A stretch of 54,531 nt of DNA from a virus. Taxonomy: Duplodnaviria; Caudoviricetes. The position numbers and the translations under genes were made by a program. A model generated the notes under the pieces. It worked only from the letters and a program-made list of their open reading frames with translations. It ran no database searches and was not told the DNA's origin. Positions within the stretch are counted from its first letter, which is position 1. Every line of letters starts with the position of its first letter. The DNA is taken from positions 1-54,531 of IMG/VR virus record IMGVR_UViG_3300037042_003862. The stretch is one strand, 5' to 3'. Of this stretch, positions 1-54,531 are shown one piece after another.

Positions 1-70
1 CCCGGCCTACGGGTCGCGGAGTCGCGACTCTCGGACTCGCGACGGGTCCGAATCCCAGGACCCGCGGAAA

Positions 71-118
71 GTCCCGATTCGGGACCGTCCCGATTCGGGA
101 CCGTCCCGATTCGGGACC
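71..118. repeat. Three tandem 16-bp units GTCCCGATTCGGGACC, each containing a perfect 15-bp palindrome
   Basis: Units at 71-86, 87-102, 103-118; GTCCCGA-T-TCGGGAC is the consensus of the palindrome found upstream of the early promoters. Confidence 0.95.
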
Positions 119-247
119 GTCCGGGGGAGGCCTCCCCCTGGGCAACCCACCCGAGCCTGACACCGAGCTATCGTCCACAACTCAGCAACCCACGGACGTC
201 CACATCTGGACCACCGTGGGTTTTCTCGTTTCAAGAATCAGCACCAC

Positions 248-661
248 TCAGTAGTGGATCTTGAACCCGAGCATCTCCAGTTCGTTGCGAGTCGCGTCCG
301 ATCGGATGTGGCGCACCGTCCAGGCCAGCACCTCCTCCCTCGTGGGCGCAACGTTCGCGAAGGTCAGCTCAGCGGCGTGGACGTTCTCACCATCCTCCGA
401 CACGAACTCCAGAGCGACCATCGAGCGTTCCACGTTGCTCGGGTCCGCAGCGACGATCACGACAACGTTCGGAGCCTCCTCGAACACAGCGTCCATCGTG
501 AGTTTGCCAAAGAACGGTTCGGTGCCGTCGTCCCAGTCCTCGGCGCCACTGTAGTCCTGGTAGGTGTTCGTGTCGTGCTTCAGCTTGAGGCCTCCCTCGC
601 GTTCCGCGATGAGCTGGTCAACCATCTGGAACACCGCCGCACGTAGCTCGCTGGTCTTCAT
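248..661 (-). CDS. Hypothetical protein, paralog of 787..1134
   Basis: 137 aa ORF behind an inverted promoter repeat; shares W.DG.EPFF, MD.VF, EVL.W..RHI and ELxxLGF with 787..1134. Confidence 0.85.
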   Translation of the reverse strand: MKTSELRAAVFQMVDQLIAEREGGLKLKHDTNTYQDYSGAEDWDDGTEPFFGKLTMDAVFEEAPNVVVIVAADPSNVERSMVALEFVSEDGENVHAAELTFANVAPTREEVLAWTVRHIRSDATRNELEMLGFKIHY

Positions 662-668
662 ACTCCCC

Positions 669-696
669 TTATCGGCCGAATCCTGTCAGGACTTTA
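669..696 (-). promoter_or_regulatory. Sigma-28-like promoter repeat 1 (leftward)
   Basis: Minus strand TAAA-N16-GCCGATAA, 7 nt before ATG at 661. Confidence 0.8.
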
Positions 697-717
697 GCAA
701 AGCTCCCAGAAAACCCA

Positions 718-732
718 GTCTCGGAGCGGGAC
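718..732. promoter_or_regulatory. Palindromic operator-like site centred between divergent promoters
   Basis: GTCTCGGAGCGGGAC, 21 nt from the leftward TAAA and 20 nt from the rightward TAAA. Confidence 0.6.
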
Positions 733-752
733 TCGGAAAAGCGAACCCGAGC

Positions 753-780
753 TAAAGTCAGCACACGCCCGAGCCGATAA
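753..780 (+). promoter_or_regulatory. Sigma-28-like promoter repeat 2
   Basis: TAAA-N16-GCCGATAA, 6 nt before ATG 787. Confidence 0.8.
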
Positions 781-786
781 CGGAGT

Positions 787-1134
787 ATGGACCTAAAGCA
801 CAACCCTCTCCGACGGAGAGACTTCCACGCCGAGGCCTGGGCCGACGGCGCTGAGCCGTTCTTCGCAGAGGTTCGGATGGACAGCGTATTCACAGGGACC
901 TCGAAAGCGTGGGTTGTCGTCTGCGCCGCTGACGACAATCGGACCCAGAGCGTGATCGCGCTGGCGTTCATCGACAACCAGGGGCTGGAGGTAGACATCC
1001 TCCAGGAGGCCTCCCGCACGTTCCCCGCAGACGTGGAGCGGTGCGAGGTCCTCTCCTGGGCTCGGCGCCACATCCTCCCAGACACCACCGAGGCCGAGTT
1101 GAAGCTGCTGGGCTTCATCTTCACAGAGGCCTAA
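787..1134 (+). CDS. Hypothetical protein, paralog of 248..661
   Basis: 115 aa ORF directly behind promoter repeat; visible similarity to the divergent gene. Confidence 0.85.
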   Translation: MDLKHNPLRRRDFHAEAWADGAEPFFAEVRMDSVFTGTSKAWVVVCAADDNRTQSVIALAFIDNQGLEVDILQEASRTFPADVERCEVLSWARRHILPDTTEAELKLLGFIFTEA

Positions 1135-1164
1135 AGTCCACATCTCAGCAACCTCAAAAACAGC

Positions 1165-1192
1165 TAAAGTCAGCACAGCAAACAGCCGATAA
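1165..1192 (+). promoter_or_regulatory. Sigma-28-like promoter repeat 3
   Basis: TAAA-N16-GCCGATAA, 10 nt before ATG 1203. Confidence 0.8.
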
Positions 1193-1202
1193 CGGAGTCA
1201 TC

Positions 1203-1475
1203 ATGAGCAACATGTCCTACTGCCGCTTCCGAAACACCGTGAGCGACCTCCGTGACTGCAAGGAGGAGTTGAAGCTCCTCATGACGGGACGGCCGCACAC
1301 CATGATCAAGGACCCGGACGAACGGGAGGCGCGTGAGGAGTTAGTGCTGCTGTGCCTCCGCGTGGCCGCGATGTTCCCGGAGGCCGCAGAGCAAGAGGCT
1401 CCGGGAGACGCCATGCGCAGCGCCATCGCCCAGGCCGAGGAGGACTCGCCAGGGCAGGCCGAGGAGGAGTCCTGA
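1203..1475 (+). CDS. Hypothetical phage protein (MSNMSYCRF.NT..DL.DC N-terminus)
   Basis: Start moved from 1041 to the ATG behind the repeat; this N-terminal motif is one I recognise from small phage proteins. Confidence 0.8.
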   Translation: MSNMSYCRFRNTVSDLRDCKEELKLLMTGRPHTMIKDPDEREAREELVLLCLRVAAMFPEAAEQEAPGDAMRSAIAQAEEDSPGQAEEES

Positions 1476-1500
1476 ACCGAGATTCCGCAACCCACAACGC

Positions 1501-1528
1501 TAAAGTCCCCAGCACAATCAGCCGATAA
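1501..1528 (+). promoter_or_regulatory. Sigma-28-like promoter repeat 4
   Basis: TAAA-N16-GCCGATAA; palindrome at 1469-1483. Confidence 0.8.
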
Positions 1529-1537
1529 CGGAGTATC

Positions 1538-1714
1538 ATGAGCAAGTTCACGATCAAGCAGCCCACCCCAGCGCAGCTGGCGGTCCTCTTCCGAGCGAAG
1601 TCTGACTGGCAGGACTCGGACGGCACCAGCAAGAAGGCCGCAGCGACCTTCAACGCACTCCTCGCTCCGTTCGGCGAGTGCGAGGACCTGGGCCTGTTCT
1701 TCCTTCCGGAGTGA
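1538..1714 (+). CDS. Hypothetical protein (58 aa, not in ORF track)
   Basis: MSKFTIKQPTPAQL...FFLPE, ATG 9 nt behind repeat. Confidence 0.75.
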   Translation: MSKFTIKQPTPAQLAVLFRAKSDWQDSDGTSKKAAATFNALLAPFGECEDLGLFFLPE

Positions 1715-1746
1715 ATCCTGAATCGAGACTCCGCAACCCACAACGC

Positions 1747-1774
1747 TAAAGTCCCCAGCACAATCAGCCGATAA
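1747..1774 (+). promoter_or_regulatory. Sigma-28-like promoter repeat 5
   Basis: TAAA-N16-GCCGATAA; palindrome at 1715-1729. Confidence 0.8.
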
Positions 1775-1783
1775 CGGAGTATC

Positions 1784-1993
1784 ATGAGCCAAGAACAACG
1801 CGAGATGAACGCTCGGGCCTCGGCGAGGTCCTACCACGCAGCGATGGTCCGCCTGGGCGACTGGATGCCGTCGGAGTTCGATGCCGCGGACCGCTGCGGA
1901 TTCGCCAATTTCTTCGGAGACGGAGCCGAGCGCAAGGCCTTCATCGCCGAGTGGCTGCGCCTCGATTCGGGACTCCAGCAACCACAACGCTAA
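1784..1993 (+). CDS. Hypothetical protein
   Basis: 69 aa behind repeat; stop TAA is the TAAA of the next repeat. Confidence 0.75.
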   Translation: MSQEQREMNARASARSYHAAMVRLGDWMPSEFDAADRCGFANFFGDGAERKAFIAEWLRLDSGLQQPQR

Positions 1994-2019
1994 AGTCCCC
2001 GCCACACCCGAGCCGATAA
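1991..2019 (+). promoter_or_regulatory. Sigma-28-like promoter repeat 6
   Basis: TAAA-N17-GCCGATAA; palindrome at 1959-1973. Confidence 0.75.
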
Positions 2020-2028
2020 CGGAGTATC

Positions 2029-2313
2029 ATGAGCAAGATCAACAAGTCAGACATGATCGTTGCGGCCACGATGGCGAGTCTCTTCGCAAACTCCTCGGAG
2101 GTGGGCTGGGCCCAGATCAGTGCCGCGGTCCGAGCCTCGGAGGCTCGGGTGCCCAAGAACGGCTGGCTGCGCGTCCGGAGCCTCCTGCAGGGCACCTTCC
2201 TCAACGAGAAGGTGGTCGAGAGGACTGAGGATGTGTTCGGCGAGACCTACCGCGTGGTCAACGCCAAGGCGGCACAGTCCCTGAACGAGAACCTGAAGTG
2301 CTGGCTCAGCTAA
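2029..2313 (+). CDS. Hypothetical protein, possible winged-helix fold
   Basis: 94 aa behind repeat; helical pattern followed by a short beta hairpin (VVERTEDVFGETYRV). Confidence 0.75.
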   Translation: MSKINKSDMIVAATMASLFANSSEVGWAQISAAVRASEARVPKNGWLRVRSLLQGTFLNEKVVERTEDVFGETYRVVNAKAAQSLNENLKCWLS

Positions 2314-2338
2314 AGTCCGACCCACAATCAGCCGATAA
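2311..2338 (+). promoter_or_regulatory. Sigma-28-like promoter repeat 7
   Basis: TAAA-N16-GCCGATAA. Confidence 0.8.
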
Positions 2339-2347
2339 CGGAGTATC

Positions 2348-2515
2348 ATGAGCAACTACGGTCTGCGGTGGAATGAGTTCAACAAGAAGGGTGAGCTGGT
2401 CGCGAAGGAACGCTGGTTTGACTCGGAGGAGAGCCGCGAGCGTTTCCTGGACAAGCTCTACTCCAAGGAGAGCTTCCACAGCGTCAGCTCAACGTCCGAC
2501 CCGAAGCCCTCATGA
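2348..2515 (+). CDS. Hypothetical protein (55 aa, not in ORF track)
   Basis: MSNYGLRWNEFNKKGELVAKERWF...; ATG behind repeat, ATGA overlap with next gene. Confidence 0.75.
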   Translation: MSNYGLRWNEFNKKGELVAKERWFDSEESRERFLDKLYSKESFHSVSSTSDPKPS

Positions 2516-2745
2516 ACGCCACTTACACGGTCCTCCGCAAGATCGGCTCCCGCGAGCTGATCCACCGCTCCGCAGGCTCCGCGGCCGCAGGCTCCGGCAC
2601 CACACCAGTCCGGGAGGCCTGGGGGTCCATCAGCACCGCCAGGGACGGCACCACCCACGGCCGCTGGTTCCGGACCCGGGAGGAGGCGGAGGCCGACATC
2701 AACAACCACCTAGCGTCCACATCTCAACAACCCGACAGCAAATGA
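2512..2745 (+). CDS. Hypothetical protein
   Basis: 77 aa, ATGA-coupled to previous gene. Confidence 0.65.
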   Translation: MNATYTVLRKIGSRELIHRSAGSAAAGSGTTPVREAWGSISTARDGTTHGRWFRTREEAEADINNHLASTSQQPDSK

Positions 2746-2760
2746 GAGGTATGCTCTAAC

Positions 2761-2985
2761 ATGGCACACACCAGCATCACGCTCATCACCATCACCGGAA
2801 AGCCAGTCAGTCTCGTTTGCGACTCACGGGAGGGAGCCGAGGATGCAGCTCAGGACGTCATCGTGCGCGGTCTCGACCGTCCGAGCCCACTCGACGAACC
2901 CATCATCCGAGCCTTCATCAAGGAGGAGGGCAAGCCGCTGGAGGAGGTCCTCCCCAGCACACTCCTCAAGGAGGCCGACTCATGA
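2761..2985 (+). CDS. Hypothetical protein
   Basis: 74 aa; TATGCT 5 nt before the ATG. Confidence 0.65.
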   Translation: MAHTSITLITITGKPVSLVCDSREGAEDAAQDVIVRGLDRPSPLDEPIIRAFIKEEGKPLEEVLPSTLLKEADS

Positions 2986-3143
2986 AGCCGCTCTCAGCAT
3001 CCGTCACCGCCTTCCTGGCAGCACTCCCGCCAGTCGTCCACACCTCACACAATCCCTCCCTCAGGTTCGACACACGAACCGAGCGAGGGTGCTGGGTGGT
3101 CAGCGGGTGGGGCCGCATCCGACCAATCCGCCTTTCCAACTAA
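2982..3143 (+). CDS. Hypothetical protein
   Basis: MKPLSAS..., ATGA overlap; stop falls in the next repeat. Confidence 0.55.
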   Translation: MKPLSASVTAFLAALPPVVHTSHNPSLRFDTRTERGCWVVSGWGRIRPIRLSN

Positions 3144-3168
3144 AGTCCCCCCAGCAAACGGTCGATAA
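3141..3168 (+). promoter_or_regulatory. Sigma-28-like promoter repeat 8
   Basis: TAAA-N16-GTCGATAA. Confidence 0.75.
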
Positions 3169-3177
3169 CGGAGTATC

Positions 3178-3423
3178 ATGGACGAACAAGACAACAAGGA
3201 CCAGGTGCCCTGCGACACCTGCGAGCAGTGGGGATACGGGGCCATCCGACTGAAGGGGGTGCTGATCTGTGAGCTGGGAACGGGAGGGCAGTGGCCACGC
3301 CTCGTGGTCAACCGTTGCGATGCCTGCCGCTTGTTCGACTCGGATGACGATGCCCTCCAGGCCCTGCTGAAGGAACTGATCGAACGGACAAAAGCTAAAG
3401 TCCCAGGCACAAACGGTCGATAA
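3178..3423 (+). CDS. Small Zn-finger-like protein
   Basis: CDTC...CDAC followed by FDSDDDA; behind repeat. Confidence 0.75.
   Translation: MDEQDNKDQVPCDTCEQWGYGAIRLKGVLICELGTGGQWPRLVVNRCDACRLFDSDDDALQALLKELIERTKAKVPGTNGR
3396..3423 (+). promoter_or_regulatory. Sigma-28-like promoter repeat 9
   Basis: TAAA-N16-GTCGATAA, fully inside the 3' end of the upstream ORF. Confidence 0.75.
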
Positions 3424-3432
3424 CGGAGTATC

Positions 3433-3816
3433 ATGCTCAGCAACCCAGACTTCCAAGTCATCCCAGGAGTCCTCGCTCTGATCCCCAAGCCGGGCCAGCA
3501 ATCCCGATACATCTTCCGGATCAGCGAAGGGGCCAAGAAGTGGGACGGACACGGTTGCGACATCGCGGTCGAGTGCCCACGCACGGCCACCTACGCACCC
3601 TGCCTCATCAAGATCACCGGCCGCAAGGTCCGGATCGACTACCGAAGCTGGTCGCACACTACCTTCCGCGTGTCGGCTCAGATCTGGTTTCCGGCCGAGC
3701 CCTGGTCCGAGCCCCAGGAGTGGTCCGAGGCCGAGTCGGTGGAGCTGATCTTCAGCGAATCGGTCGAGCTGGACCAGGTCAAGTCCCTGTTCGAGACTCC
3801 CGCCACCCAGAGCTAA
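3433..3816 (+). CDS. Hypothetical protein
   Basis: 127 aa behind repeat. Confidence 0.75.
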   Translation: MLSNPDFQVIPGVLALIPKPGQQSRYIFRISEGAKKWDGHGCDIAVECPRTATYAPCLIKITGRKVRIDYRSWSHTTFRVSAQIWFPAEPWSEPQEWSEAESVELIFSESVELDQVKSLFETPATQS

Positions 3817-3842
3817 AGCTCCCCCCACACCCGAGCCGATAA
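3814..3842 (+). promoter_or_regulatory. Sigma-28-like promoter repeat 10
   Basis: TAAA-N17-GCCGATAA; palindrome at 3783-3797. Confidence 0.75.
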
Positions 3843-3851
3843 CGGAGTATC

Positions 3852-4247
3852 ATGACGATCCAACTGAACCACCTCCACTTCCAAGAGTTCCTGCGAGGAT
3901 ACCGCGAGGGCCTCCGAGCCTACAACACGATGGTCGAAACGGAGGGCGGTGAGCTGGAGTCCACGCCAGACATCCCCGACCAGCCCCTGGGGCTGGGCTT
4001 GACGATGGCCACGGCGAGGGAGGCCCAGGACTTCATGGCCGGCAACGTTCGGGACCTCGACCGATTCTGCCACGAGTTCGGCGAGAGCTACCGTCGCGTG
4101 GGCCTGCTGTTCGCTCTGAACAAGAACGGCCACGGCGCTGGGTTCCAGAACTACAACGGCGAGGCCGCTCGGGCCCTGCGCTCGGCCGCCAAGACCTACG
4201 GTGCGACCACGCTCCTGGTCTCCGGAGGAGTCCTGGTGAGTCTCTGA
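3852..4247 (+). CDS. Hypothetical phage protein (NGHGAGF motif)
   Basis: GLLFALNKNGHGAGF resembles the GHD.WLTRNGHGAGFW motif of a common phage hypothetical family. Confidence 0.75.
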   Translation: MTIQLNHLHFQEFLRGYREGLRAYNTMVETEGGELESTPDIPDQPLGLGLTMATAREAQDFMAGNVRDLDRFCHEFGESYRRVGLLFALNKNGHGAGFQNYNGEAARALRSAAKTYGATTLLVSGGVLVSL

Positions 4248-4271
4248 TCGAGACCGCATCAACCACAACGC

Positions 4272-4299
4272 TAAAGTCAGCACAACAATCAGCCGATAA
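4272..4299 (+). promoter_or_regulatory. Sigma-28-like promoter repeat 11 (no GGAG downstream)
   Basis: TAAA-N16-GCCGATAA-CCATACC-ATG; palindrome at 4240-4254. Confidence 0.8.
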
Positions 4300-4306
4300 C
4301 CATACC

Positions 4307-4840
4307 ATGAACGCCAAGCAACTCGACCTGCTCTCGATCCCAGCCCTGTTCGCCATCCTCAAGAGCGTGGAGACGCGCATGGCGGTCCTCTCGCGGTCCG
4401 CGGTGGGCACCAAGAGCGACTGGGTGCCCAACCTCAACCTCACGCACGATGAGGCCCTCGCGGAGTTCTCGGAGTGCGTCACCCTCCACCAACTCCTGGT
4501 CCCGCGGCTGGATCGGGCAATGGCCGAGGCAGCCTCCTCGGTGAAGCTGGTCTTCACCCCCAACGGAACGGGTCGCAACTTCGGGCTGGATGTCCAGGCA
4601 AACCTCGGCCACGGGATGGAAACGCTCTACCGCACCGGCCTCTACCTGAGCGAGAAGGCTGCCGTGGATTGCGTCGAGCAAGAAGGGCCCGACAACATCG
4701 CCAAGACCGTCATCCGCTACCTCAGCGAGAAGGCCACGGTCCAGCTGGAGGATCGAGACTCCTCACTGGTCCGCATCGCGGTCGCAACGCAGTTCCGCCA
4801 GCTGGCGGCGTCGGTCTCGAAACAAGACGCCAAAGTCTGA
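4307..4840 (+). CDS. Hypothetical protein
   Basis: 177 aa behind repeat; internal repeat YLSEKA twice. Confidence 0.75.
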   Translation: MNAKQLDLLSIPALFAILKSVETRMAVLSRSAVGTKSDWVPNLNLTHDEALAEFSECVTLHQLLVPRLDRAMAEAASSVKLVFTPNGTGRNFGLDVQANLGHGMETLYRTGLYLSEKAAVDCVEQEGPDNIAKTVIRYLSEKATVQLEDRDSSLVRIAVATQFRQLAASVSKQDAKV

Positions 4841-4848
4841 GGCGGAGC

Positions 4849-4877
4849 TAAAGTCCCACCACCACCCGAGCCGATAA
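4849..4877 (+). promoter_or_regulatory. Sigma-28-like promoter repeat 12
   Basis: TAAA-N17-GCCGATAA; palindrome at 4814-4828. Confidence 0.75.
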
Positions 4878-4886
4878 CGGAGTATC

Positions 4887-5273
4887 ATGGGGAAGCTAAC
4901 TCTCGCAGCCGCTCGGAAGCAACTCAAGCGCACGTATGAGCTGAAGGATCAGCGAGTCAGCATCCGGAGCCCAGGCTCCCTGGGCCAGCGAGTCTACCAG
5001 CTGGAGGGAGGTATCCAACTCCGCAAGGAGATGGCCTACAAGCACGCTCGGGACCTCGTGGAGACCATGGTTGCCCGCGAGGTTACCAGCCTGACCAAGA
5101 TTGTCCTGCGTGAGAACACGTGGGAGGATTCGGGCTGGTCCACAGTCTACCTGATCGGCACCGAGGTAGTATTGATTCACCACAGCTCAGTGGATCGCAC
5201 CGCCCTCGGGCCCTTCCGGGAGGCGGAGTTGAAGCGTCAGATGGCCGTCCTGATTCGGGACACCAAAGTCTGA
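4887..5273 (+). CDS. Hypothetical protein
   Basis: 128 aa behind repeat. Confidence 0.75.
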   Translation: MGKLTLAAARKQLKRTYELKDQRVSIRSPGSLGQRVYQLEGGIQLRKEMAYKHARDLVETMVAREVTSLTKIVLRENTWEDSGWSTVYLIGTEVVLIHHSSVDRTALGPFREAELKRQMAVLIRDTKV

Positions 5274-5281
5274 GGCGGAGC

Positions 5282-5309
5282 TAAAGTCAGCACAACAATC
5301 AGCCGATAA
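5282..5309 (+). promoter_or_regulatory. Sigma-28-like promoter repeat 13
   Basis: TAAA-N16-GCCGATAA; palindrome at 5247-5261. Confidence 0.8.
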
Positions 5310-5318
5310 CGGAGTATC

Positions 5319-5873
5319 ATGGCACGAGTCGAACACGTCAAGTCAGCGCGCAAGGAGCAGGGCAACTGCGGTAGGTGCGGCGCTGAGATTCTCAAGGGCA
5401 TGCCCTACAAGTCAGTGGCGTTCTTCCGCGGACCGCGGAAGGTCCGGTGCGGCAACTGCTCGTTCCGGCCGTCGGAGTTGACGCAGAGCAAAATGAGCCA
5501 GGCCCTCGCGGCCGAGGAGACCATCCAGGACATCATCAACCAGTGGAACGGCGAGGACTTCGACTCGATCAAGAGCGACATCGCGGACCAGGCGCAGGAG
5601 ATTCGGGACGTGGCGGAAGAATACACCAGCGCGGCCGACGGCATGGAAACCAACGGCTCAAACAGCATCTCCGACGAATGGCGGGAGAAGGCTGACGCGC
5701 TGGAGGACTACGCCAGCTCGATCGAGGATGCCACCGAGGAGGTGCCGGACTACGAGGGCCCGATGGAGGAGGGCGAGGACCCCCAGCCGAAGAAAGATAG
5801 CGATGAGTTCAAGGCCTGGGTCGATGAGGCCAGGGGCATCCTCGCCGGACCGCTGGGGAATATGCCGGACTGA
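5319..5873 (+). CDS. Zn-ribbon protein with acidic helical C-terminus
   Basis: CGRC...CGNC, basic N-terminus, strongly D/E-rich C-terminal half. Confidence 0.85.
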   Translation: MARVEHVKSARKEQGNCGRCGAEILKGMPYKSVAFFRGPRKVRCGNCSFRPSELTQSKMSQALAAEETIQDIINQWNGEDFDSIKSDIADQAQEIRDVAEEYTSAADGMETNGSNSISDEWREKADALEDYASSIEDATEEVPDYEGPMEEGEDPQPKKDSDEFKAWVDEARGILAGPLGNMPD

Positions 5874-5875
5874 GC

Positions 5876-5903
5876 TAAAGTCCCCAGCACAATCAGCCGA
5901 TAA
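5876..5903 (+). promoter_or_regulatory. Sigma-28-like promoter repeat 14
   Basis: TAAA-N16-GCCGATAA. Confidence 0.8.
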
Positions 5904-5912
5904 CGGAGTATC

Positions 5913-6227
5913 ATGAGCAACCTGTTCAGCAACAAGCAGACCCTCTCGGTGACGGTGACGGTGACGTTTGACCCGTCCGAGCTGATCGACCTCCTGTCCA
6001 TCAGCCACTTCCCCATGGAGTTCCTCCAAACGAACAAGGACATCAAGGCGGCCATCAAGCTGATGGTCGAAACGGAGGCCCTCCGGTGCAAGCAGCGCAT
6101 CCGAGACTTCCGCGCAGGCGGAAAGCCGCACGAGGCTCGGCTCTGCTGGGATGACGCGTCGATTGCGGTGCGGCAACGTCGCCTGGCGTTCCGCGTTGGG
6201 GCTGGGGGCACCGCCACCCCGTCCTGA
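5913..6227 (+). CDS. Hypothetical protein
   Basis: 104 aa behind repeat; stop TGA inside palindrome 6221-6235. Confidence 0.75.
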   Translation: MSNLFSNKQTLSVTVTVTFDPSELIDLLSISHFPMEFLQTNKDIKAAIKLMVETEALRCKQRIRDFRAGGKPHEARLCWDDASIAVRQRRLAFRVGAGGTATPS

Positions 6228-6251
6228 TCCGAGACTCCCGACCCACAACGC

Positions 6252-6279
6252 TAAAGTCAGCACAACAATCAGCCGATAA
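6252..6279 (+). promoter_or_regulatory. Sigma-28-like promoter repeat 15
   Basis: TAAA-N16-GCCGATAA, 6 nt before ATG 6286. Confidence 0.8.
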
Positions 6280-6285
6280 CGGAGT

Positions 6286-6513
6286 ATGAGCAACGCACGC
6301 TACAAGGACCTGGCCGATTGCCTCTCGATCCGCTACGGTGTCTCGGCCATGGTCGCGAGTCCGACCACGGTGCTGTGGGCGGCCAACCACCTGATCGAGG
6401 TCGGAACGCTGGAGGTGGCCGCGGCCAAGAGCCAGCTGAAGGCTCTCAACGCCCAGCGCCACAAGCTCGGCGTGATCCCGGCATACGCTGACTTCGGCAC
6501 GAGGCTCTTCTGA
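6286..6513 (+). CDS. Hypothetical protein
   Basis: 75 aa behind repeat. Confidence 0.7.
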   Translation: MSNARYKDLADCLSIRYGVSAMVASPTTVLWAANHLIEVGTLEVAAAKSQLKALNAQRHKLGVIPAYADFGTRLF

Positions 6514-6779
6514 TGACGACCATCCACATCCCAGCTCAGCAATGGACCCGCACCAGCGAGTGCCCCGCATTCGATACAACGTTTGAAGTCAAGGCAGGGG
6601 ACTACGAGGTGGTGACGGTGGAATACCACGCAGGCTACCCATTCTCGGCCGTCTGCGTCGATGCGGCCCAGGTCCGGGAGACTCCGGCCGCTCTCCTCGG
6701 AGGGATGCCGGTGGGCTGGACCAAGGAGGTCGGAAAGCCCACCCAGGTCCTCATCCCCCTCAAGGACCTCACCAAGTGA
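6513..6779 (+). CDS. Hypothetical protein
   Basis: 88 aa, TGATG-coupled. Confidence 0.7.
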   Translation: MTTIHIPAQQWTRTSECPAFDTTFEVKAGDYEVVTVEYHAGYPFSAVCVDAAQVRETPAALLGGMPVGWTKEVGKPTQVLIPLKDLTK

Positions 6780-6811
6780 GTCCTGAATCGGGACTCACTC
6801 GACCACAACGC

Positions 6812-6839
6812 TAAAGTCCCCAGCACAATCAGCCGATAA
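6812..6839 (+). promoter_or_regulatory. Sigma-28-like promoter repeat 16
   Basis: TAAA-N16-GCCGATAA; palindrome at 6780-6794. Confidence 0.8.
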
Positions 6840-6848
6840 CGGAGTATC

Positions 6849-7178
6849 ATGACCCAGACCAAGCACCAGACCGACTGCTCCAGCGCGACACTGACCCGTT
6901 TCGAGAGGTTCGCTCTCGAAAAGAACCGCCAGATCGACTACCAGGACATTCGGCAGTTCCTGCTCGGCGAGGGATACCGAGACCCGGCACGCGCCACCGA
7001 GGGCCTCCTCGACAAGCTCCAGGTGGACAGCAAGGACATGTGGCTGATCGCCCAGGTGGGCCGAGCCTGTGCCCGCGAGGCCCGTGAGCTGCGCGAGGTC
7101 CTCCACGGCCTGGAGAGCGCCAAGCGCGCAGTCCGGGAGGAGGTTCGCAGCCGCTGGCCGGACTTGCTCGCAGACTGA
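6849..7178 (+). CDS. Hypothetical protein
   Basis: 109 aa behind repeat, coiled-coil-like C-terminus. Confidence 0.75.
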   Translation: MTQTKHQTDCSSATLTRFERFALEKNRQIDYQDIRQFLLGEGYRDPARATEGLLDKLQVDSKDMWLIAQVGRACAREARELREVLHGLESAKRAVREEVRSRWPDLLAD

Positions 7179-7199
7179 CACCGACCCCACGTCCACATC

Positions 7200-7382
7200 A
7201 TGACCAACGACACCACCACCGCTGCGATCCTCCTACTGGAGGGAGTCGTGCTCGACATCCACATCCACACCCACTTCCAGGAGGCACGGAAGCGCATCCT
7301 CAAGACAATCGACCTGCTGTCGGGAGGGAATGACGCGCTGATTCCGTCCTGGTTGCTGGCCGAGGTCCAGGGACTCCGCTAA
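7200..7382 (+). CDS. Hypothetical protein
   Basis: 60 aa; stop in the TAAA of the next repeat. Confidence 0.55.
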   Translation: MTNDTTTAAILLLEGVVLDIHIHTHFQEARKRILKTIDLLSGGNDALIPSWLLAEVQGLR

Positions 7383-7407
7383 AGTCAGCACCTCAATCAG
7401 CCGATAA
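7380..7407 (+). promoter_or_regulatory. Sigma-28-like promoter repeat 17
   Basis: TAAA-N16-GCCGATAA. Confidence 0.8.
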
Positions 7408-7416
7408 CGGAGTATC

Positions 7417-8241
7417 ATGACGACGCAACGAAATGACGCGCACCTCCCGAGCAAGCTGGTCCCGGCCGACTACACGCACGTGATGAGCTTTGTCTACCCG
7501 AGCGAGGGCCTCCCGTTCGGGTTCGGAGTCGTGCAGCTGAACGCTCTCAAGGCCTCGGCTCCGTTCTTCCGCAAGCCGTCGGGCAAGAGCGGCTGCGCGA
7601 TCTGTGGGGCCCACTACCTCAGCGGTGACGTGTTCTTCCACGCGCCGACGGGCCAGCACATCGAGGTCGGTTGGGAGTGCGGCGACAAGCTGAACGCCCA
7701 CATCGACAGGAGCGAGACCGTCCAGGGAGCCCAGCGGGGCAAGCAGGAGAACCTCCTGCGCCTGGAGCGGGAGCGTCGCAAGGAGGAGGCCGAGCAGTTC
7801 TGCCTGGCCAACGAGGGCCTCAAGGAGGCTCTCCTCCTCGACCACCCGATCACCAAGGACCTCGCAGCCTCGCTGGCGAAGTGGGGCTGCCTGAGCGAGA
7901 AGCAGGTGGCGCTGGCTCTGAAGCTGGTGAAGGATGCGGCGACTCCGCCCAAGGCCAAGGCGGACGTTCCGGAGGGCAAGCAGACCCTCGTGGGCAAGCT
8001 GATCAAGATCAAATACGTGGACAGCAACTTCGGAGTCTCGGTCAAGATGCTGGTCGAGGTCGAGACTTCGACGGGATTCTTCCGAATCTACGGCACCAAG
8101 CCATCGGCCCTCCCGTCCAGCACTCCGGCTGGGACGATGCTCAGCTTCACGGCCGCGGTGGATCGGTCGGAGGATGACCCCTCGTTCGGGTTCTTCGCTC
8201 GGCCGACCAAGCTCGTGGTCCTGACCGCCACCCCGTCCTGA
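7417..8241 (+). CDS. Zn-binding protein with possible C-terminal OB fold
   Basis: CAICG...VGWEC, L.KWG.LSEKQ helix motif, beta-rich C-terminus ending FGFFARPTK. Confidence 0.8.
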   Translation: MTTQRNDAHLPSKLVPADYTHVMSFVYPSEGLPFGFGVVQLNALKASAPFFRKPSGKSGCAICGAHYLSGDVFFHAPTGQHIEVGWECGDKLNAHIDRSETVQGAQRGKQENLLRLERERRKEEAEQFCLANEGLKEALLLDHPITKDLAASLAKWGCLSEKQVALALKLVKDAATPPKAKADVPEGKQTLVGKLIKIKYVDSNFGVSVKMLVEVETSTGFFRIYGTKPSALPSSTPAGTMLSFTAAVDRSEDDPSFGFFARPTKLVVLTATPS

Positions 8242-8265
8242 ATCGGGACTCCCGCGACACCTCGC

Positions 8266-8293
8266 TAAAGTCCCCAGCACAATCAGCCGATAA
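8266..8293 (+). promoter_or_regulatory. Sigma-28-like promoter repeat 18
   Basis: TAAA-N16-GCCGATAA; palindrome at 8235-8249. Confidence 0.8.
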
Positions 8294-8302
8294 CGGAGTA
8301 TC

Positions 8303-8545
8303 ATGAAGCTGACCAAAGAACAACGCAAGGCCCTGTGGTGCTTCGACCTCGCAGGGAAGATGGGAGCGGTGGTGATCACCCAGCTGCGCGAGCGCATGAG
8401 CGAGGTCGATGCCTTGCTCGCGGCAAAGTTCATCACCAGGACCGACCGCATCGGCGGCCTGACGGACTCGGGCGAACTGAGCTGGGCCCCAGTCTACACC
8501 ATCACCAAGGCTGGCTGCGACTACCTGGACGGAAACCCGCAATGA
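8303..8545 (+). CDS. Small winged-helix-like protein
   Basis: LTKEQRKAL...YTITKAGCDYL, a typical wHTH wing ending. Confidence 0.7.
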   Translation: MKLTKEQRKALWCFDLAGKMGAVVITQLRERMSEVDALLAAKFITRTDRIGGLTDSGELSWAPVYTITKAGCDYLDGNPQ

Positions 8546-8748
8546 AGACCATCCACACGTTCACAAACGGAGCACGCCGAGTCGAGGTCGGAGGGATCAC
8601 CCTCACCGTCGACAGGACCGGCCGCATCTCGTGGGCCTCCGACTGGGGGGACATCAACAAGCTGGTGGAGTCCGGCCTCGTGCGCCGGGTCCACTACCCC
8701 CACCTGTGGGGCCACACGGAGTTCATCCTGGTGGAGGCCTCCAAGTGA
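8542..8748 (+). CDS. Hypothetical protein
   Basis: MKTIHTFTNG..., ATGA overlap. Confidence 0.65.
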   Translation: MKTIHTFTNGARRVEVGGITLTVDRTGRISWASDWGDINKLVESGLVRRVHYPHLWGHTEFILVEASK

Positions 8749-8969
8749 CCCTCAACAAGGCCCAGCGCCACCTGCTCTACCGCGTGCGCATAGATGGAGC
8801 CCACGTCCACATCTTTGGAAGACAGCAGCAGGCCGTCGCCCACAGCCTCGTGGTCTTGGGCTACCTGAAGGTGTCCGCCACGCTCCGCAAGCTCCTGAAG
8901 GACCACGAGGAGCCGGTCCCACTCTACTCAATCACCGAGACCGGGGTGGCCTGGCTCCGGAGGCCCTGA
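8745..8969 (+). CDS. Small winged-helix-like protein, similar to 8303..8545
   Basis: GTG start in GTGA overlap; LNKAQRHLL...YSITETGVAWL. Confidence 0.65.
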   Translation: MTLNKAQRHLLYRVRIDGAHVHIFGRQQQAVAHSLVVLGYLKVSATLRKLLKDHEEPVPLYSITETGVAWLRRP

Positions 8970-9193
8970 TGGCCAAGCCGTTCACCGCGGAGCCCGAGTT
9001 TGACCCTCGGCGCAACGCCTTCAACTGGGGATTCTGGGCCGGATTCCACAACAGAGTCCCCGCACCAGCCCCTACGGACAAGGACTGGGTGGCCGGCATG
9101 AGCGCAGGTGCCTCATACCGAGCCTCGCCTCCTCCCGGTTGGGACCGCACAACTTCAGAGCCCGCATGGGCATCCTACAGGAAGAAACCATGA
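8969..9193 (+). CDS. Hypothetical protein
   Basis: 74 aa, TGATG-coupled. Confidence 0.65.
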   Translation: MAKPFTAEPEFDPRRNAFNWGFWAGFHNRVPAPAPTDKDWVAGMSAGASYRASPPPGWDRTTSEPAWASYRKKP

Positions 9194-9282
9194 CCACAAC
9201 CCTCCTCACCCTGGCCGCTTGTCTCCTCGGCGCGGCCGTCATCGTCCTGGCTGCCTGCAACTGGATCCTTGAGCAGATCTGA
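9190..9282 (+). CDS. 30-aa hydrophobic peptide
   Basis: MTTTLLTLAACLLGAAVIVLAACNWILEQI; ATGA overlap, fills the gap to the next gene. Confidence 0.5.
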   Translation: MTTTLLTLAACLLGAAVIVLAACNWILEQI

Positions 9283-9284
9283 CC

Positions 9285-9686
9285 ATGCAGACGTTCCTAC
9301 CCCTTGCGGACTTTGAGGCAACTGCGCTCATCCTCGACTGGCGCCGCCTGGGGAAGCAGCGGGTTGAGGCCCTCCAGATCCTCCGGACCCTCTCCGGAGC
9401 CTCCAAGGGCTGGGCCAACCACCCGGCCGTGGTCATGTGGCGGGGCCACCCCCTGGCCCTCCAGGCCTACCAGGACGCCATGGTGCGGGAGTGGGTCCGC
9501 CGGGGCTACCGCAACACCATAGAACTGGCGGGCGTCCACATCTCACCCACCGACCTCCCGCCCTGGTTCGGCGACCCGGCATTCCACGCGAGTCACCGGA
9601 GCAACCTACTGCGCAAGGATGCGGCGCACTACGGCCGGTTTGGGTGGGCCGAGCCGCCCGACCTCCCCTACATCTGGCCCACTTGA
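9285..9686 (+). CDS. Pyrimidine-dimer DNA glycosylase-like protein (MSMEG_6728/DenV-related)
   Basis: MQTFLP...LD.RRLGKQRVE..QIL...GW.NHPAV.MWRG...H.SHRSNLLRKD..HY...LPY.WP. Confidence 0.85.
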   Translation: MQTFLPLADFEATALILDWRRLGKQRVEALQILRTLSGASKGWANHPAVVMWRGHPLALQAYQDAMVREWVRRGYRNTIELAGVHISPTDLPPWFGDPAFHASHRSNLLRKDAAHYGRFGWAEPPDLPYIWPT

Positions 9687-10252
9687 CGGAGGCGGCGGAG
9701 GATCCGGATGGCGTGCCCGGCCTGGTGGTATGCGTCATCCAGGGCGTCGTGAGCCACCCCCACCCGGAGGGGCTCCTCCACCGCCAGGGCCTCGCCCACG
9801 ACCTTGCGCAGGGTCCTGAAGTCCCGCTCCCGGCTGTATCGTGGTAGGGCGTCCACATCCACATCATTGCGAGTGAAGGCCTGCCTCAGCAACCTGATGT
9901 CGAAGCTCGGGGAGTTCGCCCACAGCGCCACGGTCTTGCCCTGGGCCAACCAAGCCGCGAGGTCCGAGAAGGCAACAACGTGATCAACTCGCTCCGGGTC
10001 GCAGAGGACTCGTCGCTGAGCATCCGGAGATTGCTCAAACCACCAAGTGAGCGTTCCCTCCTCGATGCGGCCGAACGAGAAGTCATCCGGCTTGATTCGG
10101 ATGGAACTCCGAAACGAGCCCTCTGGGGAGCTGATCAGCCCCGCCTCTCCCTCATCCGGCCAGAACCTCACGGCTCCAATCTGGATGATGGCGGCATCGT
10201 CTCCAACGCCGAGGGTCTCAAGGTCGATCATCACGTGCGCGTCTGGTATCAT
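9668..10252 (-). CDS. DEDDh 3'-5' exonuclease (Rv2179c/RNase AS-like)
   Basis: HVMIDLETLG, WAN.PSFD, RDFRTL, HDALDDAYHQA. Confidence 0.85.
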   Translation of the reverse strand: MIPDAHVMIDLETLGVGDDAAIIQIGAVRFWPDEGEAGLISSPEGSFRSSIRIKPDDFSFGRIEEGTLTWWFEQSPDAQRRVLCDPERVDHVVAFSDLAAWLAQGKTVALWANSPSFDIRLLRQAFTRNDVDVDALPRYSRERDFRTLRKVVGEALAVEEPLRVGVAHDALDDAYHQAGHAIRILRRLRQVGQM

Positions 10253-10497
10253 GGAGCTGGAACCTTAACACTGGACTTGGACATCGGATAGACGACAATG
10301 CCGCCCTTGGGGCCGAGCTTCAACGCAACAGAGCGGGTCGCCAAGTTCTGGTCGATCACCAGAACCGGGTCCCATCTCCAACCTGGGTGGGTGATCCAGT
10401 CTCCGTTCTGGATGGAGATGTCATGCATCTCGCGTCCGCAAAGCCAATGACCGAGTCGGTTCGTCCACATCTGAAGCCATAAGGGTCGGAGGTTCAT
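10249..10497 (-). CDS. Hypothetical protein
   Basis: Start moved to MNLRPLW (ATGA overlap). Confidence 0.6.
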   Translation of the reverse strand: MNLRPLWLQMWTNRLGHWLCGREMHDISIQNGDWITHPGWRWDPVLVIDQNLATRSVALKLGPKGGIVVYPMSKSSVKVPAP

Positions 10498-10892
10498 GGT
10501 AGCCAAGCCGCCACAACAGCAAGCTCCTCCTCCGTCCACGGCGTGCGCCGTCCGCTGCTTGACGTCATCTTAACAAACCCCATTCGGAGGAGTTCATTGG
10601 TCAACCAACGTTGTTCGCGCTCGCTCCGGATGTCTCCAAGCACGCGGCCGAACTTGTCCAGGGTGTGAGACCGGAGGGTCAGCTCGGCTCCGTCGAGGAA
10701 CCCCTTTTGAACCCAACTGCCCACAACGACTGCTGCGGCCTTGCCCGGCCCTCGCATCTCCGGGGCGTCCACACCGTTGAGGCGGACATACACCTGTCGG
10801 CTGATGTGAAAGCCGAGGTCAACCACACAGCGGATCGTGTCACCGTCGATTGCGACGGCCTCCAGGATCGGAAAGTTGAACACACGGCTCAA
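10494..10892 (-). CDS. Thermonuclease (SNase) family protein
   Basis: IDGDTI...DLGF...VRL.GVDAPE...DKFGRVLG; start TTG 10892 or GTG 10883. Confidence 0.85.
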   Translation of the reverse strand: MSRVFNFPILEAVAIDGDTIRCVVDLGFHISRQVYVRLNGVDAPEMRGPGKAAAVVVGSWVQKGFLDGAELTLRSHTLDKFGRVLGDIRSEREQRWLTNELLRMGFVKMTSSSGRRTPWTEEELAVVAAWLP

Positions 10893-10956
10893 GGCAGCAC
10901 CTCGCGGAGTGCGCGCAGGTAGGACTGTCCGATGAGATCGCGTAACTCGGCGGGGC

Positions 10957-11181
10957 TCACGGCTTCTGCTCCTTGCCGTCGATGCCCGCCATCTCGGCGC
11001 GGAGGGCACGCTTCGTGCCCGCCAAAGCGATCATGTCAGCGGTGCAGCTATCCTCGCTGTCCATCGCATCGTCCGCCGCAATCCACCGCCGCACGGCTGC
11101 GCGGAGGGAGAGGAGGTCGGACATTACGACGAGCGGATAGTCCCACGGGTCAACCTGTTCGTCGTGCAGTTGCTGCGTCAC
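10957..11181 (-). CDS. Hypothetical protein, paralog of 11441..11683
   Basis: GTG in GTGA overlap; SDLL.LRA.VR....DD...ALRA.M..I shared. Confidence 0.6.
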   Translation of the reverse strand: MTQQLHDEQVDPWDYPLVVMSDLLSLRAAVRRWIAADDAMDSEDSCTADMIALAGTKRALRAEMAGIDGKEQKP

Positions 11182-11444
11182 GGCAGGATCTCCGGCAGCA
11201 CCTCGCGGAGTGCGTTGAGTGCGACCGCATCGACATGCGTCTCGCCTGCATACCCTGGGATGATCCCCATCGGACCGATCCCCGCGTCCGTCTCCACCAC
11301 CGCCCGCGCCCGGTCGCGCAGGGTGCGGACGGCAGCACGCTCTCCCGGGCTGATGTGTTCGGTCGCACAGCACTTGTCGTAGAACACCATCGCGTGCTCG
11401 ACGCGCAACAAGAGATTGTCCGTCAGCTTGATGGGGTTGGTCAT
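11178..11444 (-). CDS. Hypothetical protein
   Basis: 88 aa, overlapping start/stop on both sides. Confidence 0.65.
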   Translation of the reverse strand: MTNPIKLTDNLLLRVEHAMVFYDKCCATEHISPGERAAVRTLRDRARAVVETDAGIGPMGIIPGYAGETHVDAVALNALREVLPEILP

Positions 11445-11683
11445 AGCGGTATGTCGCCCATTGCTGCTCGGAGGGCGGACCTCGCGGCGTGGAGTGGCTT
11501 CAGTGCCTCGCGAGCATTGTGGATGGGGTCATCGCCGGGAGCTTCCACAACCTTCTGAAAGTCATCCTCAGCCTTGTGGAGGTCCCTCACCATCGCTCGG
11601 AGGGCAAGCAGGTCAGAAGACATCTCCGCCACCGCCGGGTCGCTGGTGGACAACCCAATACTGAACACCTTGGAGGACCTCAT
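11441..11683 (-). CDS. Hypothetical protein, paralog of 10957..11181
   Basis: 80 aa, ATGA coupling. Confidence 0.65.
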   Translation of the reverse strand: MRSSKVFSIGLSTSDPAVAEMSSDLLALRAMVRDLHKAEDDFQKVVEAPGDDPIHNAREALKPLHAARSALRAAMGDIPL

Positions 11684-12153
11684 GCCGGGTTCTCGTTGCG
11701 CAGGCCCTGCCTCATCAGGTCCGCCGCTAGGTGGATTTCACTGCGGTGGATCCGAAACACGTTGGGGGTCTCAGACGGGCAGGCTATGGCCTCGCGACAC
11801 CAGTTTGCTATAGCTGCCTGGGTCAGAGGAGCGGACGGGTAGGCCATCTGTGGGGACTTCTGAGGGGCCCCACGCAACCTACCCAGCTCAGCTCTCAGCT
11901 CCAGAGCTGTTGAAACAAGGCTCTCGTTGGGCGGAACCTGAAGCACCTCCCGGACCTCGCGCAGGGTCATCTCTGCCGCCCGGAGACGAGCATTGACCGC
12001 ATCCGTGGTCAACAACTCGTCCCCTGGGAGGGAGTCCAGCTCAACTCGCTCAAACGTGCGCCCGATCTCCTGGGCGATACGCTCCGCGCTGTCTGCGTCG
12101 GTGACGACATGATACCGGAGAATGCCGGCAATGATGACGTTGTTGTCATTCAT
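11680..12153 (-). CDS. Hypothetical protein
   Basis: 157 aa, GAAGGA before ATG. Confidence 0.7.
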   Translation of the reverse strand: MNDNNVIIAGILRYHVVTDADSAERIAQEIGRTFERVELDSLPGDELLTTDAVNARLRAAEMTLREVREVLQVPPNESLVSTALELRAELGRLRGAPQKSPQMAYPSAPLTQAAIANWCREAIACPSETPNVFRIHRSEIHLAADLMRQGLRNENPA

Positions 12154-12199
12154 GATCCTTCCAACTCAAACATTTGCCTGTAGGGGTGCTTGTAGCCCT

Positions 12200-12403
12200 T
12201 CATGACTTCAGCGCCAGCATCGTCAGCAACCAGCACGCTGAGAGCACGAGGCAGACCACGACCACCACCCAGCGTTCGCGTCGAGCGGCACGCTTCAGTC
12301 GGTCCGGGCAGCTGACGAACGGAGCACCGCCGTAGCCGATGCCGCAGTCAACACATCCGTCGTAGTCGGGGTTGAACCTGTGTCCTGAGTAGTGCTGATC
12401 CAT
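12200..12403 (-). CDS. Small membrane protein with Cys motif
   Basis: Start moved to MDQHY; H...CVDC...C then a C-terminal hydrophobic helix. Confidence 0.55.
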   Translation of the reverse strand: MDQHYSGHRFNPDYDGCVDCGIGYGGAPFVSCPDRLKRAARRERWVVVVVCLVLSACWLLTMLALKS

Positions 12404-12415
12404 GATAGGGAAGTA

Positions 12416-12755
12416 ACCTCTGGGCCGACTCGGGAAGGGTGCTGTCAGTCGATTTCTGCGCCGGTCAGAACGCACCCAGAGGTCTTGTTAGAGAAAATGC
12501 TGCCCTCGGCGACCATCCATGCGGGACGCCCTCACAGCGTCCGTCTCTCTGTCTCAGTCTATCCCTTTACCAAGATCACCATGCATTCACAAACTGACTT
12601 TCCGCCGAGGGCAGCAAGAACAGAAAGGCCAGACAAAAGATGCGGGAGCCTCTAACCGATGAAAGCCCTCGCGACATTCCAGCCGAATACGAAAGACAGC
12701 GACAAAGACAGCCCGAGCCGTTTCTATTGGATGAAAGCCCGGGCAACATTCGCTG
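12416..12755 (-). ncRNA. Cluster of structured RNA modules, candidate Y RNAs
   Basis: Four stem-closed modules (12697-12755, 12627-12684, 12498-12616, 12416-12483) directly downstream of Ro60; G-U pairs favour the minus strand in the first three. Confidence 0.65.
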
Positions 12756-12814
12756 AGTGGTGCTGTCGCAGTCCGAAGGGGCGACCGTTTCGGACTCCGA
12801 CGGCACTGAGAAGT

Positions 12815-14317
12815 CTACCCCGAGAATGCTGAGACGGTCGAGGCCCAGTCTCGCTTTTCCAGCCAGCAAGAGATTGCTTTGAATACGGCATCGCTGAAAC
12901 CACCAACCCTCAGCACGTCGGGTTGCGCCGACAGCGTGTCCGTGGCGTTGGGCTCGATGTTGAGCCGAACCTGCTTCACCCCCGGGTTGATGCGGCGAAT
13001 CTCCCTCCAGTGAACGTCGGAGGCTCCGGCATACTCCATCCAGCTCATGTTGTCGCTGATCATGATGAGTTGGTTGAACTCGACTCGATTTGAGACGAGG
13101 TGCCTCAGAACAGAGTCTGCGTCCGTCCCCCCGAGGGGCCGGGGGAACCCGGCCATCAGAGTCGGGACGCTGTCTAGGGGGTTGAGGGCATGCTCGACAC
13201 AACTGTCGTTGAAGACGAGGACCTGGGTGTTGGTCGGGTTGCGCTTCACGAGGGCCGCCGCGAACAGCGCCGCCACGTCGCTACAGGTCATGACGGACTT
13301 CCCTACCGCGCTCGTCATCGAGCCCGAGATGTCGAGGGCCACGACCGTCTTGCCTGGGAACACCGGAACGTTCTGCGTGGAGATGTCTAGGGCCTCCTGG
13401 ACAGCGATCTTCACCGCCATCGGGACCTCGGAGTTGTCCTTGGCGGCCAGGAAGGTCGCCAGGATCTGGTAGGGGAACTGTCGGGACCTCCGCACCAGAG
13501 CCTCGTCGCAGAGCTTGCGGGTGATGAGGCTGGTGAGGGAGATGTCCTTGAACAGGCCGTGGCGAGCGAACGTGTTGAGGTTCATCCGGATGAACTGCCA
13601 GCCGCCTCGCTCGGCGACGATCCGCCACTGCGCCGGAGTCATCTGGACGCTGTCGATCATGTTGAACGGAACGTCCGGCGGATCGCCCACAGGGTTCTCG
13701 CGGAAGGCCAGTGTCTGGCGCACCACCTCCGGCAGGACCTCGGGGGTGGGCTTGCCGCAGAGGAGCTTGAACAGGCCCTCCCTCTCCGGACCTCCGGCCT
13801 TGGGCGACGGATGCGACAGGCGGAGAACGTCGGCCAAGCTCGGGTTCTTGGCGATGCTCTGTGTCCAGAGGTAGTCGTTGGTTTGCTTCGCCAACCAGTT
13901 GTTGATCAGCCGCTTGCCGGCCGTGCCGAGGCTCTTGCGCCCGAGCTTCCCCGAGCGGACCGCCTGGACGAAGTTGGACAACATCTTCACGTTGTCGATG
14001 ATCTTGTCGAACACCGGCTGCGTGATCACCGGGCTGCGCTTGCCGAACAGGTATGCGGCGAGAACGGCCGGAGAGTCCTTCATGAACCCCGCGTGCCGAG
14101 CGTAGATGGCCACCTGAGCAACGAAGTTGTCTGGGCAGAGACGGGCGGCCTCCAAGAGCTGATCGAGCTGAGTCTCAGCCTTGGTGTAGAAGGTGTCCTG
14201 AAACATCCCAGTCACAGCAAGCTGAGCCAGGGCGTCCTTCGGAGAGTAGGAGTATGCTGCTCCGCCGGCAGCGTTGTTGGTATCCGGCGAGTTGCCGGCA
14301 AATAGGTCGAGGTTCAT
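12815..14317 (-). CDS. rsr: Ro60/Rsr-like TROVE-vWA RNA-binding protein
   Basis: N.AGG.AY, LAQLA.TG...TFY, MKD.PA.L.A.L, GRKSLG, RMNLNTFARHG, FPYQ, vWA MIDAS DISGSM, GGTD, ISDN.SW. Confidence 0.92.
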   Translation of the reverse strand: MNLDLFAGNSPDTNNAAGGAAYSYSPKDALAQLAVTGMFQDTFYTKAETQLDQLLEAARLCPDNFVAQVAIYARHAGFMKDSPAVLAAYLFGKRSPVITQPVFDKIIDNVKMLSNFVQAVRSGKLGRKSLGTAGKRLINNWLAKQTNDYLWTQSIAKNPSLADVLRLSHPSPKAGGPEREGLFKLLCGKPTPEVLPEVVRQTLAFRENPVGDPPDVPFNMIDSVQMTPAQWRIVAERGGWQFIRMNLNTFARHGLFKDISLTSLITRKLCDEALVRRSRQFPYQILATFLAAKDNSEVPMAVKIAVQEALDISTQNVPVFPGKTVVALDISGSMTSAVGKSVMTCSDVAALFAAALVKRNPTNTQVLVFNDSCVEHALNPLDSVPTLMAGFPRPLGGTDADSVLRHLVSNRVEFNQLIMISDNMSWMEYAGASDVHWREIRRINPGVKQVRLNIEPNATDTLSAQPDVLRVGGFSDAVFKAISCWLEKRDWASTVSAFSG

Positions 14318-14592
14318 AGTTGGTTGTAGAAGGTTCTGTTGACGTTCACTCGTTGAGTTGCTTCATCCCCGTATCGGCGGAAGGCACACACGACATCGGC
14401 GTGCGCTACGGGGTAGGGGAGCAGGGTAGCTGCGTGAGACGGGTGCTTGTAGATGGCCTGGACCCATTCGTTGATCTCGTCCGGGTCGGTCTCTCCAAGC
14501 TCCTCAGCAATAGCCATGGCGCGGTCCGATGCTGAGACGTTGTAGTTGTAGAGCGCGATCACGGTCGCAGCAACGAAAGGGTCCCAGGTCAC
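14314..14592 (-). CDS. Hypothetical protein
   Basis: 92 aa, coupled to Ro60 by ATGA overlap. Confidence 0.65.
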   Translation of the reverse strand: MTWDPFVAATVIALYNYNVSASDRAMAIAEELGETDPDEINEWVQAIYKHPSHAATLLPYPVAHADVVCAFRRYGDEATQRVNVNRTFYNQL

Positions 14593-14900
14593 TTCGGCCT
14601 CCGGTCCATGATGTTGTGGATGGCACCCCCGATCTGGGCCTCGTTCTGGAGGCCGCGCAGCGCCTGGGCTACCGCCCCGAGAGCCTGGGACGCCATCCCC
14701 AACTCCTGGGCCGCCTTCTCAAAGTGCCGGCTGGAGGCCATGAGCCCACAGGGAGGGCAGGGCTGGAGGGACCTGGTCTTGTCGGAATACTCCGTCATCA
14801 CGCAGCCGCAGGGGCGGTTCTCGTTGCTGGTGACGAGGCGGACGGAACTCGGTTGTTGTTTTTCGGTCATGATGCTTTCTCTCGGGGGAGGGGGGTTCAT
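14589..14900 (-). CDS. Hypothetical protein with Cys motifs
   Basis: PCGC and PCPPCG; start may be MTEKQ at 14870. Confidence 0.6.
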   Translation of the reverse strand: MNPPPPRESIMTEKQQPSSVRLVTSNENRPCGCVMTEYSDKTRSLQPCPPCGLMASSRHFEKAAQELGMASQALGAVAQALRGLQNEAQIGGAIHNIMDRRPK

Positions 14901-14919
14901 GGTTCTGCCGCTCCGGCGG

Positions 14920-15201
14920 CTAGGTTGAGAGGGAGGTTAGGACGCCCAGGAAGAACCCGAGCAGGCGCGCATCCGCGCTGTCGGCATTGCGGACTGCGGA
15001 GATGCCGGCGAAGAGAAGCACGTTGTGCGTCTCCGCGGTCACGGCCTCCTCCCAACCCGGCTGGACAACGCCGCCAGCATTGAGGTAGGCAGCGCGCTGG
15101 ATTGCGTAGGCAGCGACCTCGGCCGCGGACCTCTGGAGCTGGACTCCGGAGTCCTTGACCAACTGGTCGAGCATCGTCTTGATCTGTTGTTCCTTGCTCA
15201 T
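14920..15201 (-). CDS. Hypothetical protein
   Basis: 93 aa, coupled to the upstream lipoprotein. Confidence 0.7.
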   Translation of the reverse strand: MSKEQQIKTMLDQLVKDSGVQLQRSAAEVAAYAIQRAAYLNAGGVVQPGWEEAVTAETHNVLLFAGISAVRNADSADARLLGFFLGVLTSLST

Positions 15202-15566
15202 GGCTGCCTCAGGTAGGTGGCCCGGGCCTCAGCCCAACGGAGTAGACGCTCCCGGAGGGACCCGGCAGCTACTGTGCCCAGCTGCCCCGCGTTGAGGCGG
15301 CGGTTGATGTCGCTATTGGCCAGACCGTCGAGGAGGGTCCAGTTCACCGTAGCGAATGTGATGGGGTCGTTGTTGGCCAGCGACTCGTTCACCTTCACTA
15401 CCTGTGGGGCAACGTCGATCTGGGCCAGAACAGCCTCCCGCTCTACCTGGGCCTGAATTGCGGCCCAAGAGGTGATCATTGCGGGGAGTAGGGTGTTGGA
15501 GCGGATCAAGGAGCCGCTACACGCGGCAACCAAGAGGGCGAGCCCTAGGAAGAGACTTCTGCGCAT
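15198..15566 (-). CDS. Putative lipoprotein
   Basis: Start moved to MRRSLFLGLALLVAAC (lipobox), GGAGG upstream. Confidence 0.7.
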   Translation of the reverse strand: MRRSLFLGLALLVAACSGSLIRSNTLLPAMITSWAAIQAQVEREAVLAQIDVAPQVVKVNESLANNDPITFATVNWTLLDGLANSDINRRLNAGQLGTVAAGSLRERLLRWAEARATYLRQP

Positions 15567-15742
15567 CAGACAAACCTCCATTGAGGGGGGAACCAAACCT
15601 GACACTCCAGGATGGAGTGGAACACTCGGACCATAGCGGGGGTCACATCACGCGACCTCCGCAGAACTGCGCAAAACAGAGCGGAGCGAGGGCCGTGGAA
15701 CTCGGAGCAGATCGACAGCATTGCTTTTGCCTGGGGGTTCAT
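15566..15742 (-). CDS. Hypothetical protein (58 aa, not in ORF track)
   Basis: MNPQAKAM...WRFV, TGATG overlap with next gene. Confidence 0.4.
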   Translation of the reverse strand: MNPQAKAMLSICSEFHGPRSALFCAVLRRSRDVTPAMVRVFHSILECQVWFPPQWRFV

Positions 15743-15806
15743 TTCTGAATCACTCTCCGCACGATCGGTTGGACCAGCACATCGTCAAGGAACTCAGACA
15801 GGCCGC

Positions 15807-16508
15807 TCACAGATCGTCCGCCAGGTAGATGCGTCCGGCCTTCATCGTGATGCCGTGCCCGGCCGTGTAGTGGAGGTCTCGGATTGCGTAGCAGGCCTGC
15901 GCGTAGCTGAGGCCGAGCAGCTTCATCACCTCGGGGAGGGTCGTGCCGGCCGAGCGCATCACCGTCACCAGCTTCTCGCGGTTGGTCCCCGGCCGGATGT
16001 CCTTGATACGCTCCTTGCGGCGGTAGTTGAAGTTGAGCTTGCTGTTGACCTCCTGCGCATCCTCCGGCTTGGGCGGAGCCTCGACAACTCCGGCAAGGAC
16101 TTCCCCGGCGAGGACTCGCGCAGCGTTCTTCGGCAGCACGGCTCGGCCCTTCACGCGGACTCGGCCCTGCTTGCTGGCTTCGATGGCCTCGACCGCAGCG
16201 ACCGGCTTGCGGACACGCCGCTTCTCGATCTGCTTGATGAGCGTTGCTGATTCCTTCTCCGCCACGAGGGTGAAGATGTCGTCCACCGACGGGATCGGCC
16301 CACCCGCATCGAACATCTGGATGCGGGTCTGGAGGACTGCGTTCAGCTTGCTGGCCACTTCCGGGTAACGGTTGGCCATGTTGCGGAAGCGGAACAGCGC
16401 GGCCTCTCGGCTGGCAAACCGCTTGACCTTCTTCTCGGCCACTTGGTTCCAGACGTGGACCAGCTCGGGCCCGGTGAGGTCAGACAGGAGGTCGATTGGT
16501 GTGCTCAT
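15807..16508 (-). CDS. Putative DNA-binding protein with C-terminal winged helix
   Basis: Basic; GTNREKLVTVMRSAGTTLPEVMKLLGLSYAQACYAIRDL..GHGI..RIYL; preceded by promoter repeat 19. Confidence 0.75.
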   Translation of the reverse strand: MSTPIDLLSDLTGPELVHVWNQVAEKKVKRFASREAALFRFRNMANRYPEVASKLNAVLQTRIQMFDAGGPIPSVDDIFTLVAEKESATLIKQIEKRRVRKPVAAVEAIEASKQGRVRVKGRAVLPKNAARVLAGEVLAGVVEAPPKPEDAQEVNSKLNFNYRRKERIKDIRPGTNREKLVTVMRSAGTTLPEVMKLLGLSYAQACYAIRDLHYTAGHGITMKAGRIYLADDL

Positions 16509-16522
16509 GGTTCTTGGGGTTC

Positions 16523-16550
16523 TTATCGGCTGAAACGTTTGCTGACTTTA
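16523..16550 (-). promoter_or_regulatory. Sigma-28-like promoter repeat 19
   Basis: Minus strand TAAAGTCAGCAAACGTTTCAGCCGATAA (N16), 14 nt before ATG 16508. Confidence 0.8.
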
Positions 16551-16853
16551 GTCTGTCTTGATATTTCCAGACTGGTTTCGCCACTTGATGGCGGCGGCCC
16601 TCACCGCCGGATCCGGACTCAGTATGGCCGCATCAGCAAGAGCGTTGTTGAACTTTACCCTATCCTTTTTGAGGCGGGGGATCTGAGCCAACAACTGGCG
16701 GAGGTTTGCTGTGTTGAAGGCCTGCCCCAGGTCGGTCAGGGTGTCGTAGCAGCACTTGTTGAGCGGTTCCGTCTGCGAGGCTAGACCCCTCACCTCAAAT
16801 GAGGTGAGGCAGGTCCAGCAACGGAAGTGGACTGGATTGACTGACTCAGGCAT
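16548..16853 (-). CDS. Hypothetical Cys-containing protein
   Basis: 101 aa, CWTC...CC; stop is the TAA of repeat 19. Confidence 0.6.
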   Translation of the reverse strand: MPESVNPVHFRCWTCLTSFEVRGLASQTEPLNKCCYDTLTDLGQAFNTANLRQLLAQIPRLKKDRVKFNNALADAAILSPDPAVRAAAIKWRNQSGNIKTD

Positions 16854-16855
16854 GA

Positions 16856-17155
16856 TCAGCCTGCGTAGTTGCGCAGGCGTCCCGCTCCGCGGCGGGTCAG
16901 CAGCATGAGCCCCTTCGGGTTGTCCCTGACGCTGCCGTCCTTGCGGAGACCTGCGAGGACACCCTCGATGGGCTCTCCTCGGACGCGCACGACCTTGGCC
17001 ACAGCGGCCTGGGTCCGCGAGCCGCTGCCGATCGCGCTCAGCACTCGCAACTCCGTCGTGGTGACGGCCTTCTTGGGGATCGCACGGGGGGCCTTCTTTG
17101 GGGAGACTACAACCTTGACGGCCTTCCGGCGTCCCTTCTTCTTCTGCTTGCTCAT
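16856..17155 (-). CDS. Basic winged-helix-like protein
   Basis: Start moved to MSKQKKK (AGGA upstream); ELRVL.AI..G..TQAAVAK.......VLAGLRKDGSV......LTRRG. Confidence 0.7.
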   Translation of the reverse strand: MSKQKKKGRRKAVKVVVSPKKAPRAIPKKAVTTTELRVLSAIGSGSRTQAAVAKVVRVRGEPIEGVLAGLRKDGSVRDNPKGLMLLTRRGAGRLRNYAG

Positions 17156-17249
17156 TGGGTTCCTGTTTCTAGTTAATGGGACCTCAGCGCGGTCACGCTG
17201 AAGTCCCGCGTTCTCGTTCATTGTGCTGACACACATCAGCACGCAGCGG

Positions 17250-17279
17250 AGTATAGCTCCGCCCTCCCCAAAAAGTAAA
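17250..17279 (-). promoter_or_regulatory. Putative sigma-70 promoter
   Basis: TTTACT-N18-TATACT; the -10 sits inside inverted repeat GCGGAG-N5-CTCCGC (17246-17262). Confidence 0.5.
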
Positions 17280-17312
17280 ACACCCCTGATGAGGACCTCC
17301 TCATCAGGGGTG
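17270..17312 (-). terminator. Intrinsic terminator ending the replication operon
   Basis: Perfect 14-bp stem CACCCCTGATGAGG/CCTCATCAGGGGTG followed on the minus strand by TTTTACTTTTT. Confidence 0.85.
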
Positions 17313-17335
17313 CGTTACTGACGGTCCCGAGGTCT

Positions 17336-19441
17336 TCAGGACGGTGGGGTCATCGTGCGAGCGGTCGCAAACCACTCGGCTGTGCGTCGGTCGAGAGCCT
17401 CGACCGACCCCGTCAGCGCCGCGATGTAGCGGTCCAGCTTGTCCCGGAGGCCGGGATGCGCTGTGTTGTCGCGGAAGAACTCGCGACAGGCGATGAGGCC
17501 AGCGAGCGTCCATGACCCGACTCCCGGGGAGCCCGGGTTGGCGACCATGAAGCGCGCACCAGGAACCAGAGGCGAGGGCGGTGCGATTCCGTTGTCCTGG
17601 TAGAGTATGTCATCCACCGTATACCAAACCCCGCTCGTGGCCTGGAAGCATGCGAACTCCGCCAGCATCGGCATGAGGATCTGGAGGAGGTCGGTGGCCA
17701 CCCGGTAGCCCTGCTTGTGGAGCTTGTAGAGGTCGATCACAGCCAGACCGTGCTCCCACATCGAGGCCCAACGCCCCAGCGTGCCGTCCGCGTTGTAGAT
17801 CTGTTTGCGCGGATCCGGGTTGCCGAAGGCCAACACGCGCATTGGTCCGCTTACTCGGAGCATCCAGTTGTCGCGGGTCGTTGCGAGTCGGGAGTCGATG
17901 ATGTGCTTCCACTTCTGAGCATCGGCCGGAGCCGTGACCAGAGGGAAGTTGGCCCACGCACCGAACGTCCTGCCCTGGGCGCGGGCAGCACCGTTACCGA
18001 ACTGCGGGAAGCGCATCCGGTAGCAAGCCCGGTCCGTGATCTCCTGGAAGCGCAGATGGTCCTCCATCAGAGGGTCATCCGTGAGCATCAGGTAGGCCGC
18101 CAGGTTGTTCTGGCTCCTATGCTCGTCATCGTAGCCTCGCCAGCCGGTTCCGGGAGGAGCCGACATCAGAGGGTCCTTGCCCAGCCGGTCCTGACTGACC
18201 CCGGTGTGGAAGTGGGTCACGCTGTCCCAGGTCACCCAGTTGGGGTGGTTGGCTAGGTTGAGTGGTGTCCGGTCCTGTTCGTAGTGGTGAACCCCTCGGA
18301 ACAGCTCGCCCTGGACGGAATACTGGAGGACTCGGATGTGCCGAGGGTCTTGGCTGACTCCCACGATGTGGGTGCCCTTGGTCGCACCGAAGTCCTCTTG
18401 GTCCCCCGTCTGTCCTGGCTCCCGCGCCGAGCCCACCGGGCGCGGGGCGAACCAGCCGCCGACGTTCTGCTGAGCTTCCACAAACTGCTGCCAGTCCCGC
18501 TCTGCGGTGAGCGTAGCTCCGAGAGCCAAGCGCGGGACGTTCTTGTTGCCCAGCCAGTTTCCTTCCCAGTGATGGCACACGCCGACAATCGGCCCATGCA
18601 TCGCCGAGTTGAGGTCCCGGAGTCCCCGCTCCAGCACCAAGTCTGGGGCGGGCTGCATGATCTCCCCCTCCTCCGTGGTCGGGCTGGGCACAGCAAGCCG
18701 AGCTGCAGATGTGCGGACACCGCGCTGGAAGCTAAGCATGACGCCCGACAGCGGGAGTCCGGCTCCATCATTTAGCGTCAGGGGCTGCGTGTTCAGGAGC
18801 ATCGGCCAGTCATTCGTGATCGGGTCCTGCGTAGCCTGGAGGGCTCCGTGCCGCCGAGCGAAGTCAAGCACGACCAGCTCACCCGCCCTCAGCACGAGGT
18901 GTTGGAACGTGCGGTTGGGTCTCGGGTCGTTGCGGGCACTCCAGACGATCTTGCCGTAAACTGGCATGACTGGGTCATTGTGGAGAAGGTCCGCCACCCA
19001 CTCAAACACGACTCCTAGGGCGGGGATGTGCTTGCGCAGGATCCAACGCTGATGAGCCGGACCTTGCTCCAGCGGAAGCGGTCCCTCCAGATACTGGTCC
19101 CAGTGTTGGACCCCGTTGGCTTCCAGGATTCCGAGGTTGGGCACGAGGGCCGGAAGATCATCCGCCGTCCAGGGGTGTGGTGTCCAAGGGGTGACGTCAG
19201 TGACGTGGGGGCGGTTGGCCAGCTGTCCAGTCAGCCTTTCCGAGCCTTCCATGAAGGCTCGGATGCGGTAGACTGTCTTGCCGCCCTTCGTTGAGCCGCG
19301 CACGGCCCGATACTCTTGGCCGCCTGGGCGGATGAAGACACACTCAACGCCGAACGCGGCGACGAGGTTGGTGGGGTAGGTGACCGTTGCCCAATGCTGT
19401 CTGGGTAACGGAGAGAGGTTTGTCAGTGTGGTGGTTAGCAT
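17336..19441 (-). CDS. Large hypothetical protein (701 aa)
   Basis: Long ORF coupled to primase by TGATG; W/H/D-rich; no family recognised with confidence. Confidence 0.8.
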   Translation of the reverse strand: MLTTTLTNLSPLPRQHWATVTYPTNLVAAFGVECVFIRPGGQEYRAVRGSTKGGKTVYRIRAFMEGSERLTGQLANRPHVTDVTPWTPHPWTADDLPALVPNLGILEANGVQHWDQYLEGPLPLEQGPAHQRWILRKHIPALGVVFEWVADLLHNDPVMPVYGKIVWSARNDPRPNRTFQHLVLRAGELVVLDFARRHGALQATQDPITNDWPMLLNTQPLTLNDGAGLPLSGVMLSFQRGVRTSAARLAVPSPTTEEGEIMQPAPDLVLERGLRDLNSAMHGPIVGVCHHWEGNWLGNKNVPRLALGATLTAERDWQQFVEAQQNVGGWFAPRPVGSAREPGQTGDQEDFGATKGTHIVGVSQDPRHIRVLQYSVQGELFRGVHHYEQDRTPLNLANHPNWVTWDSVTHFHTGVSQDRLGKDPLMSAPPGTGWRGYDDEHRSQNNLAAYLMLTDDPLMEDHLRFQEITDRACYRMRFPQFGNGAARAQGRTFGAWANFPLVTAPADAQKWKHIIDSRLATTRDNWMLRVSGPMRVLAFGNPDPRKQIYNADGTLGRWASMWEHGLAVIDLYKLHKQGYRVATDLLQILMPMLAEFACFQATSGVWYTVDDILYQDNGIAPPSPLVPGARFMVANPGSPGVGSWTLAGLIACREFFRDNTAHPGLRDKLDRYIAALTGSVEALDRRTAEWFATARTMTPPS

Positions 19442-21882
19442 CAGAACGGCAGGACATCCTCGTGGGATGCTTCAACGGTAGCATCGACAGCAGGCCATGG
19501 CTCCGAAGGAGCCCCAAACCGCCGCTCCCACCAGTCTCGACACTGCTTGAGTGGCGGGAGGTCCCAGGCTGGGGTGTTGACGGCGATACGTTCGTTGCCC
19601 TGGGAGTCTCGCCAGGTGATAGTCCCAGACAGGCGGATGTCTCGGGCGCAGACCTCGGGGGGCAGCAACTTCTTGGCAAAGACGATCCCCAGGCTGATAT
19701 TGTTCCATCGGTTGATGGTAGGCATCCGCCTCTTGACCTCATCGAACAGCACCACCTTGGCCACCCGCTCGGGCCAGGATGCGTTGTTGCCGTCGAGGAG
19801 CCCTAGGCTGCCCGTCCGCAAGCACTCATACCAATAGGCCTCTACGGGCCCGAGGCTCATCATCTTCTCCGCACCCAGGGCAGAGGTCTCCGGCCGCGCC
19901 CGGACGTTGAACGTGGTCAGGTCCATCGTCATCAGCGTATGGAGCAGGGCGGAGTAGCCTCCAGACTCCATCTGATCGCGGATCGCTGCGAAGTGTTGGT
20001 GGGAGTTGCGTTGGTCATCCTTAACTTCCAGGATGAAGAACCGACGGTCATCCATCGCCGCAGGCACAGCCCAATCCTCGTTTGAGGACATGATGATGTG
20101 GAGGCATGATGCCCCCATCTCGATGTCTTTGCCTTTCGCCTCGATCGCCAACATGTCCTCGGTGATCAGGGCCTTCAGGATTGACTCGTGCTTTTTGTCA
20201 CCGGCATAGAAGGCCTCGTCAGCAAACAGAACCACGCAGTCACGGAGATGCGAGTTGAAGTTGCTGACGAGTCGCTTGGAGTCGCTGACGGCGAGGTAGT
20301 GGCGGCCAAACAATCGCCCAAACGTCTTGGCGAAGAATGACTTGCCTGTGCCCATCCGGCCCTTGAGCACGATCGCTGTCTGACCGCTCTCTCCCGGCCT
20401 CTGGACCGCACGAGCCATCCACCTCAGCACATACAGGTAGTTGTCCTCATCCCCACCGCAAAGGGTTGAGCGGATGTGGTGGAGGAACAGGGCGCAGTCT
20501 CCTGGGGCGGGCTCTACCCCGAACCCGCGCCAAAGGTTGTAGCAGCCCGCCACCTCCTCGTCCTCGTTCGGACGGAACACCACGCGGTCGTATTGGCGGC
20601 GCTGAGGATGACGGAGCCACCACTCAGCCAGAGGCATTTTCTCTTTGTCGCTGAGTTCCTTCCGCTGATGGAGGAATGCGTTGCGGAGGTCGTCAAACGT
20701 CATGCTCGTCAGAGTAGCCCTCTGGAGGGCCTCGTCGAAAACTTCCTCAACGACACGACAGCGTCCGCCGAAGTTGGTGATGACGGCAAACCTCTCGTTG
20801 AAAGCGCGGAGGTCCGGGTCAATCGCATACTCATGCGCCCGCTCGATCTGCCTCAGCGCATACTTCTCGGGGCGAGGCTGGTCCAGCACGTGCGCACTGA
20901 TCCCGAACCCCGGGTCAGTGACGATGCTGAAGATGGTCTCATCAGGGACCTGGTTGCGGACTAGCTCGCAGATCACATACCAGACAGCTCGCGAGCGGTC
21001 CCCGTTGAACTGAGCGAAGTCGTCAGGATTGTCTCCCTGGACGATGATGACCTTGGCTACACCCGGGACAGTCTCCGGCAGCTCGTTGATGTCGGCCAAC
21101 CGGCGAATGTTGCCGCTGACCTCGACCCGTCGCTTGGTTCGACTCTTCACAGCCCCTCCGATCCTTGAGGCTGCGGTCTCTACCGTCTGAACCTCGGGAG
21201 CTTGGAGGAACTGCTTGATGTCATAGATTCGGTCGTCATGCCTCTCAGCAACATAGGCCAGCGCCGGCACGCGGCCCTTCTTGTCCCTCTTGAGCTTGTT
21301 CGGCCAGTTGATAGTCCCGGGGAGGCGGAGGATGCGACTCACATCCTGAGCGCTGTCTCCCTCCAGCAGGTTACGGATCTGGAGGTTGTATCGAGCGAGG
21401 TCCTCAGCGTGAGCCGCATCTCGGATAGGCACCGGCTCGCGGAGCTTCCACAGCACCTGATACCCGCCGCCGGTGAATACGACTGCGGTGGGCCCAGGGA
21501 GGTCGCGGGGGCGGTCCGCGGTGACTAGGTCTCGGATGCGTTGCTGCTCGGCCTTTACATCCTCTCCCGCTCTCGGGTCTACGTCTGCGTGAAGACAAAC
21601 CAGCGCAGCGAGGTCCCCTCGATCCGGGCGGTTGCTGTTCTTGGTAGCCCAATCGGCCCGAGGCTTGGCCTGATTGGCAGTGTAGTAGAGGTTGTGATCA
21701 CTGTGATCGTCCAGCCACTTCAGCACAACATCATCGCCCTCCGAGGGGGAGAACACGCGTGACGTGATGTAGTTCTTCTTGTCCCGCTCGTCCGGATGAA
21801 TTGCGGCGAGACACCAGGGACCGTTGGGGAGCCACCAGTGAAGGAACTCCAGTGATGCCTTGTGATTAGGCTTGGGGGACAT
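19441..21882 (-). CDS. Primase-helicase (RepB-like primase plus SF3/DUF5906-type helicase)
   Basis: LHADVDP, TGGGYQ.LW, RILRLPGTIN; Walker A GRMGTGKS, FADEA; start moved to ATG after GGAGG. Confidence 0.88.
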   Translation of the reverse strand: MSPKPNHKASLEFLHWWLPNGPWCLAAIHPDERDKKNYITSRVFSPSEGDDVVLKWLDDHSDHNLYYTANQAKPRADWATKNSNRPDRGDLAALVCLHADVDPRAGEDVKAEQQRIRDLVTADRPRDLPGPTAVVFTGGGYQVLWKLREPVPIRDAAHAEDLARYNLQIRNLLEGDSAQDVSRILRLPGTINWPNKLKRDKKGRVPALAYVAERHDDRIYDIKQFLQAPEVQTVETAASRIGGAVKSRTKRRVEVSGNIRRLADINELPETVPGVAKVIIVQGDNPDDFAQFNGDRSRAVWYVICELVRNQVPDETIFSIVTDPGFGISAHVLDQPRPEKYALRQIERAHEYAIDPDLRAFNERFAVITNFGGRCRVVEEVFDEALQRATLTSMTFDDLRNAFLHQRKELSDKEKMPLAEWWLRHPQRRQYDRVVFRPNEDEEVAGCYNLWRGFGVEPAPGDCALFLHHIRSTLCGGDEDNYLYVLRWMARAVQRPGESGQTAIVLKGRMGTGKSFFAKTFGRLFGRHYLAVSDSKRLVSNFNSHLRDCVVLFADEAFYAGDKKHESILKALITEDMLAIEAKGKDIEMGASCLHIIMSSNEDWAVPAAMDDRRFFILEVKDDQRNSHQHFAAIRDQMESGGYSALLHTLMTMDLTTFNVRARPETSALGAEKMMSLGPVEAYWYECLRTGSLGLLDGNNASWPERVAKVVLFDEVKRRMPTINRWNNISLGIVFAKKLLPPEVCARDIRLSGTITWRDSQGNERIAVNTPAWDLPPLKQCRDWWERRFGAPSEPWPAVDATVEASHEDVLPF

Positions 21883-22288
21883 TTTGCCTCCGGTCAAACA
21901 TCGCCAACAGGTCCTCGTCGCTCGGGGTTTGCGGCCAGTGTTTCACAGAAGCCGCGATCAGCTGCGCCCGTGTTGCCAGGCCCACTATATCGGAGGCTGT
22001 CTGTCCGGAGAACACCAACCACTCTTTTCCTACACGCAGAAGCAACCAAGCATTTCCGCCACGACGGCAATGCCGACGCAACCACAGTCGTTGTAGGGGG
22101 GTGTAGCGTTTCAGCGACAGGATCGTGTCGGCCCTCTTGGGCCAAGCGTCCTCGCTCTTCAGCTCAATCCAGCCCCCGATGAAGGCGACATCGGGAGTTC
22201 CGGGCAGCACCCCGTTCTCGACGGGGATTGCGTCGAGGTCTCTGAGGGCTCGGACTACGCGAGACCTCATGCTTGATTCGCTGGCCAT
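21866..22288 (-). CDS. PD-(D/E)xK nuclease (VRR-NUC/resolvase-like)
   Basis: VEN...PGTPDV...WIELK...Q..WL.....GG.AWLL. Confidence 0.8.
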   Translation of the reverse strand: MASESSMRSRVVRALRDLDAIPVENGVLPGTPDVAFIGGWIELKSEDAWPKRADTILSLKRYTPLQRLWLRRHCRRGGNAWLLLRVGKEWLVFSGQTASDIVGLATRAQLIAASVKHWPQTPSDEDLLAMFDRRQNVPQA

Positions 22289-24177
22289 TACTCAATCTCA
22301 CCCCAACTTGGGCCCACCTCAACGTCCACGCGGCTCGGGACGCTGAGAGGAACAACCGTGCGCATGATCTCAGCAAGGCCCTCGGCCTGCTGTCTGTCGG
22401 TGACGCTGAGGTCCAGCTCATCGTGGACCTGGAGCTGAATCTCGTATCCAGCAGCGTCTCCAGCAACCATTGCGGCCTTGGTCTGGTCACCGCTGCCGCC
22501 CTGGATCAGGCGGTTGAGGGCCTTGTGTGTCCAGTCGTAGCCCTTCCCATCCTCGTTCTTGGGGAACCTACAACGACGGCCCAGGACGGTCTTGAGGTAG
22601 CCCTTTGAGTTGGCCACGTTTGAGCACCGCTGTGCAAGCTCCTTGACGTAGGGGGCTCGCCTCTCAAACTGCTCAATGATGGCCTTCCCCTCCGGCCCAG
22701 CCACCTCGATCATCCGCCCGTGGGTTGGGCTCATGATCCACTCAGTGGGGAGGCCGCAGTCCTTCGCCATCTTGGCCGCCCCCATCCCGTAGCACTTACC
22801 CAGGAACAGGTTTTTGGCCTGCTTCCTCGGGAGCCCCGTCAGCTCCGCCATCATCTGATGGTTGTCTGTCAAGGGGTCATCTCGGTATCGCTGAGCAGCG
22901 GACATGGCCCCGCGACAGTGCGTCATCTCCGCGTAGTGGGTCAGGAGCCGAGGCTCCTGCTGACTGTAGTCGAGACATGCCCAGAGCTTCCCCTCGTCCG
23001 GGATGAAGATGCGGCGCCACATGGGCCCAACCTCCTCGTCCCGAGCCGGTTGCTGCTGCATGTTCGGGTGCTCTCCGCTGAGCCGACCGTATGCCGCCCC
23101 TCCCAGAGAGCCGTCATCCTTCTCCTTTCGGAGCTGGTTGAGCACACCATGGATCCGGTCTCCAATCGCATAGTCACGGATGGACTGGACAAAGGTAGTC
23201 CGGATCTTGTTGACCTTGCGCGCACGGGCAAGGGCGTCAGCGACTGGATGCTTGACCTCGGCGAGGAACTCCGCGGTGATCGAGGGCGCACCCTTCGCCG
23301 TAGTGGGGGGAGTGATCCCGATAGCCTTCAGAGGCTTGGACATGACTTCGGCTGACCAGACATCACCTACCGCGATGTTGACGCTTGTCAGTTCGGCCAC
23401 AATCGCCAGGGCCTGAGCCTCCTGAGCTAGGCTCCATGACTCGATGGCGTCGAGCCTCTCGTGGCTAAACCGGACGCCACGCCGTCGCACCTTCAGAAGG
23501 ACGGGCAGCAGCTTCGACTCTAGGTTGTAGATGTCCCAGAGGTCCTGCTCCTCAATCAGCTTCTCCTGGCGCCGGAGGATCTTGAGGGGCAGGAACACGT
23601 CCTGGATTGCGTATTCAGCAACAAACTTGGCAGGGAGCTTCCAGATGTGCTGAGCCGCGTTGCCCTTCAAGCCGTAGGCCGCAACAGCCTCGCTCAGCAC
23701 TGACTTGTCCTTGCCAGGCATCTTGTAACGCTTGGCGATGGCGTCCAGGTTGTAGGTATCCTGAAGCTCGTCAAGGAGCGGCTCAGCAACCTGCACATCG
23801 CGAACCCAGGAGGCCGAGCTGTAGTGGACTCCGACCTCGGCAAGGTAGTCGAGGTCATACGTTGCGTTGGTCGCGACAATCGTGCCCTTGTAGTTGCGAG
23901 CCTGGTCGCGGAGGTAGGCCAGCGCGTGGTCGCGGTCAACGTTGCCGCCGCCCTCATGAGCAATCGGGAGGTAGAACGCCGGACCATCCTCGATCGCGAA
24001 CGCTACGCCGGCAATGAACCCGCCTCGACGAACTCCGGGCCCAAGCTCCCTCAGCTTGGGGTCGCAGGTCTCGATGTCGACAGCTACCCTCTGGGCAGCT
24101 GACCAGCTCGGCAGCTCGCTGATCTTCGGAGCAACCCAGTCGGACTTGGGCAGGAACAACGCACCTTGGAGAGCCAT
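22288..24177 (-). CDS. polA: DNA polymerase family A with 3'-5' exonuclease
   Basis: Exo I VDIET; motif A LDYSQQEPR; motif B RKQAKNLFLGKCYGMG; motif C VHDEL. Confidence 0.95.
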   Translation of the reverse strand: MALQGALFLPKSDWVAPKISELPSWSAAQRVAVDIETCDPKLRELGPGVRRGGFIAGVAFAIEDGPAFYLPIAHEGGGNVDRDHALAYLRDQARNYKGTIVATNATYDLDYLAEVGVHYSSASWVRDVQVAEPLLDELQDTYNLDAIAKRYKMPGKDKSVLSEAVAAYGLKGNAAQHIWKLPAKFVAEYAIQDVFLPLKILRRQEKLIEEQDLWDIYNLESKLLPVLLKVRRRGVRFSHERLDAIESWSLAQEAQALAIVAELTSVNIAVGDVWSAEVMSKPLKAIGITPPTTAKGAPSITAEFLAEVKHPVADALARARKVNKIRTTFVQSIRDYAIGDRIHGVLNQLRKEKDDGSLGGAAYGRLSGEHPNMQQQPARDEEVGPMWRRIFIPDEGKLWACLDYSQQEPRLLTHYAEMTHCRGAMSAAQRYRDDPLTDNHQMMAELTGLPRKQAKNLFLGKCYGMGAAKMAKDCGLPTEWIMSPTHGRMIEVAGPEGKAIIEQFERRAPYVKELAQRCSNVANSKGYLKTVLGRRCRFPKNEDGKGYDWTHKALNRLIQGGSGDQTKAAMVAGDAAGYEIQLQVHDELDLSVTDRQQAEGLAEIMRTVVPLSVPSRVDVEVGPSWGEIE

Positions 24178-24347
24178 TAGCTGACCTCGACCTTCTTTGC
24201 GGCTTCTTCAGCAAACCAGCGCAGCTTCAGGAGGGCTGTCGTCCGAGCCGGGATGTTACACCCCGGGTTGTCGCAGTATCTGTTGATGGCCCCGACCAGG
24301 GTCCGAACCAGGACAGCAAGAGCGTCGGCGCGTTCCTTGTCCGTCAT
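24177..24347 (-). CDS. Hypothetical protein (56 aa, not in ORF track)
   Basis: MTDKERADAL...KVEVS; overlaps both neighbours' start/stop. Confidence 0.55.
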   Translation of the reverse strand: MTDKERADALAVLVRTLVGAINRYCDNPGCNIPARTTALLKLRWFAEEAAKKVEVS

Positions 24348-24547
24348 TCCTTGCCCTTACCCTCGGCCGCGGACTCCTGCCCCAGGGCCTTACGGTTTTC
24401 GTGGATGTAGATGAACAACTTGATCTTGTCGTCGTTCTCCTTCATCTCATCATACAACCAGAGGAGGTATCGGGCCTCGACACCCTCCAGTCGCTCGCCC
24501 TTGAACTTGCCGAACGGCATTCGATCCTGGTCAGTGAACTTTGGCAT
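24344..24547 (-). CDS. DUF3820/QSregVF-like small protein
   Basis: MPFGKFKG.....V...YLLW. Confidence 0.8.
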   Translation of the reverse strand: MPKFTDQDRMPFGKFKGERLEGVEARYLLWLYDEMKENDDKIKLFIYIHENRKALGQESAAEGKGKE

Positions 24548-25112
24548 GTTGGGTAGGTCTCACCGCAATCTGTAGGTGTTCATCGCCGTAGTCGGCCCGA
24601 CCGACTAGGAGGGCAACGACAACGTTGTCGAGAAGGACGGCACCGCCGGACAGGCCGGGGTGAATCTCGTCCGTGGGGAACCGTAGGGCCAGAGTCCCAG
24701 GCTCGGTAGCTCTGCTGGAAACGACGGCCGGGATCAGCTTGCTCTCCGGCCGGAGGCAGCCCGCGCCGCGGAACCCCGACACCCACACCCAGGTCCCCGT
24801 GGGCAGGGGCCGGTGGAAGTCCGAGGGGAGAGGAGGGGGACCCTCGGAGGCCTCAAACACCACCCAGTCGGCACTCACCGCTGTGCCCACCCCCCGCAGG
24901 CGGGGGAGGAACTCCGCCGGGGCCCTGTCTAGGGTCCCTGACACATCTTCGCACAGGACATGGGCACAGGTCAGCCACAGTCCACCTCCGAGATGGGTGG
25001 CCGTCGCTCGGCGGCCAGAGGCCGTTGTGACCTCGGCCGTCGGGAGCCGGTCCGGCGGCGGGCTCGGGGGAGCCGCACAAGCCGCCAGGAGAGCTACCAG
25101 GAGCCACCTCAC
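24531..25112 (-). CDS. Trypsin-like serine protease lipoprotein
   Basis: Lipobox LLAAC; catalytic triad LTCAHV, ADW, PGLSGGAV; GTG start. Confidence 0.8.
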   Translation of the reverse strand: MRWLLVALLAACAAPPSPPPDRLPTAEVTTASGRRATATHLGGGLWLTCAHVLCEDVSGTLDRAPAEFLPRLRGVGTAVSADWVVFEASEGPPPLPSDFHRPLPTGTWVWVSGFRGAGCLRPESKLIPAVVSSRATEPGTLALRFPTDEIHPGLSGGAVLLDNVVVALLVGRADYGDEHLQIAVRPTQHAKVH

Positions 25113-25921
25113 AACGGGATGCGGGCTACCCGAGCCCCGTTGATGTCGATGTCGACGAACTGGCCCTGGCAGGCGAACCCGATCTGTTGGCCGCCGTTCG
25201 CAGCCGTCCAGCGGAAAGTGTTCACCCGGTTCTGGATCAGCCAGAGGATGACCTCGACGAGAGGACCCTCCACGTGGGTGACCAGGAAGTGCGGCCCCGT
25301 CGCACCGGCCGCGGGACCCGACCCCAGAATCTCATACTTGAGCCTGCGGAAGGACTGGGCATCGGCCATCGGCCAATCCGAGGACTGACGGAGGCCGATG
25401 CTGGTCCAGCTCTTCAGGGGGCTGGCGCCGTCGAACTCGATGCCGTAGACCAGCAGCGCGTTGTCCAGGTCGTAGGTCCCGCCTCCGGCCCTCGTGATGG
25501 CGTTGAAGCCGGTCATCTCGCATAGAGTGGGGCCGTCAATCAGGGGGAGGTCGTTGATCGGCGCAATCGGGTCCTGGCGCAGCACCTCCACGAGGAACAT
25601 GGGGGTGGGCGAGGAGCGGCGCTGATTCATCGGTTCCACCGAAGTGATCCTGTAGAACTTGCCCGTGGTCGTGTCCTTGCCCAGGTCCGGTTTGTCGTCG
25701 CCGTCCTGGTCATAGGCCTCAAACCGTCCGCCGTCTGGGGTGGTGGCCTCACCGACCTTGACCATCAGTCCGGGGGTGCGGACCTCGGTGGGGTCGATCG
25801 TGATGCGGATCAGGAACTCGCCGGTCACCTCGCCCGTCTCCGGGTCGAACGTGCGCCAGGTGGCGGTGATGGAGCAGGCCGCAACCAAGGCCAGCAGAGT
25901 AAGCAAAAGCAAACGAGTCAT
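25109..25921 (-). CDS. Putative lipoprotein
   Basis: MTRLLLLTLLALVAAC lipobox; DQDGDDKPD Ca-binding-like loop. Confidence 0.75.
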   Translation of the reverse strand: MTRLLLLTLLALVAACSITATWRTFDPETGEVTGEFLIRITIDPTEVRTPGLMVKVGEATTPDGGRFEAYDQDGDDKPDLGKDTTTGKFYRITSVEPMNQRRSSPTPMFLVEVLRQDPIAPINDLPLIDGPTLCEMTGFNAITRAGGGTYDLDNALLVYGIEFDGASPLKSWTSIGLRQSSDWPMADAQSFRRLKYEILGSGPAAGATGPHFLVTHVEGPLVEVILWLIQNRVNTFRWTAANGGQQIGFACQGQFVDIDINGARVARIPL

Positions 25922-25989
25922 GTTGGTTCTCCGCCCCGAGAGTTGTGGATGGCCGGGGCGCAGCGCATCCGGGTAACCATACCCCGACC

Positions 25990-26364
25990 TCAGGTGGTCG
26001 GGGGCTGATTATCTCGGTGGATGCTAGTTGCTGACGCCGCACTACGGGCGAGCATCTCCGCCTCTACCAGCAAGAGATACCGGCGGAGGTCTCGGATGTC
26101 GTCGATGATGCCCTCGGCACGCTTGTCTGCCTCGATGTGGGAGAAGATGTCCCAGGCGTCCGCGTCGGTTCGATTCGGGGCAACACCTTGGTGAATACCT
26201 TCCCGCACCCGGTTCTCCAGGCGGTCCCACTTGCGAGCGAGCATCATGAATGCGCCCACCCCTCCCCGCTTCTTCCAGGAGTCGCCATAGCTCTCCTCGG
26301 CCTTGAAGAGGCCGATGACGTCTCGGTCAGAGACCTCTTTGATGTGATCAAGGTAGTTGGTCAT
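25990..26364 (-). CDS. Nucleotide-modification-associated MazG-like protein (DUF1599-like)
   Basis: YGDSWKKRGGVGAFMMLARKWDRLEN...DDIRDLRRYLLLVEAE. Confidence 0.75.
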   Translation of the reverse strand: MTNYLDHIKEVSDRDVIGLFKAEESYGDSWKKRGGVGAFMMLARKWDRLENRVREGIHQGVAPNRTDADAWDIFSHIEADKRAEGIIDDIRDLRRYLLLVEAEMLARSAASATSIHRDNQPPTT

Positions 26365-26869
26365 TGTTTCTCTTCCAGCTGTAGGATTCTACGAACCTCA
26401 AGACTTCTGGAGGGGTGAGGTTGTTCCCGTTATTGAACCAGGTCCTCAACGCCCTCAGGCAAGGCATCACGTGAAGGTTGCCGAGGGCCTCCTGGTCGTA
26501 GGCCCAGAGCAGGAGTTCCAGCTTGTCCACCGCGGACAACCAGGCAAGGTCGTTGAGAGACAGCGGATAGTTCAGCAGGCCGAGTTTCGTCAGCACCGCC
26601 ACCTCAGCGTCCTCTTGCGCCTCGGCGAGCTTGGGGTGGGCCCATTTCGTCGGAGCCGGCATGTCCCCGCAGTAGCGTTCCGCCACGTCGTGGAACATCA
26701 CCGCCTTGACCAGGTCCAGGCTCGGGTTCGGGTGGAGGTGGAGCAGCAACATCGCAGCCTGCCAGGAGTGCTCGGCGATGTTGTAGGACCCGTGATGGGG
26801 AAGCGTATGGCAACGCTTCACGTGACCGGCCTCCCGGATGATCCGGATGACTTCTTGAGGGTCCATCAC
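26348..26869 (-). CDS. HD-domain (YfbR-like) nucleotidase
   Basis: V.R.H...IAEHS...HDVAE...GD.PAP.K...DKLE. Confidence 0.85.
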   Translation of the reverse strand: MMDPQEVIRIIREAGHVKRCHTLPHHGSYNIAEHSWQAAMLLLHLHPNPSLDLVKAVMFHDVAERYCGDMPAPTKWAHPKLAEAQEDAEVAVLTKLGLLNYPLSLNDLAWLSAVDKLELLLWAYDQEALGNLHVMPCLRALRTWFNNGNNLTPPEVLRFVESYSWKRNNDQLP

Positions 26870-27876
26870 TTCGCCCCCTCCTTGCGTCGCTCGATCCAGT
26901 CCCTTGCCGCCAGCCTCCAGTCGGCGGCCTCGACCCGGAGGATGTGCTGGGCCATGTCGCCGAGGCGACCCTCCTTGCGAGACAGCCAGGCCTCTCGCAT
27001 AGGCACAGCGACATCGCCGAAGAAGGAGTTGCTGAACCCGGAGGCCCCACCAACCATGAACTTCTCCAGGTCAGTGAACCAGGTGCGAGAGTCCTGGACC
27101 ATCGGGTAGGGCTGAACCTCCCCCGCGCTGTAAGGGTCCGATACGGTTCGGCTGCTGAAGAAGTCCGGCACGCAGCCCGCGAGCTTCTCTGCCATCTCCC
27201 AGTGCCCCTGGTAGATGTGGGTGTTGAAGGAGGTCTGGGTGTAGGTTCCGACCCCGAGTCCGGTGAGGCTGGCCATGACCTCCTGTAGGACGCTGAACTG
27301 GACAGCGTTGGCCCCGTGCGCTCCCCAGATCAGGTCGTTGCTGCGATTGAATACCATGAGAGCCAACCTCCCATCTGTATCGACCTGGAAGCAAGCCGAG
27401 ACGTTGCACGGGACATCCTTGGTATGCTGATGGGAGAGGTCCTGTCGAGGGTCCCACATCGAAAGGACCTGCCGGCGGTCATCAGGGTTCCGTCGCAGAC
27501 GGTCCGCGATCACGAGGAGCTGATCCATACCATAGTGGTATCTCCAGCGCCAGCCATAGGCTCCGTTGAACACTTTCCCATCGTCGGAATAGTTGGCGAT
27601 GTTCGCGCTGAACCTGCTAATCCACTCCACGTCTCTCCGGCCGTCGAGCATCCAGAGAGCTTCCATCAAGTGGAAGAACGGGTTGGCGTCCCGAGCGTCC
27701 CAGAACAGGACTCGCTCCTGGGGCTTGAGATAGACGGTGGACATGGCCGACGGGAACACCTTGACGGGCCCGTTTCGAGAAGCTCTGACAACACCCTTCT
27801 CGTTGATGCGCATGCAGCCGATCGGCAAAGCATGCTGAACGTTACGAGCTACAATGACTTCCACACACGCTCCCAT
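26866..27876 (-). CDS. Thymidylate synthase homolog, probable dUMP hydroxymethylase
   Basis: SRNG, RDANPFFH..EALWM..GR.D, GAYG.RWR, KDVPCN catalytic Cys, RSNDLIWGA.GAN (Asn indicates dUMP specificity), H.Y. Confidence 0.88.
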   Translation of the reverse strand: MGACVEVIVARNVQHALPIGCMRINEKGVVRASRNGPVKVFPSAMSTVYLKPQERVLFWDARDANPFFHLMEALWMLDGRRDVEWISRFSANIANYSDDGKVFNGAYGWRWRYHYGMDQLLVIADRLRRNPDDRRQVLSMWDPRQDLSHQHTKDVPCNVSACFQVDTDGRLALMVFNRSNDLIWGAHGANAVQFSVLQEVMASLTGLGVGTYTQTSFNTHIYQGHWEMAEKLAGCVPDFFSSRTVSDPYSAGEVQPYPMVQDSRTWFTDLEKFMVGGASGFSNSFFGDVAVPMREAWLSRKEGRLGDMAQHILRVEAADWRLAARDWIERRKEGAK

Positions 27877-28142
27877 CTTGCTAGGGTTTCTGGCAAACAG
27901 ACCACGCGGAACCGTCCGGTGATCGGGTATGACCGACTCAGGCCCTTGGGCATGACCCAGGCCCGCCCAGAGTCGCAGTCTACTTTCGTGACATGTTCGA
28001 CAAAGTTGTTTGTCTCCAGGTCGAGCACATACAGGTGTTGCCAGCCCGGAGTTTCCTCGGCAGCAACAAACCGTATCGGGGCTGAGATGGTATCATCAAC
28101 CCTAGGTGCCTTGATACTTTGCTCGTGGTCGGCCTTCATCAC
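27849..28142 (-). CDS. Hypothetical protein
   Basis: 97 aa filling the gap in the modification operon. Confidence 0.5.
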   Translation of the reverse strand: MMKADHEQSIKAPRVDDTISAPIRFVAAEETPGWQHLYVLDLETNNFVEHVTKVDCDSGRAWVMPKGLSRSYPITGRFRVVCLPETLARWERVWKSL

Positions 28143-29007
28143 GTTGGACCCTCGTGTATTTGTCGAACTCGCACAAAGAGTGCTCGATGTCGCGCATCTC
28201 TAGTGTAGCATCCCATCCAACAAAAGCTAGCTTGTGGGCCTTCGCATGCTGAAGCAGCACACGCATCCCCCCCAGGGCCGCCGCCGCGGAGAGGGGTTGA
28301 GGGTGTAGGGACCCATCCTCAGTCATGAGGCGGCGGAGCCCACGCAGCGCCCCGGGGCCTGCGTTCGCCCAATCCATGATGTCCTCGGCGTCCCGGAGGT
28401 AATGCGTGTGGCGGAGGTCGGTGACCCACTCGTAGGACATGAAGGGCCCCCAGCCAATGTAGTGAGGCTCCTGGGCCAGCAGAGCCCAGGTCTCTCGGAG
28501 GGTCCGCGCCGAGTCCAGTTCCTCCTCCAGCTTCCTCCGGTCATCCCAGAGTCGGCCCAAGACGATCTCGCTGATGTATCGTTGCTTAGTCCAGCTATAC
28601 CAGGGCTTGGTCGAGTCGGATTCCGCCCGGATCATGTAGGCCCCCGTGTAGACCTGCTCGCCCCGAGCCTTGCGAGCGTCGAGGAGTTCAGTCATGCGGT
28701 TCGGATGAAACACCTGACTCGACGGCCAGGCACTCCGGCTGCCGATCAACTCCGCCAGGGTGGGTGGGTGATTGATCGTCCGAGCTATCGCCAGCATGAA
28801 CCAGAGATAGGGGTGAGTGGCGAATGGGATCCGGATGTTGTCTCGGATCCACAACGTGACCGTGTCCAGCTCGCGGAACACGTTGCAGAACCGATACTGC
28901 TGAAGGATCGGGTCCGCGGTCCATGGCTTGGGCTTTCCCTCGGACCTCCGAACCCAGATGTCGTGACGCTTCAGCATCCAGTCGAATAACCCTGAGCCGT
29001 CGATCAT
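28102..29007 (-). CDS. Amino acid:DNA transferase / aGPT-Pplase clade 1 (thymidine hypermodification)
   Basis: Start moved to MIDGS (ATGA overlap); PWT.DPIL..YRFCNVFRELD.VT, YTGAYMI, G.GPFM.YE.V.DL, GPGA.RGL, DIEH.LCEFDKY.R...EGRPR. Confidence 0.88.
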   Translation of the reverse strand: MIDGSGLFDWMLKRHDIWVRRSEGKPKPWTADPILQQYRFCNVFRELDTVTLWIRDNIRIPFATHPYLWFMLAIARTINHPPTLAELIGSRSAWPSSQVFHPNRMTELLDARKARGEQVYTGAYMIRAESDSTKPWYSWTKQRYISEIVLGRLWDDRRKLEEELDSARTLRETWALLAQEPHYIGWGPFMSYEWVTDLRHTHYLRDAEDIMDWANAGPGALRGLRRLMTEDGSLHPQPLSAAAALGGMRVLLQHAKAHKLAFVGWDATLEMRDIEHSLCEFDKYTRVQRDEGRPRAKYQGT

Positions 29008-29474
29008 GAGGGGATCCCCAGAGCGTCGCAAAGGAGCCCCCAGGCCCGCCCGGGCTCTAGTTGAAGGACCTCGACACCTTCCGTCTCCGAGGCCCTCGCC
29101 ACGAGGCCAGGGTGATCCAGAACCCCGAGATTGAGCAGCACCCAGATCACGCGGAAGCCGTCCCCCAGGAGGTCCCGCGACAGGTCGCGCTCCGCTCGGT
29201 AGCCGACTCCTGGGCACTGAACCACCACGGTCTGAACATCCGGTTCAGTCAGCGCCTGACGCACGGACATCTTCCGGATCCGGTGACTGACGTTCTGCTC
29301 GATCAGGCAGGTTTGGAGGTCCGGGTTGATCGTGCCCAGGACCATCCGAGCGGCTCCCGTCTCATCGATGAACGGAACCAGGTCCAGAACTCCGTCATGC
29401 GGCCCGAGGAACCCCAGGCCGATGGTCTCGCGGAGTCGAGCGTTACCGCGGAGCAGCACAATGGTCTTGGTCAT
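29004..29474 (-). CDS. Hypothetical protein, possibly a degenerate 5-hydroxymethyluracil DNA kinase
   Basis: Position and size fit a 5-HMUDK; alpha/beta pattern starting IVLLRG, but no Walker A GxGK(S/T). Confidence 0.55.
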   Translation of the reverse strand: MTKTIVLLRGNARLRETIGLGFLGPHDGVLDLVPFIDETGAARMVLGTINPDLQTCLIEQNVSHRIRKMSVRQALTEPDVQTVVVQCPGVGYRAERDLSRDLLGDGFRVIWVLLNLGVLDHPGLVARASETEGVEVLQLEPGRAWGLLCDALGIPS

Positions 29475-30034
29475 GCAACCACCAGCTCACAGGTTTGGAT
29501 CAGCTTCTCAGCCGGGTTGTAGTGGTAGAACTTAGCCTGGTCCGAGAATAGCGGAATGTGCCTGTATTTCCTGATGCCGGGTTTGCGGTAGCTGAGGACC
29601 TTCTTGCCCCGGAGAAGCTCCGAGACCACCTCGCCATGCTTCTGGGTGATGGCGTAGGGCTGGTCCATGTAGAAAGCAATCTGGTTGGGCGGGTATCGCT
29701 TCTCGCAAGCCATCCGAACCTGGACATGCTCCGGGTGTTGAATGCCCAGGGGCACGACGATCAGGGCCTTGCCGAAGAACTCCGCGGAGGGGAAGTGATC
29801 ATCCAGGAGGGGCTGGCCCTCCACCGCTCCGGTCCCCATCCACTCGGAGCCCACCGCCTCGGCGTAGGCCAATGCGTCGTGGGCCCGCTTGCGGGTGGCA
29901 CTGAACACCGTCCAGATGATAGTCCGCTTCCCCGCCTTGACGCGGTCCTCGATGTGCTGCCCCATCGACAGGAACGCATCATCAGCGTGCGGCTCGACCA
30001 CGACCAGGTGATCAACGTCCAAGGATTGTATCAT
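29471..30034 (-). CDS. PIG-L/LmbE family N-deacetylase
   Basis: VVEPHADDAFLSMG (HxDD) and PLGIQHPEH (HxxH), Y.DQPYA. Confidence 0.85.
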   Translation of the reverse strand: MIQSLDVDHLVVVEPHADDAFLSMGQHIEDRVKAGKRTIIWTVFSATRKRAHDALAYAEAVGSEWMGTGAVEGQPLLDDHFPSAEFFGKALIVVPLGIQHPEHVQVRMACEKRYPPNQIAFYMDQPYAITQKHGEVVSELLRGKKVLSYRKPGIRKYRHIPLFSDQAKFYHYNPAEKLIQTCELVVA

Positions 30035-31133
30035 ACAGCACCGCGGCGGAGTGGTTCTTCAGAACGTAGGCCCGAGCCTCCTCGGCGTTGAAGCTCGATC
30101 GGTCATAGCTGAGGAGCGCATCCGCCCAAGTCTCGGGGGTGTCGAGTGCGCAGATCAGGTGGGATGGGATCGGGGTGTTCTTCACGCTGCTGTGAACCAC
30201 CGGAACACAGCCATAGTAGAGAGCTTCGATGATCGTGTGGTTGTAGCTGCCGGCCCTGTAGGCCGCATACTTGGGCTTCCCAGAGCCCTGGAAGTCGATC
30301 ATGAAGGAGCCTCGGCTCAGGATCGTCGGCACCTGGGTCTCCGGCACACAGCCGAAGAACTGCGCTGGGCCCACCCCACTATAGTCCGGGGCAAAGTGGT
30401 CGCGGCCGACACGCTCCTTCCACTCGGGCTCAAGGCGCATGTTGTAGTATTCGATGCCGTTGCCATACATCTCAACGGTCCATCCGTTGGTGCTGGCGGC
30501 CGGGAGACCTTCCCAGAACTTGCTAATGCCCTTGATGTTCTTCCACTGGGGCAACCAGATCACCAGGTTGGGGTCTCGCTCGACCTCGGGGTGCTCTGCG
30601 AGTTCCCGGAACGGCACAAATGCGTTCGTGACTGGGTATCCCGCCTTGATCATCGGGTCGCCGTATGCCGGCTGGCAGACCATCGTGCGGTCGCAGAGCG
30701 GGAGCACCATCTCCCCAAACTCCTTGTATGAGTCCCAGTAGCCGTCATGGACGTAGCCGATGATGGGGATCCCGGCAGCCTTGATGCCTTCCAGGAGGGG
30801 AAGGAACAGCGGCTGGTCGCCATAGGCCTTTGTCGGGTGGGGGCAGAGGAACGACAGGATGACCGCGTCGTAGTTCTGCTGAATGAACCGCAGCGTTGCC
30901 TTGAAGTTCAAGGGGTGGTGCGGCGCGGTCCCGTCGATCGTGATGAAGGTATCGCCGCCACGAACCCGCTTGCGCTGGATGAACTTCCCCGGAGCTTTTG
31001 TCTTCTGGGGATCCGAGGCCAGGATGTCGAACTCATCACCTCGGGAGAGGGCCTCGGCCCTCAGCGTCTGGAACGTGGTGTTGATTCCCCCGACGCTGGA
31101 GGTGGACCAATGTAGCACTGCGACTCTTGTCAT
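30012..31133 (-). CDS. GT-B glycosyltransferase (GT4-like)
   Basis: N-terminal VGGI loop, HD, KNIKG, YNHTIIEALYYGCVPVV, AR.YV..NHS. Confidence 0.8.
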   Translation of the reverse strand: MTRVAVLHWSTSSVGGINTTFQTLRAEALSRGDEFDILASDPQKTKAPGKFIQRKRVRGGDTFITIDGTAPHHPLNFKATLRFIQQNYDAVILSFLCPHPTKAYGDQPLFLPLLEGIKAAGIPIIGYVHDGYWDSYKEFGEMVLPLCDRTMVCQPAYGDPMIKAGYPVTNAFVPFRELAEHPEVERDPNLVIWLPQWKNIKGISKFWEGLPAASTNGWTVEMYGNGIEYYNMRLEPEWKERVGRDHFAPDYSGVGPAQFFGCVPETQVPTILSRGSFMIDFQGSGKPKYAAYRAGSYNHTIIEALYYGCVPVVHSSVKNTPIPSHLICALDTPETWADALLSYDRSSFNAEEARAYVLKNHSAAVLYDTILGR

Positions 31134-31146
31134 GGTTCTCTTGTTT

Positions 31147-32346
31147 CTAGAAGTTGGTGACGACAGTAACCCGCTCAGCGGCTCGGGTCACGGCGGTATA
31201 GAGCCAACGCACGCGGTCAGCTCGGAAGCATGCGGACTCATCAAACACAATCACCGACGGCCACTGCGAGCCCTGGGCCTTGTGGGTGGTGAGCGCATAA
31301 CCAAAGTCAAACTCTTGAGCCAGCCGCTTCTCCCTGAAGTCTAACTCCCTCCCCTCAAAAAGGGCGGTGTGGGCTTCACAAGTCAGCGTTGCCTTGGACT
31401 CCTCGTTCTGGATCGTCAATGAGAGGGTGTCGTCCGACAACTTGGTGCTCTCGACGGTCATCCAGATCTCGCCGTTCAGCAGGCCGAGCTTGTGGTCATT
31501 CCTCAGGCACACGAGCTTGTCCTTGACCTCGGGGAGGTGGCTGGTTCGCCCAAGCAACTCGCGAGCCCGGGCGTTGCTGGCCGCCCTCGTCTTGTTTCGT
31601 CCAACCAGGATCTGGTCGTGGTCCATCGCAGTTGACCTGTCGAAGTCTGACTTGTCGACAACCAGCGACTCGCCAAAGCGGCCGGAGCTGAGCCCACGAC
31701 CCTCGCGGATGCGGGTTGCGATCTGAATGATGGGGCTGTCCTTCGCCTGCCGGTGGATCTCCGTCAGCATCACGTCCGGATCGGCGTTGGTGAAGTAGCC
31801 CGCCCCGCCCACCGGGGGGAGCTGGGCCGGGTCCCCAAGGACCAGGATGGGGGTCCCGAATGACATGAGGTCCTGCCCCATGTATTCGTTTACCATGGAG
31901 CACTCGTCGATCACGACGAGCTTGGCCCGCTTTACCTCGCTGTCCAGATTGAGAACGAAGCTGGGCCGCTTGAGGTCCTGCTCAATCACCTTCATCTCGG
32001 CCCGGCACTTTGCGAGGTCCGCCTCCGGAGCCTTCTTGGCGACCAGCTCGGCGAGATGCCCACGCAACTCCAGCAGCCGGACCTCGCTCTTGGGCGCGGG
32101 CTTGTAGATGAGGCGGTGAAGGGTCGTGGCGTTGTGGCAACCGTTGTTGCGCATCACACTCGCCGCCTTCCCGGTGTAGGCCGCAAACAACACCTGTCCG
32201 CCGCACGACTCCGCGAAGTGTCTTGCGAGGGTTGTCTTGCCGGTCCCAGCGTAACCAAACAGGCGATATACTGGATTGCGGCTCGGGCTGCTAAGCCAGT
32301 TGCTGACCGAGACCAGGGCAGCATCTTGAAGTGGGGACCAGTTCAT
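31147..32346 (-). CDS. Dda/RecD-like SF1B helicase
   Basis: GYAGTGKTT, AYTGKAA, TLHRLIY, IDECSMV, GDPAQLPPV, EIHRQA, THKAQGSQW, LYTAVTRA. Confidence 0.92.
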   Translation of the reverse strand: MNWSPLQDAALVSVSNWLSSPSRNPVYRLFGYAGTGKTTLARHFAESCGGQVLFAAYTGKAASVMRNNGCHNATTLHRLIYKPAPKSEVRLLELRGHLAELVAKKAPEADLAKCRAEMKVIEQDLKRPSFVLNLDSEVKRAKLVVIDECSMVNEYMGQDLMSFGTPILVLGDPAQLPPVGGAGYFTNADPDVMLTEIHRQAKDSPIIQIATRIREGRGLSSGRFGESLVVDKSDFDRSTAMDHDQILVGRNKTRAASNARARELLGRTSHLPEVKDKLVCLRNDHKLGLLNGEIWMTVESTKLSDDTLSLTIQNEESKATLTCEAHTALFEGRELDFREKRLAQEFDFGYALTTHKAQGSQWPSVIVFDESACFRADRVRWLYTAVTRAAERVTVVTNF

Positions 32347-32391
32347 GTTTCTTTCCGGGTCAGGGAGCGGCCGGAGCCGCCCCCGCGTTGA

Positions 32392-33270
32392 TCAGAATGG
32401 CGACTCACCATCGCCGCCGGTTCCGCCGTCGGGACCGCTGCTGCTGACCGACTCGTCGGCCATCTTGCGAGCACCGGACGCCACCTGCTGGTTGAGCAGC
32501 ATGCCGAACTGAAGCAGCGGGTGTGGCTGCTTGTCTACGGTCTGGGGAGGGATCAGCGACTCTCCAACCTTGCCATTCACCGCCGGGGCGATAGCGAAGT
32601 TGAAGAAGCTGCCCTTGTTGTTCTTCTGCGACACGGTCGTGATTCGCAGGATGTTGGCGAACAGCGGCGGACGCTCCTTGTAGGTGCGAAGCTGCTGCAT
32701 GATCGCCCTGTAGACCTTGATCTTGGTCGAGGTGAAGCTGACCACGATCACGTTGCCCGGCTCCGTGGCCGTCACGCAGTCGAGCATGTAGCCGAACATG
32801 TAGAAGGTCTCGCTGAGTTCGTTGCCCTCGTCGGTCTTGAGGTTCCCGAACTCTCCCGAGGCCTTGACTGCGCGGACCATCTCGCTGTCCTTCTCGTGGC
32901 GAGCGACGATCCCGCCGCCGGCACTGCGCGGCCGCCACTCCACGTAGACATGGTTGGTGGCGACGGGGACGAACAGCACGCCCTCCTTCCCACTGAACAG
33001 TTCCTTGGTCACGCTGTTGATCAGCATGCCCGGACGAGCCCCCTCCAGGGCCCCACCTTCGCCCTCACCACTGACCTCGGGCGACATCGCCTGGAGAACC
33101 CCCAGGAACGGCATCGTGAAGTCATCTTGGTCCGTCCCCTCGTAGCCAGCACCGGCCATGTTGCCGTAGTTGTAGGCTGGGGCGACCTCCTGCTTGACCG
33201 GAGCGGTAGGCAGGTTCTTCTTCTTTTCCTCGACCGGAGCCGGGGTGTTTGTCTTCTTGGCAGTTGCCAT
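32392..33270 (-). CDS. Putative ssDNA-binding/annealing protein
   Basis: PFL..LQA.SPE, YVEW.PR..GGG.V, SSB-like Gly/acidic tail ending ESPF; replication cluster context. Confidence 0.65.
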   Translation of the reverse strand: MATAKKTNTPAPVEEKKKNLPTAPVKQEVAPAYNYGNMAGAGYEGTDQDDFTMPFLGVLQAMSPEVSGEGEGGALEGARPGMLINSVTKELFSGKEGVLFVPVATNHVYVEWRPRSAGGGIVARHEKDSEMVRAVKASGEFGNLKTDEGNELSETFYMFGYMLDCVTATEPGNVIVVSFTSTKIKVYRAIMQQLRTYKERPPLFANILRITTVSQKNNKGSFFNFAIAPAVNGKVGESLIPPQTVDKQPHPLLQFGMLLNQQVASGARKMADESVSSSGPDGGTGGDGESPF

Positions 33271-33359
33271 GAGTCATCCTTTCTGAGTTCGCGGTCCCCA
33301 CTTTAGCGTCCGGGAGCGCATAGGACGTTCGGGGTGGAAGGCCCCCGAGGGCCTGTAGG

Positions 33360-33899
33360 TCACTTCGTGGTGATCTTTGCGATCCTCTGCTCCCAAGCTC
33401 CGAACAGCGGGAGCGGGATAGCCTCGCCGCCGGACAGCTGCTCAGCGATGAACGCCCGGAGGGTGCTGGGCTCAACCTTTCGATCGGTAGCCACGTTCTC
33501 AAACTTCTTGCCGAGTTCGGTGACGAGCTTCGCAGCCTTCACCTCCTCCTCTCGACTGAAGCTCACGAGGACGGTGCGCTTGACGAGACCTCCGTGGCCG
33601 TGCTCGTCGAGCCAGTCCATGGCCGCATCCTTCTGAGCTGCGGGGATGCTGGCTCGGATCGTCTTGGCGATCTTGATGCGGAACCCTTCAGTGGTCCGAT
33701 ATTCGGCGAGGCCGAGCTGGTCCATGAGTTCCGGGATCTGGCGCTCAGCGAGGTCCGTGACGACCTCGTTGGCCTTGGCGAGAGACTCCTTTGCCTTCTC
33801 CGCCTCTACCTCCGCCGCGTTGAGTTCCGCAGCAAGTCGGTTGAGTTGGGCGAGGGCATCGGAGGTTGGTGCTGTCTTGAATTGGTCGTAGCCTGACAT
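33360..33899 (-). CDS. Conserved replication-cluster hypothetical protein
   Basis: Coiled coil, IPELM, A..WL.E.GHG.LVK, V.PSTLRAF. Confidence 0.75.
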   Translation of the reverse strand: MSGYDQFKTAPTSDALAQLNRLAAELNAAEVEAEKAKESLAKANEVVTDLAERQIPELMDQLGLAEYRTTEGFRIKIAKTIRASIPAAQKDAAMDWLDEHGHGGLVKRTVLVSFSREEEVKAAKLVTELGKKFENVATDRKVEPSTLRAFIAEQLSGGEAIPLPLFGAWEQRIAKITTK

Positions 33900-33926
33900 G
33901 TCTGCTCCCAGTTAAACGGACAGTCC

Positions 33927-34292
33927 CTATACCCCAAGATGGGCGATCGGCAAGCGAGATTTTGCAGGCGTGTAACGTTGATCTCTGCTGGACCATACCA
34001 GAACAGCAACCTTGCCTTCATTGTTGGCAGCAGCAAGTGCCATGGCCCAACCAATCAGGACCGGATTGCCGATGGGCAGCAAATAGTCATCATCAGTGAA
34101 CCCCTGTAGCACCAGGTCCATCTTGGCGATCACTGCCTCAGGACGCTGGACCGTAGCCCGGGAGTCAAGGATGAACCGGAGCTTGCCCCAACGCTCAGCG
34201 GGCTGTAGGTTGTATCGAGGCACTAGCTCCCCGAGGTCCGGGTCATAGCGCAAGTGGTGCTGGACGACATAGACGTTGCCGCTGTTAGCCAT
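33927..34292 (-). CDS. Hypothetical protein
   Basis: Start MANSG via TGATG; VYVVQ...A...G.L...F..DDYLL.IG.P. Confidence 0.7.
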   Translation of the reverse strand: MANSGNVYVVQHHLRYDPDLGELVPRYNLQPAERWGKLRFILDSRATVQRPEAVIAKMDLVLQGFTDDDYLLPIGNPVLIGWAMALAAANNEGKVAVLVWSSRDQRYTPAKSRLPIAHLGV

Positions 34293-35743
34293 CAGATCCA
34301 TTCCTTGAGACGGTCGCCGGTGATTGAGGAAGCGATGTCGAGTTTGTTGCGGAGGGCTTCAACAATCCCCTCGTCGACAGTGTCGGCAGCGACCAGGTCA
34401 ATGTAGGTGACGCTGACCTTCTGCCCGATGCGGTGGGCCCGATCCTCCGACTGGAGGCGGTCCGTCAACTTGAAGGAGTTGTTGAAGTAGATGACGGTTC
34501 TGGCGGCATGAAGAGTCAACCCCTCGGAGGCCGCGGCCGGATTCGCTAGGAACACCTGGGCCGTTCCGTTTTGAAACCGCTCTACAGCCTCTTGGCGGTT
34601 CTGGGCGGAGGTGGAGCCGTCATACCGCACGACCTCCAAACCGTCCTCGGCTAGGGCCTTCTGGATGAGGTCGATGTCGGCCTTGAACTTGGCCCAGACA
34701 ATCATCTTCCCCTGGGTGTCTTCCACGACCTCGCGGAGGAGGGCCAGGCGGGGGTTATCCGCCAAGGGGATCGTCACGCCCTCGTCTGTCGTCAGGAAGC
34801 CGCTGACGATCTGCTGAAAGCGGAGCAGCTGAACGATGGCAAGCATCGCAGTAACTTCTCCTGAGGCATGGCGGATCTCATAGCTGTCTGACATCTCCGC
34901 ATACATGCGCTTTTGCTCCGCCGTCATGTCGAAGTATCGAGTGACGTAGACCTTTGGGGGAAGGTCCAGCACATCTTCCTTCAGCACTCGACAGGTGATG
35001 GTGGCGACGATCTCCGCGAGCTTCTCCAGGTTCCGGTAGCGCACCAAGTCCCTGAACGGCCTCCCCGAACGCGGGTCAACCCGATCCTGCCACACGCCAA
35101 AGAAGGACTTGAAGGCCAAATACGTGGAGCAGCCGATTGAGTGCCAGATATCCGGCTTCAGAAAGGCCAGCTGCGCATACACGTCAAACGGAGAGTTGGA
35201 CACGGGGGTCCCGGTGAGGATGCGACGGTAGATGGCAGCCTTGCCCCGAGCGAGCACCCGCATCGTCCACTTGGCTCGCGGGTTCTTGATTCGTGCGCTC
35301 TCATCGAGCACCATCGCGCAGCGTCGAGTCGTCAAGAACTTGTGCAGATACTTGTCGCCCGCCTCCGTCATGATGCCGTGGTAGGACATCGCCAGGACGC
35401 TGAGCCCAGGGGCCTTGAGGACGGACTCCGCCTCAGCCTTGGCGGACTTGTTTGCCGCCTTGCCTGACTGCCAGTAGAGCGTGCGCACCTTCTTCTCCAC
35501 CACCTTCGGGAGGTGCGTGGGCAGCTCGTTCAGCACCCAGTTGCGATGGACTCCGTTGGGCGCCAGTACAACAAGGCCGTCGATCTTCCCCGCCAAGAAC
35601 AAATGCGACACGGTATCAATCGTGAGTTTGCTCTTCCCCGTTCCCTGCTCCCACAGCACGCCCCATGCCGCCGTGTCCTTGGTTTTGTCCCACCACTCTC
35701 GTTGATGGCTGTAGGGGGGAGTCCGCCAGGGGTAGTCTGTCAT
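34292..35743 (-). CDS. SNF2-family helicase
   Basis: EQGTGKS, LDES.RIKNP, LTGTP, GLTL.AA, QSEDRAHRIGQ. Confidence 0.92.
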   Translation of the reverse strand: MTDYPWRTPPYSHQREWWDKTKDTAAWGVLWEQGTGKSKLTIDTVSHLFLAGKIDGLVVLAPNGVHRNWVLNELPTHLPKVVEKKVRTLYWQSGKAANKSAKAEAESVLKAPGLSVLAMSYHGIMTEAGDKYLHKFLTTRRCAMVLDESARIKNPRAKWTMRVLARGKAAIYRRILTGTPVSNSPFDVYAQLAFLKPDIWHSIGCSTYLAFKSFFGVWQDRVDPRSGRPFRDLVRYRNLEKLAEIVATITCRVLKEDVLDLPPKVYVTRYFDMTAEQKRMYAEMSDSYEIRHASGEVTAMLAIVQLLRFQQIVSGFLTTDEGVTIPLADNPRLALLREVVEDTQGKMIVWAKFKADIDLIQKALAEDGLEVVRYDGSTSAQNRQEAVERFQNGTAQVFLANPAAASEGLTLHAARTVIYFNNSFKLTDRLQSEDRAHRIGQKVSVTYIDLVAADTVDEGIVEALRNKLDIASSITGDRLKEWI

Positions 35744-35763
35744 TGTGGTTCTGTGGTTCTGTT

Positions 35764-35802
35764 AAAAGACGGGCCCGACCCACTCAGTGGGGCGGGCCCG
35801 TC
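35764..35802 (-). terminator. Intrinsic terminator after the structural/lysis operon
   Basis: GC-rich stem GACGGGCCCG/CGGGCCCGTC followed by TTTT on the minus strand. Confidence 0.7.
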
Positions 35803-35835
35803 AACGGTCCTTTGGGAGCAGCAGACCTGAGCCCG

Positions 35836-35964
35836 CTACCGTAGCGACGAGAGCCATTGGGGTCGAGTGGCGAAAAACAAGATGAGCACGAGGCCCACGA
35901 TCAGCGCGAACAGAACGCTGAACAATATTGCCTCTACAACAACTTGAAGCCAACGACGGCTCAT
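35836..35964 (-). CDS. 42-aa single-TM protein (possible lysis component)
   Basis: MSRRWLQVVVEAILFSVLFALIVGLVLILFFATRPQWLSSLR; ATGA overlap. Confidence 0.55.
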   Translation of the reverse strand: MSRRWLQVVVEAILFSVLFALIVGLVLILFFATRPQWLSSLR

Positions 35965-36281
35965 CCCGTTTTGGACATTCTGCCGTTAATGTCATCAAGC
36001 TGCTCTTCCATCTTCTGCGTCCGCCTGTCGATGATGTCCAGGGTCTTTTGACCGTCGTTCGCGAGTCGGTGAAGGGACTCCCGCATGTCCGGCACCGCCT
36101 CAATGATCACATCCTGAGACTTGATCGACGCCTGGAACCAAGCGACCACGTGAGGGAGTAGTTTCCAGATGATGGCGCAGATGAACAGAACCAGGAAGAT
36201 GGGGACCCCTAGCCGCTCCACCAAAGACAGCCCCGACGCCTCTATTGGGGGAGGGTCCTGACTAGTCAGATAGGACGCCAT
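35961..36281 (-). CDS. Holin-like membrane protein
   Basis: One TM helix (LGVPIFLVLFICAIIW) plus coiled-coil tail, at the end of the tail operon; start uncertain. Confidence 0.55.
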   Translation of the reverse strand: MASYLTSQDPPPIEASGLSLVERLGVPIFLVLFICAIIWKLLPHVVAWFQASIKSQDVIIEAVPDMRESLHRLANDGQKTLDIIDRRTQKMEEQLDDINGRMSKTG

Positions 36282-39174
36282 AGGCAACGATGTTTGTAGA
36301 GGGGTTTTCAAGTTGGACCAGCTGAGGTGAAGGTGTTTCGTTGGTAGTGTGTCGGACCTCTACGGTATCGCCGCTGGTGACTGCGAACGTCGCTGAAGTA
36401 GCCCCCGCCGCAACAATCGTCACCCAGGCCCCGACGTTGAGCCGAGCTTGGACATTGGAGGTAGAGTAAGCCGCCCCTAGGCGCAGGGTGAATGTGCCCG
36501 TAGCCACCGCGGTGTATGCGTTACTGACGTCATTGGCTCGGAGGTCTCCTCCGAAGTAGAACCTAGCATCATAGCTGCTAGTTGGGACAACATCATGGAT
36601 CAGGTATTGGCGACCCACCAGGTTGGTCTCGGCCTGAATGTCGTGCCGCACCTCGATCTGAACTCTGATCTCTGTGCCCGCGGCCGCTTCGTTCCACAGC
36701 AGTAGTCGGTTGATGAACTCCGGTCCCGTCCCGGTCGCCCAGGACCCGGTATGGACCTCGGTGTTCGCCCCGTCCGGAGCGACGAACACACGCACGCGAT
36801 ACTCTGTGCTGGCGTCCACCGCGGTGTTGTCGGCCAGCAGCTCAGAGACCTCGTTGGTGGTTTCAAAGTCGCGACGGCGCCAACTGACGTTAAAGCCCAG
36901 GCCGTTCAGGCCGGAGCCGTCCGCGTCCGCGTTGATAGCTCCGAAGGCTGTGGAGCTTCCATTATACAGGGAGGCATTGGGAGGGTAAGGCCGCAACGCT
37001 CTCTTGTCCATCAACAAGGCAATCTCCGTGACTGCCCCGGGGAACGTAGCCTGGGTGCTCTGGGCACGGAGTTCGATGCCGACGTTGTTGGTTGTGGGGA
37101 ACGTCGTGTCTGTGAGCCCACCCCCGGCAAACAGTATGTAGACCGGGGCGTTGATCGCATGGTTCGCCTGGGCGCTGTCGAGGGCCCCCCGATAGACGTT
37201 CTGGAGGTTCACGTTGGCGCCGCTGTTCGCCGCCGAGGTTACCAACATGAACTCAGACCCTACAAGGATCAGTTGGACCAGGTCCGTCCCCATGTCCTGA
37301 ATCGTTGTGGTGTCCTCAAACAAGGCCTCCAGACGTGTCTGGGAGTCCGGATCCGGGCTGATGGTGATGGTCGAAGTTGGGATGGCCGTTCCTGCCGAGA
37401 TGGCGCTGGTCAACTTCCCGACCAGCATGAACTGCATCACGTCTCCGGCATCCGAGGGAGCCCCGGAGAGGGCCCCAGAGGAGTTTCTCTGTCCGATGTT
37501 GAAGGCCAGCTCACTACCTTGTCGCCTTGCTGCGGCGAACACCTTGGCCACATACGGGTCCCCCGTGTAGTCCGGGTCCCGGACGATCAACGCCCGAGGA
37601 GCCTCAAAGGCGAGCTGTGCCGCGCTGGGATACGCCACCAAAGCCACCGTAGGCTCATTCCACTGAGTTGCGGAAGGAGCGCCGCCGCTCGCAGCGGCGA
37701 ACCTGAACACGTCCTGAACGCACTGAAGGATCAGCTGGTTGTCGTCTGGCTTCCCGTAGTCGGCCCTCAGCACACGCATGGGTAGTCTGACGAACCCGTA
37801 GCGGGTGTTGCTCCAGGCGACAACATCCCCGACTCTGGTGCTCCAGCTCTGGCGGTTGAGGACGAACTGAGCCCTGGCAAGAGGATAGCTCTGGGTTCTG
37901 ATGTCGCGCCAGGCGATGTAGTTGGCGAGGTCAGACCTCTTGACGCCGGGATACTTCGCCACCGCGGAGACTGCCTGGGGGCTAGTCAGCGAGCCGCCGG
38001 ACATGATCACCGCATTTGCGGTGTCCTGGGCCAAGGCATAGCTCTCCTTGTATTCATCGTCACGCTTAGTGAACTGAACCTGAATCTGGTTGGTGGTATC
38101 CTCCCAAGCCCCCTTGGTGTAGTCCCGAATCTCCTTGATGTTGGACTCATCGATCAGCAAGGCGGTGTTGATGTCGTAGTCGTCACGAACAAGCTTGATC
38201 CGCCACTTACCAGTTCGGTGGTCCAGGAACACCAGGGCCTCCATCTGACGCTGAAGCTCCTCCAGCATCTGATTGGCGTCGATCGTGTTGTCCAGCAGCA
38301 TGGAGAAGCCATTCTGCTCGGTGATCATCTGGTCCGCCGCATCCAGAAAGGAGGACCCAGGACCAACGTCAACCTCCGAGGCCGCGAACCCAAACCCCCA
38401 CTCAGTGTTGGTCAGCAACTCGTAAACAACATTGACCGGGTTCGCATCATCAGACCCCACCTTGTTCTCGCCGGCACTCTGGCCGCTAAACAGGTTAGGG
38501 TATCTCTCCAGCTCAAACGCCCAGGGGGCGATCGTCGTGCCGTTGCCGAAGTATGCGCCCCGGTCTCCCGCTGCCGGCCCTGCGTTGGTCAGCTCTCGGG
38601 TCACGACGTAGCAGGTTCCGGAGTATCGCGGCGCGGTGGGCGTGGCCGCCGTGCCAATCCTCTGCCGTGCCGTTGTGTCTAGGTAGGGGCTGACCGTCTG
38701 TGAGGTAGACCCGACGTAGAAGTCAACGCTGGTTTGGATACCTCCGTTGCCGTAGTCGTCACCTCCAAAGAGGTCGGGAACATCGAGATGTAGAGAGCCC
38801 TCGACCGACTGCGTGCCGGACCACACCGCATCTTCGCCCACCCAGATCCGGCGGAGGATGACCCCGGGACCGCGACACAGGGCCATCTGGACACCGATGT
38901 AGTAGCGGAACCCCTTGATGATACGGGTGCTGGACCAGAGGCCCGTCTTGACCTTCTCGCGGATGGCGTCAACTTGGAGGTCGCCATACCAGACTACGTT
39001 CGGCCCAGCTGCCTTGACCCGGCCCCAGATCAGTGGGACGGGCCTACCTTCGGTGGCGGTAGGGAAGTTGAAGTCACCGAGGCCTGCCGGCCTCGCATTC
39101 TCAAACTTGGGCTTGGGCCGCAGAAGCTCCGTGAGGACTACCGAGACCACCAGGAAGATCAGGGTCTCAATCAT
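36262..39174 (-). CDS. Tail tip / central tail protein
   Basis: F.FPTA.EGRPVP.IWG......NVVWYGD, DANP...YE.LTN..WG.G, phage tail domain. Confidence 0.85.
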   Translation of the reverse strand: MIETLIFLVVSVVLTELLRPKPKFENARPAGLGDFNFPTATEGRPVPLIWGRVKAAGPNVVWYGDLQVDAIREKVKTGLWSSTRIIKGFRYYIGVQMALCRGPGVILRRIWVGEDAVWSGTQSVEGSLHLDVPDLFGGDDYGNGGIQTSVDFYVGSTSQTVSPYLDTTARQRIGTAATPTAPRYSGTCYVVTRELTNAGPAAGDRGAYFGNGTTIAPWAFELERYPNLFSGQSAGENKVGSDDANPVNVVYELLTNTEWGFGFAASEVDVGPGSSFLDAADQMITEQNGFSMLLDNTIDANQMLEELQRQMEALVFLDHRTGKWRIKLVRDDYDINTALLIDESNIKEIRDYTKGAWEDTTNQIQVQFTKRDDEYKESYALAQDTANAVIMSGGSLTSPQAVSAVAKYPGVKRSDLANYIAWRDIRTQSYPLARAQFVLNRQSWSTRVGDVVAWSNTRYGFVRLPMRVLRADYGKPDDNQLILQCVQDVFRFAAASGGAPSATQWNEPTVALVAYPSAAQLAFEAPRALIVRDPDYTGDPYVAKVFAAARRQGSELAFNIGQRNSSGALSGAPSDAGDVMQFMLVGKLTSAISAGTAIPTSTITISPDPDSQTRLEALFEDTTTIQDMGTDLVQLILVGSEFMLVTSAANSGANVNLQNVYRGALDSAQANHAINAPVYILFAGGGLTDTTFPTTNNVGIELRAQSTQATFPGAVTEIALLMDKRALRPYPPNASLYNGSSTAFGAINADADGSGLNGLGFNVSWRRRDFETTNEVSELLADNTAVDASTEYRVRVFVAPDGANTEVHTGSWATGTGPEFINRLLLWNEAAAGTEIRVQIEVRHDIQAETNLVGRQYLIHDVVPTSSYDARFYFGGDLRANDVSNAYTAVATGTFTLRLGAAYSTSNVQARLNVGAWVTIVAAGATSATFAVTSGDTVEVRHTTNETPSPQLVQLENPSTNIVAYGVLSD

Positions 39175-39995
39175 CGGTCCAATCCCGTCTGGAACACGTT
39201 GCGGTTGGGCACAAAGGCAAAGCCGCCGAAGTTGGCCACGTTGTCAAACACCAGGGCGCAGTCTCCGTCCACGGCGTGGTTGCATCCGGCGAACACCTGA
39301 ACGTTGCCGCCGAGGACCGTGCCGCTGAAAGGGAGGAGGAGGGTCAGGTCATCCCCCGACTGAGCGATGACCATTCGGTAGTCCATCGCAGAGGAGGGGC
39401 GGCAATACCCGCCTGTGAAGTCCAAGCCCGAGGCTCCGGCTCCAGCGACGGTGATCACGCTTCCTGTCACAGCCGTCACTTCCCCCGTGTGGGAGAACGG
39501 GGTGGGGTCGACACCGCAGCTGGAGTCATACACGAAGTGGTTGCACAGCCCCATGAAGGTGAACCTCGGGACCGATCGGTTGAGAGCCGATTCGATCGAC
39601 CGGGCCGCGATCTGGGCGGTGTAGCCGTCCTCGGGGAACTGAACTGACTGGATGATGCCCTTGAACAGAAGCACCGGGGTGTTAAACGCTGGGGACTCGT
39701 CGCGCTGGTATCGGTAGATGGACAACGTGGCCCTCTGCCCAGGGACAACGTCTGTGTACAGCGCCGCAACTGCGTTGTCTGAAGGGACCGTCACGACCAA
39801 GTTGCGGTTCCTCGCGTCGGCTCCCTGCTCAACCCTGTTGCGGGAGATGGACTCAGGGAGGAAGGTGAGGCCGTCAACAACCAACTCATCGGCCGTGCTC
39901 GTGTAATAGTAGCTGTCTGTCCCAATCGTGAACTGATACAACTCGATGGGGCGCGAACTCTCCCTGCTGATCTCGTAGTCGTTGAAGCTAGTCAT
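39171..39995 (-). CDS. DUF2163/BR0599-type tail hub protein
   Basis: RPIELY.F, C.H..YD..CGVD, AGC.H....C...F.N..NFGGF.FVP. Confidence 0.88.
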   Translation of the reverse strand: MTSFNDYEISRESSRPIELYQFTIGTDSYYYTSTADELVVDGLTFLPESISRNRVEQGADARNRNLVVTVPSDNAVAALYTDVVPGQRATLSIYRYQRDESPAFNTPVLLFKGIIQSVQFPEDGYTAQIAARSIESALNRSVPRFTFMGLCNHFVYDSSCGVDPTPFSHTGEVTAVTGSVITVAGAGASGLDFTGGYCRPSSAMDYRMVIAQSGDDLTLLLPFSGTVLGGNVQVFAGCNHAVDGDCALVFDNVANFGGFAFVPNRNVFQTGLDR

Positions 39996-39997
39996 GG

Positions 39998-41842
39998 TCA
40001 GTTATCATCGAACACGCGGAGAACTGGGACGTTGACTCGGGCAAGCCCGATCCGGTCGTGCTGAATCTTGATCTCGTCCGCATCAAAGCGGCACAGCTCA
40101 TAATACATCACCCGACTAACTTCCGCAACCGTCCTGTTTGCCGGCCAGGTCGTGTTTAGAGTCAGCCGCTCGACCGTGGAGCTGATGGTGGCCGAGGAGA
40201 GGACCGACCTTACCAGGCTGGTTCCGTCCGTGAAGGTGATTCGGAACAGGTCCGACGGGGCCCTATCCTGAATGAAGCGGACATACTCATGAGCCTCAAC
40301 ATCCATGGTGGTGGCGCCGGAGACCAAGTTGGCTACCACGGTCAGGTCCTCGCCGAACGTCGGGATGTAGAAGGCCTTCTGTCGGCCGCGGATGGCACTG
40401 AGAAGGTTCCTGAACTGGAGCATCTCCTCCCGATCGCGCAGCACAAAACCCTTTTCGGACCCTCGCTTGCTTCGGTCCCAGGAGCTTTGCTGAGTCACCT
40501 TTCCGGTGCCGTTGTCGATCCGATAGATGCGCCTCGGGTATTCCGTCCGCATCGCCGACCCCTCCACGATGTTCGGATCATCGAACAGAACGCGGGTGTT
40601 GTAGATGCTCCAGAACCCCGGAGTGGTAGACCCGGCCAGTGCCCCGGTGTCATTGTCAGTGACCTCAAACGTGATGTTGAACGACTCTAGGTTGTTCAAG
40701 AACCTCGCCCCCGAGGCCGCTCGGATGATGAGGGCGGTCCGCAGAGGCATGATCGCAGTCCCGGCCGGATATCCGTTCACGCTCGCATCCGCGGCGGTGA
40801 TCAACGTGTCCGTGATCGCCTGAATCTCAATCACGTCATACGTGTAGTTGTTGCTGATGATGACCGCTAGGCCGCCAACTCTGAAGTCGCAATCCGCCGC
40901 CCCCGACACCGCATAGGCTGTTGCGCCAACGGAGACTGCCGCAGTGGTGAAGATTCTTTCGTGCCAGAGCGGGAACCCAAACGCATTGTCAGTCCAGTCG
41001 AGCAGCAAGGCATGCATCCGCTGACGCTCGTTCGCGTCGAGCAGATAGGTGACCTCAAAGATCTGGCGGGGATTCTTGCGAAGAGCTATGCGCTGCTCCT
41101 CCCCGTTGATCGACTCGATGATGTCCGTGAGGAAAGCCAGTGTCTCAACGGCTGGCGCCTCATACACCATGGGCATGAGGACGATTCGCGAGCCCGAGAT
41201 GAGCAGCTCCAAGTCCTCTGCCGGCAAGGCGAACCCAAACACGATGTTCGTGTCGAACTGGGGCAGCCCTTCCTGGAGAGCCTGGATGCGAGTCTTGTCC
41301 AGCCCTCCGTTTGCTAGTGTCCCCAAGCCCACCCCGCCGTCGTTCCCGGTGGAGGTGGAGCGCAAGAACGAGGAGAGCCTCCCCAACGCTTGCGGTGCGA
41401 CCGCATCGGGGAGGTCAACACCTGGGAGGGCGTTATTGGTGATCGCCGTCAGCGTGACTTCTTGATTCCGGAATGCGCTGTAGATCTCATACACATCCTC
41501 GACGAGGGTGATAATGTTGCCGAACGCAATCGGAGCCTTGGGCGTGAGGTGGACCTTCTCAAACCAGTCCTGGTTGAACCCTCCGCCCACGTCGAGGTCC
41601 GGCGACCCGAGCCAAGAGGTGTTGGTGTCTGTGCCTGCGGTTCCCTGCTCGGCCGAGGTCCTCAAACCGCCCGCCGAGTCCAGGGTGGGGTCAAGGTCCT
41701 GTGCGGTAGGGGCCCCTCCTGGGGCCGTTCCCGACTCCCACTGACTGAACGGAACGCCGAGGCCCGAGGAGGTGCCGCTGAAGTAGGCCCCGACAGTGAA
41801 GTCAAACAGGCCCCCTGTTCCGGTTCTCGCGGTTCCAGACAT
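39998..41842 (-). CDS. Virion structural (distal tail) protein
   Basis: E.L.FLTD......G.EQR.ALR..PR, RGRQKAFY.PT; position after tape measure. Confidence 0.75.
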   Translation of the reverse strand: MSGTARTGTGGLFDFTVGAYFSGTSSGLGVPFSQWESGTAPGGAPTAQDLDPTLDSAGGLRTSAEQGTAGTDTNTSWLGSPDLDVGGGFNQDWFEKVHLTPKAPIAFGNIITLVEDVYEIYSAFRNQEVTLTAITNNALPGVDLPDAVAPQALGRLSSFLRSTSTGNDGGVGLGTLANGGLDKTRIQALQEGLPQFDTNIVFGFALPAEDLELLISGSRIVLMPMVYEAPAVETLAFLTDIIESINGEEQRIALRKNPRQIFEVTYLLDANERQRMHALLLDWTDNAFGFPLWHERIFTTAAVSVGATAYAVSGAADCDFRVGGLAVIISNNYTYDVIEIQAITDTLITAADASVNGYPAGTAIMPLRTALIIRAASGARFLNNLESFNITFEVTDNDTGALAGSTTPGFWSIYNTRVLFDDPNIVEGSAMRTEYPRRIYRIDNGTGKVTQQSSWDRSKRGSEKGFVLRDREEMLQFRNLLSAIRGRQKAFYIPTFGEDLTVVANLVSGATTMDVEAHEYVRFIQDRAPSDLFRITFTDGTSLVRSVLSSATISSTVERLTLNTTWPANRTVAEVSRVMYYELCRFDADEIKIQHDRIGLARVNVPVLRVFDDN

Positions 41843-41847
41843 GGCTG

Positions 41848-42870
41848 TTAGGTGGTGACCTTCTTGTAGGCAATCCCCTGATACCCGCTGTAGCCAACGG
41901 GGGAGTTGCCGTCAACCAAGGCCTTCCGAGCCGAGGGGAACATCACCCAGACATCGCTGCCAACGGTGATCTCCTCCGCCGCCGCGAAGTCCCGAATGTT
42001 GACCATGCGGACATCCTTCATCTGCCCCATGGGCCCATAGATCTGATCCGGGGACCGCCGCCAGTAGTAGGAGACGATGGGGGACATGGGACACAGACCC
42101 CGAGCGTTGCTGCCTCGGAACATCCCAAAGGCCTTGGCAAACGGTCCGCCGCGGTATCCTCCCATCCAGTGCCCACGGGCGTTGCCTGCGCGGTCCGTCC
42201 CCAAGCTGCCGGAGGCTTGGTCACCCATCGACACTAGCCAGATCTCAGAACCGCCCTGACCAGGAAGAGATGCTGCGTGAACGGTCGCCGCGTAGAGCTG
42301 GGCGTTGGAAAGGGTAGTGGACCCGCTGGTCGCTAGGATCCCGTCCAGGAGCTTGGTGCAATCGTTGTACACCATGGTGTTGGCGTTAACCGCGCTCTGG
42401 CGGAACCCATACACATACTCCCCTCCCGACCAGTCATGGAACTTGTCGAGCTGACCCGCCCCAAAGTGGACATAGTCATCCGAATCAACCTGGACCACTA
42501 CGTGGAAGTATTGGTCATCCTCAAAGCACCAATACTGGGTCGGCGTGTTGGTGATCGGAACGTGACGCCCGGTAGCGAGAGTCGCGTTGGTGCTCGTGTT
42601 GATGCCGTTACCGCTATCCGCCGTCTGGGCGCTAGCGTGAACTGCGTTGTTGTAGGCTGCTCCAAACCACTGATACAGCCCAACGTTCGACGGCGTGGCG
42701 CCGTCCCAGTGAGCAGCAAAGCAGATGTCATAGCCTGCCGCATTCTTGCGGGCCGCAAACGAGTTAGCTGCGGGCGTTGGAATCGTCCAGCCTGGGGTGC
42801 TGACGAGGAAGGTTCCGAGCTTGGTGAACAAGTCGGAGATGCTGGAACACGCTTCGTTGATGTAGCTCAC
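41848..42870 (-). CDS. Virion structural protein
   Basis: H.VV......Y.HFG.G.L.K...W.GG.Y; I..GSD.W..FP; tail cluster. Confidence 0.75.
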   Translation of the reverse strand: MSYINEACSSISDLFTKLGTFLVSTPGWTIPTPAANSFAARKNAAGYDICFAAHWDGATPSNVGLYQWFGAAYNNAVHASAQTADSGNGINTSTNATLATGRHVPITNTPTQYWCFEDDQYFHVVVQVDSDDYVHFGAGQLDKFHDWSGGEYVYGFRQSAVNANTMVYNDCTKLLDGILATSGSTTLSNAQLYAATVHAASLPGQGGSEIWLVSMGDQASGSLGTDRAGNARGHWMGGYRGGPFAKAFGMFRGSNARGLCPMSPIVSYYWRRSPDQIYGPMGQMKDVRMVNIRDFAAAEEITVGSDVWVMFPSARKALVDGNSPVGYSGYQGIAYKKVTT

Positions 42871-44522
42871 ACCGTCTCCTTGACGCAGACATAGTGGTAG
42901 TTTTCAGTCTGGACGTGGGTATGGAACACCCGGTAGCGGTCACTACCAATCGTGATGTAGTCCTCGGAGAAGAGGGCAATGGTTGCGGCGCTGCTGTCCG
43001 TGTTGTAGACCCAGAACCAGTTGGCGAGATTTCCAACCACCTTGTCGTTGGTGTTCGTGTCGCCTCCGATCGGGCTGCCGCCGCTGGCCCTGTGGAGAAC
43101 CGTTAGCGGAATGGGGTAGTGGAGATGGGTTGAGGATCCTGGGATGGGGACGATGCGGCGGGAGGAGACTGCCCGTGCGGTGCTGCCTACCCCAGTCCAA
43201 AACACCACCGGGCCATCATCAACAATATCGTCGGAGCGGTAGTTTACGCCCTTGTCGGGAACCTGGGCCATCGGGAAGATACAGCTGCCGCGGGCCGTGT
43301 TTGCCGAGCTGGTCGAGGTATTCGCCAGCATCACCCAGTCTGAGGTCTCCGTGAGATAGAACCAGAGGCCGGTGTTGGTGTTGTCGTCGCGGAAGGCCTC
43401 CGAAAGGCCGGTGATGTCGCCGCTCGACAAGCTGGGGTTGATGTTATACTCCCGAGCCGCGGCCCCTACAAACATGGGGTAAGGGTCCTCCGTCTCCGTG
43501 GCGAAGCTGTCCAGGAAGCCGGCATACCAGTGATGGTATTGGTTGTTGTCGCTTGTAGCTCCGGCGGAGTTAGTGTCCAGGACACCGCTGATGCGCATGT
43601 CGTCAACACTGATCCAGAAGTCCATGTCCTGAAGATCATTCTCGTCGCAGAGGAGATAGGGGAGCCCGGTGCTGTGGGTTCCCGGGTCTCCCAGAATCCC
43701 CGGCTGCGCCGACATCGCGGTGCCGGCGTTGTGGGCGATCATCCCGTGGAGGGAGAGGGCGTATCGAGTGTTGAGCCCCGAGGTCGCCGTGATCGAACAG
43801 AAGCCGATGTATGGCTTGTTCGTCCTTCCCGAGGCATCGCCCTTCAGCACCACGTGCTTCTCGTCGGTGAGGGCGTTGAACGTCAAGTTGTTGACGTTAC
43901 GCTCCGCGGTCCAACCACTCTCGGCCAGGGTGATGTCCACCGTTCCCCCTGTGCCCACCCCCGTCACCGCAGTCGTTGCGAGGGCGGTGGAGCCGATCAA
44001 GCCGGTCATCGTTGCTGTGATCGTTGCTCCGGATCCGGACCCTGCTGTGGGACCGATCTTGGTCGTGGTGTCTGCGGCCCCCGGGGCGCTGGTGTAGGCC
44101 CCACCAGTTTCAAACACGGTGACCGTGGCCACAGTAGAGGTGGCTGGAACCAGAGTGGCCACCTGGACTTTCCCTTTCTCCCGAGCCGTCCCGCCCGCTA
44201 GCTGAAGGATGTCCCCTACAGCATAGCCGGTTCCGGCAGCCACGGCCACCGCGCTGGCAATGCGGTTGGAAAACGCACCGCTGGCCACGATGCGCAGCGC
44301 GGTGATCGCACCAGCAACCGCAGTAACCTCAAACCGAGCATCGAGGTAGGCTCCGGCGTGGGTTAGGGCGATAATGTCACCGGTCACGTATCCCGAGCCC
44401 GCCGCATTGAAAGCAACTGTTGCGACATGCTTCGATGTGGCCATGGCCACGATCTTGACGAGCAGGTCGCGATAGCCGGTTGCGCGATCCGTCCCAGCAC
44501 CAGTTTCGTATTGCCACGCCAT
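42867..44522 (-). CDS. Virion structural protein with G/A/T-rich insertion
   Basis: GSGY..GD repeats; YP.F.G; IT.GSD.Y.VF; directly after tape measure. Confidence 0.75.
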   Translation of the reverse strand: MAWQYETGAGTDRATGYRDLLVKIVAMATSKHVATVAFNAAGSGYVTGDIIALTHAGAYLDARFEVTAVAGAITALRIVASGAFSNRIASAVAVAAGTGYAVGDILQLAGGTAREKGKVQVATLVPATSTVATVTVFETGGAYTSAPGAADTTTKIGPTAGSGSGATITATMTGLIGSTALATTAVTGVGTGGTVDITLAESGWTAERNVNNLTFNALTDEKHVVLKGDASGRTNKPYIGFCSITATSGLNTRYALSLHGMIAHNAGTAMSAQPGILGDPGTHSTGLPYLLCDENDLQDMDFWISVDDMRISGVLDTNSAGATSDNNQYHHWYAGFLDSFATETEDPYPMFVGAAAREYNINPSLSSGDITGLSEAFRDDNTNTGLWFYLTETSDWVMLANTSTSSANTARGSCIFPMAQVPDKGVNYRSDDIVDDGPVVFWTGVGSTARAVSSRRIVPIPGSSTHLHYPIPLTVLHRASGGSPIGGDTNTNDKVVGNLANWFWVYNTDSSAATIALFSEDYITIGSDRYRVFHTHVQTENYHYVCVKETV

Positions 44523-47326
44523 TATCGAATCACCTGTGACACGCGGTCCTTGTTTCGAGCCAGAGCATTGATGATGGCCTCGTCCGCCTCGCCGTTGGTG
44601 ATGGCTTGGGGGACCTTACTGGGGTCATCGACGTTGACCACCTGAACGTTCACCTGGGGAGCGGCCCCAGACTGTCCGTTGGGGACGATGCGGCCGGAGC
44701 GTCCCGGCTGGAACAGCTCAGGACCTTCCTCACCCACCATGTAGGAGCGGCCGGCAGTCACAGGCCCACCGGCAGCGCGAGCTTCCGGCAGCTGGGGACC
44801 GTAGGAGTCTGGATTCATCAGAGAGTTGGTTGTGGCGACCCCGGCTGGAGCGCTCAGGCCGAGGGCGGCGCTGATGGCCTGGACAACCAAAAGCCGAATC
44901 AGGACTTTGGTGATCTCTTCCAGCACGCTGACGGCGAACTGCTTGAACGCGAACTCGCCCGTGCGGGTGAACTCAAAGATGGCATCCGTAGCCTTGTCCG
45001 CGAACGTGGTGACGATCCGGTCGCCCACCGAGGCAAAGTCCTCCGCCTCCATCTTCATGCGGAGAAAGGCTCGGCTGAATCCGTCCGCCAGATCGGTCGA
45101 GGACTGGAGCGCCTGGAGCCGAACTCCGTCTAGGGCACGGTTGATCTCCTCGTGGAGAAGCGGCTGTTGACGCAGCAGCTCCTGGAGCCTCAACTCCTCC
45201 TCAACCAACTGCCTCTTGTAGTTGAGGCTCTCGCCGAGCTGGTCGATGGATGCCTGTTGTGCGGCTGCCTGGGTGACCCTTCTTTGCTCTTCAACGAGCT
45301 GCGTCAGGAGCGCAGCCTGCTCCCCTGTCAGTTGAATGCCCTCCCTCCGGAGCTGCTGCTCAATCTGGAGAGTGGAGGCAACAAGCTCGCCCTGCTGAGC
45401 CCGGACGCTCTCCAGTTCGATTGCCTCACGCAGCGACTCGACCTGAACTGCGAACGGGTCCGAGCCCACCGCCTTCTCGGTGTTGTCGCCCAGGCGAGAC
45501 AGGAATGCGTTGTATTCACCCAGACTGATCGTGCCTTGGGCGAGGAGTGCGTTGAGGGCCTCCTGCTTTCGGTTGGCCTCCTCTTGCGGCCCTCGGATCT
45601 CTTCCAGGACGCCGCGCTGATCGGAGAGGAGCTGATTCAGCTCCAGCTTGCCCTGGATGGCGTCGATGTCCGCGGTGTTGGGCACCACGCCAGCCTTCAA
45701 CAACTCCTGGAGACGCTCCTCCAGGTCAATCTGGACTTGCGACTCGCGAGAGAAGGCCCTGCGCCTCTCGATCTCTCGGTCCAGGGAACGCAGCGTGTTC
45801 TGAACAGAGATTGCGTCCAGATCTCTTGCAGCAGCAATCTTCTTGTAGTCCTCTACTTCCTTGACAATCTGTCCTCGCCGCCGTGCGATCTCGCTGGTCA
45901 AGAGCTTGACGCGCTCCCTCTGCTCATCTGTGGCCTCGCCGTTCTGCCCGATGACCCGGTTCAGCTGGTTCAAGTCTCGCTGAAGTCCGGTCAGTCTGTT
46001 TGCCGTCTGGACAAGCGCAGCATCCTTCTCCAGGTTCTCAAAGATTTCCTGGAGTAGCTTTGTCTCCTTAACAGCACCCGCTGTCGCCAAGGACACCAAG
46101 GCGATGGCCGCCGCTCCCAGGGCGAGAAGCGGGTTGAGTGTTGCGAACTTAACAACCAAACTCCCGATCAACGGGATCAGCTTTGTGGCGAATGCCGCAG
46201 CTAGGCCAAGTGCTGCCTGAGTGGTGATCTCGATGTTACGGGCGAAGAACTGAAACACCGCGGAGACGGCATTGAACGTCTTGGTCAGGGCGCTGTTTGC
46301 CCCCAGCTCTCCAACACGGAGAACAAAACCTTCAATTGCGGCACGGGAACGAAGGAGGGCCCCGTTGAGGCTGTTGTCGATATCCGCTGCTGTCCTCTTT
46401 GCTGACCCACCGGCCTTGTCAAGTCGATCCGTCAGCTGAGTCAGCTTGGGGATCTGGTTGGCAAGGACTTCAAAGGCCGGACCGCCGCGGTCACCGAAGA
46501 TTTCAAGGGCGAGACCGGCGTCAACTCCGGCATCCTTGAGGACAGTCAGCGCCTGGGTCAGGCCTACCTGAGACACCGAGACCTCAGCAGCGCTGATGCC
46601 GAGGGACTCCAGAACGCGCCTCGTGGCCGTGGTCGGGCCTTCCAGCTCGGAGAGGATGCGCTTGAGGCCCGTGCCGGCAAGGCTGGCCTTCAAGCCCGCG
46701 TCCGAGAGGATGCCGAGAGCCGCGTTGGTGGACTCAAACGAGATGCCGACGCTCGCCGCAATCGGAGCGACAAACTTGAGGGCGTCACCGAGTTCTTGGA
46801 CGCTGGTGTTGGTCTTGTTCGCCGTGTCGGCAAGAACGTCTGCCACGCGACCCATCTGCGTGGCCTGGAGTCGAAACCCGCGGAGAGAGGTTGCTGCGAT
46901 GTCCGCGGCGTCCGAGAGGCCCAGGCCGCCCGCCGTCGCTAGCACGAGGGTGTCTGATACCGCCTCAAGGGCCTCGGTTCCAGAGAAGCCGGCACGACTC
47001 AGGTTCAGCAACGATTCCGCCGCGGCGGTGGCCGTGAATCGAGTCGTTGTGCCTAGTGAGAGGGCCTTCTCCTTCAGGTCCTCAAATGCCTGCCCTGTGG
47101 CTCCGGAAACGGCACGGACCGTAGCCATGGCCTCGCTGAACGCGGCAAGAGAGCGGACCCCCGCGGTGATGAGGGAGCCACTAACAATGCCACCAAACAC
47201 CCCCAAGATCGTGTTGCGCAGGCGGTTGGCGCGGTCATTGATGTTGTCCAGCTCGTCACGAACCCGCTTTGCGCCCGGGGCGGCTCCGCGTGGGTTGATG
47301 ATGACGTCAATCCGGAACTCAACCAT
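44522..47326 (-). CDS. Tail tape measure protein (TP901 family)
   Basis: 934 aa; V.AVSGATG, LGTTT.FTA..AA, ADVLA..AN..NT.V..LG.ALK.VAP, A.GGPV.AG..Y.VGE.GPELF. Confidence 0.92.
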   Translation of the reverse strand: MVEFRIDVIINPRGAAPGAKRVRDELDNINDRANRLRNTILGVFGGIVSGSLITAGVRSLAAFSEAMATVRAVSGATGQAFEDLKEKALSLGTTTRFTATAAAESLLNLSRAGFSGTEALEAVSDTLVLATAGGLGLSDAADIAATSLRGFRLQATQMGRVADVLADTANKTNTSVQELGDALKFVAPIAASVGISFESTNAALGILSDAGLKASLAGTGLKRILSELEGPTTATRRVLESLGISAAEVSVSQVGLTQALTVLKDAGVDAGLALEIFGDRGGPAFEVLANQIPKLTQLTDRLDKAGGSAKRTAADIDNSLNGALLRSRAAIEGFVLRVGELGANSALTKTFNAVSAVFQFFARNIEITTQAALGLAAAFATKLIPLIGSLVVKFATLNPLLALGAAAIALVSLATAGAVKETKLLQEIFENLEKDAALVQTANRLTGLQRDLNQLNRVIGQNGEATDEQRERVKLLTSEIARRRGQIVKEVEDYKKIAAARDLDAISVQNTLRSLDREIERRRAFSRESQVQIDLEERLQELLKAGVVPNTADIDAIQGKLELNQLLSDQRGVLEEIRGPQEEANRKQEALNALLAQGTISLGEYNAFLSRLGDNTEKAVGSDPFAVQVESLREAIELESVRAQQGELVASTLQIEQQLRREGIQLTGEQAALLTQLVEEQRRVTQAAAQQASIDQLGESLNYKRQLVEEELRLQELLRQQPLLHEEINRALDGVRLQALQSSTDLADGFSRAFLRMKMEAEDFASVGDRIVTTFADKATDAIFEFTRTGEFAFKQFAVSVLEEITKVLIRLLVVQAISAALGLSAPAGVATTNSLMNPDSYGPQLPEARAAGGPVTAGRSYMVGEEGPELFQPGRSGRIVPNGQSGAAPQVNVQVVNVDDPSKVPQAITNGEADEAIINALARNKDRVSQVIR

Positions 47327-47335
47327 CAGACTACC

Positions 47336-47731
47336 TCACCGCTTCAGCGTGGACTTCGACCGCTTTGCCTTTCGAGCCTGATCTTGTTCTTTGTGACGTT
47401 GGGTTTCTCGGAGGTCGCTGAGGTAGACCTCATCCATTTCACGGATGAGGACCTCCAGGACTCCTATCATAGCACGGTCGAGGCCTTTGCGCTCGCCATA
47501 CATCACAATCTTAGACCAGGGGATGGGGCCGATGGCGGTTCCAAACGCCCGCTCGCTGCACAGGTCAGCGAAAGCGCGCAGCCAGAAGTCATCGCCCCGC
47601 ACCTCCGCGGGCTTCTTCACATACCAGTCGGGAAGTCGCCCCGAGTTGGCGTTTTGGTACTGACCCGACTCCACCGCCCACCCGTCCCGGGCGTAGCGGA
47701 GGTCCCAGCGGAGCCGGTCGGTCAGTTTCCC
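47336..47731 (-). CDS. Tail assembly chaperone C-terminal extension (gpT-like, reached by -1 frameshift)
   Basis: Frame open from slippery GGGAAAC (47725-47731) through 47336..47674; AF.DL..ER......GPIPW..I..Y. Confidence 0.75.
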   Translation of the reverse strand, partial: GKLTDRLRWDLRYARDGWAVESGQYQNANSGRLPDWYVKKPAEVRGDDFWLRAFADLCSERAFGTAIGPIPWSKIVMYGERKGLDRAMIGVLEVLIREMDEVYLSDLRETQRHKEQDQARKAKRSKSTLKR

Positions 47732-48171
47732 GCCAGCTCCTGGGCATCCGGCGGCAGTTCGTCCCCCTGCTGGAGGAACCGCTCCGGGGTCGAGGCGAAG
47801 GTGCGCAGGCGGTCAAAGAGCCAGGCGGGGAGCTTGGCGCAGAACTCTCGGCAGTGGTCCGCGCTGAAGGGGATCCCCTCGTTGGTCTTGCGGTTGAGGA
47901 CGCCCTCCCAACCGACGATCACAAACCGGGGATACAGCTCCCGGTCCTCACTGCGGTTGAGTTCGGCGTCCTCGACCGTCACCCGGTCCGTCCGGACCGC
48001 TCGGCGGGCCCGATTGCCGGCGCGGCGCAACAGGCCGTTGTAGTAGCCGCGATTGGCCTCAGTCGCAGGACGGAGCTGGATGCGCGCACCGGGGGAGAGT
48101 TCCGGAAGGTCGCACCAGGCAGTGTTCTCCTGGGCAACTTCCAGATGGTCGAAGTCGAAAGTGTCGCTCAT
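47722..48171 (-). CDS. Tail assembly chaperone (gpG-like)
   Basis: Between tail tube and tape measure; ends G GGA AAC TGA. Confidence 0.8.
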   Translation of the reverse strand: MSDTFDFDHLEVAQENTAWCDLPELSPGARIQLRPATEANRGYYNGLLRRAGNRARRAVRTDRVTVEDAELNRSEDRELYPRFVIVGWEGVLNRKTNEGIPFSADHCREFCAKLPAWLFDRLRTFASTPERFLQQGDELPPDAQELAGN

Positions 48172-48209
48172 GGTTCTACAGGTTCAGGGGGTTCGGGTCC
48201 TCGGGCCTA

Positions 48210-49805
48210 TCAGGCCCAAGGAACAACGGGGAACAGGCTGATGCCGAGGTTGTAGCCGTAGGTGGACGAGGTGAACGTCTGCCCGGTGATGGACACCAGG
48301 ACCGACGCGTCAACCGGGAACTCTCGCGCACCGTCGCCAAACGTCATCTCGGGGATGTCAAAGGCAACGGCCCCGTCCTCGTTCTTGAGGATGGCGAGGA
48401 ACGTCACTGTCTCATTGTCCTTGATGGCGTTGACGATGTCCTTGCTCGTGAAGAGCATCTGGCCCTCCAGGTCCACTTCAAACAGGCCGCTGTTCATGAA
48501 GCGGGCTCCGAGCGTGCCCAGGCACTTCTCCGGGCTCACGTTGTTTCGGATCGACAGCGTCAGGTCCTTGAAACAGACATCGGAAACGCTGCTGATGACG
48601 TCCGTCGAGAGCGCGGCAAAGTTGGAGGCCGTGTTCACGGCCGTGGTCCGGAGAGGAGTCACGGCGCTGCTCGGCCCGGTCTTGCGGGTGGGTGTGATGT
48701 CGTCCGAGTTAGTCCCAATGAAGGAGTAGCTCATCGTGGCCTTGTCGCTGATCGGCATCGTGATGCTGACCTCGTTGACAAAGTTGCCGATGGCATACTC
48801 ATACTCTGGGGTGCTGACTCCGCCCAGCTCGGGATACGTCACCTCCATCTGGTAGCTCAGCTCCAGATAGCGGGTGTCGTCCGAGTTGGAGGTGACAGCA
48901 ACGTCGCGCAGGAAGCGACCAAACAGGAGGTCCTGGCTAGCCCCCGCGCCCGGGCCTACGTGAACGTCACTCGCAATGCCGAGCGTCGAGGACAGCTTGT
49001 CCAGGTTGAGGGTCGTTGCGGAGATGGCCGTGATGCGAGCGTAGCCGTAGCTGACCACGCCGCCGGCACCCAGACCGTTCTGGACCACACCCGTAGTCGG
49101 GTTGGCCGAGCCGATGTGGATGAACTGTCCGACCTTCAGACCCAGGGTGGTGAAGCTAACAGCCGTGGCCGAGACCAACGTGGCAGTCAGGCCCGACCCG
49201 GCAATCGTCAGAGTCAAGTCCGCGTCGTTCAGGACGCGCAGACCGCAAACCTGAAGACTGGCGTTGGTGGGGGGAGTCTCCACCACCAAGGACGAACCAC
49301 CACAGGTGATCGTTGAGCCTGCCGCGCCAAGGTCCGCCGTCAGGACATGAAGGCCGTTGTTGGCCGCGTTCGTGTAACCCTTCGCCCAGAGGAGGGTGGC
49401 GCGGTCGCCTGTCACCCACTGGACCTTGCCGGCGAGGAGGGTTGTGGCCGACACGACGGTGAACGTGGTTCCCGAGGCGACTGTGGGAGGCAAAAGGCCG
49501 CCCGTGAACCGGAGGTTGAACTCATCGTTTGCGAACTCCGCGAACATGAACCCCTCGGCGAAGTCCGCGAACGCATCCATGGTCAGGTCCGTCTCAAACT
49601 CGACAGCCGAGTCCAAGTCCGTGACCGTGCCCTTGCGGCGGCCGCGGTCCTGGCTGATGGGCCGACGGACCGTAGTGGCGATGGTGGCGCCATACGAGCC
49701 GATGGTGTCGAACTCAGCGAGACGCCAGCCGGTGGTAACGGCCACGCCAATGGAAGATTCGGTGCAGAACCGAAGGCTGGTGTTGTTGGTATTGACGCGT
49801 GCCAT
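48210..49805 (-). CDS. Major tail tube protein
   Basis: 531 aa; R.PI..DR.R.KG.VTDLD, L.I.NN........LG....N.G.FEV; position. Confidence 0.8.
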   Translation of the reverse strand: MARVNTNNTSLRFCTESSIGVAVTTGWRLAEFDTIGSYGATIATTVRRPISQDRGRRKGTVTDLDSAVEFETDLTMDAFADFAEGFMFAEFANDEFNLRFTGGLLPPTVASGTTFTVVSATTLLAGKVQWVTGDRATLLWAKGYTNAANNGLHVLTADLGAAGSTITCGGSSLVVETPPTNASLQVCGLRVLNDADLTLTIAGSGLTATLVSATAVSFTTLGLKVGQFIHIGSANPTTGVVQNGLGAGGVVSYGYARITAISATTLNLDKLSSTLGIASDVHVGPGAGASQDLLFGRFLRDVAVTSNSDDTRYLELSYQMEVTYPELGGVSTPEYEYAIGNFVNEVSITMPISDKATMSYSFIGTNSDDITPTRKTGPSSAVTPLRTTAVNTASNFAALSTDVISSVSDVCFKDLTLSIRNNVSPEKCLGTLGARFMNSGLFEVDLEGQMLFTSKDIVNAIKDNETVTFLAILKNEDGAVAFDIPEMTFGDGAREFPVDASVLVSITGQTFTSSTYGYNLGISLFPVVPWA

Positions 49806-49813
49806 TTGTTACC

Positions 49814-50236
49814 TCACTTGCGTTCGTCGTATTCAAACTCGCACTCAACCAGCACCTGATACCATCCACCGTCATCCGGCCCGATCTCTCGGATGATGAC
49901 GTCATTGAACCGTATCGCATTGCTGGCGAGCGTTGTGCCCTCAAAGATATCGCGAGCAGATTGCGCAAGCGTGTCTGCTTCCCGGGTTCCTTGATTCAGG
50001 GGCGTGAAAACTTGGATGAAGCAGACTCCCGAGCGGCTGTAACGGTTGAGCCCGCCGGACCCCATCCCACCCTTAGCCTCCAAACTGGAGCCTTGGTGAC
50101 GGACGGAGACTCGGACCCACTCAGAGCCCGCAGGGGGGTCATAGGCCTCGTTGTCCAGGGTGATGGGGCTAGTAGCCCCCCACCCCGTGATGAAATGCTG
50201 ATAGATGGTCTCTCGCGCATCTACGAGGGTGACCAT
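49814..50236 (-). CDS. Tail terminator-like protein
   Basis: WVR.SV.H, G..FIQVFTP...G, GWYQ..V..EFEYDE. Confidence 0.75.
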   Translation of the reverse strand: MVTLVDARETIYQHFITGWGATSPITLDNEAYDPPAGSEWVRVSVRHQGSSLEAKGGMGSGGLNRYSRSGVCFIQVFTPLNQGTREADTLAQSARDIFEGTTLASNAIRFNDVIIREIGPDDGGWYQVLVECEFEYDERK

Positions 50237-50667
50237 CAGACCACCCTCCCGAAGAAGCCCGCCCCGCCGCCAAAGAGGTCCGACTGAACAGCCTTGCGGA
50301 TGGCGTTCTGAACGAACCCGGCCGGGGCCTGTCGAGAGCTTCCCTGGTTCAGGCGGTAGATGTAGGGGACTGCGTTGCTGATGTAGATCGGTCCCTGGTC
50401 TCGCCGGTATGACGTGACCACGCGAACCGTTCCGGCCTGCTGGTCCGCTCCGCTGACCGCCTGCTTCGACCCGGTAGGGCTGTCCACACGCGACCCGATG
50501 TTGGGCACCCAGTTGGACCGAGCCCAGCCGGTGTCCACCGGGGTTCCATAGTCGTTGTTGGGGGTCGTCACCAGGTTCGCCACGATGTCCAACGCGAGCT
50601 TCTTGAGGATCTTGTCAAGGAACTCCTCCAGGCTCGTGATGACCAGGCGAATGCTGTTCTGGCTCAT
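50236..50667 (-). CDS. Tail completion protein (HK97 gp10-like)
   Basis: TPVDTGWARSNW, IYISN.VPYI..LN.GSS.QAPAGFV. Confidence 0.85.
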   Translation of the reverse strand: MSQNSIRLVITSLEEFLDKILKKLALDIVANLVTTPNNDYGTPVDTGWARSNWVPNIGSRVDSPTGSKQAVSGADQQAGTVRVVTSYRRDQGPIYISNAVPYIYRLNQGSSRQAPAGFVQNAIRKAVQSDLFGGGAGFFGRVV

Positions 50668-51104
50668 GAGTCAGACAGAGCGACCTTCAGGGCCTTGTCG
50701 AGGCCCTTCACCATGCGCCACTTTCCGTTGCGGAGAAGCACGTCATAGCTGTTCCCGCCGAGGGACTTGACGTTGGGGGGCAGGTCCGACTCTTCGCAGG
50801 CCGCCTCCGGCTCCTGAGGCAGCTCAGCCGCCGCTGGCGCCGGGGACAGCGATGCCTCGGGAACCACGAGCAAGCCGAGCTTGACCGCGAACTCCCGAGA
50901 GCCGATCACACGAGCGTTCCACCACACCTTCATACGGTGAGCCCCGATGAAGGCGGAGATGTCCGGCGTCACATCCTCTCCAGGCAGCACAATATCCTTC
51001 CCGGGCATGCCGAGGCGGAGACGCTTGATGAAGACCATCGCAGCGTTTGGGCTGTAGTGCTCCTTCCAGGAGCGAACCAGGCGACGGACTACGGTATTGC
51101 TCAT
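50664..51104 (-). CDS. Hypothetical protein in head-tail region
   Basis: 146 aa between capsid and tail completion genes. Confidence 0.65.
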   Translation of the reverse strand: MSNTVVRRLVRSWKEHYSPNAAMVFIKRLRLGMPGKDIVLPGEDVTPDISAFIGAHRMKVWWNARVIGSREFAVKLGLLVVPEASLSPAPAAAELPQEPEAACEESDLPPNVKSLGGNSYDVLLRNGKWRMVKGLDKALKVALSDS

Positions 51105-51148
51105 GATTCTCGGTTGTTGGGCCCCGGCATCGCTGCCGGGGCGTTGGA

Positions 51149-52138
51149 TCAGGCCACGACGCCGCTGAAGAAGTAGCCGAGGTCAGCGGCCACCTTCTTG
51201 TGGCTGAACGCCATCTCGATCTCCACGCGGTCCGACTCCAGGTGCTCCATGCGCATGCGCTTCATGCGCGTCCCGAGCGCGCCCGCGCCGAGGAAGCCGG
51301 TCCAGGAGAAGGTGTAGCCCGCGCTCGGGATCATGATGCCCGGCGAGGGCGCAGCGTAGACCAGCAGCGCGTGCTTGCCACCGATGTAGCTGTGGACGTT
51401 GGTCGCACCCTCGTTTGCGGTGTTGGAGATGGAGTCCATGACGAGGATCTCATCCATCTCAAACAGAGCCGCGAGGTTCTGCTTCATCACCAGCGCCGTG
51501 CCCGCCGTCTGGCCGCGGTCAACACGACCGACGATGTCGGGGTGGTCGAGCAGGTAGTCAAAGGCCGAGCGGCCCAGGACCATCTTGTTGGGGCGGAAGC
51601 CCGTGCGCTCATGGACCGTGCGCGCAGCCAATCGCACGTTCTCGATCGGCGTGCTGGCGGCCTCGTTCCACTGCTGAACCTGACTCGCGCCAGGGGCCCC
51701 CGAGACGCCAGTGACGTCCGTGGTCCAGATGCTGGTCGTGAAGAAGTTGTCCACCCAGTTCTTCTCCTTGCGGATCAGAGCCTTGGTAGTCAAGAACTCG
51801 GTGGCCTCACGGTCGAGCTGGAGCGGCGAATCCGCGTTGGATCGAACCTGGTCGGCGATGTCCTTGTGCAGAGCCCAGACATCGGCGGAGTAGCTGTCGG
51901 TGGACAGGCTGTAGGACGAACCCGCCGACTCCGCGCCGGGGGCGCGCAACTTCATCTCATCGCGGTTGAACATGCCGCGATCATAAGTGAAATACTTGTC
52001 GGACTGCTTGCTGACGGGAACGACGGGGAACACGCGGTCAGCCACGAAGTTGGCCGCCGCCTGCATGAAGGCAACGCTGATGTTCGACAGCGGCCTGTCG
52101 ACATGAACGTCACTGCGAGACGGTTGAATGTAGGGCAC
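51149..52138 (-). CDS. Major capsid protein
   Basis: D.HVD.PLSNISVA......F.AD.VFP.VPV.KQSD.Y..Y, TG.RPN.MVLG, PSAGYTFSW; strongly biased codon use. Confidence 0.9.
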   Translation of the reverse strand: MPYIQPSRSDVHVDRPLSNISVAFMQAAANFVADRVFPVVPVSKQSDKYFTYDRGMFNRDEMKLRAPGAESAGSSYSLSTDSYSADVWALHKDIADQVRSNADSPLQLDREATEFLTTKALIRKEKNWVDNFFTTSIWTTDVTGVSGAPGASQVQQWNEAASTPIENVRLAARTVHERTGFRPNKMVLGRSAFDYLLDHPDIVGRVDRGQTAGTALVMKQNLAALFEMDEILVMDSISNTANEGATNVHSYIGGKHALLVYAAPSPGIMIPSAGYTFSWTGFLGAGALGTRMKRMRMEHLESDRVEIEMAFSHKKVAADLGYFFSGVVA

Positions 52139-52198
52139 TTTAGAAACTCCTTGAAGATGGTTGGATCAGAATGCTGCTCCCACGGCATCCTGATCAGA

Positions 52199-52582
52199 TC
52201 AGGCCTGGTCGCGGTCCTTGAGGAATTGGATCTCGATGATGTCGCCAGCGACGGTAGCCGCCGTCAGGGCCTTGCCGGCCGTGTAGTTGTTCACGCCCGA
52301 AACGGCCGTGATGGCGCGGCCCGAGGTGTCGCTGCCAATCGTGTCGCCCACCGACACCGCCGCCCCGGCCGTGACCTTGGCAATGCCGCCGTTGGGAATG
52401 ACCATGGGGAACACGTCCCCGTCAGCCGCGCCGGTCTCGGCCGCGATGCCGTCGAAGTCGCCTTGCGCGCTCGACACCTGGTCATACTTGCTATCGCCCG
52501 CGGCCAGGACCACGAAGCGGGAAGCCGTGATGGCCGAGCCGGCAATGCGGCTGACCGTTTGAACACCCTGATAGGTGGACAT
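52199..52582 (-). CDS. Capsid decoration/cement protein (DUF2190-like)
   Basis: G.A.V.AGAAV..GD.I.SD.SGRA, G.AL.AA..AGDII.I. Confidence 0.8.
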   Translation of the reverse strand: MSTYQGVQTVSRIAGSAITASRFVVLAAGDSKYDQVSSAQGDFDGIAAETGAADGDVFPMVIPNGGIAKVTAGAAVSVGDTIGSDTSGRAITAVSGVNNYTAGKALTAATVAGDIIEIQFLKDRDQA

Positions 52583-52644
52583 GTTAACTCCTGCGGAAGA
52601 TCTGTTGGTTGGATTGGGAAGGAGCCCGCCGAGGCGGGCTCAGG

Positions 52645-53796
52645 TCACACGCGCTCCCGGGTCCGGGACACGTGCTGTTCGTAGGCCTTCTGGCCTTCGG
52701 GAGTGCCGAGGGCCTTGGTGTAGGCCCGCTCAAACGTGACGTTGTCGCGCTTGGCGATCTCCGTGGCCAGTCGGTCGATCGGCGACAGGTCGTTGTCCTC
52801 GTCGTTCGTGCCGCCCGCGCTCGTGCCGGCGCGCTTGAAGGCCTCCGACAGTCGGAGGTCCTGGGCCTTGAGGACCGAGAGTGCGCCTTCACGCTCCGAC
52901 TCGGGCAGCAAATCCAGGGCCTTGAGCAAGGACATGCGGGACTCGTCCGTGCCGGGGAGGTGGGCGAAGTCCTTGGAACGCTTCTCCAGGTCGGACTTCT
53001 TGGCCTTCTCCTCCGCCAACATGCGCTTCTTCTTCTCCTCGTCCATCATCTTGGCGAGGTTGATCATGCGCGTGTCGTCGTTCTTGCGGTAGGTCGTGCC
53101 GTCCATGGCCGTGTAGACCACCTGGTTGGCTTCCGCCGCCTTGCGAACCGTCTCGTCACGATCAGTGTCGCTGGCGGTCAGGAACGCTTCCGCGTCCTCG
53201 CCCTTCAGCAAGCGGAAGTGGGAGCGTTGAACGTCGGACAGGTTGGAGATGGTCTCTGCGCGCTCAACACGCTTCGCCATCTTCTCCATGTCCGCCTTTT
53301 GTGCCGCCGCAGCTGCCTCGGCGGCCTTCTTTTCCTCGGGGGTCATTTCGTGATCCTCGTGATTGCCGATTGCCTCGGCGGCCGTAGTGCCTGCGGATTT
53401 GGTGGCGTCATCAGCGGCGGCAGGCTCGCCCTCCGATGACGTAATGTCCGGCACCAAGCTACCCTTGGTGATGATTTCGATTCCGTGGTTGTGGCCCATA
53501 GCGTGGCCTACCGTGACGTTGCCGGCCTCATCCATCAACCACGAATGGGAATGGCCGTCGACATAGTCGGTCTGGCCAGCTCGGCGGACGAACTCCCCGC
53601 CACCCATCGTGATGTAGTGGGCATGGCCACCAGTCATCGTCGTGAGGGCCATCGACATCTGAAGCTTGGTGAGAGGAGCCTCCCGCTTCATGATCGCGAC
53701 CCGGGCCCCTTGCTGAGCAGGCCGATCCACTCCGCTGATCTCGTCCAGCTTGAAAGACCGCATCACTGTGCGAACAACCTTGCCGTCCTTGATCAT
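52645..53796 (-). CDS. Head scaffolding protein with N-terminal protease-like fragment
   Basis: EISGVDRPAQ.GA...IMKR N-terminus, GHxH repeats, long charged coiled coil. Confidence 0.75.
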   Translation of the reverse strand: MIKDGKVVRTVMRSFKLDEISGVDRPAQQGARVAIMKREAPLTKLQMSMALTTMTGGHAHYITMGGGEFVRRAGQTDYVDGHSHSWLMDEAGNVTVGHAMGHNHGIEIITKGSLVPDITSSEGEPAAADDATKSAGTTAAEAIGNHEDHEMTPEEKKAAEAAAAAQKADMEKMAKRVERAETISNLSDVQRSHFRLLKGEDAEAFLTASDTDRDETVRKAAEANQVVYTAMDGTTYRKNDDTRMINLAKMMDEEKKKRMLAEEKAKKSDLEKRSKDFAHLPGTDESRMSLLKALDLLPESEREGALSVLKAQDLRLSEAFKRAGTSAGGTNDEDNDLSPIDRLATEIAKRDNVTFERAYTKALGTPEGQKAYEQHVSRTRERV

Positions 53797-54194
53797 GCGT
53801 CCTCCAAGTCTCCGTAGGCTCCGCCAATGCTGAACCCGGTATAGACACCGCTCTGGAACTTCTCCAGCATCTCGGGCTCCGGCTTCATCGCAATCAGCAG
53901 TCCGGTTGTAGGGGTTTTGATCCCGAGAGACTTTGCAATGTCCGAGGTGAGCGGAAACGCGAACACCACGGAACCGCGAGGACCGCCGGAGTGCATCTCC
54001 TTGGCCACTCGGCTGTTCTCCATGAAGTCGGTCGCAGCTTTCAGCATCGCATCTTCGGGAATGTGGTCGCCCTGAATGTCGTAGTAGGGTTCGCCCCCAG
54101 AAGTAGAGACGATCGCAAACCCGAAAACTAGCCCCAGGTTGTTATCAACCTTGAGAACGGTCGCTTTGTCAGCGAACTTCAGCGGTTCAGTCAT
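53793..54194 (-). CDS. XkdF-like prohead serine protease
   Basis: GLVFG.A, D.QGD.I.....KAA..FM, KEMH, G.YTGFSIGG. Confidence 0.85.
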   Translation of the reverse strand: MTEPLKFADKATVLKVDNNLGLVFGFAIVSTSGGEPYYDIQGDHIPEDAMLKAATDFMENSRVAKEMHSGGPRGSVVFAFPLTSDIAKSLGIKTPTTGLLIAMKPEPEMLEKFQSGVYTGFSIGGAYGDLEDA

Positions 54195-54390
54195 CGCTAT
54201 CCTCCGACATGCGAATGCTGGTGGGGTGGGGCTTCTCCACTACGGGAGCTGGGGCCTGGACCTCCGCCCGAGGGGCACGCATGAGGCTCCCCACGAGGCT
54301 GTGGACTTCTTGGAAAGGTCTCTGCTTCAGGAAGTCCACGAGGGCCTGAGCAAGCGAGACGGGGATCAACAGTTGGGGTTCTTGGGTCAT
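54187..54390 (-). CDS. Hypothetical protein
   Basis: MTQEPQ...L..RPF.EV..L. Confidence 0.55.
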   Translation of the reverse strand: MTQEPQLLIPVSLAQALVDFLKQRPFQEVHSLVGSLMRAPRAEVQAPAPVVEKPHPTSIRMSEDSDD

Positions 54391-54391
54391 G

Positions 54392-54531
54392 TCAGATGAT
54401 CTCAAACTCGACGATCACACGAACGAGGATGATGTTCCTCTCGGTTCCGTCGATCAGGAGGTGGTACTGGTCAGTAGGGCGGATCACGACCTCTGTCGAC
54501 AGGTTTCCGCTGAAGACGTCATCCGTGGTGG
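54392..54531 (-). CDS. 3' end of a gene truncated by the window edge
   Basis: Open frame ...TTDDVFSGNLSTEVV...VEFEII ending at TGA 54392. Confidence 0.45.
   Translation of the reverse strand, partial: TTDDVFSGNLSTEVVIRPTDQYHLLIDGTERNIILVRVIVEFEII

Follow-up and report, generated by a model that had tools for sequence, protein, structure and literature searches.

Candidate sigma-28-type promoter cassettes precede the small genes of an uncultured sediment phage

Results

A small-ORF array and its repeated element

The window, that is, the whole 54,531-nt stretch analysed here (IMG/VR record IMGVR_UViG_3300037042_003862, Caudoviricetes), is an 83% complete genome. Its predicted features around the repeated element are listed below.

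248..661, minus strand: ORF, paralogue of ORF 787-1134 (42% identity)
669..696, minus strand: sigma-28-type promoter, leftward half of a divergent pair; ORF 248-661 begins with an ATG at the 8th nt past the box
753..780, plus strand: sigma-28-type promoter, opens the plus-strand array; ORF 787-1134 begins with an ATG at the 7th nt past the box
787..9686, plus strand: small-ORF array, about 24 ORFs with high GC3, 17 of them beginning directly behind a cassette
1165..1192, plus strand: sigma-28-type promoter; the 11th nt is the ATG (cggagtcatcATG)
1501..1528, plus strand: sigma-28-type promoter, standard cassette cggagtatcATG
1747..1774, plus strand: sigma-28-type promoter, standard cassette
1991..2019, plus strand: sigma-28-type promoter, standard cassette, spacer 17 nt
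2311..2338, plus strand: sigma-28-type promoter, standard cassette
3141..3168, plus strand: sigma-28-type promoter, -10 box GTCGATAA
3396..3423, plus strand: sigma-28-type promoter, -10 box GTCGATAA
3814..3842, plus strand: sigma-28-type promoter, -35 box TAAAGCT, spacer 17 nt
4272..4299, plus strand: sigma-28-type promoter without Shine-Dalgarno motif; ORF 4307-4840 begins with an ATG at the 8th nt past the box
4849..4877, plus strand: sigma-28-type promoter, spacer 17 nt
5282..5309, plus strand: sigma-28-type promoter, standard cassette
5876..5903, plus strand: sigma-28-type promoter, standard cassette
6252..6279, plus strand: sigma-28-type promoter; ORF 6286-6513 begins with an ATG at the 7th nt past the box
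6812..6839, plus strand: sigma-28-type promoter, with the best upstream hairpin just 5' of it (8-bp stem, about 6776-6798)
7380..7407, plus strand: sigma-28-type promoter, standard cassette
8266..8293, plus strand: sigma-28-type promoter, closes the array of cassettes
16523..16550, minus strand: sigma-28-type promoter, isolated within the minus-strand block, without Shine-Dalgarno motif
17280..17313, minus strand: intrinsic terminator, 15-bp stem and T run, the sole strong one in the window

All 19 sites lie directly 5' of the start of an ORF on the same strand, with 6-14 nt from the box to the ATG. At the isolated site, 16550, the ATG of the 233-aa ORF 15807-16508 is the 15th nt past the box, and the TAA of the -35 box doubles as the stop codon of ORF 16548-16853. 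The terminator at 17280..17313 ends the long minus-strand block, upstream of this promoter. No intrinsic terminator was detected on the plus strand of the array (787..9686), suggesting that its transcripts would be nested and co-terminal. RNA folds of the intergenic units were no better than those of shuffles in five of six units; the sixth forms a clear hairpin that lacks a T run.

Neither Pfam (0 of 18) nor, with one exception, PHROG matched the 18 small array ORFs scanned, the single PHROG match being to a family of unknown function, and further early ORFs were also without significant matches. The last array ORF (9285-9686) is a DenV-like pyrimidine-dimer glycosylase, and a 701-aa protein of the window resembles a PcRGLX-type glycan enzyme. 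The paralogues 248-661 and 787-1134 stand on either side of the divergent promoters, and each has a match in the first array gene of a related complete genome, G012; no fold match was found for this small family of unassigned function.

Copy number and conservation of the motif

The pattern CTAAAG(TC)-N13/14-G(C/T)CGATAA occurs at 19 sites in the window, 17 on the plus strand (753-8293) and two on the minus strand (696 and 16550). The octamer GCCGATAA is present 17 times, compared with a mean of 0.56 and a maximum of 2 in 100 dinucleotide shuffles. The stricter pattern TAAAGTC-N13/14-GCCGATAA gave 14 forward and two reverse matches, and its reversed-pattern control gave none on either strand. 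A scan tolerating up to three mismatches over CTAAAGTC plus GCCGATAA, with spacers of 11-14 nt, returned precisely the 19 sites (0-2 in 20 mononucleotide shuffles), and by this measure no weaker or degenerate copies exist elsewhere in the window.

A sequence-only reading had placed 19 elements at the positions tabulated above, and a relaxed pattern recovered the same 19. The near invariance that it ascribed to the boxes was reproduced on recounting: the -35 box is TAAAGTC in 18 of 19 sites (TAAAGCT at 3814) and the -10 octamer is GCCGATAA in 17, the other two (3141 and 3396) having GTCGATAA; the C preceding TAAAG is invariant (19/19). Its description of the spacer, fixed in length and free in sequence, stood in its first part. 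Sixteen sites have 16 nt from TAAA to GCCGATAA and three have 17 nt (12 or 13 nt between octamers), but sequence does not vary freely, since cccagcacaatca recurs at six sites and agcacaacaatca at three. This recurrence suggests that many of the cassettes are recent duplicates. Because many are near-identical including the spacer, conservation within the genome may partly reflect recent duplication rather than selection.

The repeat extends 3' of the boxes as CGGAGTATC-ATG, a Shine-Dalgarno motif followed by the start codon; on the 5' side it continues into a loose element, GTCCTGAwTCGrGACTCC. The two minus-strand copies share only boxes and spacing with those on the plus strand. At the 4272 site, a variant contig (run X2) differs at three of the seven nucleotides between box and ATG, their number being unchanged.

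Likeness to flagellar promoters

The consensus for E. coli sigma-28 (FliA) is TAAAGTTT-n11-GCCGATAA (PMC2859248), and in the P. aeruginosa fliC promoter TCTAAAG spans -36 to -30 and GCCGATAA spans -15 to -8 (PMC12784957). The window sites have the bipartite layout of these class III flagellar promoters, the same -10 octamer in 17 of 19 and CTAAAG in all 19. They differ in lying within a virus, 17 of them within 7.6 kb, and in octamer spacing, which is 12-13 nt as against the 11 that is the norm in E. coli and P. aeruginosa.

In bacterial genomes, flgK (Cupriavidus, Ralstonia, Vogesella), fliC, yjfB, flgN, flgB and a flgG-like gene have the exact 30-nt window pattern upstream, and nine of ten selected ORFs downstream of such matches belong to flagellar Pfam families. 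Among perfect sites in five Burkholderiales-type genomes, seven of 12 have the shorter (11-nt) spacing, and the five longer ones were the basis on which these genomes were chosen. TAAA-N16-GCCGATAA does occur in natural promoters of flgK, fliC and yjfB, which may ease the concern that the spacer of the phage sites is too long.

Predicted transcription starts

The E. coli aer transcript starts 6 bp past the octamer (PMC2859248). From this and the measured P. aeruginosa fliC start, initiation would be expected 6-8 nt past the -10 box. The start codon then coincides with the predicted transcription start in four sites and lies 2-3 nt past it in 14, whereas the first ORF begins 26-150 nt from the box in the bacterial flagellar examples. 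The first cistron of each mRNA would thus be leaderless or nearly so, because the predicted start is either the A of the start codon or 2-3 nt before it. This abutment of start codon and predicted transcription start is a new point, missed by the sequence-only reading, and the leaderless translation that we infer from it is a prediction from geometry. The four window sites with the ATG as 7th or 8th nt past the box have no usable Shine-Dalgarno motif, GGAG being only 1 nt from the ATG at 753, 6252 and 696. Where GGAG stands between box and start codon, only transcripts reading through from upstream promoters could use it. Since the predicted start cuts GGAG off, transcription may begin further upstream, or GGAG may act in translation alone.

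The element in related phages

Three relatives were compared. L281 is syntenic with the window over eight proteins (39-78% identity), the fragment L066 is syntenic with L281 (46-72% identity), and G012, a complete 66.6-kb genome, shares 29 of the 71 proteins of the window, their order unchanged. L066 carries the divergent pair GCTAAAGTCC-N12-GCCGATAA, and at both of its perfect sites a GTG is the 8th nt. G012 has nine TAAAG-N15-GCCGATAA/T sites within 3.3 kb (control, 0), each followed, from the 8th-10th nt, by a conserved G+C hairpin of 6-8 bp; these hairpins scan as terminators on the opposite strand. Like the four window start codons at the 7th or 8th nt, these L066 and G012 positions lend indirect support to the predicted transcription start. 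The window, L066 and G012 have identical boxes and the TAAA-N16 spacing, with unrelated spacers and flanks. Gene content between cassettes also differs among the relatives, only the first array gene being common to the window and G012. Because the promoters of G012 and L066 aim at terminase and head genes, the promoter type is not obviously confined to an early class.

Search for a phage sigma factor or polymerase

Six-frame searches for Sigma70_r2 and Sigma70_r4 domains found none in the window, L066, L281 or complete G012, although factors too diverged for Pfam (T4 gp55-like, SPO1-like) would escape such searches. The sequence-only reading had seen no sigma gene in the window, and this result extends the observation to the relatives. 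No sigma factor or RNA polymerase was found among 58 window proteins by Pfam and PHROG scans. A search of the window for a T7-type RNA polymerase had no match, but as its control likewise matched nothing the search was uninformative. Sites of sigma-70-like consensus were at or below chance (3 vs 2.2, 4 vs 3.1 and 0 vs 3.1), and within the cassette no TTGACA/TATAAT-like hexamer pair occurs at proper spacing. By synteny with L281 and L066, the missing part of the window would hold terS, terL, portal, adaptors, a head morphogenesis protein and one large protein.

Discussion

We think it probable that the 19 elements are host sigma-28-dependent promoter cassettes, in an architecture like that of the promoter-early stem-loop (PeSL) cassettes but with an alternative sigma factor. 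RNA polymerase with a factor of the sigma-28 family (FliA/SigD/WhiG type), most likely that of the host, would read the -35 box CTAAAGTC and the -10 box GCCGATAA across a 12-13-nt spacer between octamers. The sequence-only reading had argued that the elements behave as sigma-28-type promoters; this is supported, in that boxes and spacing alone are conserved within the genome and among three phages, all 19 sites of the window face an ORF, the identical N16 pattern stands ahead of flgK, fliC, yjfB and flgN in bacteria, and the domain searches of the window and its relatives found no sigma-70 domain. The transcription start, the use of host FliA, early timing, gating of infection by host motility and the identity of the host are points that we infer, and the host-takeover role and the restriction to flagellated cells put forward by the sequence-only reading are conjectural. 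Cells normally contain little sigma-28, and FlgM keeps it bound; for a lytic phage, reliance on it is odd, which counts against this reading.

A factor encoded by the phage might mimic sigma-28 specificity, whether as a sigma of high divergence or as a protein that modifies the polymerase; its gene would lie in the 17% of the genome that the window lacks or be one of the ORFs of unknown family. The incomplete window leaves space for such a gene, as do the small ORFs with almost no Pfam or PHROG matches and the conserved first array gene, whose family (787-1134, 248-661 and the G012 homologue) has neither function nor fold match. We nevertheless consider it unlikely: synteny fills the missing part with terS, terL, portal and head-type genes, complete G012 has nine sites and no Sigma70_r2/r4 domain, the boxes are identical to those of natural flagellar promoters, and, if the array genes are expressed first, the factor would need to be injected alongside the DNA. 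That the cassettes are promoters for another host holoenzyme (with activator-aided sigma-70, with an ECF sigma, or with a sigma-28 paralogue of non-flagellar function, for instance a WhiG-like developmental factor) seems to us quite improbable. Although the spacer exceeds the enterobacterial norm, sigma-70-like hexamers at the right spacing are lacking, the boxes equal the flagellar consensus base for base and stand ahead of flagellar genes in several phyla, and the nearest phage relatives infect Pseudomonas.

The repeats might instead be recombination or translation-initiation cassettes, duplicated and kept for their Shine-Dalgarno motif and start codon, with an incidental likeness to sigma-28 promoters. 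The start-associated sequences of cluster K mycobacteriophages are a model for such elements. Consistent with this, CGGAGTATC-ATG is conserved as strongly as the boxes, identical spacer variants recur, the repeat runs into the 3' ends of preceding ORFs, and every copy is a break point in Logan contigs. Yet boxes and spacing are perfect at 4272 and 16550, where a Shine-Dalgarno motif is missing and the sequence that follows is unrelated; at 753, 6252 and 696, GGAG is too close to the ATG to function; only boxes and spacing are kept in L066 and G012; and the RNA folds do not exceed shuffles in five of six units. A 15/16-nt match to a known bipartite consensus in three phages is also very unlikely by chance, and we regard this explanation as highly improbable. 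Under the sigma-28 promoter reading, the near-identical cassettes between unrelated small ORFs would probably serve as recombination points too, like PeSL in T4-like phages. If that reading is true, an uncultured sediment phage borrows the motility sigma factor of its host to turn on small genes. The sequence-only reading knew of no phage programme of such design, and full-text literature searches likewise found none.

The replication and DNA-modification modules of the window occur in the same order in the Mesyanzhinovviridae, siphoviruses of Pseudomonas (Abidjanvirus Ab18, PaMx11, Yuavirus), with an identity of about 55% for PolA and about 43% for primase; helicases, a ThyA-like enzyme and a 5-hmdU DNA kinase are also common to both. 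These phages differ in having all genes on one strand, relative to which the small-ORF array of the window is inverted, and GCCGATAA occurs neither in the Ab18 record, searched in full, nor in the initial 50 kb of Yuavirus Lydia.

Phage programmes driven by phage-encoded sigma factors include those of SPO1 gp28 and gp33/34 and of T4 gp55. The window resembles them in that an array of non-sigma-70 promoters defines a phage gene class. There the phage supplies the sigma factor, whereas here none was found in complete G012 by a Pfam-level search and the motif is a host consensus.

The PeSL cassettes of T4-like myoviruses (PMC2839356, PMC4122927) are similar in architecture. Their promoters are sigma-70-like, whereas those of the window are sigma-28-like; the window and its relatives are siphoviruses related to Mesyanzhinovviridae, not T4-like; and the stem-loop of the window is weak and upstream of the promoter, cassette recombination being here a conjecture. 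The PeSL cassettes are, like those of the window, short, near-identical regulatory units ahead of numerous small ORFs that are not conserved, in a plastic part of the genome, with 17 cassettes for about 24 ORFs in our case, and in G012 a conserved stem-loop comes after the promoter.

Proposed two-box promoter sites in the window

We searched the window for the two boxes of the proposed sigma-28-type promoter, a -35 box of the TAAAG type and a -10 octamer. The octamer GCCGATAA was counted 17 times against 0.56 expected, and the full two-box pattern 16 times against 0 in the reversed control. A relaxed pattern returned 19 sites, and all of the sites, box-variant counts and spacer lengths of the sequence-only reading were reproduced with it. 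When the 54.5 kb were scanned with up to three mismatches allowed, exactly these 19 sites were found, with no weaker or degenerate copy; shuffled sequences gave 0 to 2. Every site (19 of 19) immediately precedes an ORF of its own strand, and 17 of these promoter cassettes serve the array, a plus strand run of small ORFs.

Landmarks of the window (coordinates, strand, feature)
696 (partner 753), minus: leftward member of the divergent pair, two-box pattern
787 to 9686, plus: about 24 small ORFs, from ORF calling
9285-9686, plus: T4 endonuclease V-like pyrimidine-dimer glycosylase, last array gene (Pfam Pyr_excise, E = 7e-24)
54405 down to 9668, minus: dense gene block, from ORF calling
12815-14317, minus: Ro60/TROVE-vWA protein, 500 aa (PHROG 'RNA-binding protein')
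16550, minus: lone site, two-box pattern
17313-17280, minus: strong terminator, 15-bp stem and T run, from the terminator scan
17336-19441, minus: 701-aa protein, adjoining the primase gene, away from the tail genes
26866-27876, minus: ThyA-like enzyme (hypermodification set, 26866-31133)
28102-29217, minus: 5-hmdU DNA kinase, HMUDK (same set)
29471-30034, minus: PIG-L-like protein (same set)
30012-31133, minus: GT4-like glycosyltransferase (same set)

The consensus of the repeat is g-CTAAAGTC, 13 nt, GCCGATAA, CGGAGTATC and ATG, with cggagtATG, ccataccATG and cggagtatcATG among the forms that lead from the box to the start. A loose GTCCTGAwTCGrGACTCC element lies upstream and frequently takes in the stop codon of the ORF before it. 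The spacer is variable, yet two versions recur unchanged, in 6 and in 3 copies, so that many cassettes are recent duplicates. Taken alone, conservation within one genome would support a function only weakly. The copies that carry information are the divergent ones at 696(-), 16550(-), 4272, 3141 and 3396, which have only the boxes and their spacing in common with the other copies. RNA structure was rejected as an explanation of the repeats, as five of six intergenic units folded no better than shuffled sequences.

Neither other repeated motifs nor sigma-70 promoters for the minus strand rose above chance in the window, and sigma-70-like consensus sites across it were at or below chance. The best of these (TTTACT-18-TATACT) stands directly after the strong terminator, both within 17250-17313 (minus strand), and the two together define the boundary of a transcription unit upstream of the 16550 promoter. 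No other recognisable promoter was found in the long minus strand block before this terminator.

The same boxes in related phages

L281, a 14-kb fragment of a related phage reached via a head protein, is syntenic with the right end of the window (8 proteins at 39-78% identity); in its upstream part lie the genes for terL, portal, adaptor, head-closure and head-morphogenesis proteins and for one large protein. A second fragment, L066, was initially found through the motif alone. Because its gene order is that of L281, to which it is 46-72% identical, we assign it to the same lineage, spanning the part missing from the window. L066 carries a divergent pair of perfect GCTAAAGTCC-N12-GCCGATAA sites and three degenerate sites about 3.9 kb upstream of terS. 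Between these promoters and terS (11000-13000, minus strand) there are long open frames without ATG, GTG or TTG starts, one of which apparently begins at ATT after GGAGG, and many CTACGTAG-type palindromes in a region of unusual composition.

A motif scan of 80 terL relatives (1.03 Mb) gave 14 matches against 1 in the control, and nine of them were in one contig, G012. This complete genome, 66,627 bp long and bounded by terminal repeats, has 29 of 71 window proteins in common, in the same order. Its nine TAAAG-N15-GCCGATAA/T sites are grouped in a 3.3-kb run of small ORFs immediately before the terminase genes. Conservation across the window, L066 and G012 is limited to TAAAG, GCCGATAA and the TAAA-N16 spacing; the spacer, upstream and downstream sequences of the three are unrelated. 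Such a two-box footprint is what a bipartite promoter would be expected to leave.

The octamer was absent from Ab18, an isolated Pseudomonas siphovirus (Abidjanvirus), both in its first 50 kb and in the whole record, and from the first 50 kb of a Yuavirus. An IMG/VR exact-motif scan listed 84 stretches; of those scanned for site number (L010-L092), all had a single site except L066, with its divergent pair, and L090, which was entered twice. The motif plus CGGAG gave 0 matches in metagenomes. Several motif sites also occur in further viral contigs; G010, for one, has 6, including a divergent pair, against 0 in the control in 50.9 kb, and some phage use of sigma-28/SigD-type promoters probably extends beyond the lineage of the window. 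In the low-GC viral contigs L079, L080, L087 and L060 (G006, G007, G008 and G010), TAAAG...GCCGATAA overlaps TTGACA-N17-TAgaAT sigma-70-like promoters.

Which polymerase reads the sites

The boxes of the window are those of the sigma-28 consensus, which is TAAAGTTT-n11-GCCGATAA for E. coli (PMC2859248) and appears in P. aeruginosa fliC as TCTAAAG at -36 to -30 and GCCGATAA at -15 to -8 (PMC12784957). The window spacer is one nt longer than in these promoters. The exact 30-nt window pattern was found in at least 120 stretches of bacterial genomes, and the matches, 80 of them listed, span many phyla. Nine of ten downstream ORFs, chosen for flagellar-looking N-termini, carry flagellar Pfam families: FlgK (Ralstonia, Cupriavidus, Vogesella), flagellin (a Burkholderiaceae MAG and a Chitinispirillales MAG), YjfB, FlgN, a rod protein and an FlgG-like protein. 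Since flagellar genes stand behind the exact pattern, the spacing of the window is naturally in use. The 11-nt spacer was commoner in five bacterial genomes (7 of 12 sites, the remaining 5 being the matches by which the genomes were selected).

A phage-encoded factor was the alternative. The sequence-only reading had seen no sigma factor gene in the window, and six-frame searches for Sigma70_r2 and Sigma70_r4 agreed, finding none in the window, L066, L281 or the complete G012, with the positive controls recovered in 11-14 reference genomes. Among 58 window proteins, Pfam and PHROG scans revealed no sigma factor and no polymerase; in a search for the T7-polymerase family, the control matched nowhere. 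We also considered the 701-aa ORF as a hidden RNA polymerase and rejected it. The protein has no Pfam, PHROG or phage match, and its ESM Atlas neighbours are PcRGLX-like RIFT-barrel glycan-degrading enzymes; by this likeness it may be a depolymerase. The simplest reader of the sites would be a host factor of the sigma-28 family. Sequence and comparative evidence together make it likely that the sites are sigma-28-family promoters read by the host enzyme, and this part of the programme put forward in the sequence-only reading is well supported.

Predicted start geometry of the transcripts

Measured sigma-28 starts lie from 6 bp (aer, PMC2859248) to 8 nt (fliC numbering, PMC12784957) past the octamer. 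In the window, the distance from box to ATG is 6 nt at 2 sites, 7 at 2, 9 at 13, 10 at 1 and 14 at 1 (n = 19). At the four closest sites (4272, 753, 6252 and 696) the A of ATG, as 7th or 8th nt, coincides with the expected +1; GGAG is absent at 4272, and at the other three it lies 1 nt from ATG and is unusable. At the two perfect L066 sites, a GTG stands at the 8th nt and starts ORFs of 85 and 92 codons. The G012 sites are followed, from the 8th-10th nt, by a conserved G+C hairpin, and start codons there lie 17-59 nt past the box. A low-depth variant contig from another sediment run has 3 of 7 nt altered between the box at 4292-4299 and ATG, with their number kept and the boxes and spacer unchanged.

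With this geometry, the mRNA leader would be 0-3 nt long for 18 of the 19 promoters, and GGAG, at about -6 to -3, would be useful only to read-through transcripts. We infer a leaderless mechanism from these distances. A terminator scan of the array detected none on the plus strand, so the transcripts would be nested. On the minus strand, a Shine-Dalgarno-like core was present 3-10 nt upstream of only 19 of 46 ORF starts (longest-ORF calls, uncurated), and many starts carry an A/C-rich ...GAACC-ATG context in its place; the sparse cores hint at a host with weak Shine-Dalgarno usage.

Architecture of the array

The two ORFs on either side of the divergent pair, 787-1134 (plus) and 248-661 (minus), are paralogous (42% identity, E = 5e-23), and both match the first array gene of G012. 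Their family, to which L364 591-923 also belongs, had about 21 representatives in a profile search of 1.84 billion proteins, 0 of them annotated. The AlphaFold model is fair (pLDDT 81), and Foldseek found nothing in the PDB at E <= 0.001. For ORF 248-661, a metagenome search gave no relatives and a homologous-protein search returned only itself. The product of the first array gene is a candidate for the first protein made by the lineage.

Apart from the first gene, the window and G012 arrays have no common ORFs, and 18 small window ORFs gave 0 Pfam and 1 PHROG assignment. G012, Ab18 and Yuavirus carry all genes on one strand, with the small-ORF region ahead of the terminase genes; relative to these, the window region is inverted, with one paralogue left behind. 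At the other end of the array, the pyrimidine-dimer glycosylase gene runs 19 nt into the 3' end of the convergent exonuclease gene, and no terminator separates the two. A distant relative of two window array genes, L158 7000-16300 (IMGVR_UViG_3300005805_000002), has an intergenic cassette of its own, in which the palindrome TTAACCGGAtATCCGGTTAA precedes a CA-rich leader (CAACCACAACC...CAACTACCAC-ATG) without Shine-Dalgarno, in at least 8 copies.

Gene content and affiliation of the phage

The IMG/VR viral contig is linear (54,531 bp, CheckV completeness 83%). Its minus strand block encodes head and tail proteins, including tape measure, J-like hub and tail tube, together with an SNF2 helicase, a Dda-like helicase, PolA, primase, the Ro60/TROVE protein and an exonuclease. 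An Rfam scan of the whole window gave no family above threshold, Y-RNA-like or other, and a tRNA search found none. The block also holds the thymidine-hypermodification genes for the 5-hmdU DNA kinase, ThyA-like enzyme, glycosyltransferase and PIG-L-like protein; the kinase and ThyA-like genes have homologues in Ab18, G012 and the database stretch L094. Modification of the phage DNA at T is probable and may have a bearing on which promoter types function there.

Among isolated phages, the closest are Mesyanzhinovviridae siphoviruses of Pseudomonas, whose PolA is about 55% identical; for the tail proteins, identity to phages of Stenotrophomonas, Variovorax, Pseudomonas and Xanthomonas is only about 32%. 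When window 1-9000 and 20000-40000 were compared with isolated phages by megablast, no match was returned, and a tail protein searched among bacterial genomes had no relatives. The best DNA source match was a sediment metagenome; no RNA dataset was listed as a match, and three matching DNA runs, made up of assembled contigs, show no transcript starts.

Timing, host state and comparison with known systems

The promoters of L066 and G012 point to packaging genes, and the minus strand block of the window has no other recognisable promoter before the strong terminator. The label 'early region' for the ORFan array is therefore plausible but unestablished, and use of this promoter type may extend beyond early genes. 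Early timing and motility gating, the remaining parts of the sequence-only reading, are what we infer rather than what the sites display.

A wider reading, which we regard as possible but doubtful, is that an environmental siphovirus lineage with thymidine-hypermodification genes dropped sigma-70 promoters and launches its genes as leaderless mRNAs from host sigma-28 promoters, fired by motile hosts. Possibly all genes would be launched, via the divergent control region. Injected DNA would be silent in non-motile (FlgM-locked) cells and active only in a flagellated host, giving a repressor-free switch that would link lytic growth to the planktonic, dispersing host state. Coupling to flagellar adsorption, or to the lesser dependence of sigma-28 on -10 thymine contacts, may apply.

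Phage takeover programmes are known to use the host housekeeping sigma factor, phage-made sigma factors or phage polymerases. A programme on the host flagellar sigma factor would, if true, be an additional strategy, tying productive infection to host cell state (motile cells with FlgM exported), with relevance to sediment and biofilm phage ecology, stalled infections and phage-host matching. The sequence-only reading knew of no such described programme, and the full-text literature we searched, in which few subscription journals are included, likewise yielded no paper on phage genes under sigma-28-type promoters. In a review of flagellotropic phages (PMC9266447), the terms flagellar sigma, FliA, sigma factor and promoter occur only in the reference list.

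The cassette of about 45 bp combines promoter, Shine-Dalgarno and start codon; such cassettes lend themselves as natural parts to sigma-28-orthogonal expression and as natural test cases to the study of leaderless translation, and the three related genomes are a phylogenetic footprint ready for experiments. The finding builds on known kinds of element, sigma-28 promoters and phage regulatory cassette arrays. As described in PMC2839356 and PMC4122927, the promoter-early stem-loop (PeSL) cassettes of T4-like phages show the same pattern as the window array, whereas their promoters are sigma-70-like and those of the window sigma-28-like.

Follow-up and report, generated by a model that had tools for sequence, protein, structure and literature searches.

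Two short tandem hairpin modules, A and B, lie directly downstream of a phage gene that encodes a Ro60 homologue, and they are very probably small Y RNAs of the YrlB type, retaining the Ro60-binding module shared with YrlA and carrying a short loop where YrlA has its tRNA-like effector domain. Y RNAs are obligate partners of Ro60, and work in bacteria has centred on the tRNA-mimicking YrlA. For A and B themselves, direct support comes from sequence and structure, from family membership according to an independent covariance model and from covariation of two helices across the family. The window, by which we mean the whole stretch of DNA analysed here, is the 54,531-bp virus record IMGVR_UViG_3300037042_003862 (completeness estimate 83%). 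The features discussed below are the following:

12815–14317, minus strand: Ro60/Rsr homologue, 500 aa (Pfam, PHROG, homologues, PDB alignments)
12760–12806, minus strand: interrupted 16-bp hairpin (fold −27.3 kcal/mol, z −3.67)
12697–12755, minus strand: module A, putative mini Y RNA of YrlB type, 59 nt (sequence, fold, model R2)
12627–12684, minus strand: module B, putative second mini Y RNA, 58 nt (sequence, fold, model R2)
12498–12616, minus strand: element C, 119-nt structure (inverted repeat, fold)

The record is of the tailed phage type, encoding a tape-measure protein, tail proteins, DNA polymerase, primase and helicases, and its minus strand carries nearly all genes. Read on that strand, 3′ of the Ro60 gene, the order is the hairpin (12806–12760), module A (12755–12697), module B (12684–12627) and element C (12616–12498). 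Module A shares its strand with the Ro60 gene, whose stop codon precedes it by 59 nt, and a spacer of 12 nt separates the two modules. A coding explanation of the region found no footing: the five ORFs overlapping or flanking the modules are without a Pfam family at E ≤ 0.01. When the module region was compared with the phage collection for near and for distant DNA relatives, no match emerged; a scan of viral contigs for the exact motif variant of A and B gave 0 matches, and protein-based locus searches, with a single Ro60 protein against viral contigs and with a Ro60 alignment against genome contigs, found none. Three DNA contig sets contained only pieces identical or near-identical to the record, with 0 sequence variants inside the modules, and as DNA sets they say nothing on module expression or covariation. 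Approximately 2–3 kb downstream of the Ro60 cassette, the minus strand also carries an endonuclease-like gene (PHROG 452, 10494–11009) and an exonuclease-like gene (PHROG 255, 9668–10252).

Judged by its translation, the 500-aa ORF at 12815–14317 is a Ro60 homologue. It matches Pfam vWA_Ro60 at 3.1e-11 and PHROG 850 (“RNA-binding protein”) at 1.6e-34, and its vWA part has a DxSxS (MIDAS-type) motif; the TROVE match is weak and below threshold (18.2 bits vs. a cut-off of 23). Among 8000 scored candidates, 2316 homologues were retained at E ≤ 0.001, many of which bear the source name 60 kDa SS-A/Ro. Full-length alignments were obtained with the Ro60 of phage phiLo (9l5y, E 6.8e-15) and with D. 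radiodurans Rsr (2nvo, E 7.7e-11), and further PDB matches were 9kop, 9nen and 1yvp.

Both modules lie on the minus strand where the preliminary description had placed them, and sequence and single folds bear out the layout it gave. In module A, the closing stem CAGCGA/UCGCUG is followed by an internal loop, AUGUU / UGUCUUUG, and by the inner stem GCCCGGGCU/GGCUCGGGC, beyond which come UUCAUC and a short loop. In module B, the closing stem is GGCUGGA/UCUGGCC, the internal loop AUGUC / AUCUUUUG and the inner stem GCGAGGGCU/GGCUCCCGC, the last with one A·C mismatch, and UUCAUC and a short loop follow as in A. Common to both are thus the closing stem, the internal loop with GAAUGU opposite UUUGUC, the GGG of the inner stem and UUCAUC. 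A 22-nt pattern that they share, GAATGTNGCNNGGGCTTTCATC, has two occurrences in the window, where 100 shuffles gave an expectation of 0.00. Folded singly, A and B each recover the proposed closing and inner stems, with an asymmetric internal loop between them and apical loops of 8–9 nt. For A, the folding energy is −25.5 kcal/mol (z −3.66), a value reached in 1 of 200 shuffles; for B it is −20.1 kcal/mol (z −0.84), reached in 31 of 200, so that module B is not set apart by folding energy alone. Between the two closing stems nearly all positions differ and pairing is kept, with two G·U pairs in B. The inner stem had been described as carrying compensatory differences: one such change is truly compensatory (C-G to G-C), whereas another position turns into the A·C mismatch in B.

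The family to which A and B belong could be defined with sequences from elsewhere. A model built on 14 minis including A and B (R1) was used to gather and align 26 sequences from 15 other loci, none from the window, and these make up the independent model R2. Searched at E ≤ 10 on both strands of the 54,531 bases, R2 returned exactly two sites, which are A and B. Module A scores 27.2 bits (E 4.5e-5 over the whole window; E 5.8e-7 locally), and module B scores 18.6 bits (E 0.0094 over the whole window; E 1.2e-4 locally), a weak score. With filters off over 12150–12850, nothing beyond A and B rises above 4.4 bits. In a 14-sequence alignment including A and B, columns 3–6 pair with columns 71–74 with 0 broken pairs, which is the closing stem; MAFFT with RNAalifold recovered this stem alone, and the inner stem required a model-based alignment.

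Current Rfam models are silent at this locus. No family reached its gathering score anywhere in the 54,531-nt window and ARAGORN found 0 tRNAs there, and at E ≤ 10 over 12100–13000 the YrlA and YrlB models had no match, the two matches obtained being irrelevant (E 5.9 and 9.5). The strong Rfam hit that had been named as removing the novelty did not appear in this search, and the earlier remark that no T-loop is visible agrees with the ARAGORN result and with the missing YrlA match down to E ≤ 10. Neither module reaches the YrlB (RF02565) gathering score of 97 bits.

The bacterial Ro60-binding motif is given as GNCGAAN0-1G, in a stem formed by the paired 5′ and 3′ ends (Chen 2014, PMC4201824). 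The stem itself is present in both modules, and the motif is not matched exactly by either (A, AGCGAAUG; B, CUGGAAUG); many accepted family members likewise deviate at the first G or read UGAAUG. The variants carried by A and B are rare: GAAUGU replaces GAAUGC in 3 of 198 short modules, and UUCAU replaces UACAU also in 3 of 198, both window modules being counted each time in a regex census that gives some false positives, such as plus-strand 23242–23393 of the window, which lies inside a coding region and lacks R2 support.

The consensus of YrlA (Rfam RF02553) helps to place the modules. It begins with a 6-bp closing stem ending in GA/UC and an internal loop, AUGCu / aaAaAcUuG, and continues with a 7-bp inner stem with GG, a CUAc and then the tRNA-like domain. 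The first part of this consensus is present in A and B, as the consensus comparison and R2 both indicate (closing stem, AUGC / CUUG internal loop, inner stem and CUAC-type junction), so that each module can be read as the Ro60-binding module closed by a short loop. The effector domain of YrlA, made of T-arm, D-arm and acceptor-like hairpin, is absent from both.

A more specific relation is to YrlB. According to Chen 2014 (PMC4201824), YrlB is bound by Salmonella Rsr as a second Y RNA and was recovered by BLAST in S. enterica serovars only; the same paper gives at least one long-hairpin Y RNA beside the tRNA-like one in each species studied, and counts 355 putative YrlAs in 254 bacteria and 22 phages. 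The Salmonella operon is ordered rsr-yrlB-yrlA-rtcBA. Two short GenBank records with an enterobacterial-type rsr 3′ end (L156, OR851267.1; L157, OR845705.1) offered a direct comparison. In these records Rfam calls YrlB directly after the rsr fragment (105.5 bits, at positions 719–796 of L156), and YrlA comes next with 70.9 bits. Model R2, which contains no enterobacterial-type sequence, matches L156 at 725–790 with 33.1 bits (E 6.3e-7), and when aligned and folded this YrlB resolves into the same parts as A and B. Both records are labelled unverified, as Salmonella and Escherichia phages; their layout is that of the chromosomal Salmonella-type operon, and they may be host DNA.

Since R2 scores the window modules and an Rfam-defined YrlB alike, we place A and B in the YrlB type. 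The likeness extends to position (directly after the Ro60 gene, on its strand), to the 5′ motif, to a hairpin build with no tRNA-like domain and to the whole layout of closing stem, GAAUGC-type 5′ strand, inner stem with GGG, UACAUC, short apical part and UUUGUC-type 3′ strand. Modules A and B differ from YrlB in being shorter (58–59 nt vs. 78 model positions), in reading GAAUGU and UUCAUC, in forming a phage-encoded tandem pair with no adjoining YrlA and in being missed by the Rfam YrlB model at E ≤ 10. They are short and divergent members of the YrlB type and not a new class. The preliminary description had taken them for a minimal, non-YrlA class of Y RNA; Y-RNA-type modules tied to a Ro60 gene and lacking the YrlA tRNA-like domain are indeed what we find, but the claim of a new class gives way before the YrlA consensus layout and the R2 match to YrlB. 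The Rfam YrlB model is too narrow for distant members: among the loci scanned, it detected the enterobacterial-type records alone.

How far the short modules spread was followed along two routes. Ro60-relative loci were chosen by protein similarity (4 from viral contigs and 30 from metagenomes), and R1 found modules of ≤90 nt at E ≤ 1e-3 in 16 of 33 Ro60 sources chosen in this way, which answers the earlier call for a model search of Ro60 neighbourhoods. Separately, a mini-specific gapped pattern occurred in at least 120 genome stretches, with about 10 expected by chance by our own estimate; the phyla among the matches listed include Pseudomonadota, Planctomycetota, Verrucomicrobiota, Acidobacteriota and others. 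In the 80 genome loci listed, R2 made 295 matches at E ≤ 1e-3, and 69 of the 80 have a Ro60 homologue, frequencies that are biased by the picking of these loci with the mini-specific pattern. The best 150 of the 295 R2 matches include 91 of ≤90 nt, and lengths peak at 60–70 nt (59 of 150). Within the same 150, 79 of the 91 minis share a locus with a Ro60 match and all 79 also share its strand, and a T-arm motif accompanies 2 of the 91 short modules vs. 48 of the 59 long ones. The 60–75 nt modules therewith appear as a discrete and widespread class near Ro60.

Covariation among homologs, the absence of which had been named as counting against the proposal, is found in both helices. Over 147 distinct sequences, 89.2% of cells are paired vs. 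64.8% after shuffling (0 of 500 shuffles reach 89.2%) and 39.8–61.7% with partners slid, in an alignment (A5) that was fitted to the model and favours structure for that reason. In these sequences the covariation score is 0.646 vs. 0.093–0.183 with partners slid, and double changes occur in 12 of 15 pairs. Two covarying helices around a conserved internal loop, a length of approximately 58–90 nt and a place beside Ro60 define the short family as R2 delimits it, and A and B have all of these. We found no published description of a widespread YrlB-like family; short Y RNAs or phage loci may already be listed in the supplementary material of Chen 2014 (Tables S1 and S2, Fig. S4).

Among the Ro60-relative loci, short modules often come first in arrays that continue with YrlA-type modules. 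Such mixed arrays, found in other phage and bacterial loci (L005, L010, L014 and L020, for example), usually open behind Ro60 with a mini that has the layout of A and B; those arrays add modules with T- and D-arms, of which the window has none. The Ro60 of L005 is the closest among the loci retrieved, with 48% identity to that of the window; the nearest Ro60 proteins as such (P0002–P0012) range from 46 to 51% identity. Five modules follow it: the first is a 65-nt mini with the UUCAUC variant, and three later ones have GGTTCGA T-arms. Outside Ro60 the L005 phage is unrelated, with a match for 3 of 49 window ORFs, and the Ro60–Y cassette is common to otherwise unrelated phages. A history in which tRNA-like modules were lost from a related phage was considered and dropped, the L005 phage being no such relative. 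The window has mini modules only and no YrlA-type module anywhere in the record (83% complete). The phage-like loci L004 and L025 are likewise without a T-arm module, and there the modules lie upstream of Ro60. A and B, with 59 and 58 nt, rank with the shortest modules encountered, and their loops are very short.

Some arrangements in other loci deserve mention for themselves. In L020, a 78-nt module (4116–4193) consists of the Ro60-binding stem and a T-arm-like hairpin only (GGTTCGAATCC), a layout with more than the mini has and less than a complete YrlA. tRNA genes are interleaved with Y RNA modules or follow them in L014 (4024–4588), L005 (4127–4837) and L009 (1549–1620), the order in L014 being mini, tRNA-Arg, module, tRNA-Met and YrlA; such interleaving suggests joint processing as polycistronic tRNA-like transcripts. 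Very large tandem arrays occur in some bacterial Ro60 loci (L140, L084, L086 and others), with up to about 10 modules within 8 kb by the regex census, and the array in L084 is backed by R2 matches.

Phage-encoded hairpins beside a phage Ro60 gene have a published precedent. The Yrl1 and Yrl2 RNAs of Thermus phage phiLo are reported as hairpin Y-like RNAs that bind phiLo Ro60 in vitro, by EMSA and cryo-EM, and together with this protein also host PNPase (PMC12135203). The phiLo Ro60 is homologous to that of the window, and, compared by description, Yrl1 and Yrl2 resemble A and B in having a CGAA-type motif placed in the bulge that separates two stems; their position is upstream of the Ro60 gene, whereas A and B lie downstream. 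At E ≤ 10, R2 had no match in the Ro60 loci of phages phiLo or Mx1, from which we conclude that phage Y-like RNAs are not one sequence family.

By homology with YrlB and YrlA, we hypothesize that A and B would be transcribed with the phage Ro60 gene in a long leftward transcript. On the Ro60 strand no promoter-like or terminator-like site was found within 12000–14600, a stretch that includes the interval from the gene to the modules. Host RNases would then cut them out, trimming back to the closing stem, and the Ro60 ring of the phage would bind each at this stem and at the conserved internal loop (5′ GAAUGU, 3′ UUUGUC). YrlA is thought to tether Ro60 to a partner through its tRNA-like domain. 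Lacking an effector domain, A and B cannot tether Ro60 by that route, and they would more likely stabilise Ro60 or gate the access of other RNAs to it.

Other explanations share parts of this evidence. The same position directly behind the stop codon, the same lack of promoter-like and terminator-like sites and the further hairpin between the stop and module A would also suit a cis role, in which A and B are never released and act as 3′-UTR elements of the Ro60 mRNA, either autoregulatory Ro60-binding sites or 3′ protective structures. We regard this as improbable, since the same modules are found upstream of Ro60 in L004 and L025 and interleaved with tRNA genes in L014. A role as decoys is less probable still: A and B would take RNA surveillance away from the host, either by binding its Rsr or through competition with its YrlA, and RNAs without an effector domain would indeed occupy Ro60 without tethering a partner. 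The proposal that phiLo Ro60 and its RNAs engage host PNPase (PMC12135203) fits such an interplay, but A and B adjoin the phage’s own Ro60, just as bacterial minis adjoin theirs, and a host Rsr would have to be assumed.

The rare motif variants, the very short length (58 and 59 nt) and the mismatch in B could be taken as signs of decay, A and B then being non-functional remnants of YrlA that lost the tRNA-like domain. Against such decay, every conserved element and both helices are kept in both copies in spite of very different stems, and the short class is discrete and widespread instead of a scatter of deletions; we rank this explanation below the decoys and consider it very improbable. Hardly any credence is left for chance hairpins or a simple local duplication without RNA function. 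Module B alone folds no better than shuffled sequence, which is what chance would give, but the 22-nt pattern occurs twice where none is expected, R2 finds A and B only in the entire window, and the closing stems differ in sequence with pairing kept.

The reading of A and B as released YrlB-type Y RNAs can be carried further, into a joint picture that we offer as speculation and hold to be rather unlikely as a whole. The phage Ro60 would be served by effector-less Y RNAs only, A and B doing no more than gating or chaperoning the ring, or else competing for host Rsr; any tethering would fall to element C, as a new Y RNA bearing an effector that is not tRNA-like; and the core Y RNA common to bacteria and phages would be the ~60-nt mini instead of YrlA.

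If A and B are YrlB-type Y RNAs, the locus would offer an uncluttered natural example of a Ro60 gene whose only companion is the Ro60-binding module in bare form, and the two modules would conveniently reduce to a minimal system the question of what an effector-less Y RNA is for, be it gating, stabilising or acting as a decoy. The comparison also shows Salmonella YrlB to be no enterobacterial oddity: it belongs to a widespread family of short Y RNAs missed by current Rfam models, and a model of the short family would improve the annotation of Ro60 loci in genomes and phages.

Finally, two further structures flank the modules. Element C follows module B after about 10 nt. It has a perfect GC-rich closing stem of 14–15 bp, seen as an inverted repeat (I7) of 14 nt that is 100% complementary with the arms 91 nt apart, and it folds at −54.7 kcal/mol (z −4.28), an energy that 0 of 200 shuffles reached. 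On its 5′ side, near the 5′ stem, it carries GGAAAGUC, and a 17-nt stretch is 76% like the 3′ half of module B (direct repeat D2). It was tried as a third Y module and set aside: Rfam gave no match, R2 gave none even with filters off, and the MAFFT alignment to A and B was unconvincing. It may be a degenerate or different Y-like RNA.

The interrupted hairpin at 12760–12806 begins 9 nt past the Ro60 stop codon, and no U-tract follows it. As a Y module it was rejected, with 4.4 bits from R2; lying between the mRNA and the putative Y RNAs, it possibly serves processing or stability. Its stem contains AGUCCGAA, which recalls GGUCCGA, reportedly the metazoan Y RNA motif, and is probably either a coincidence or a processing site.
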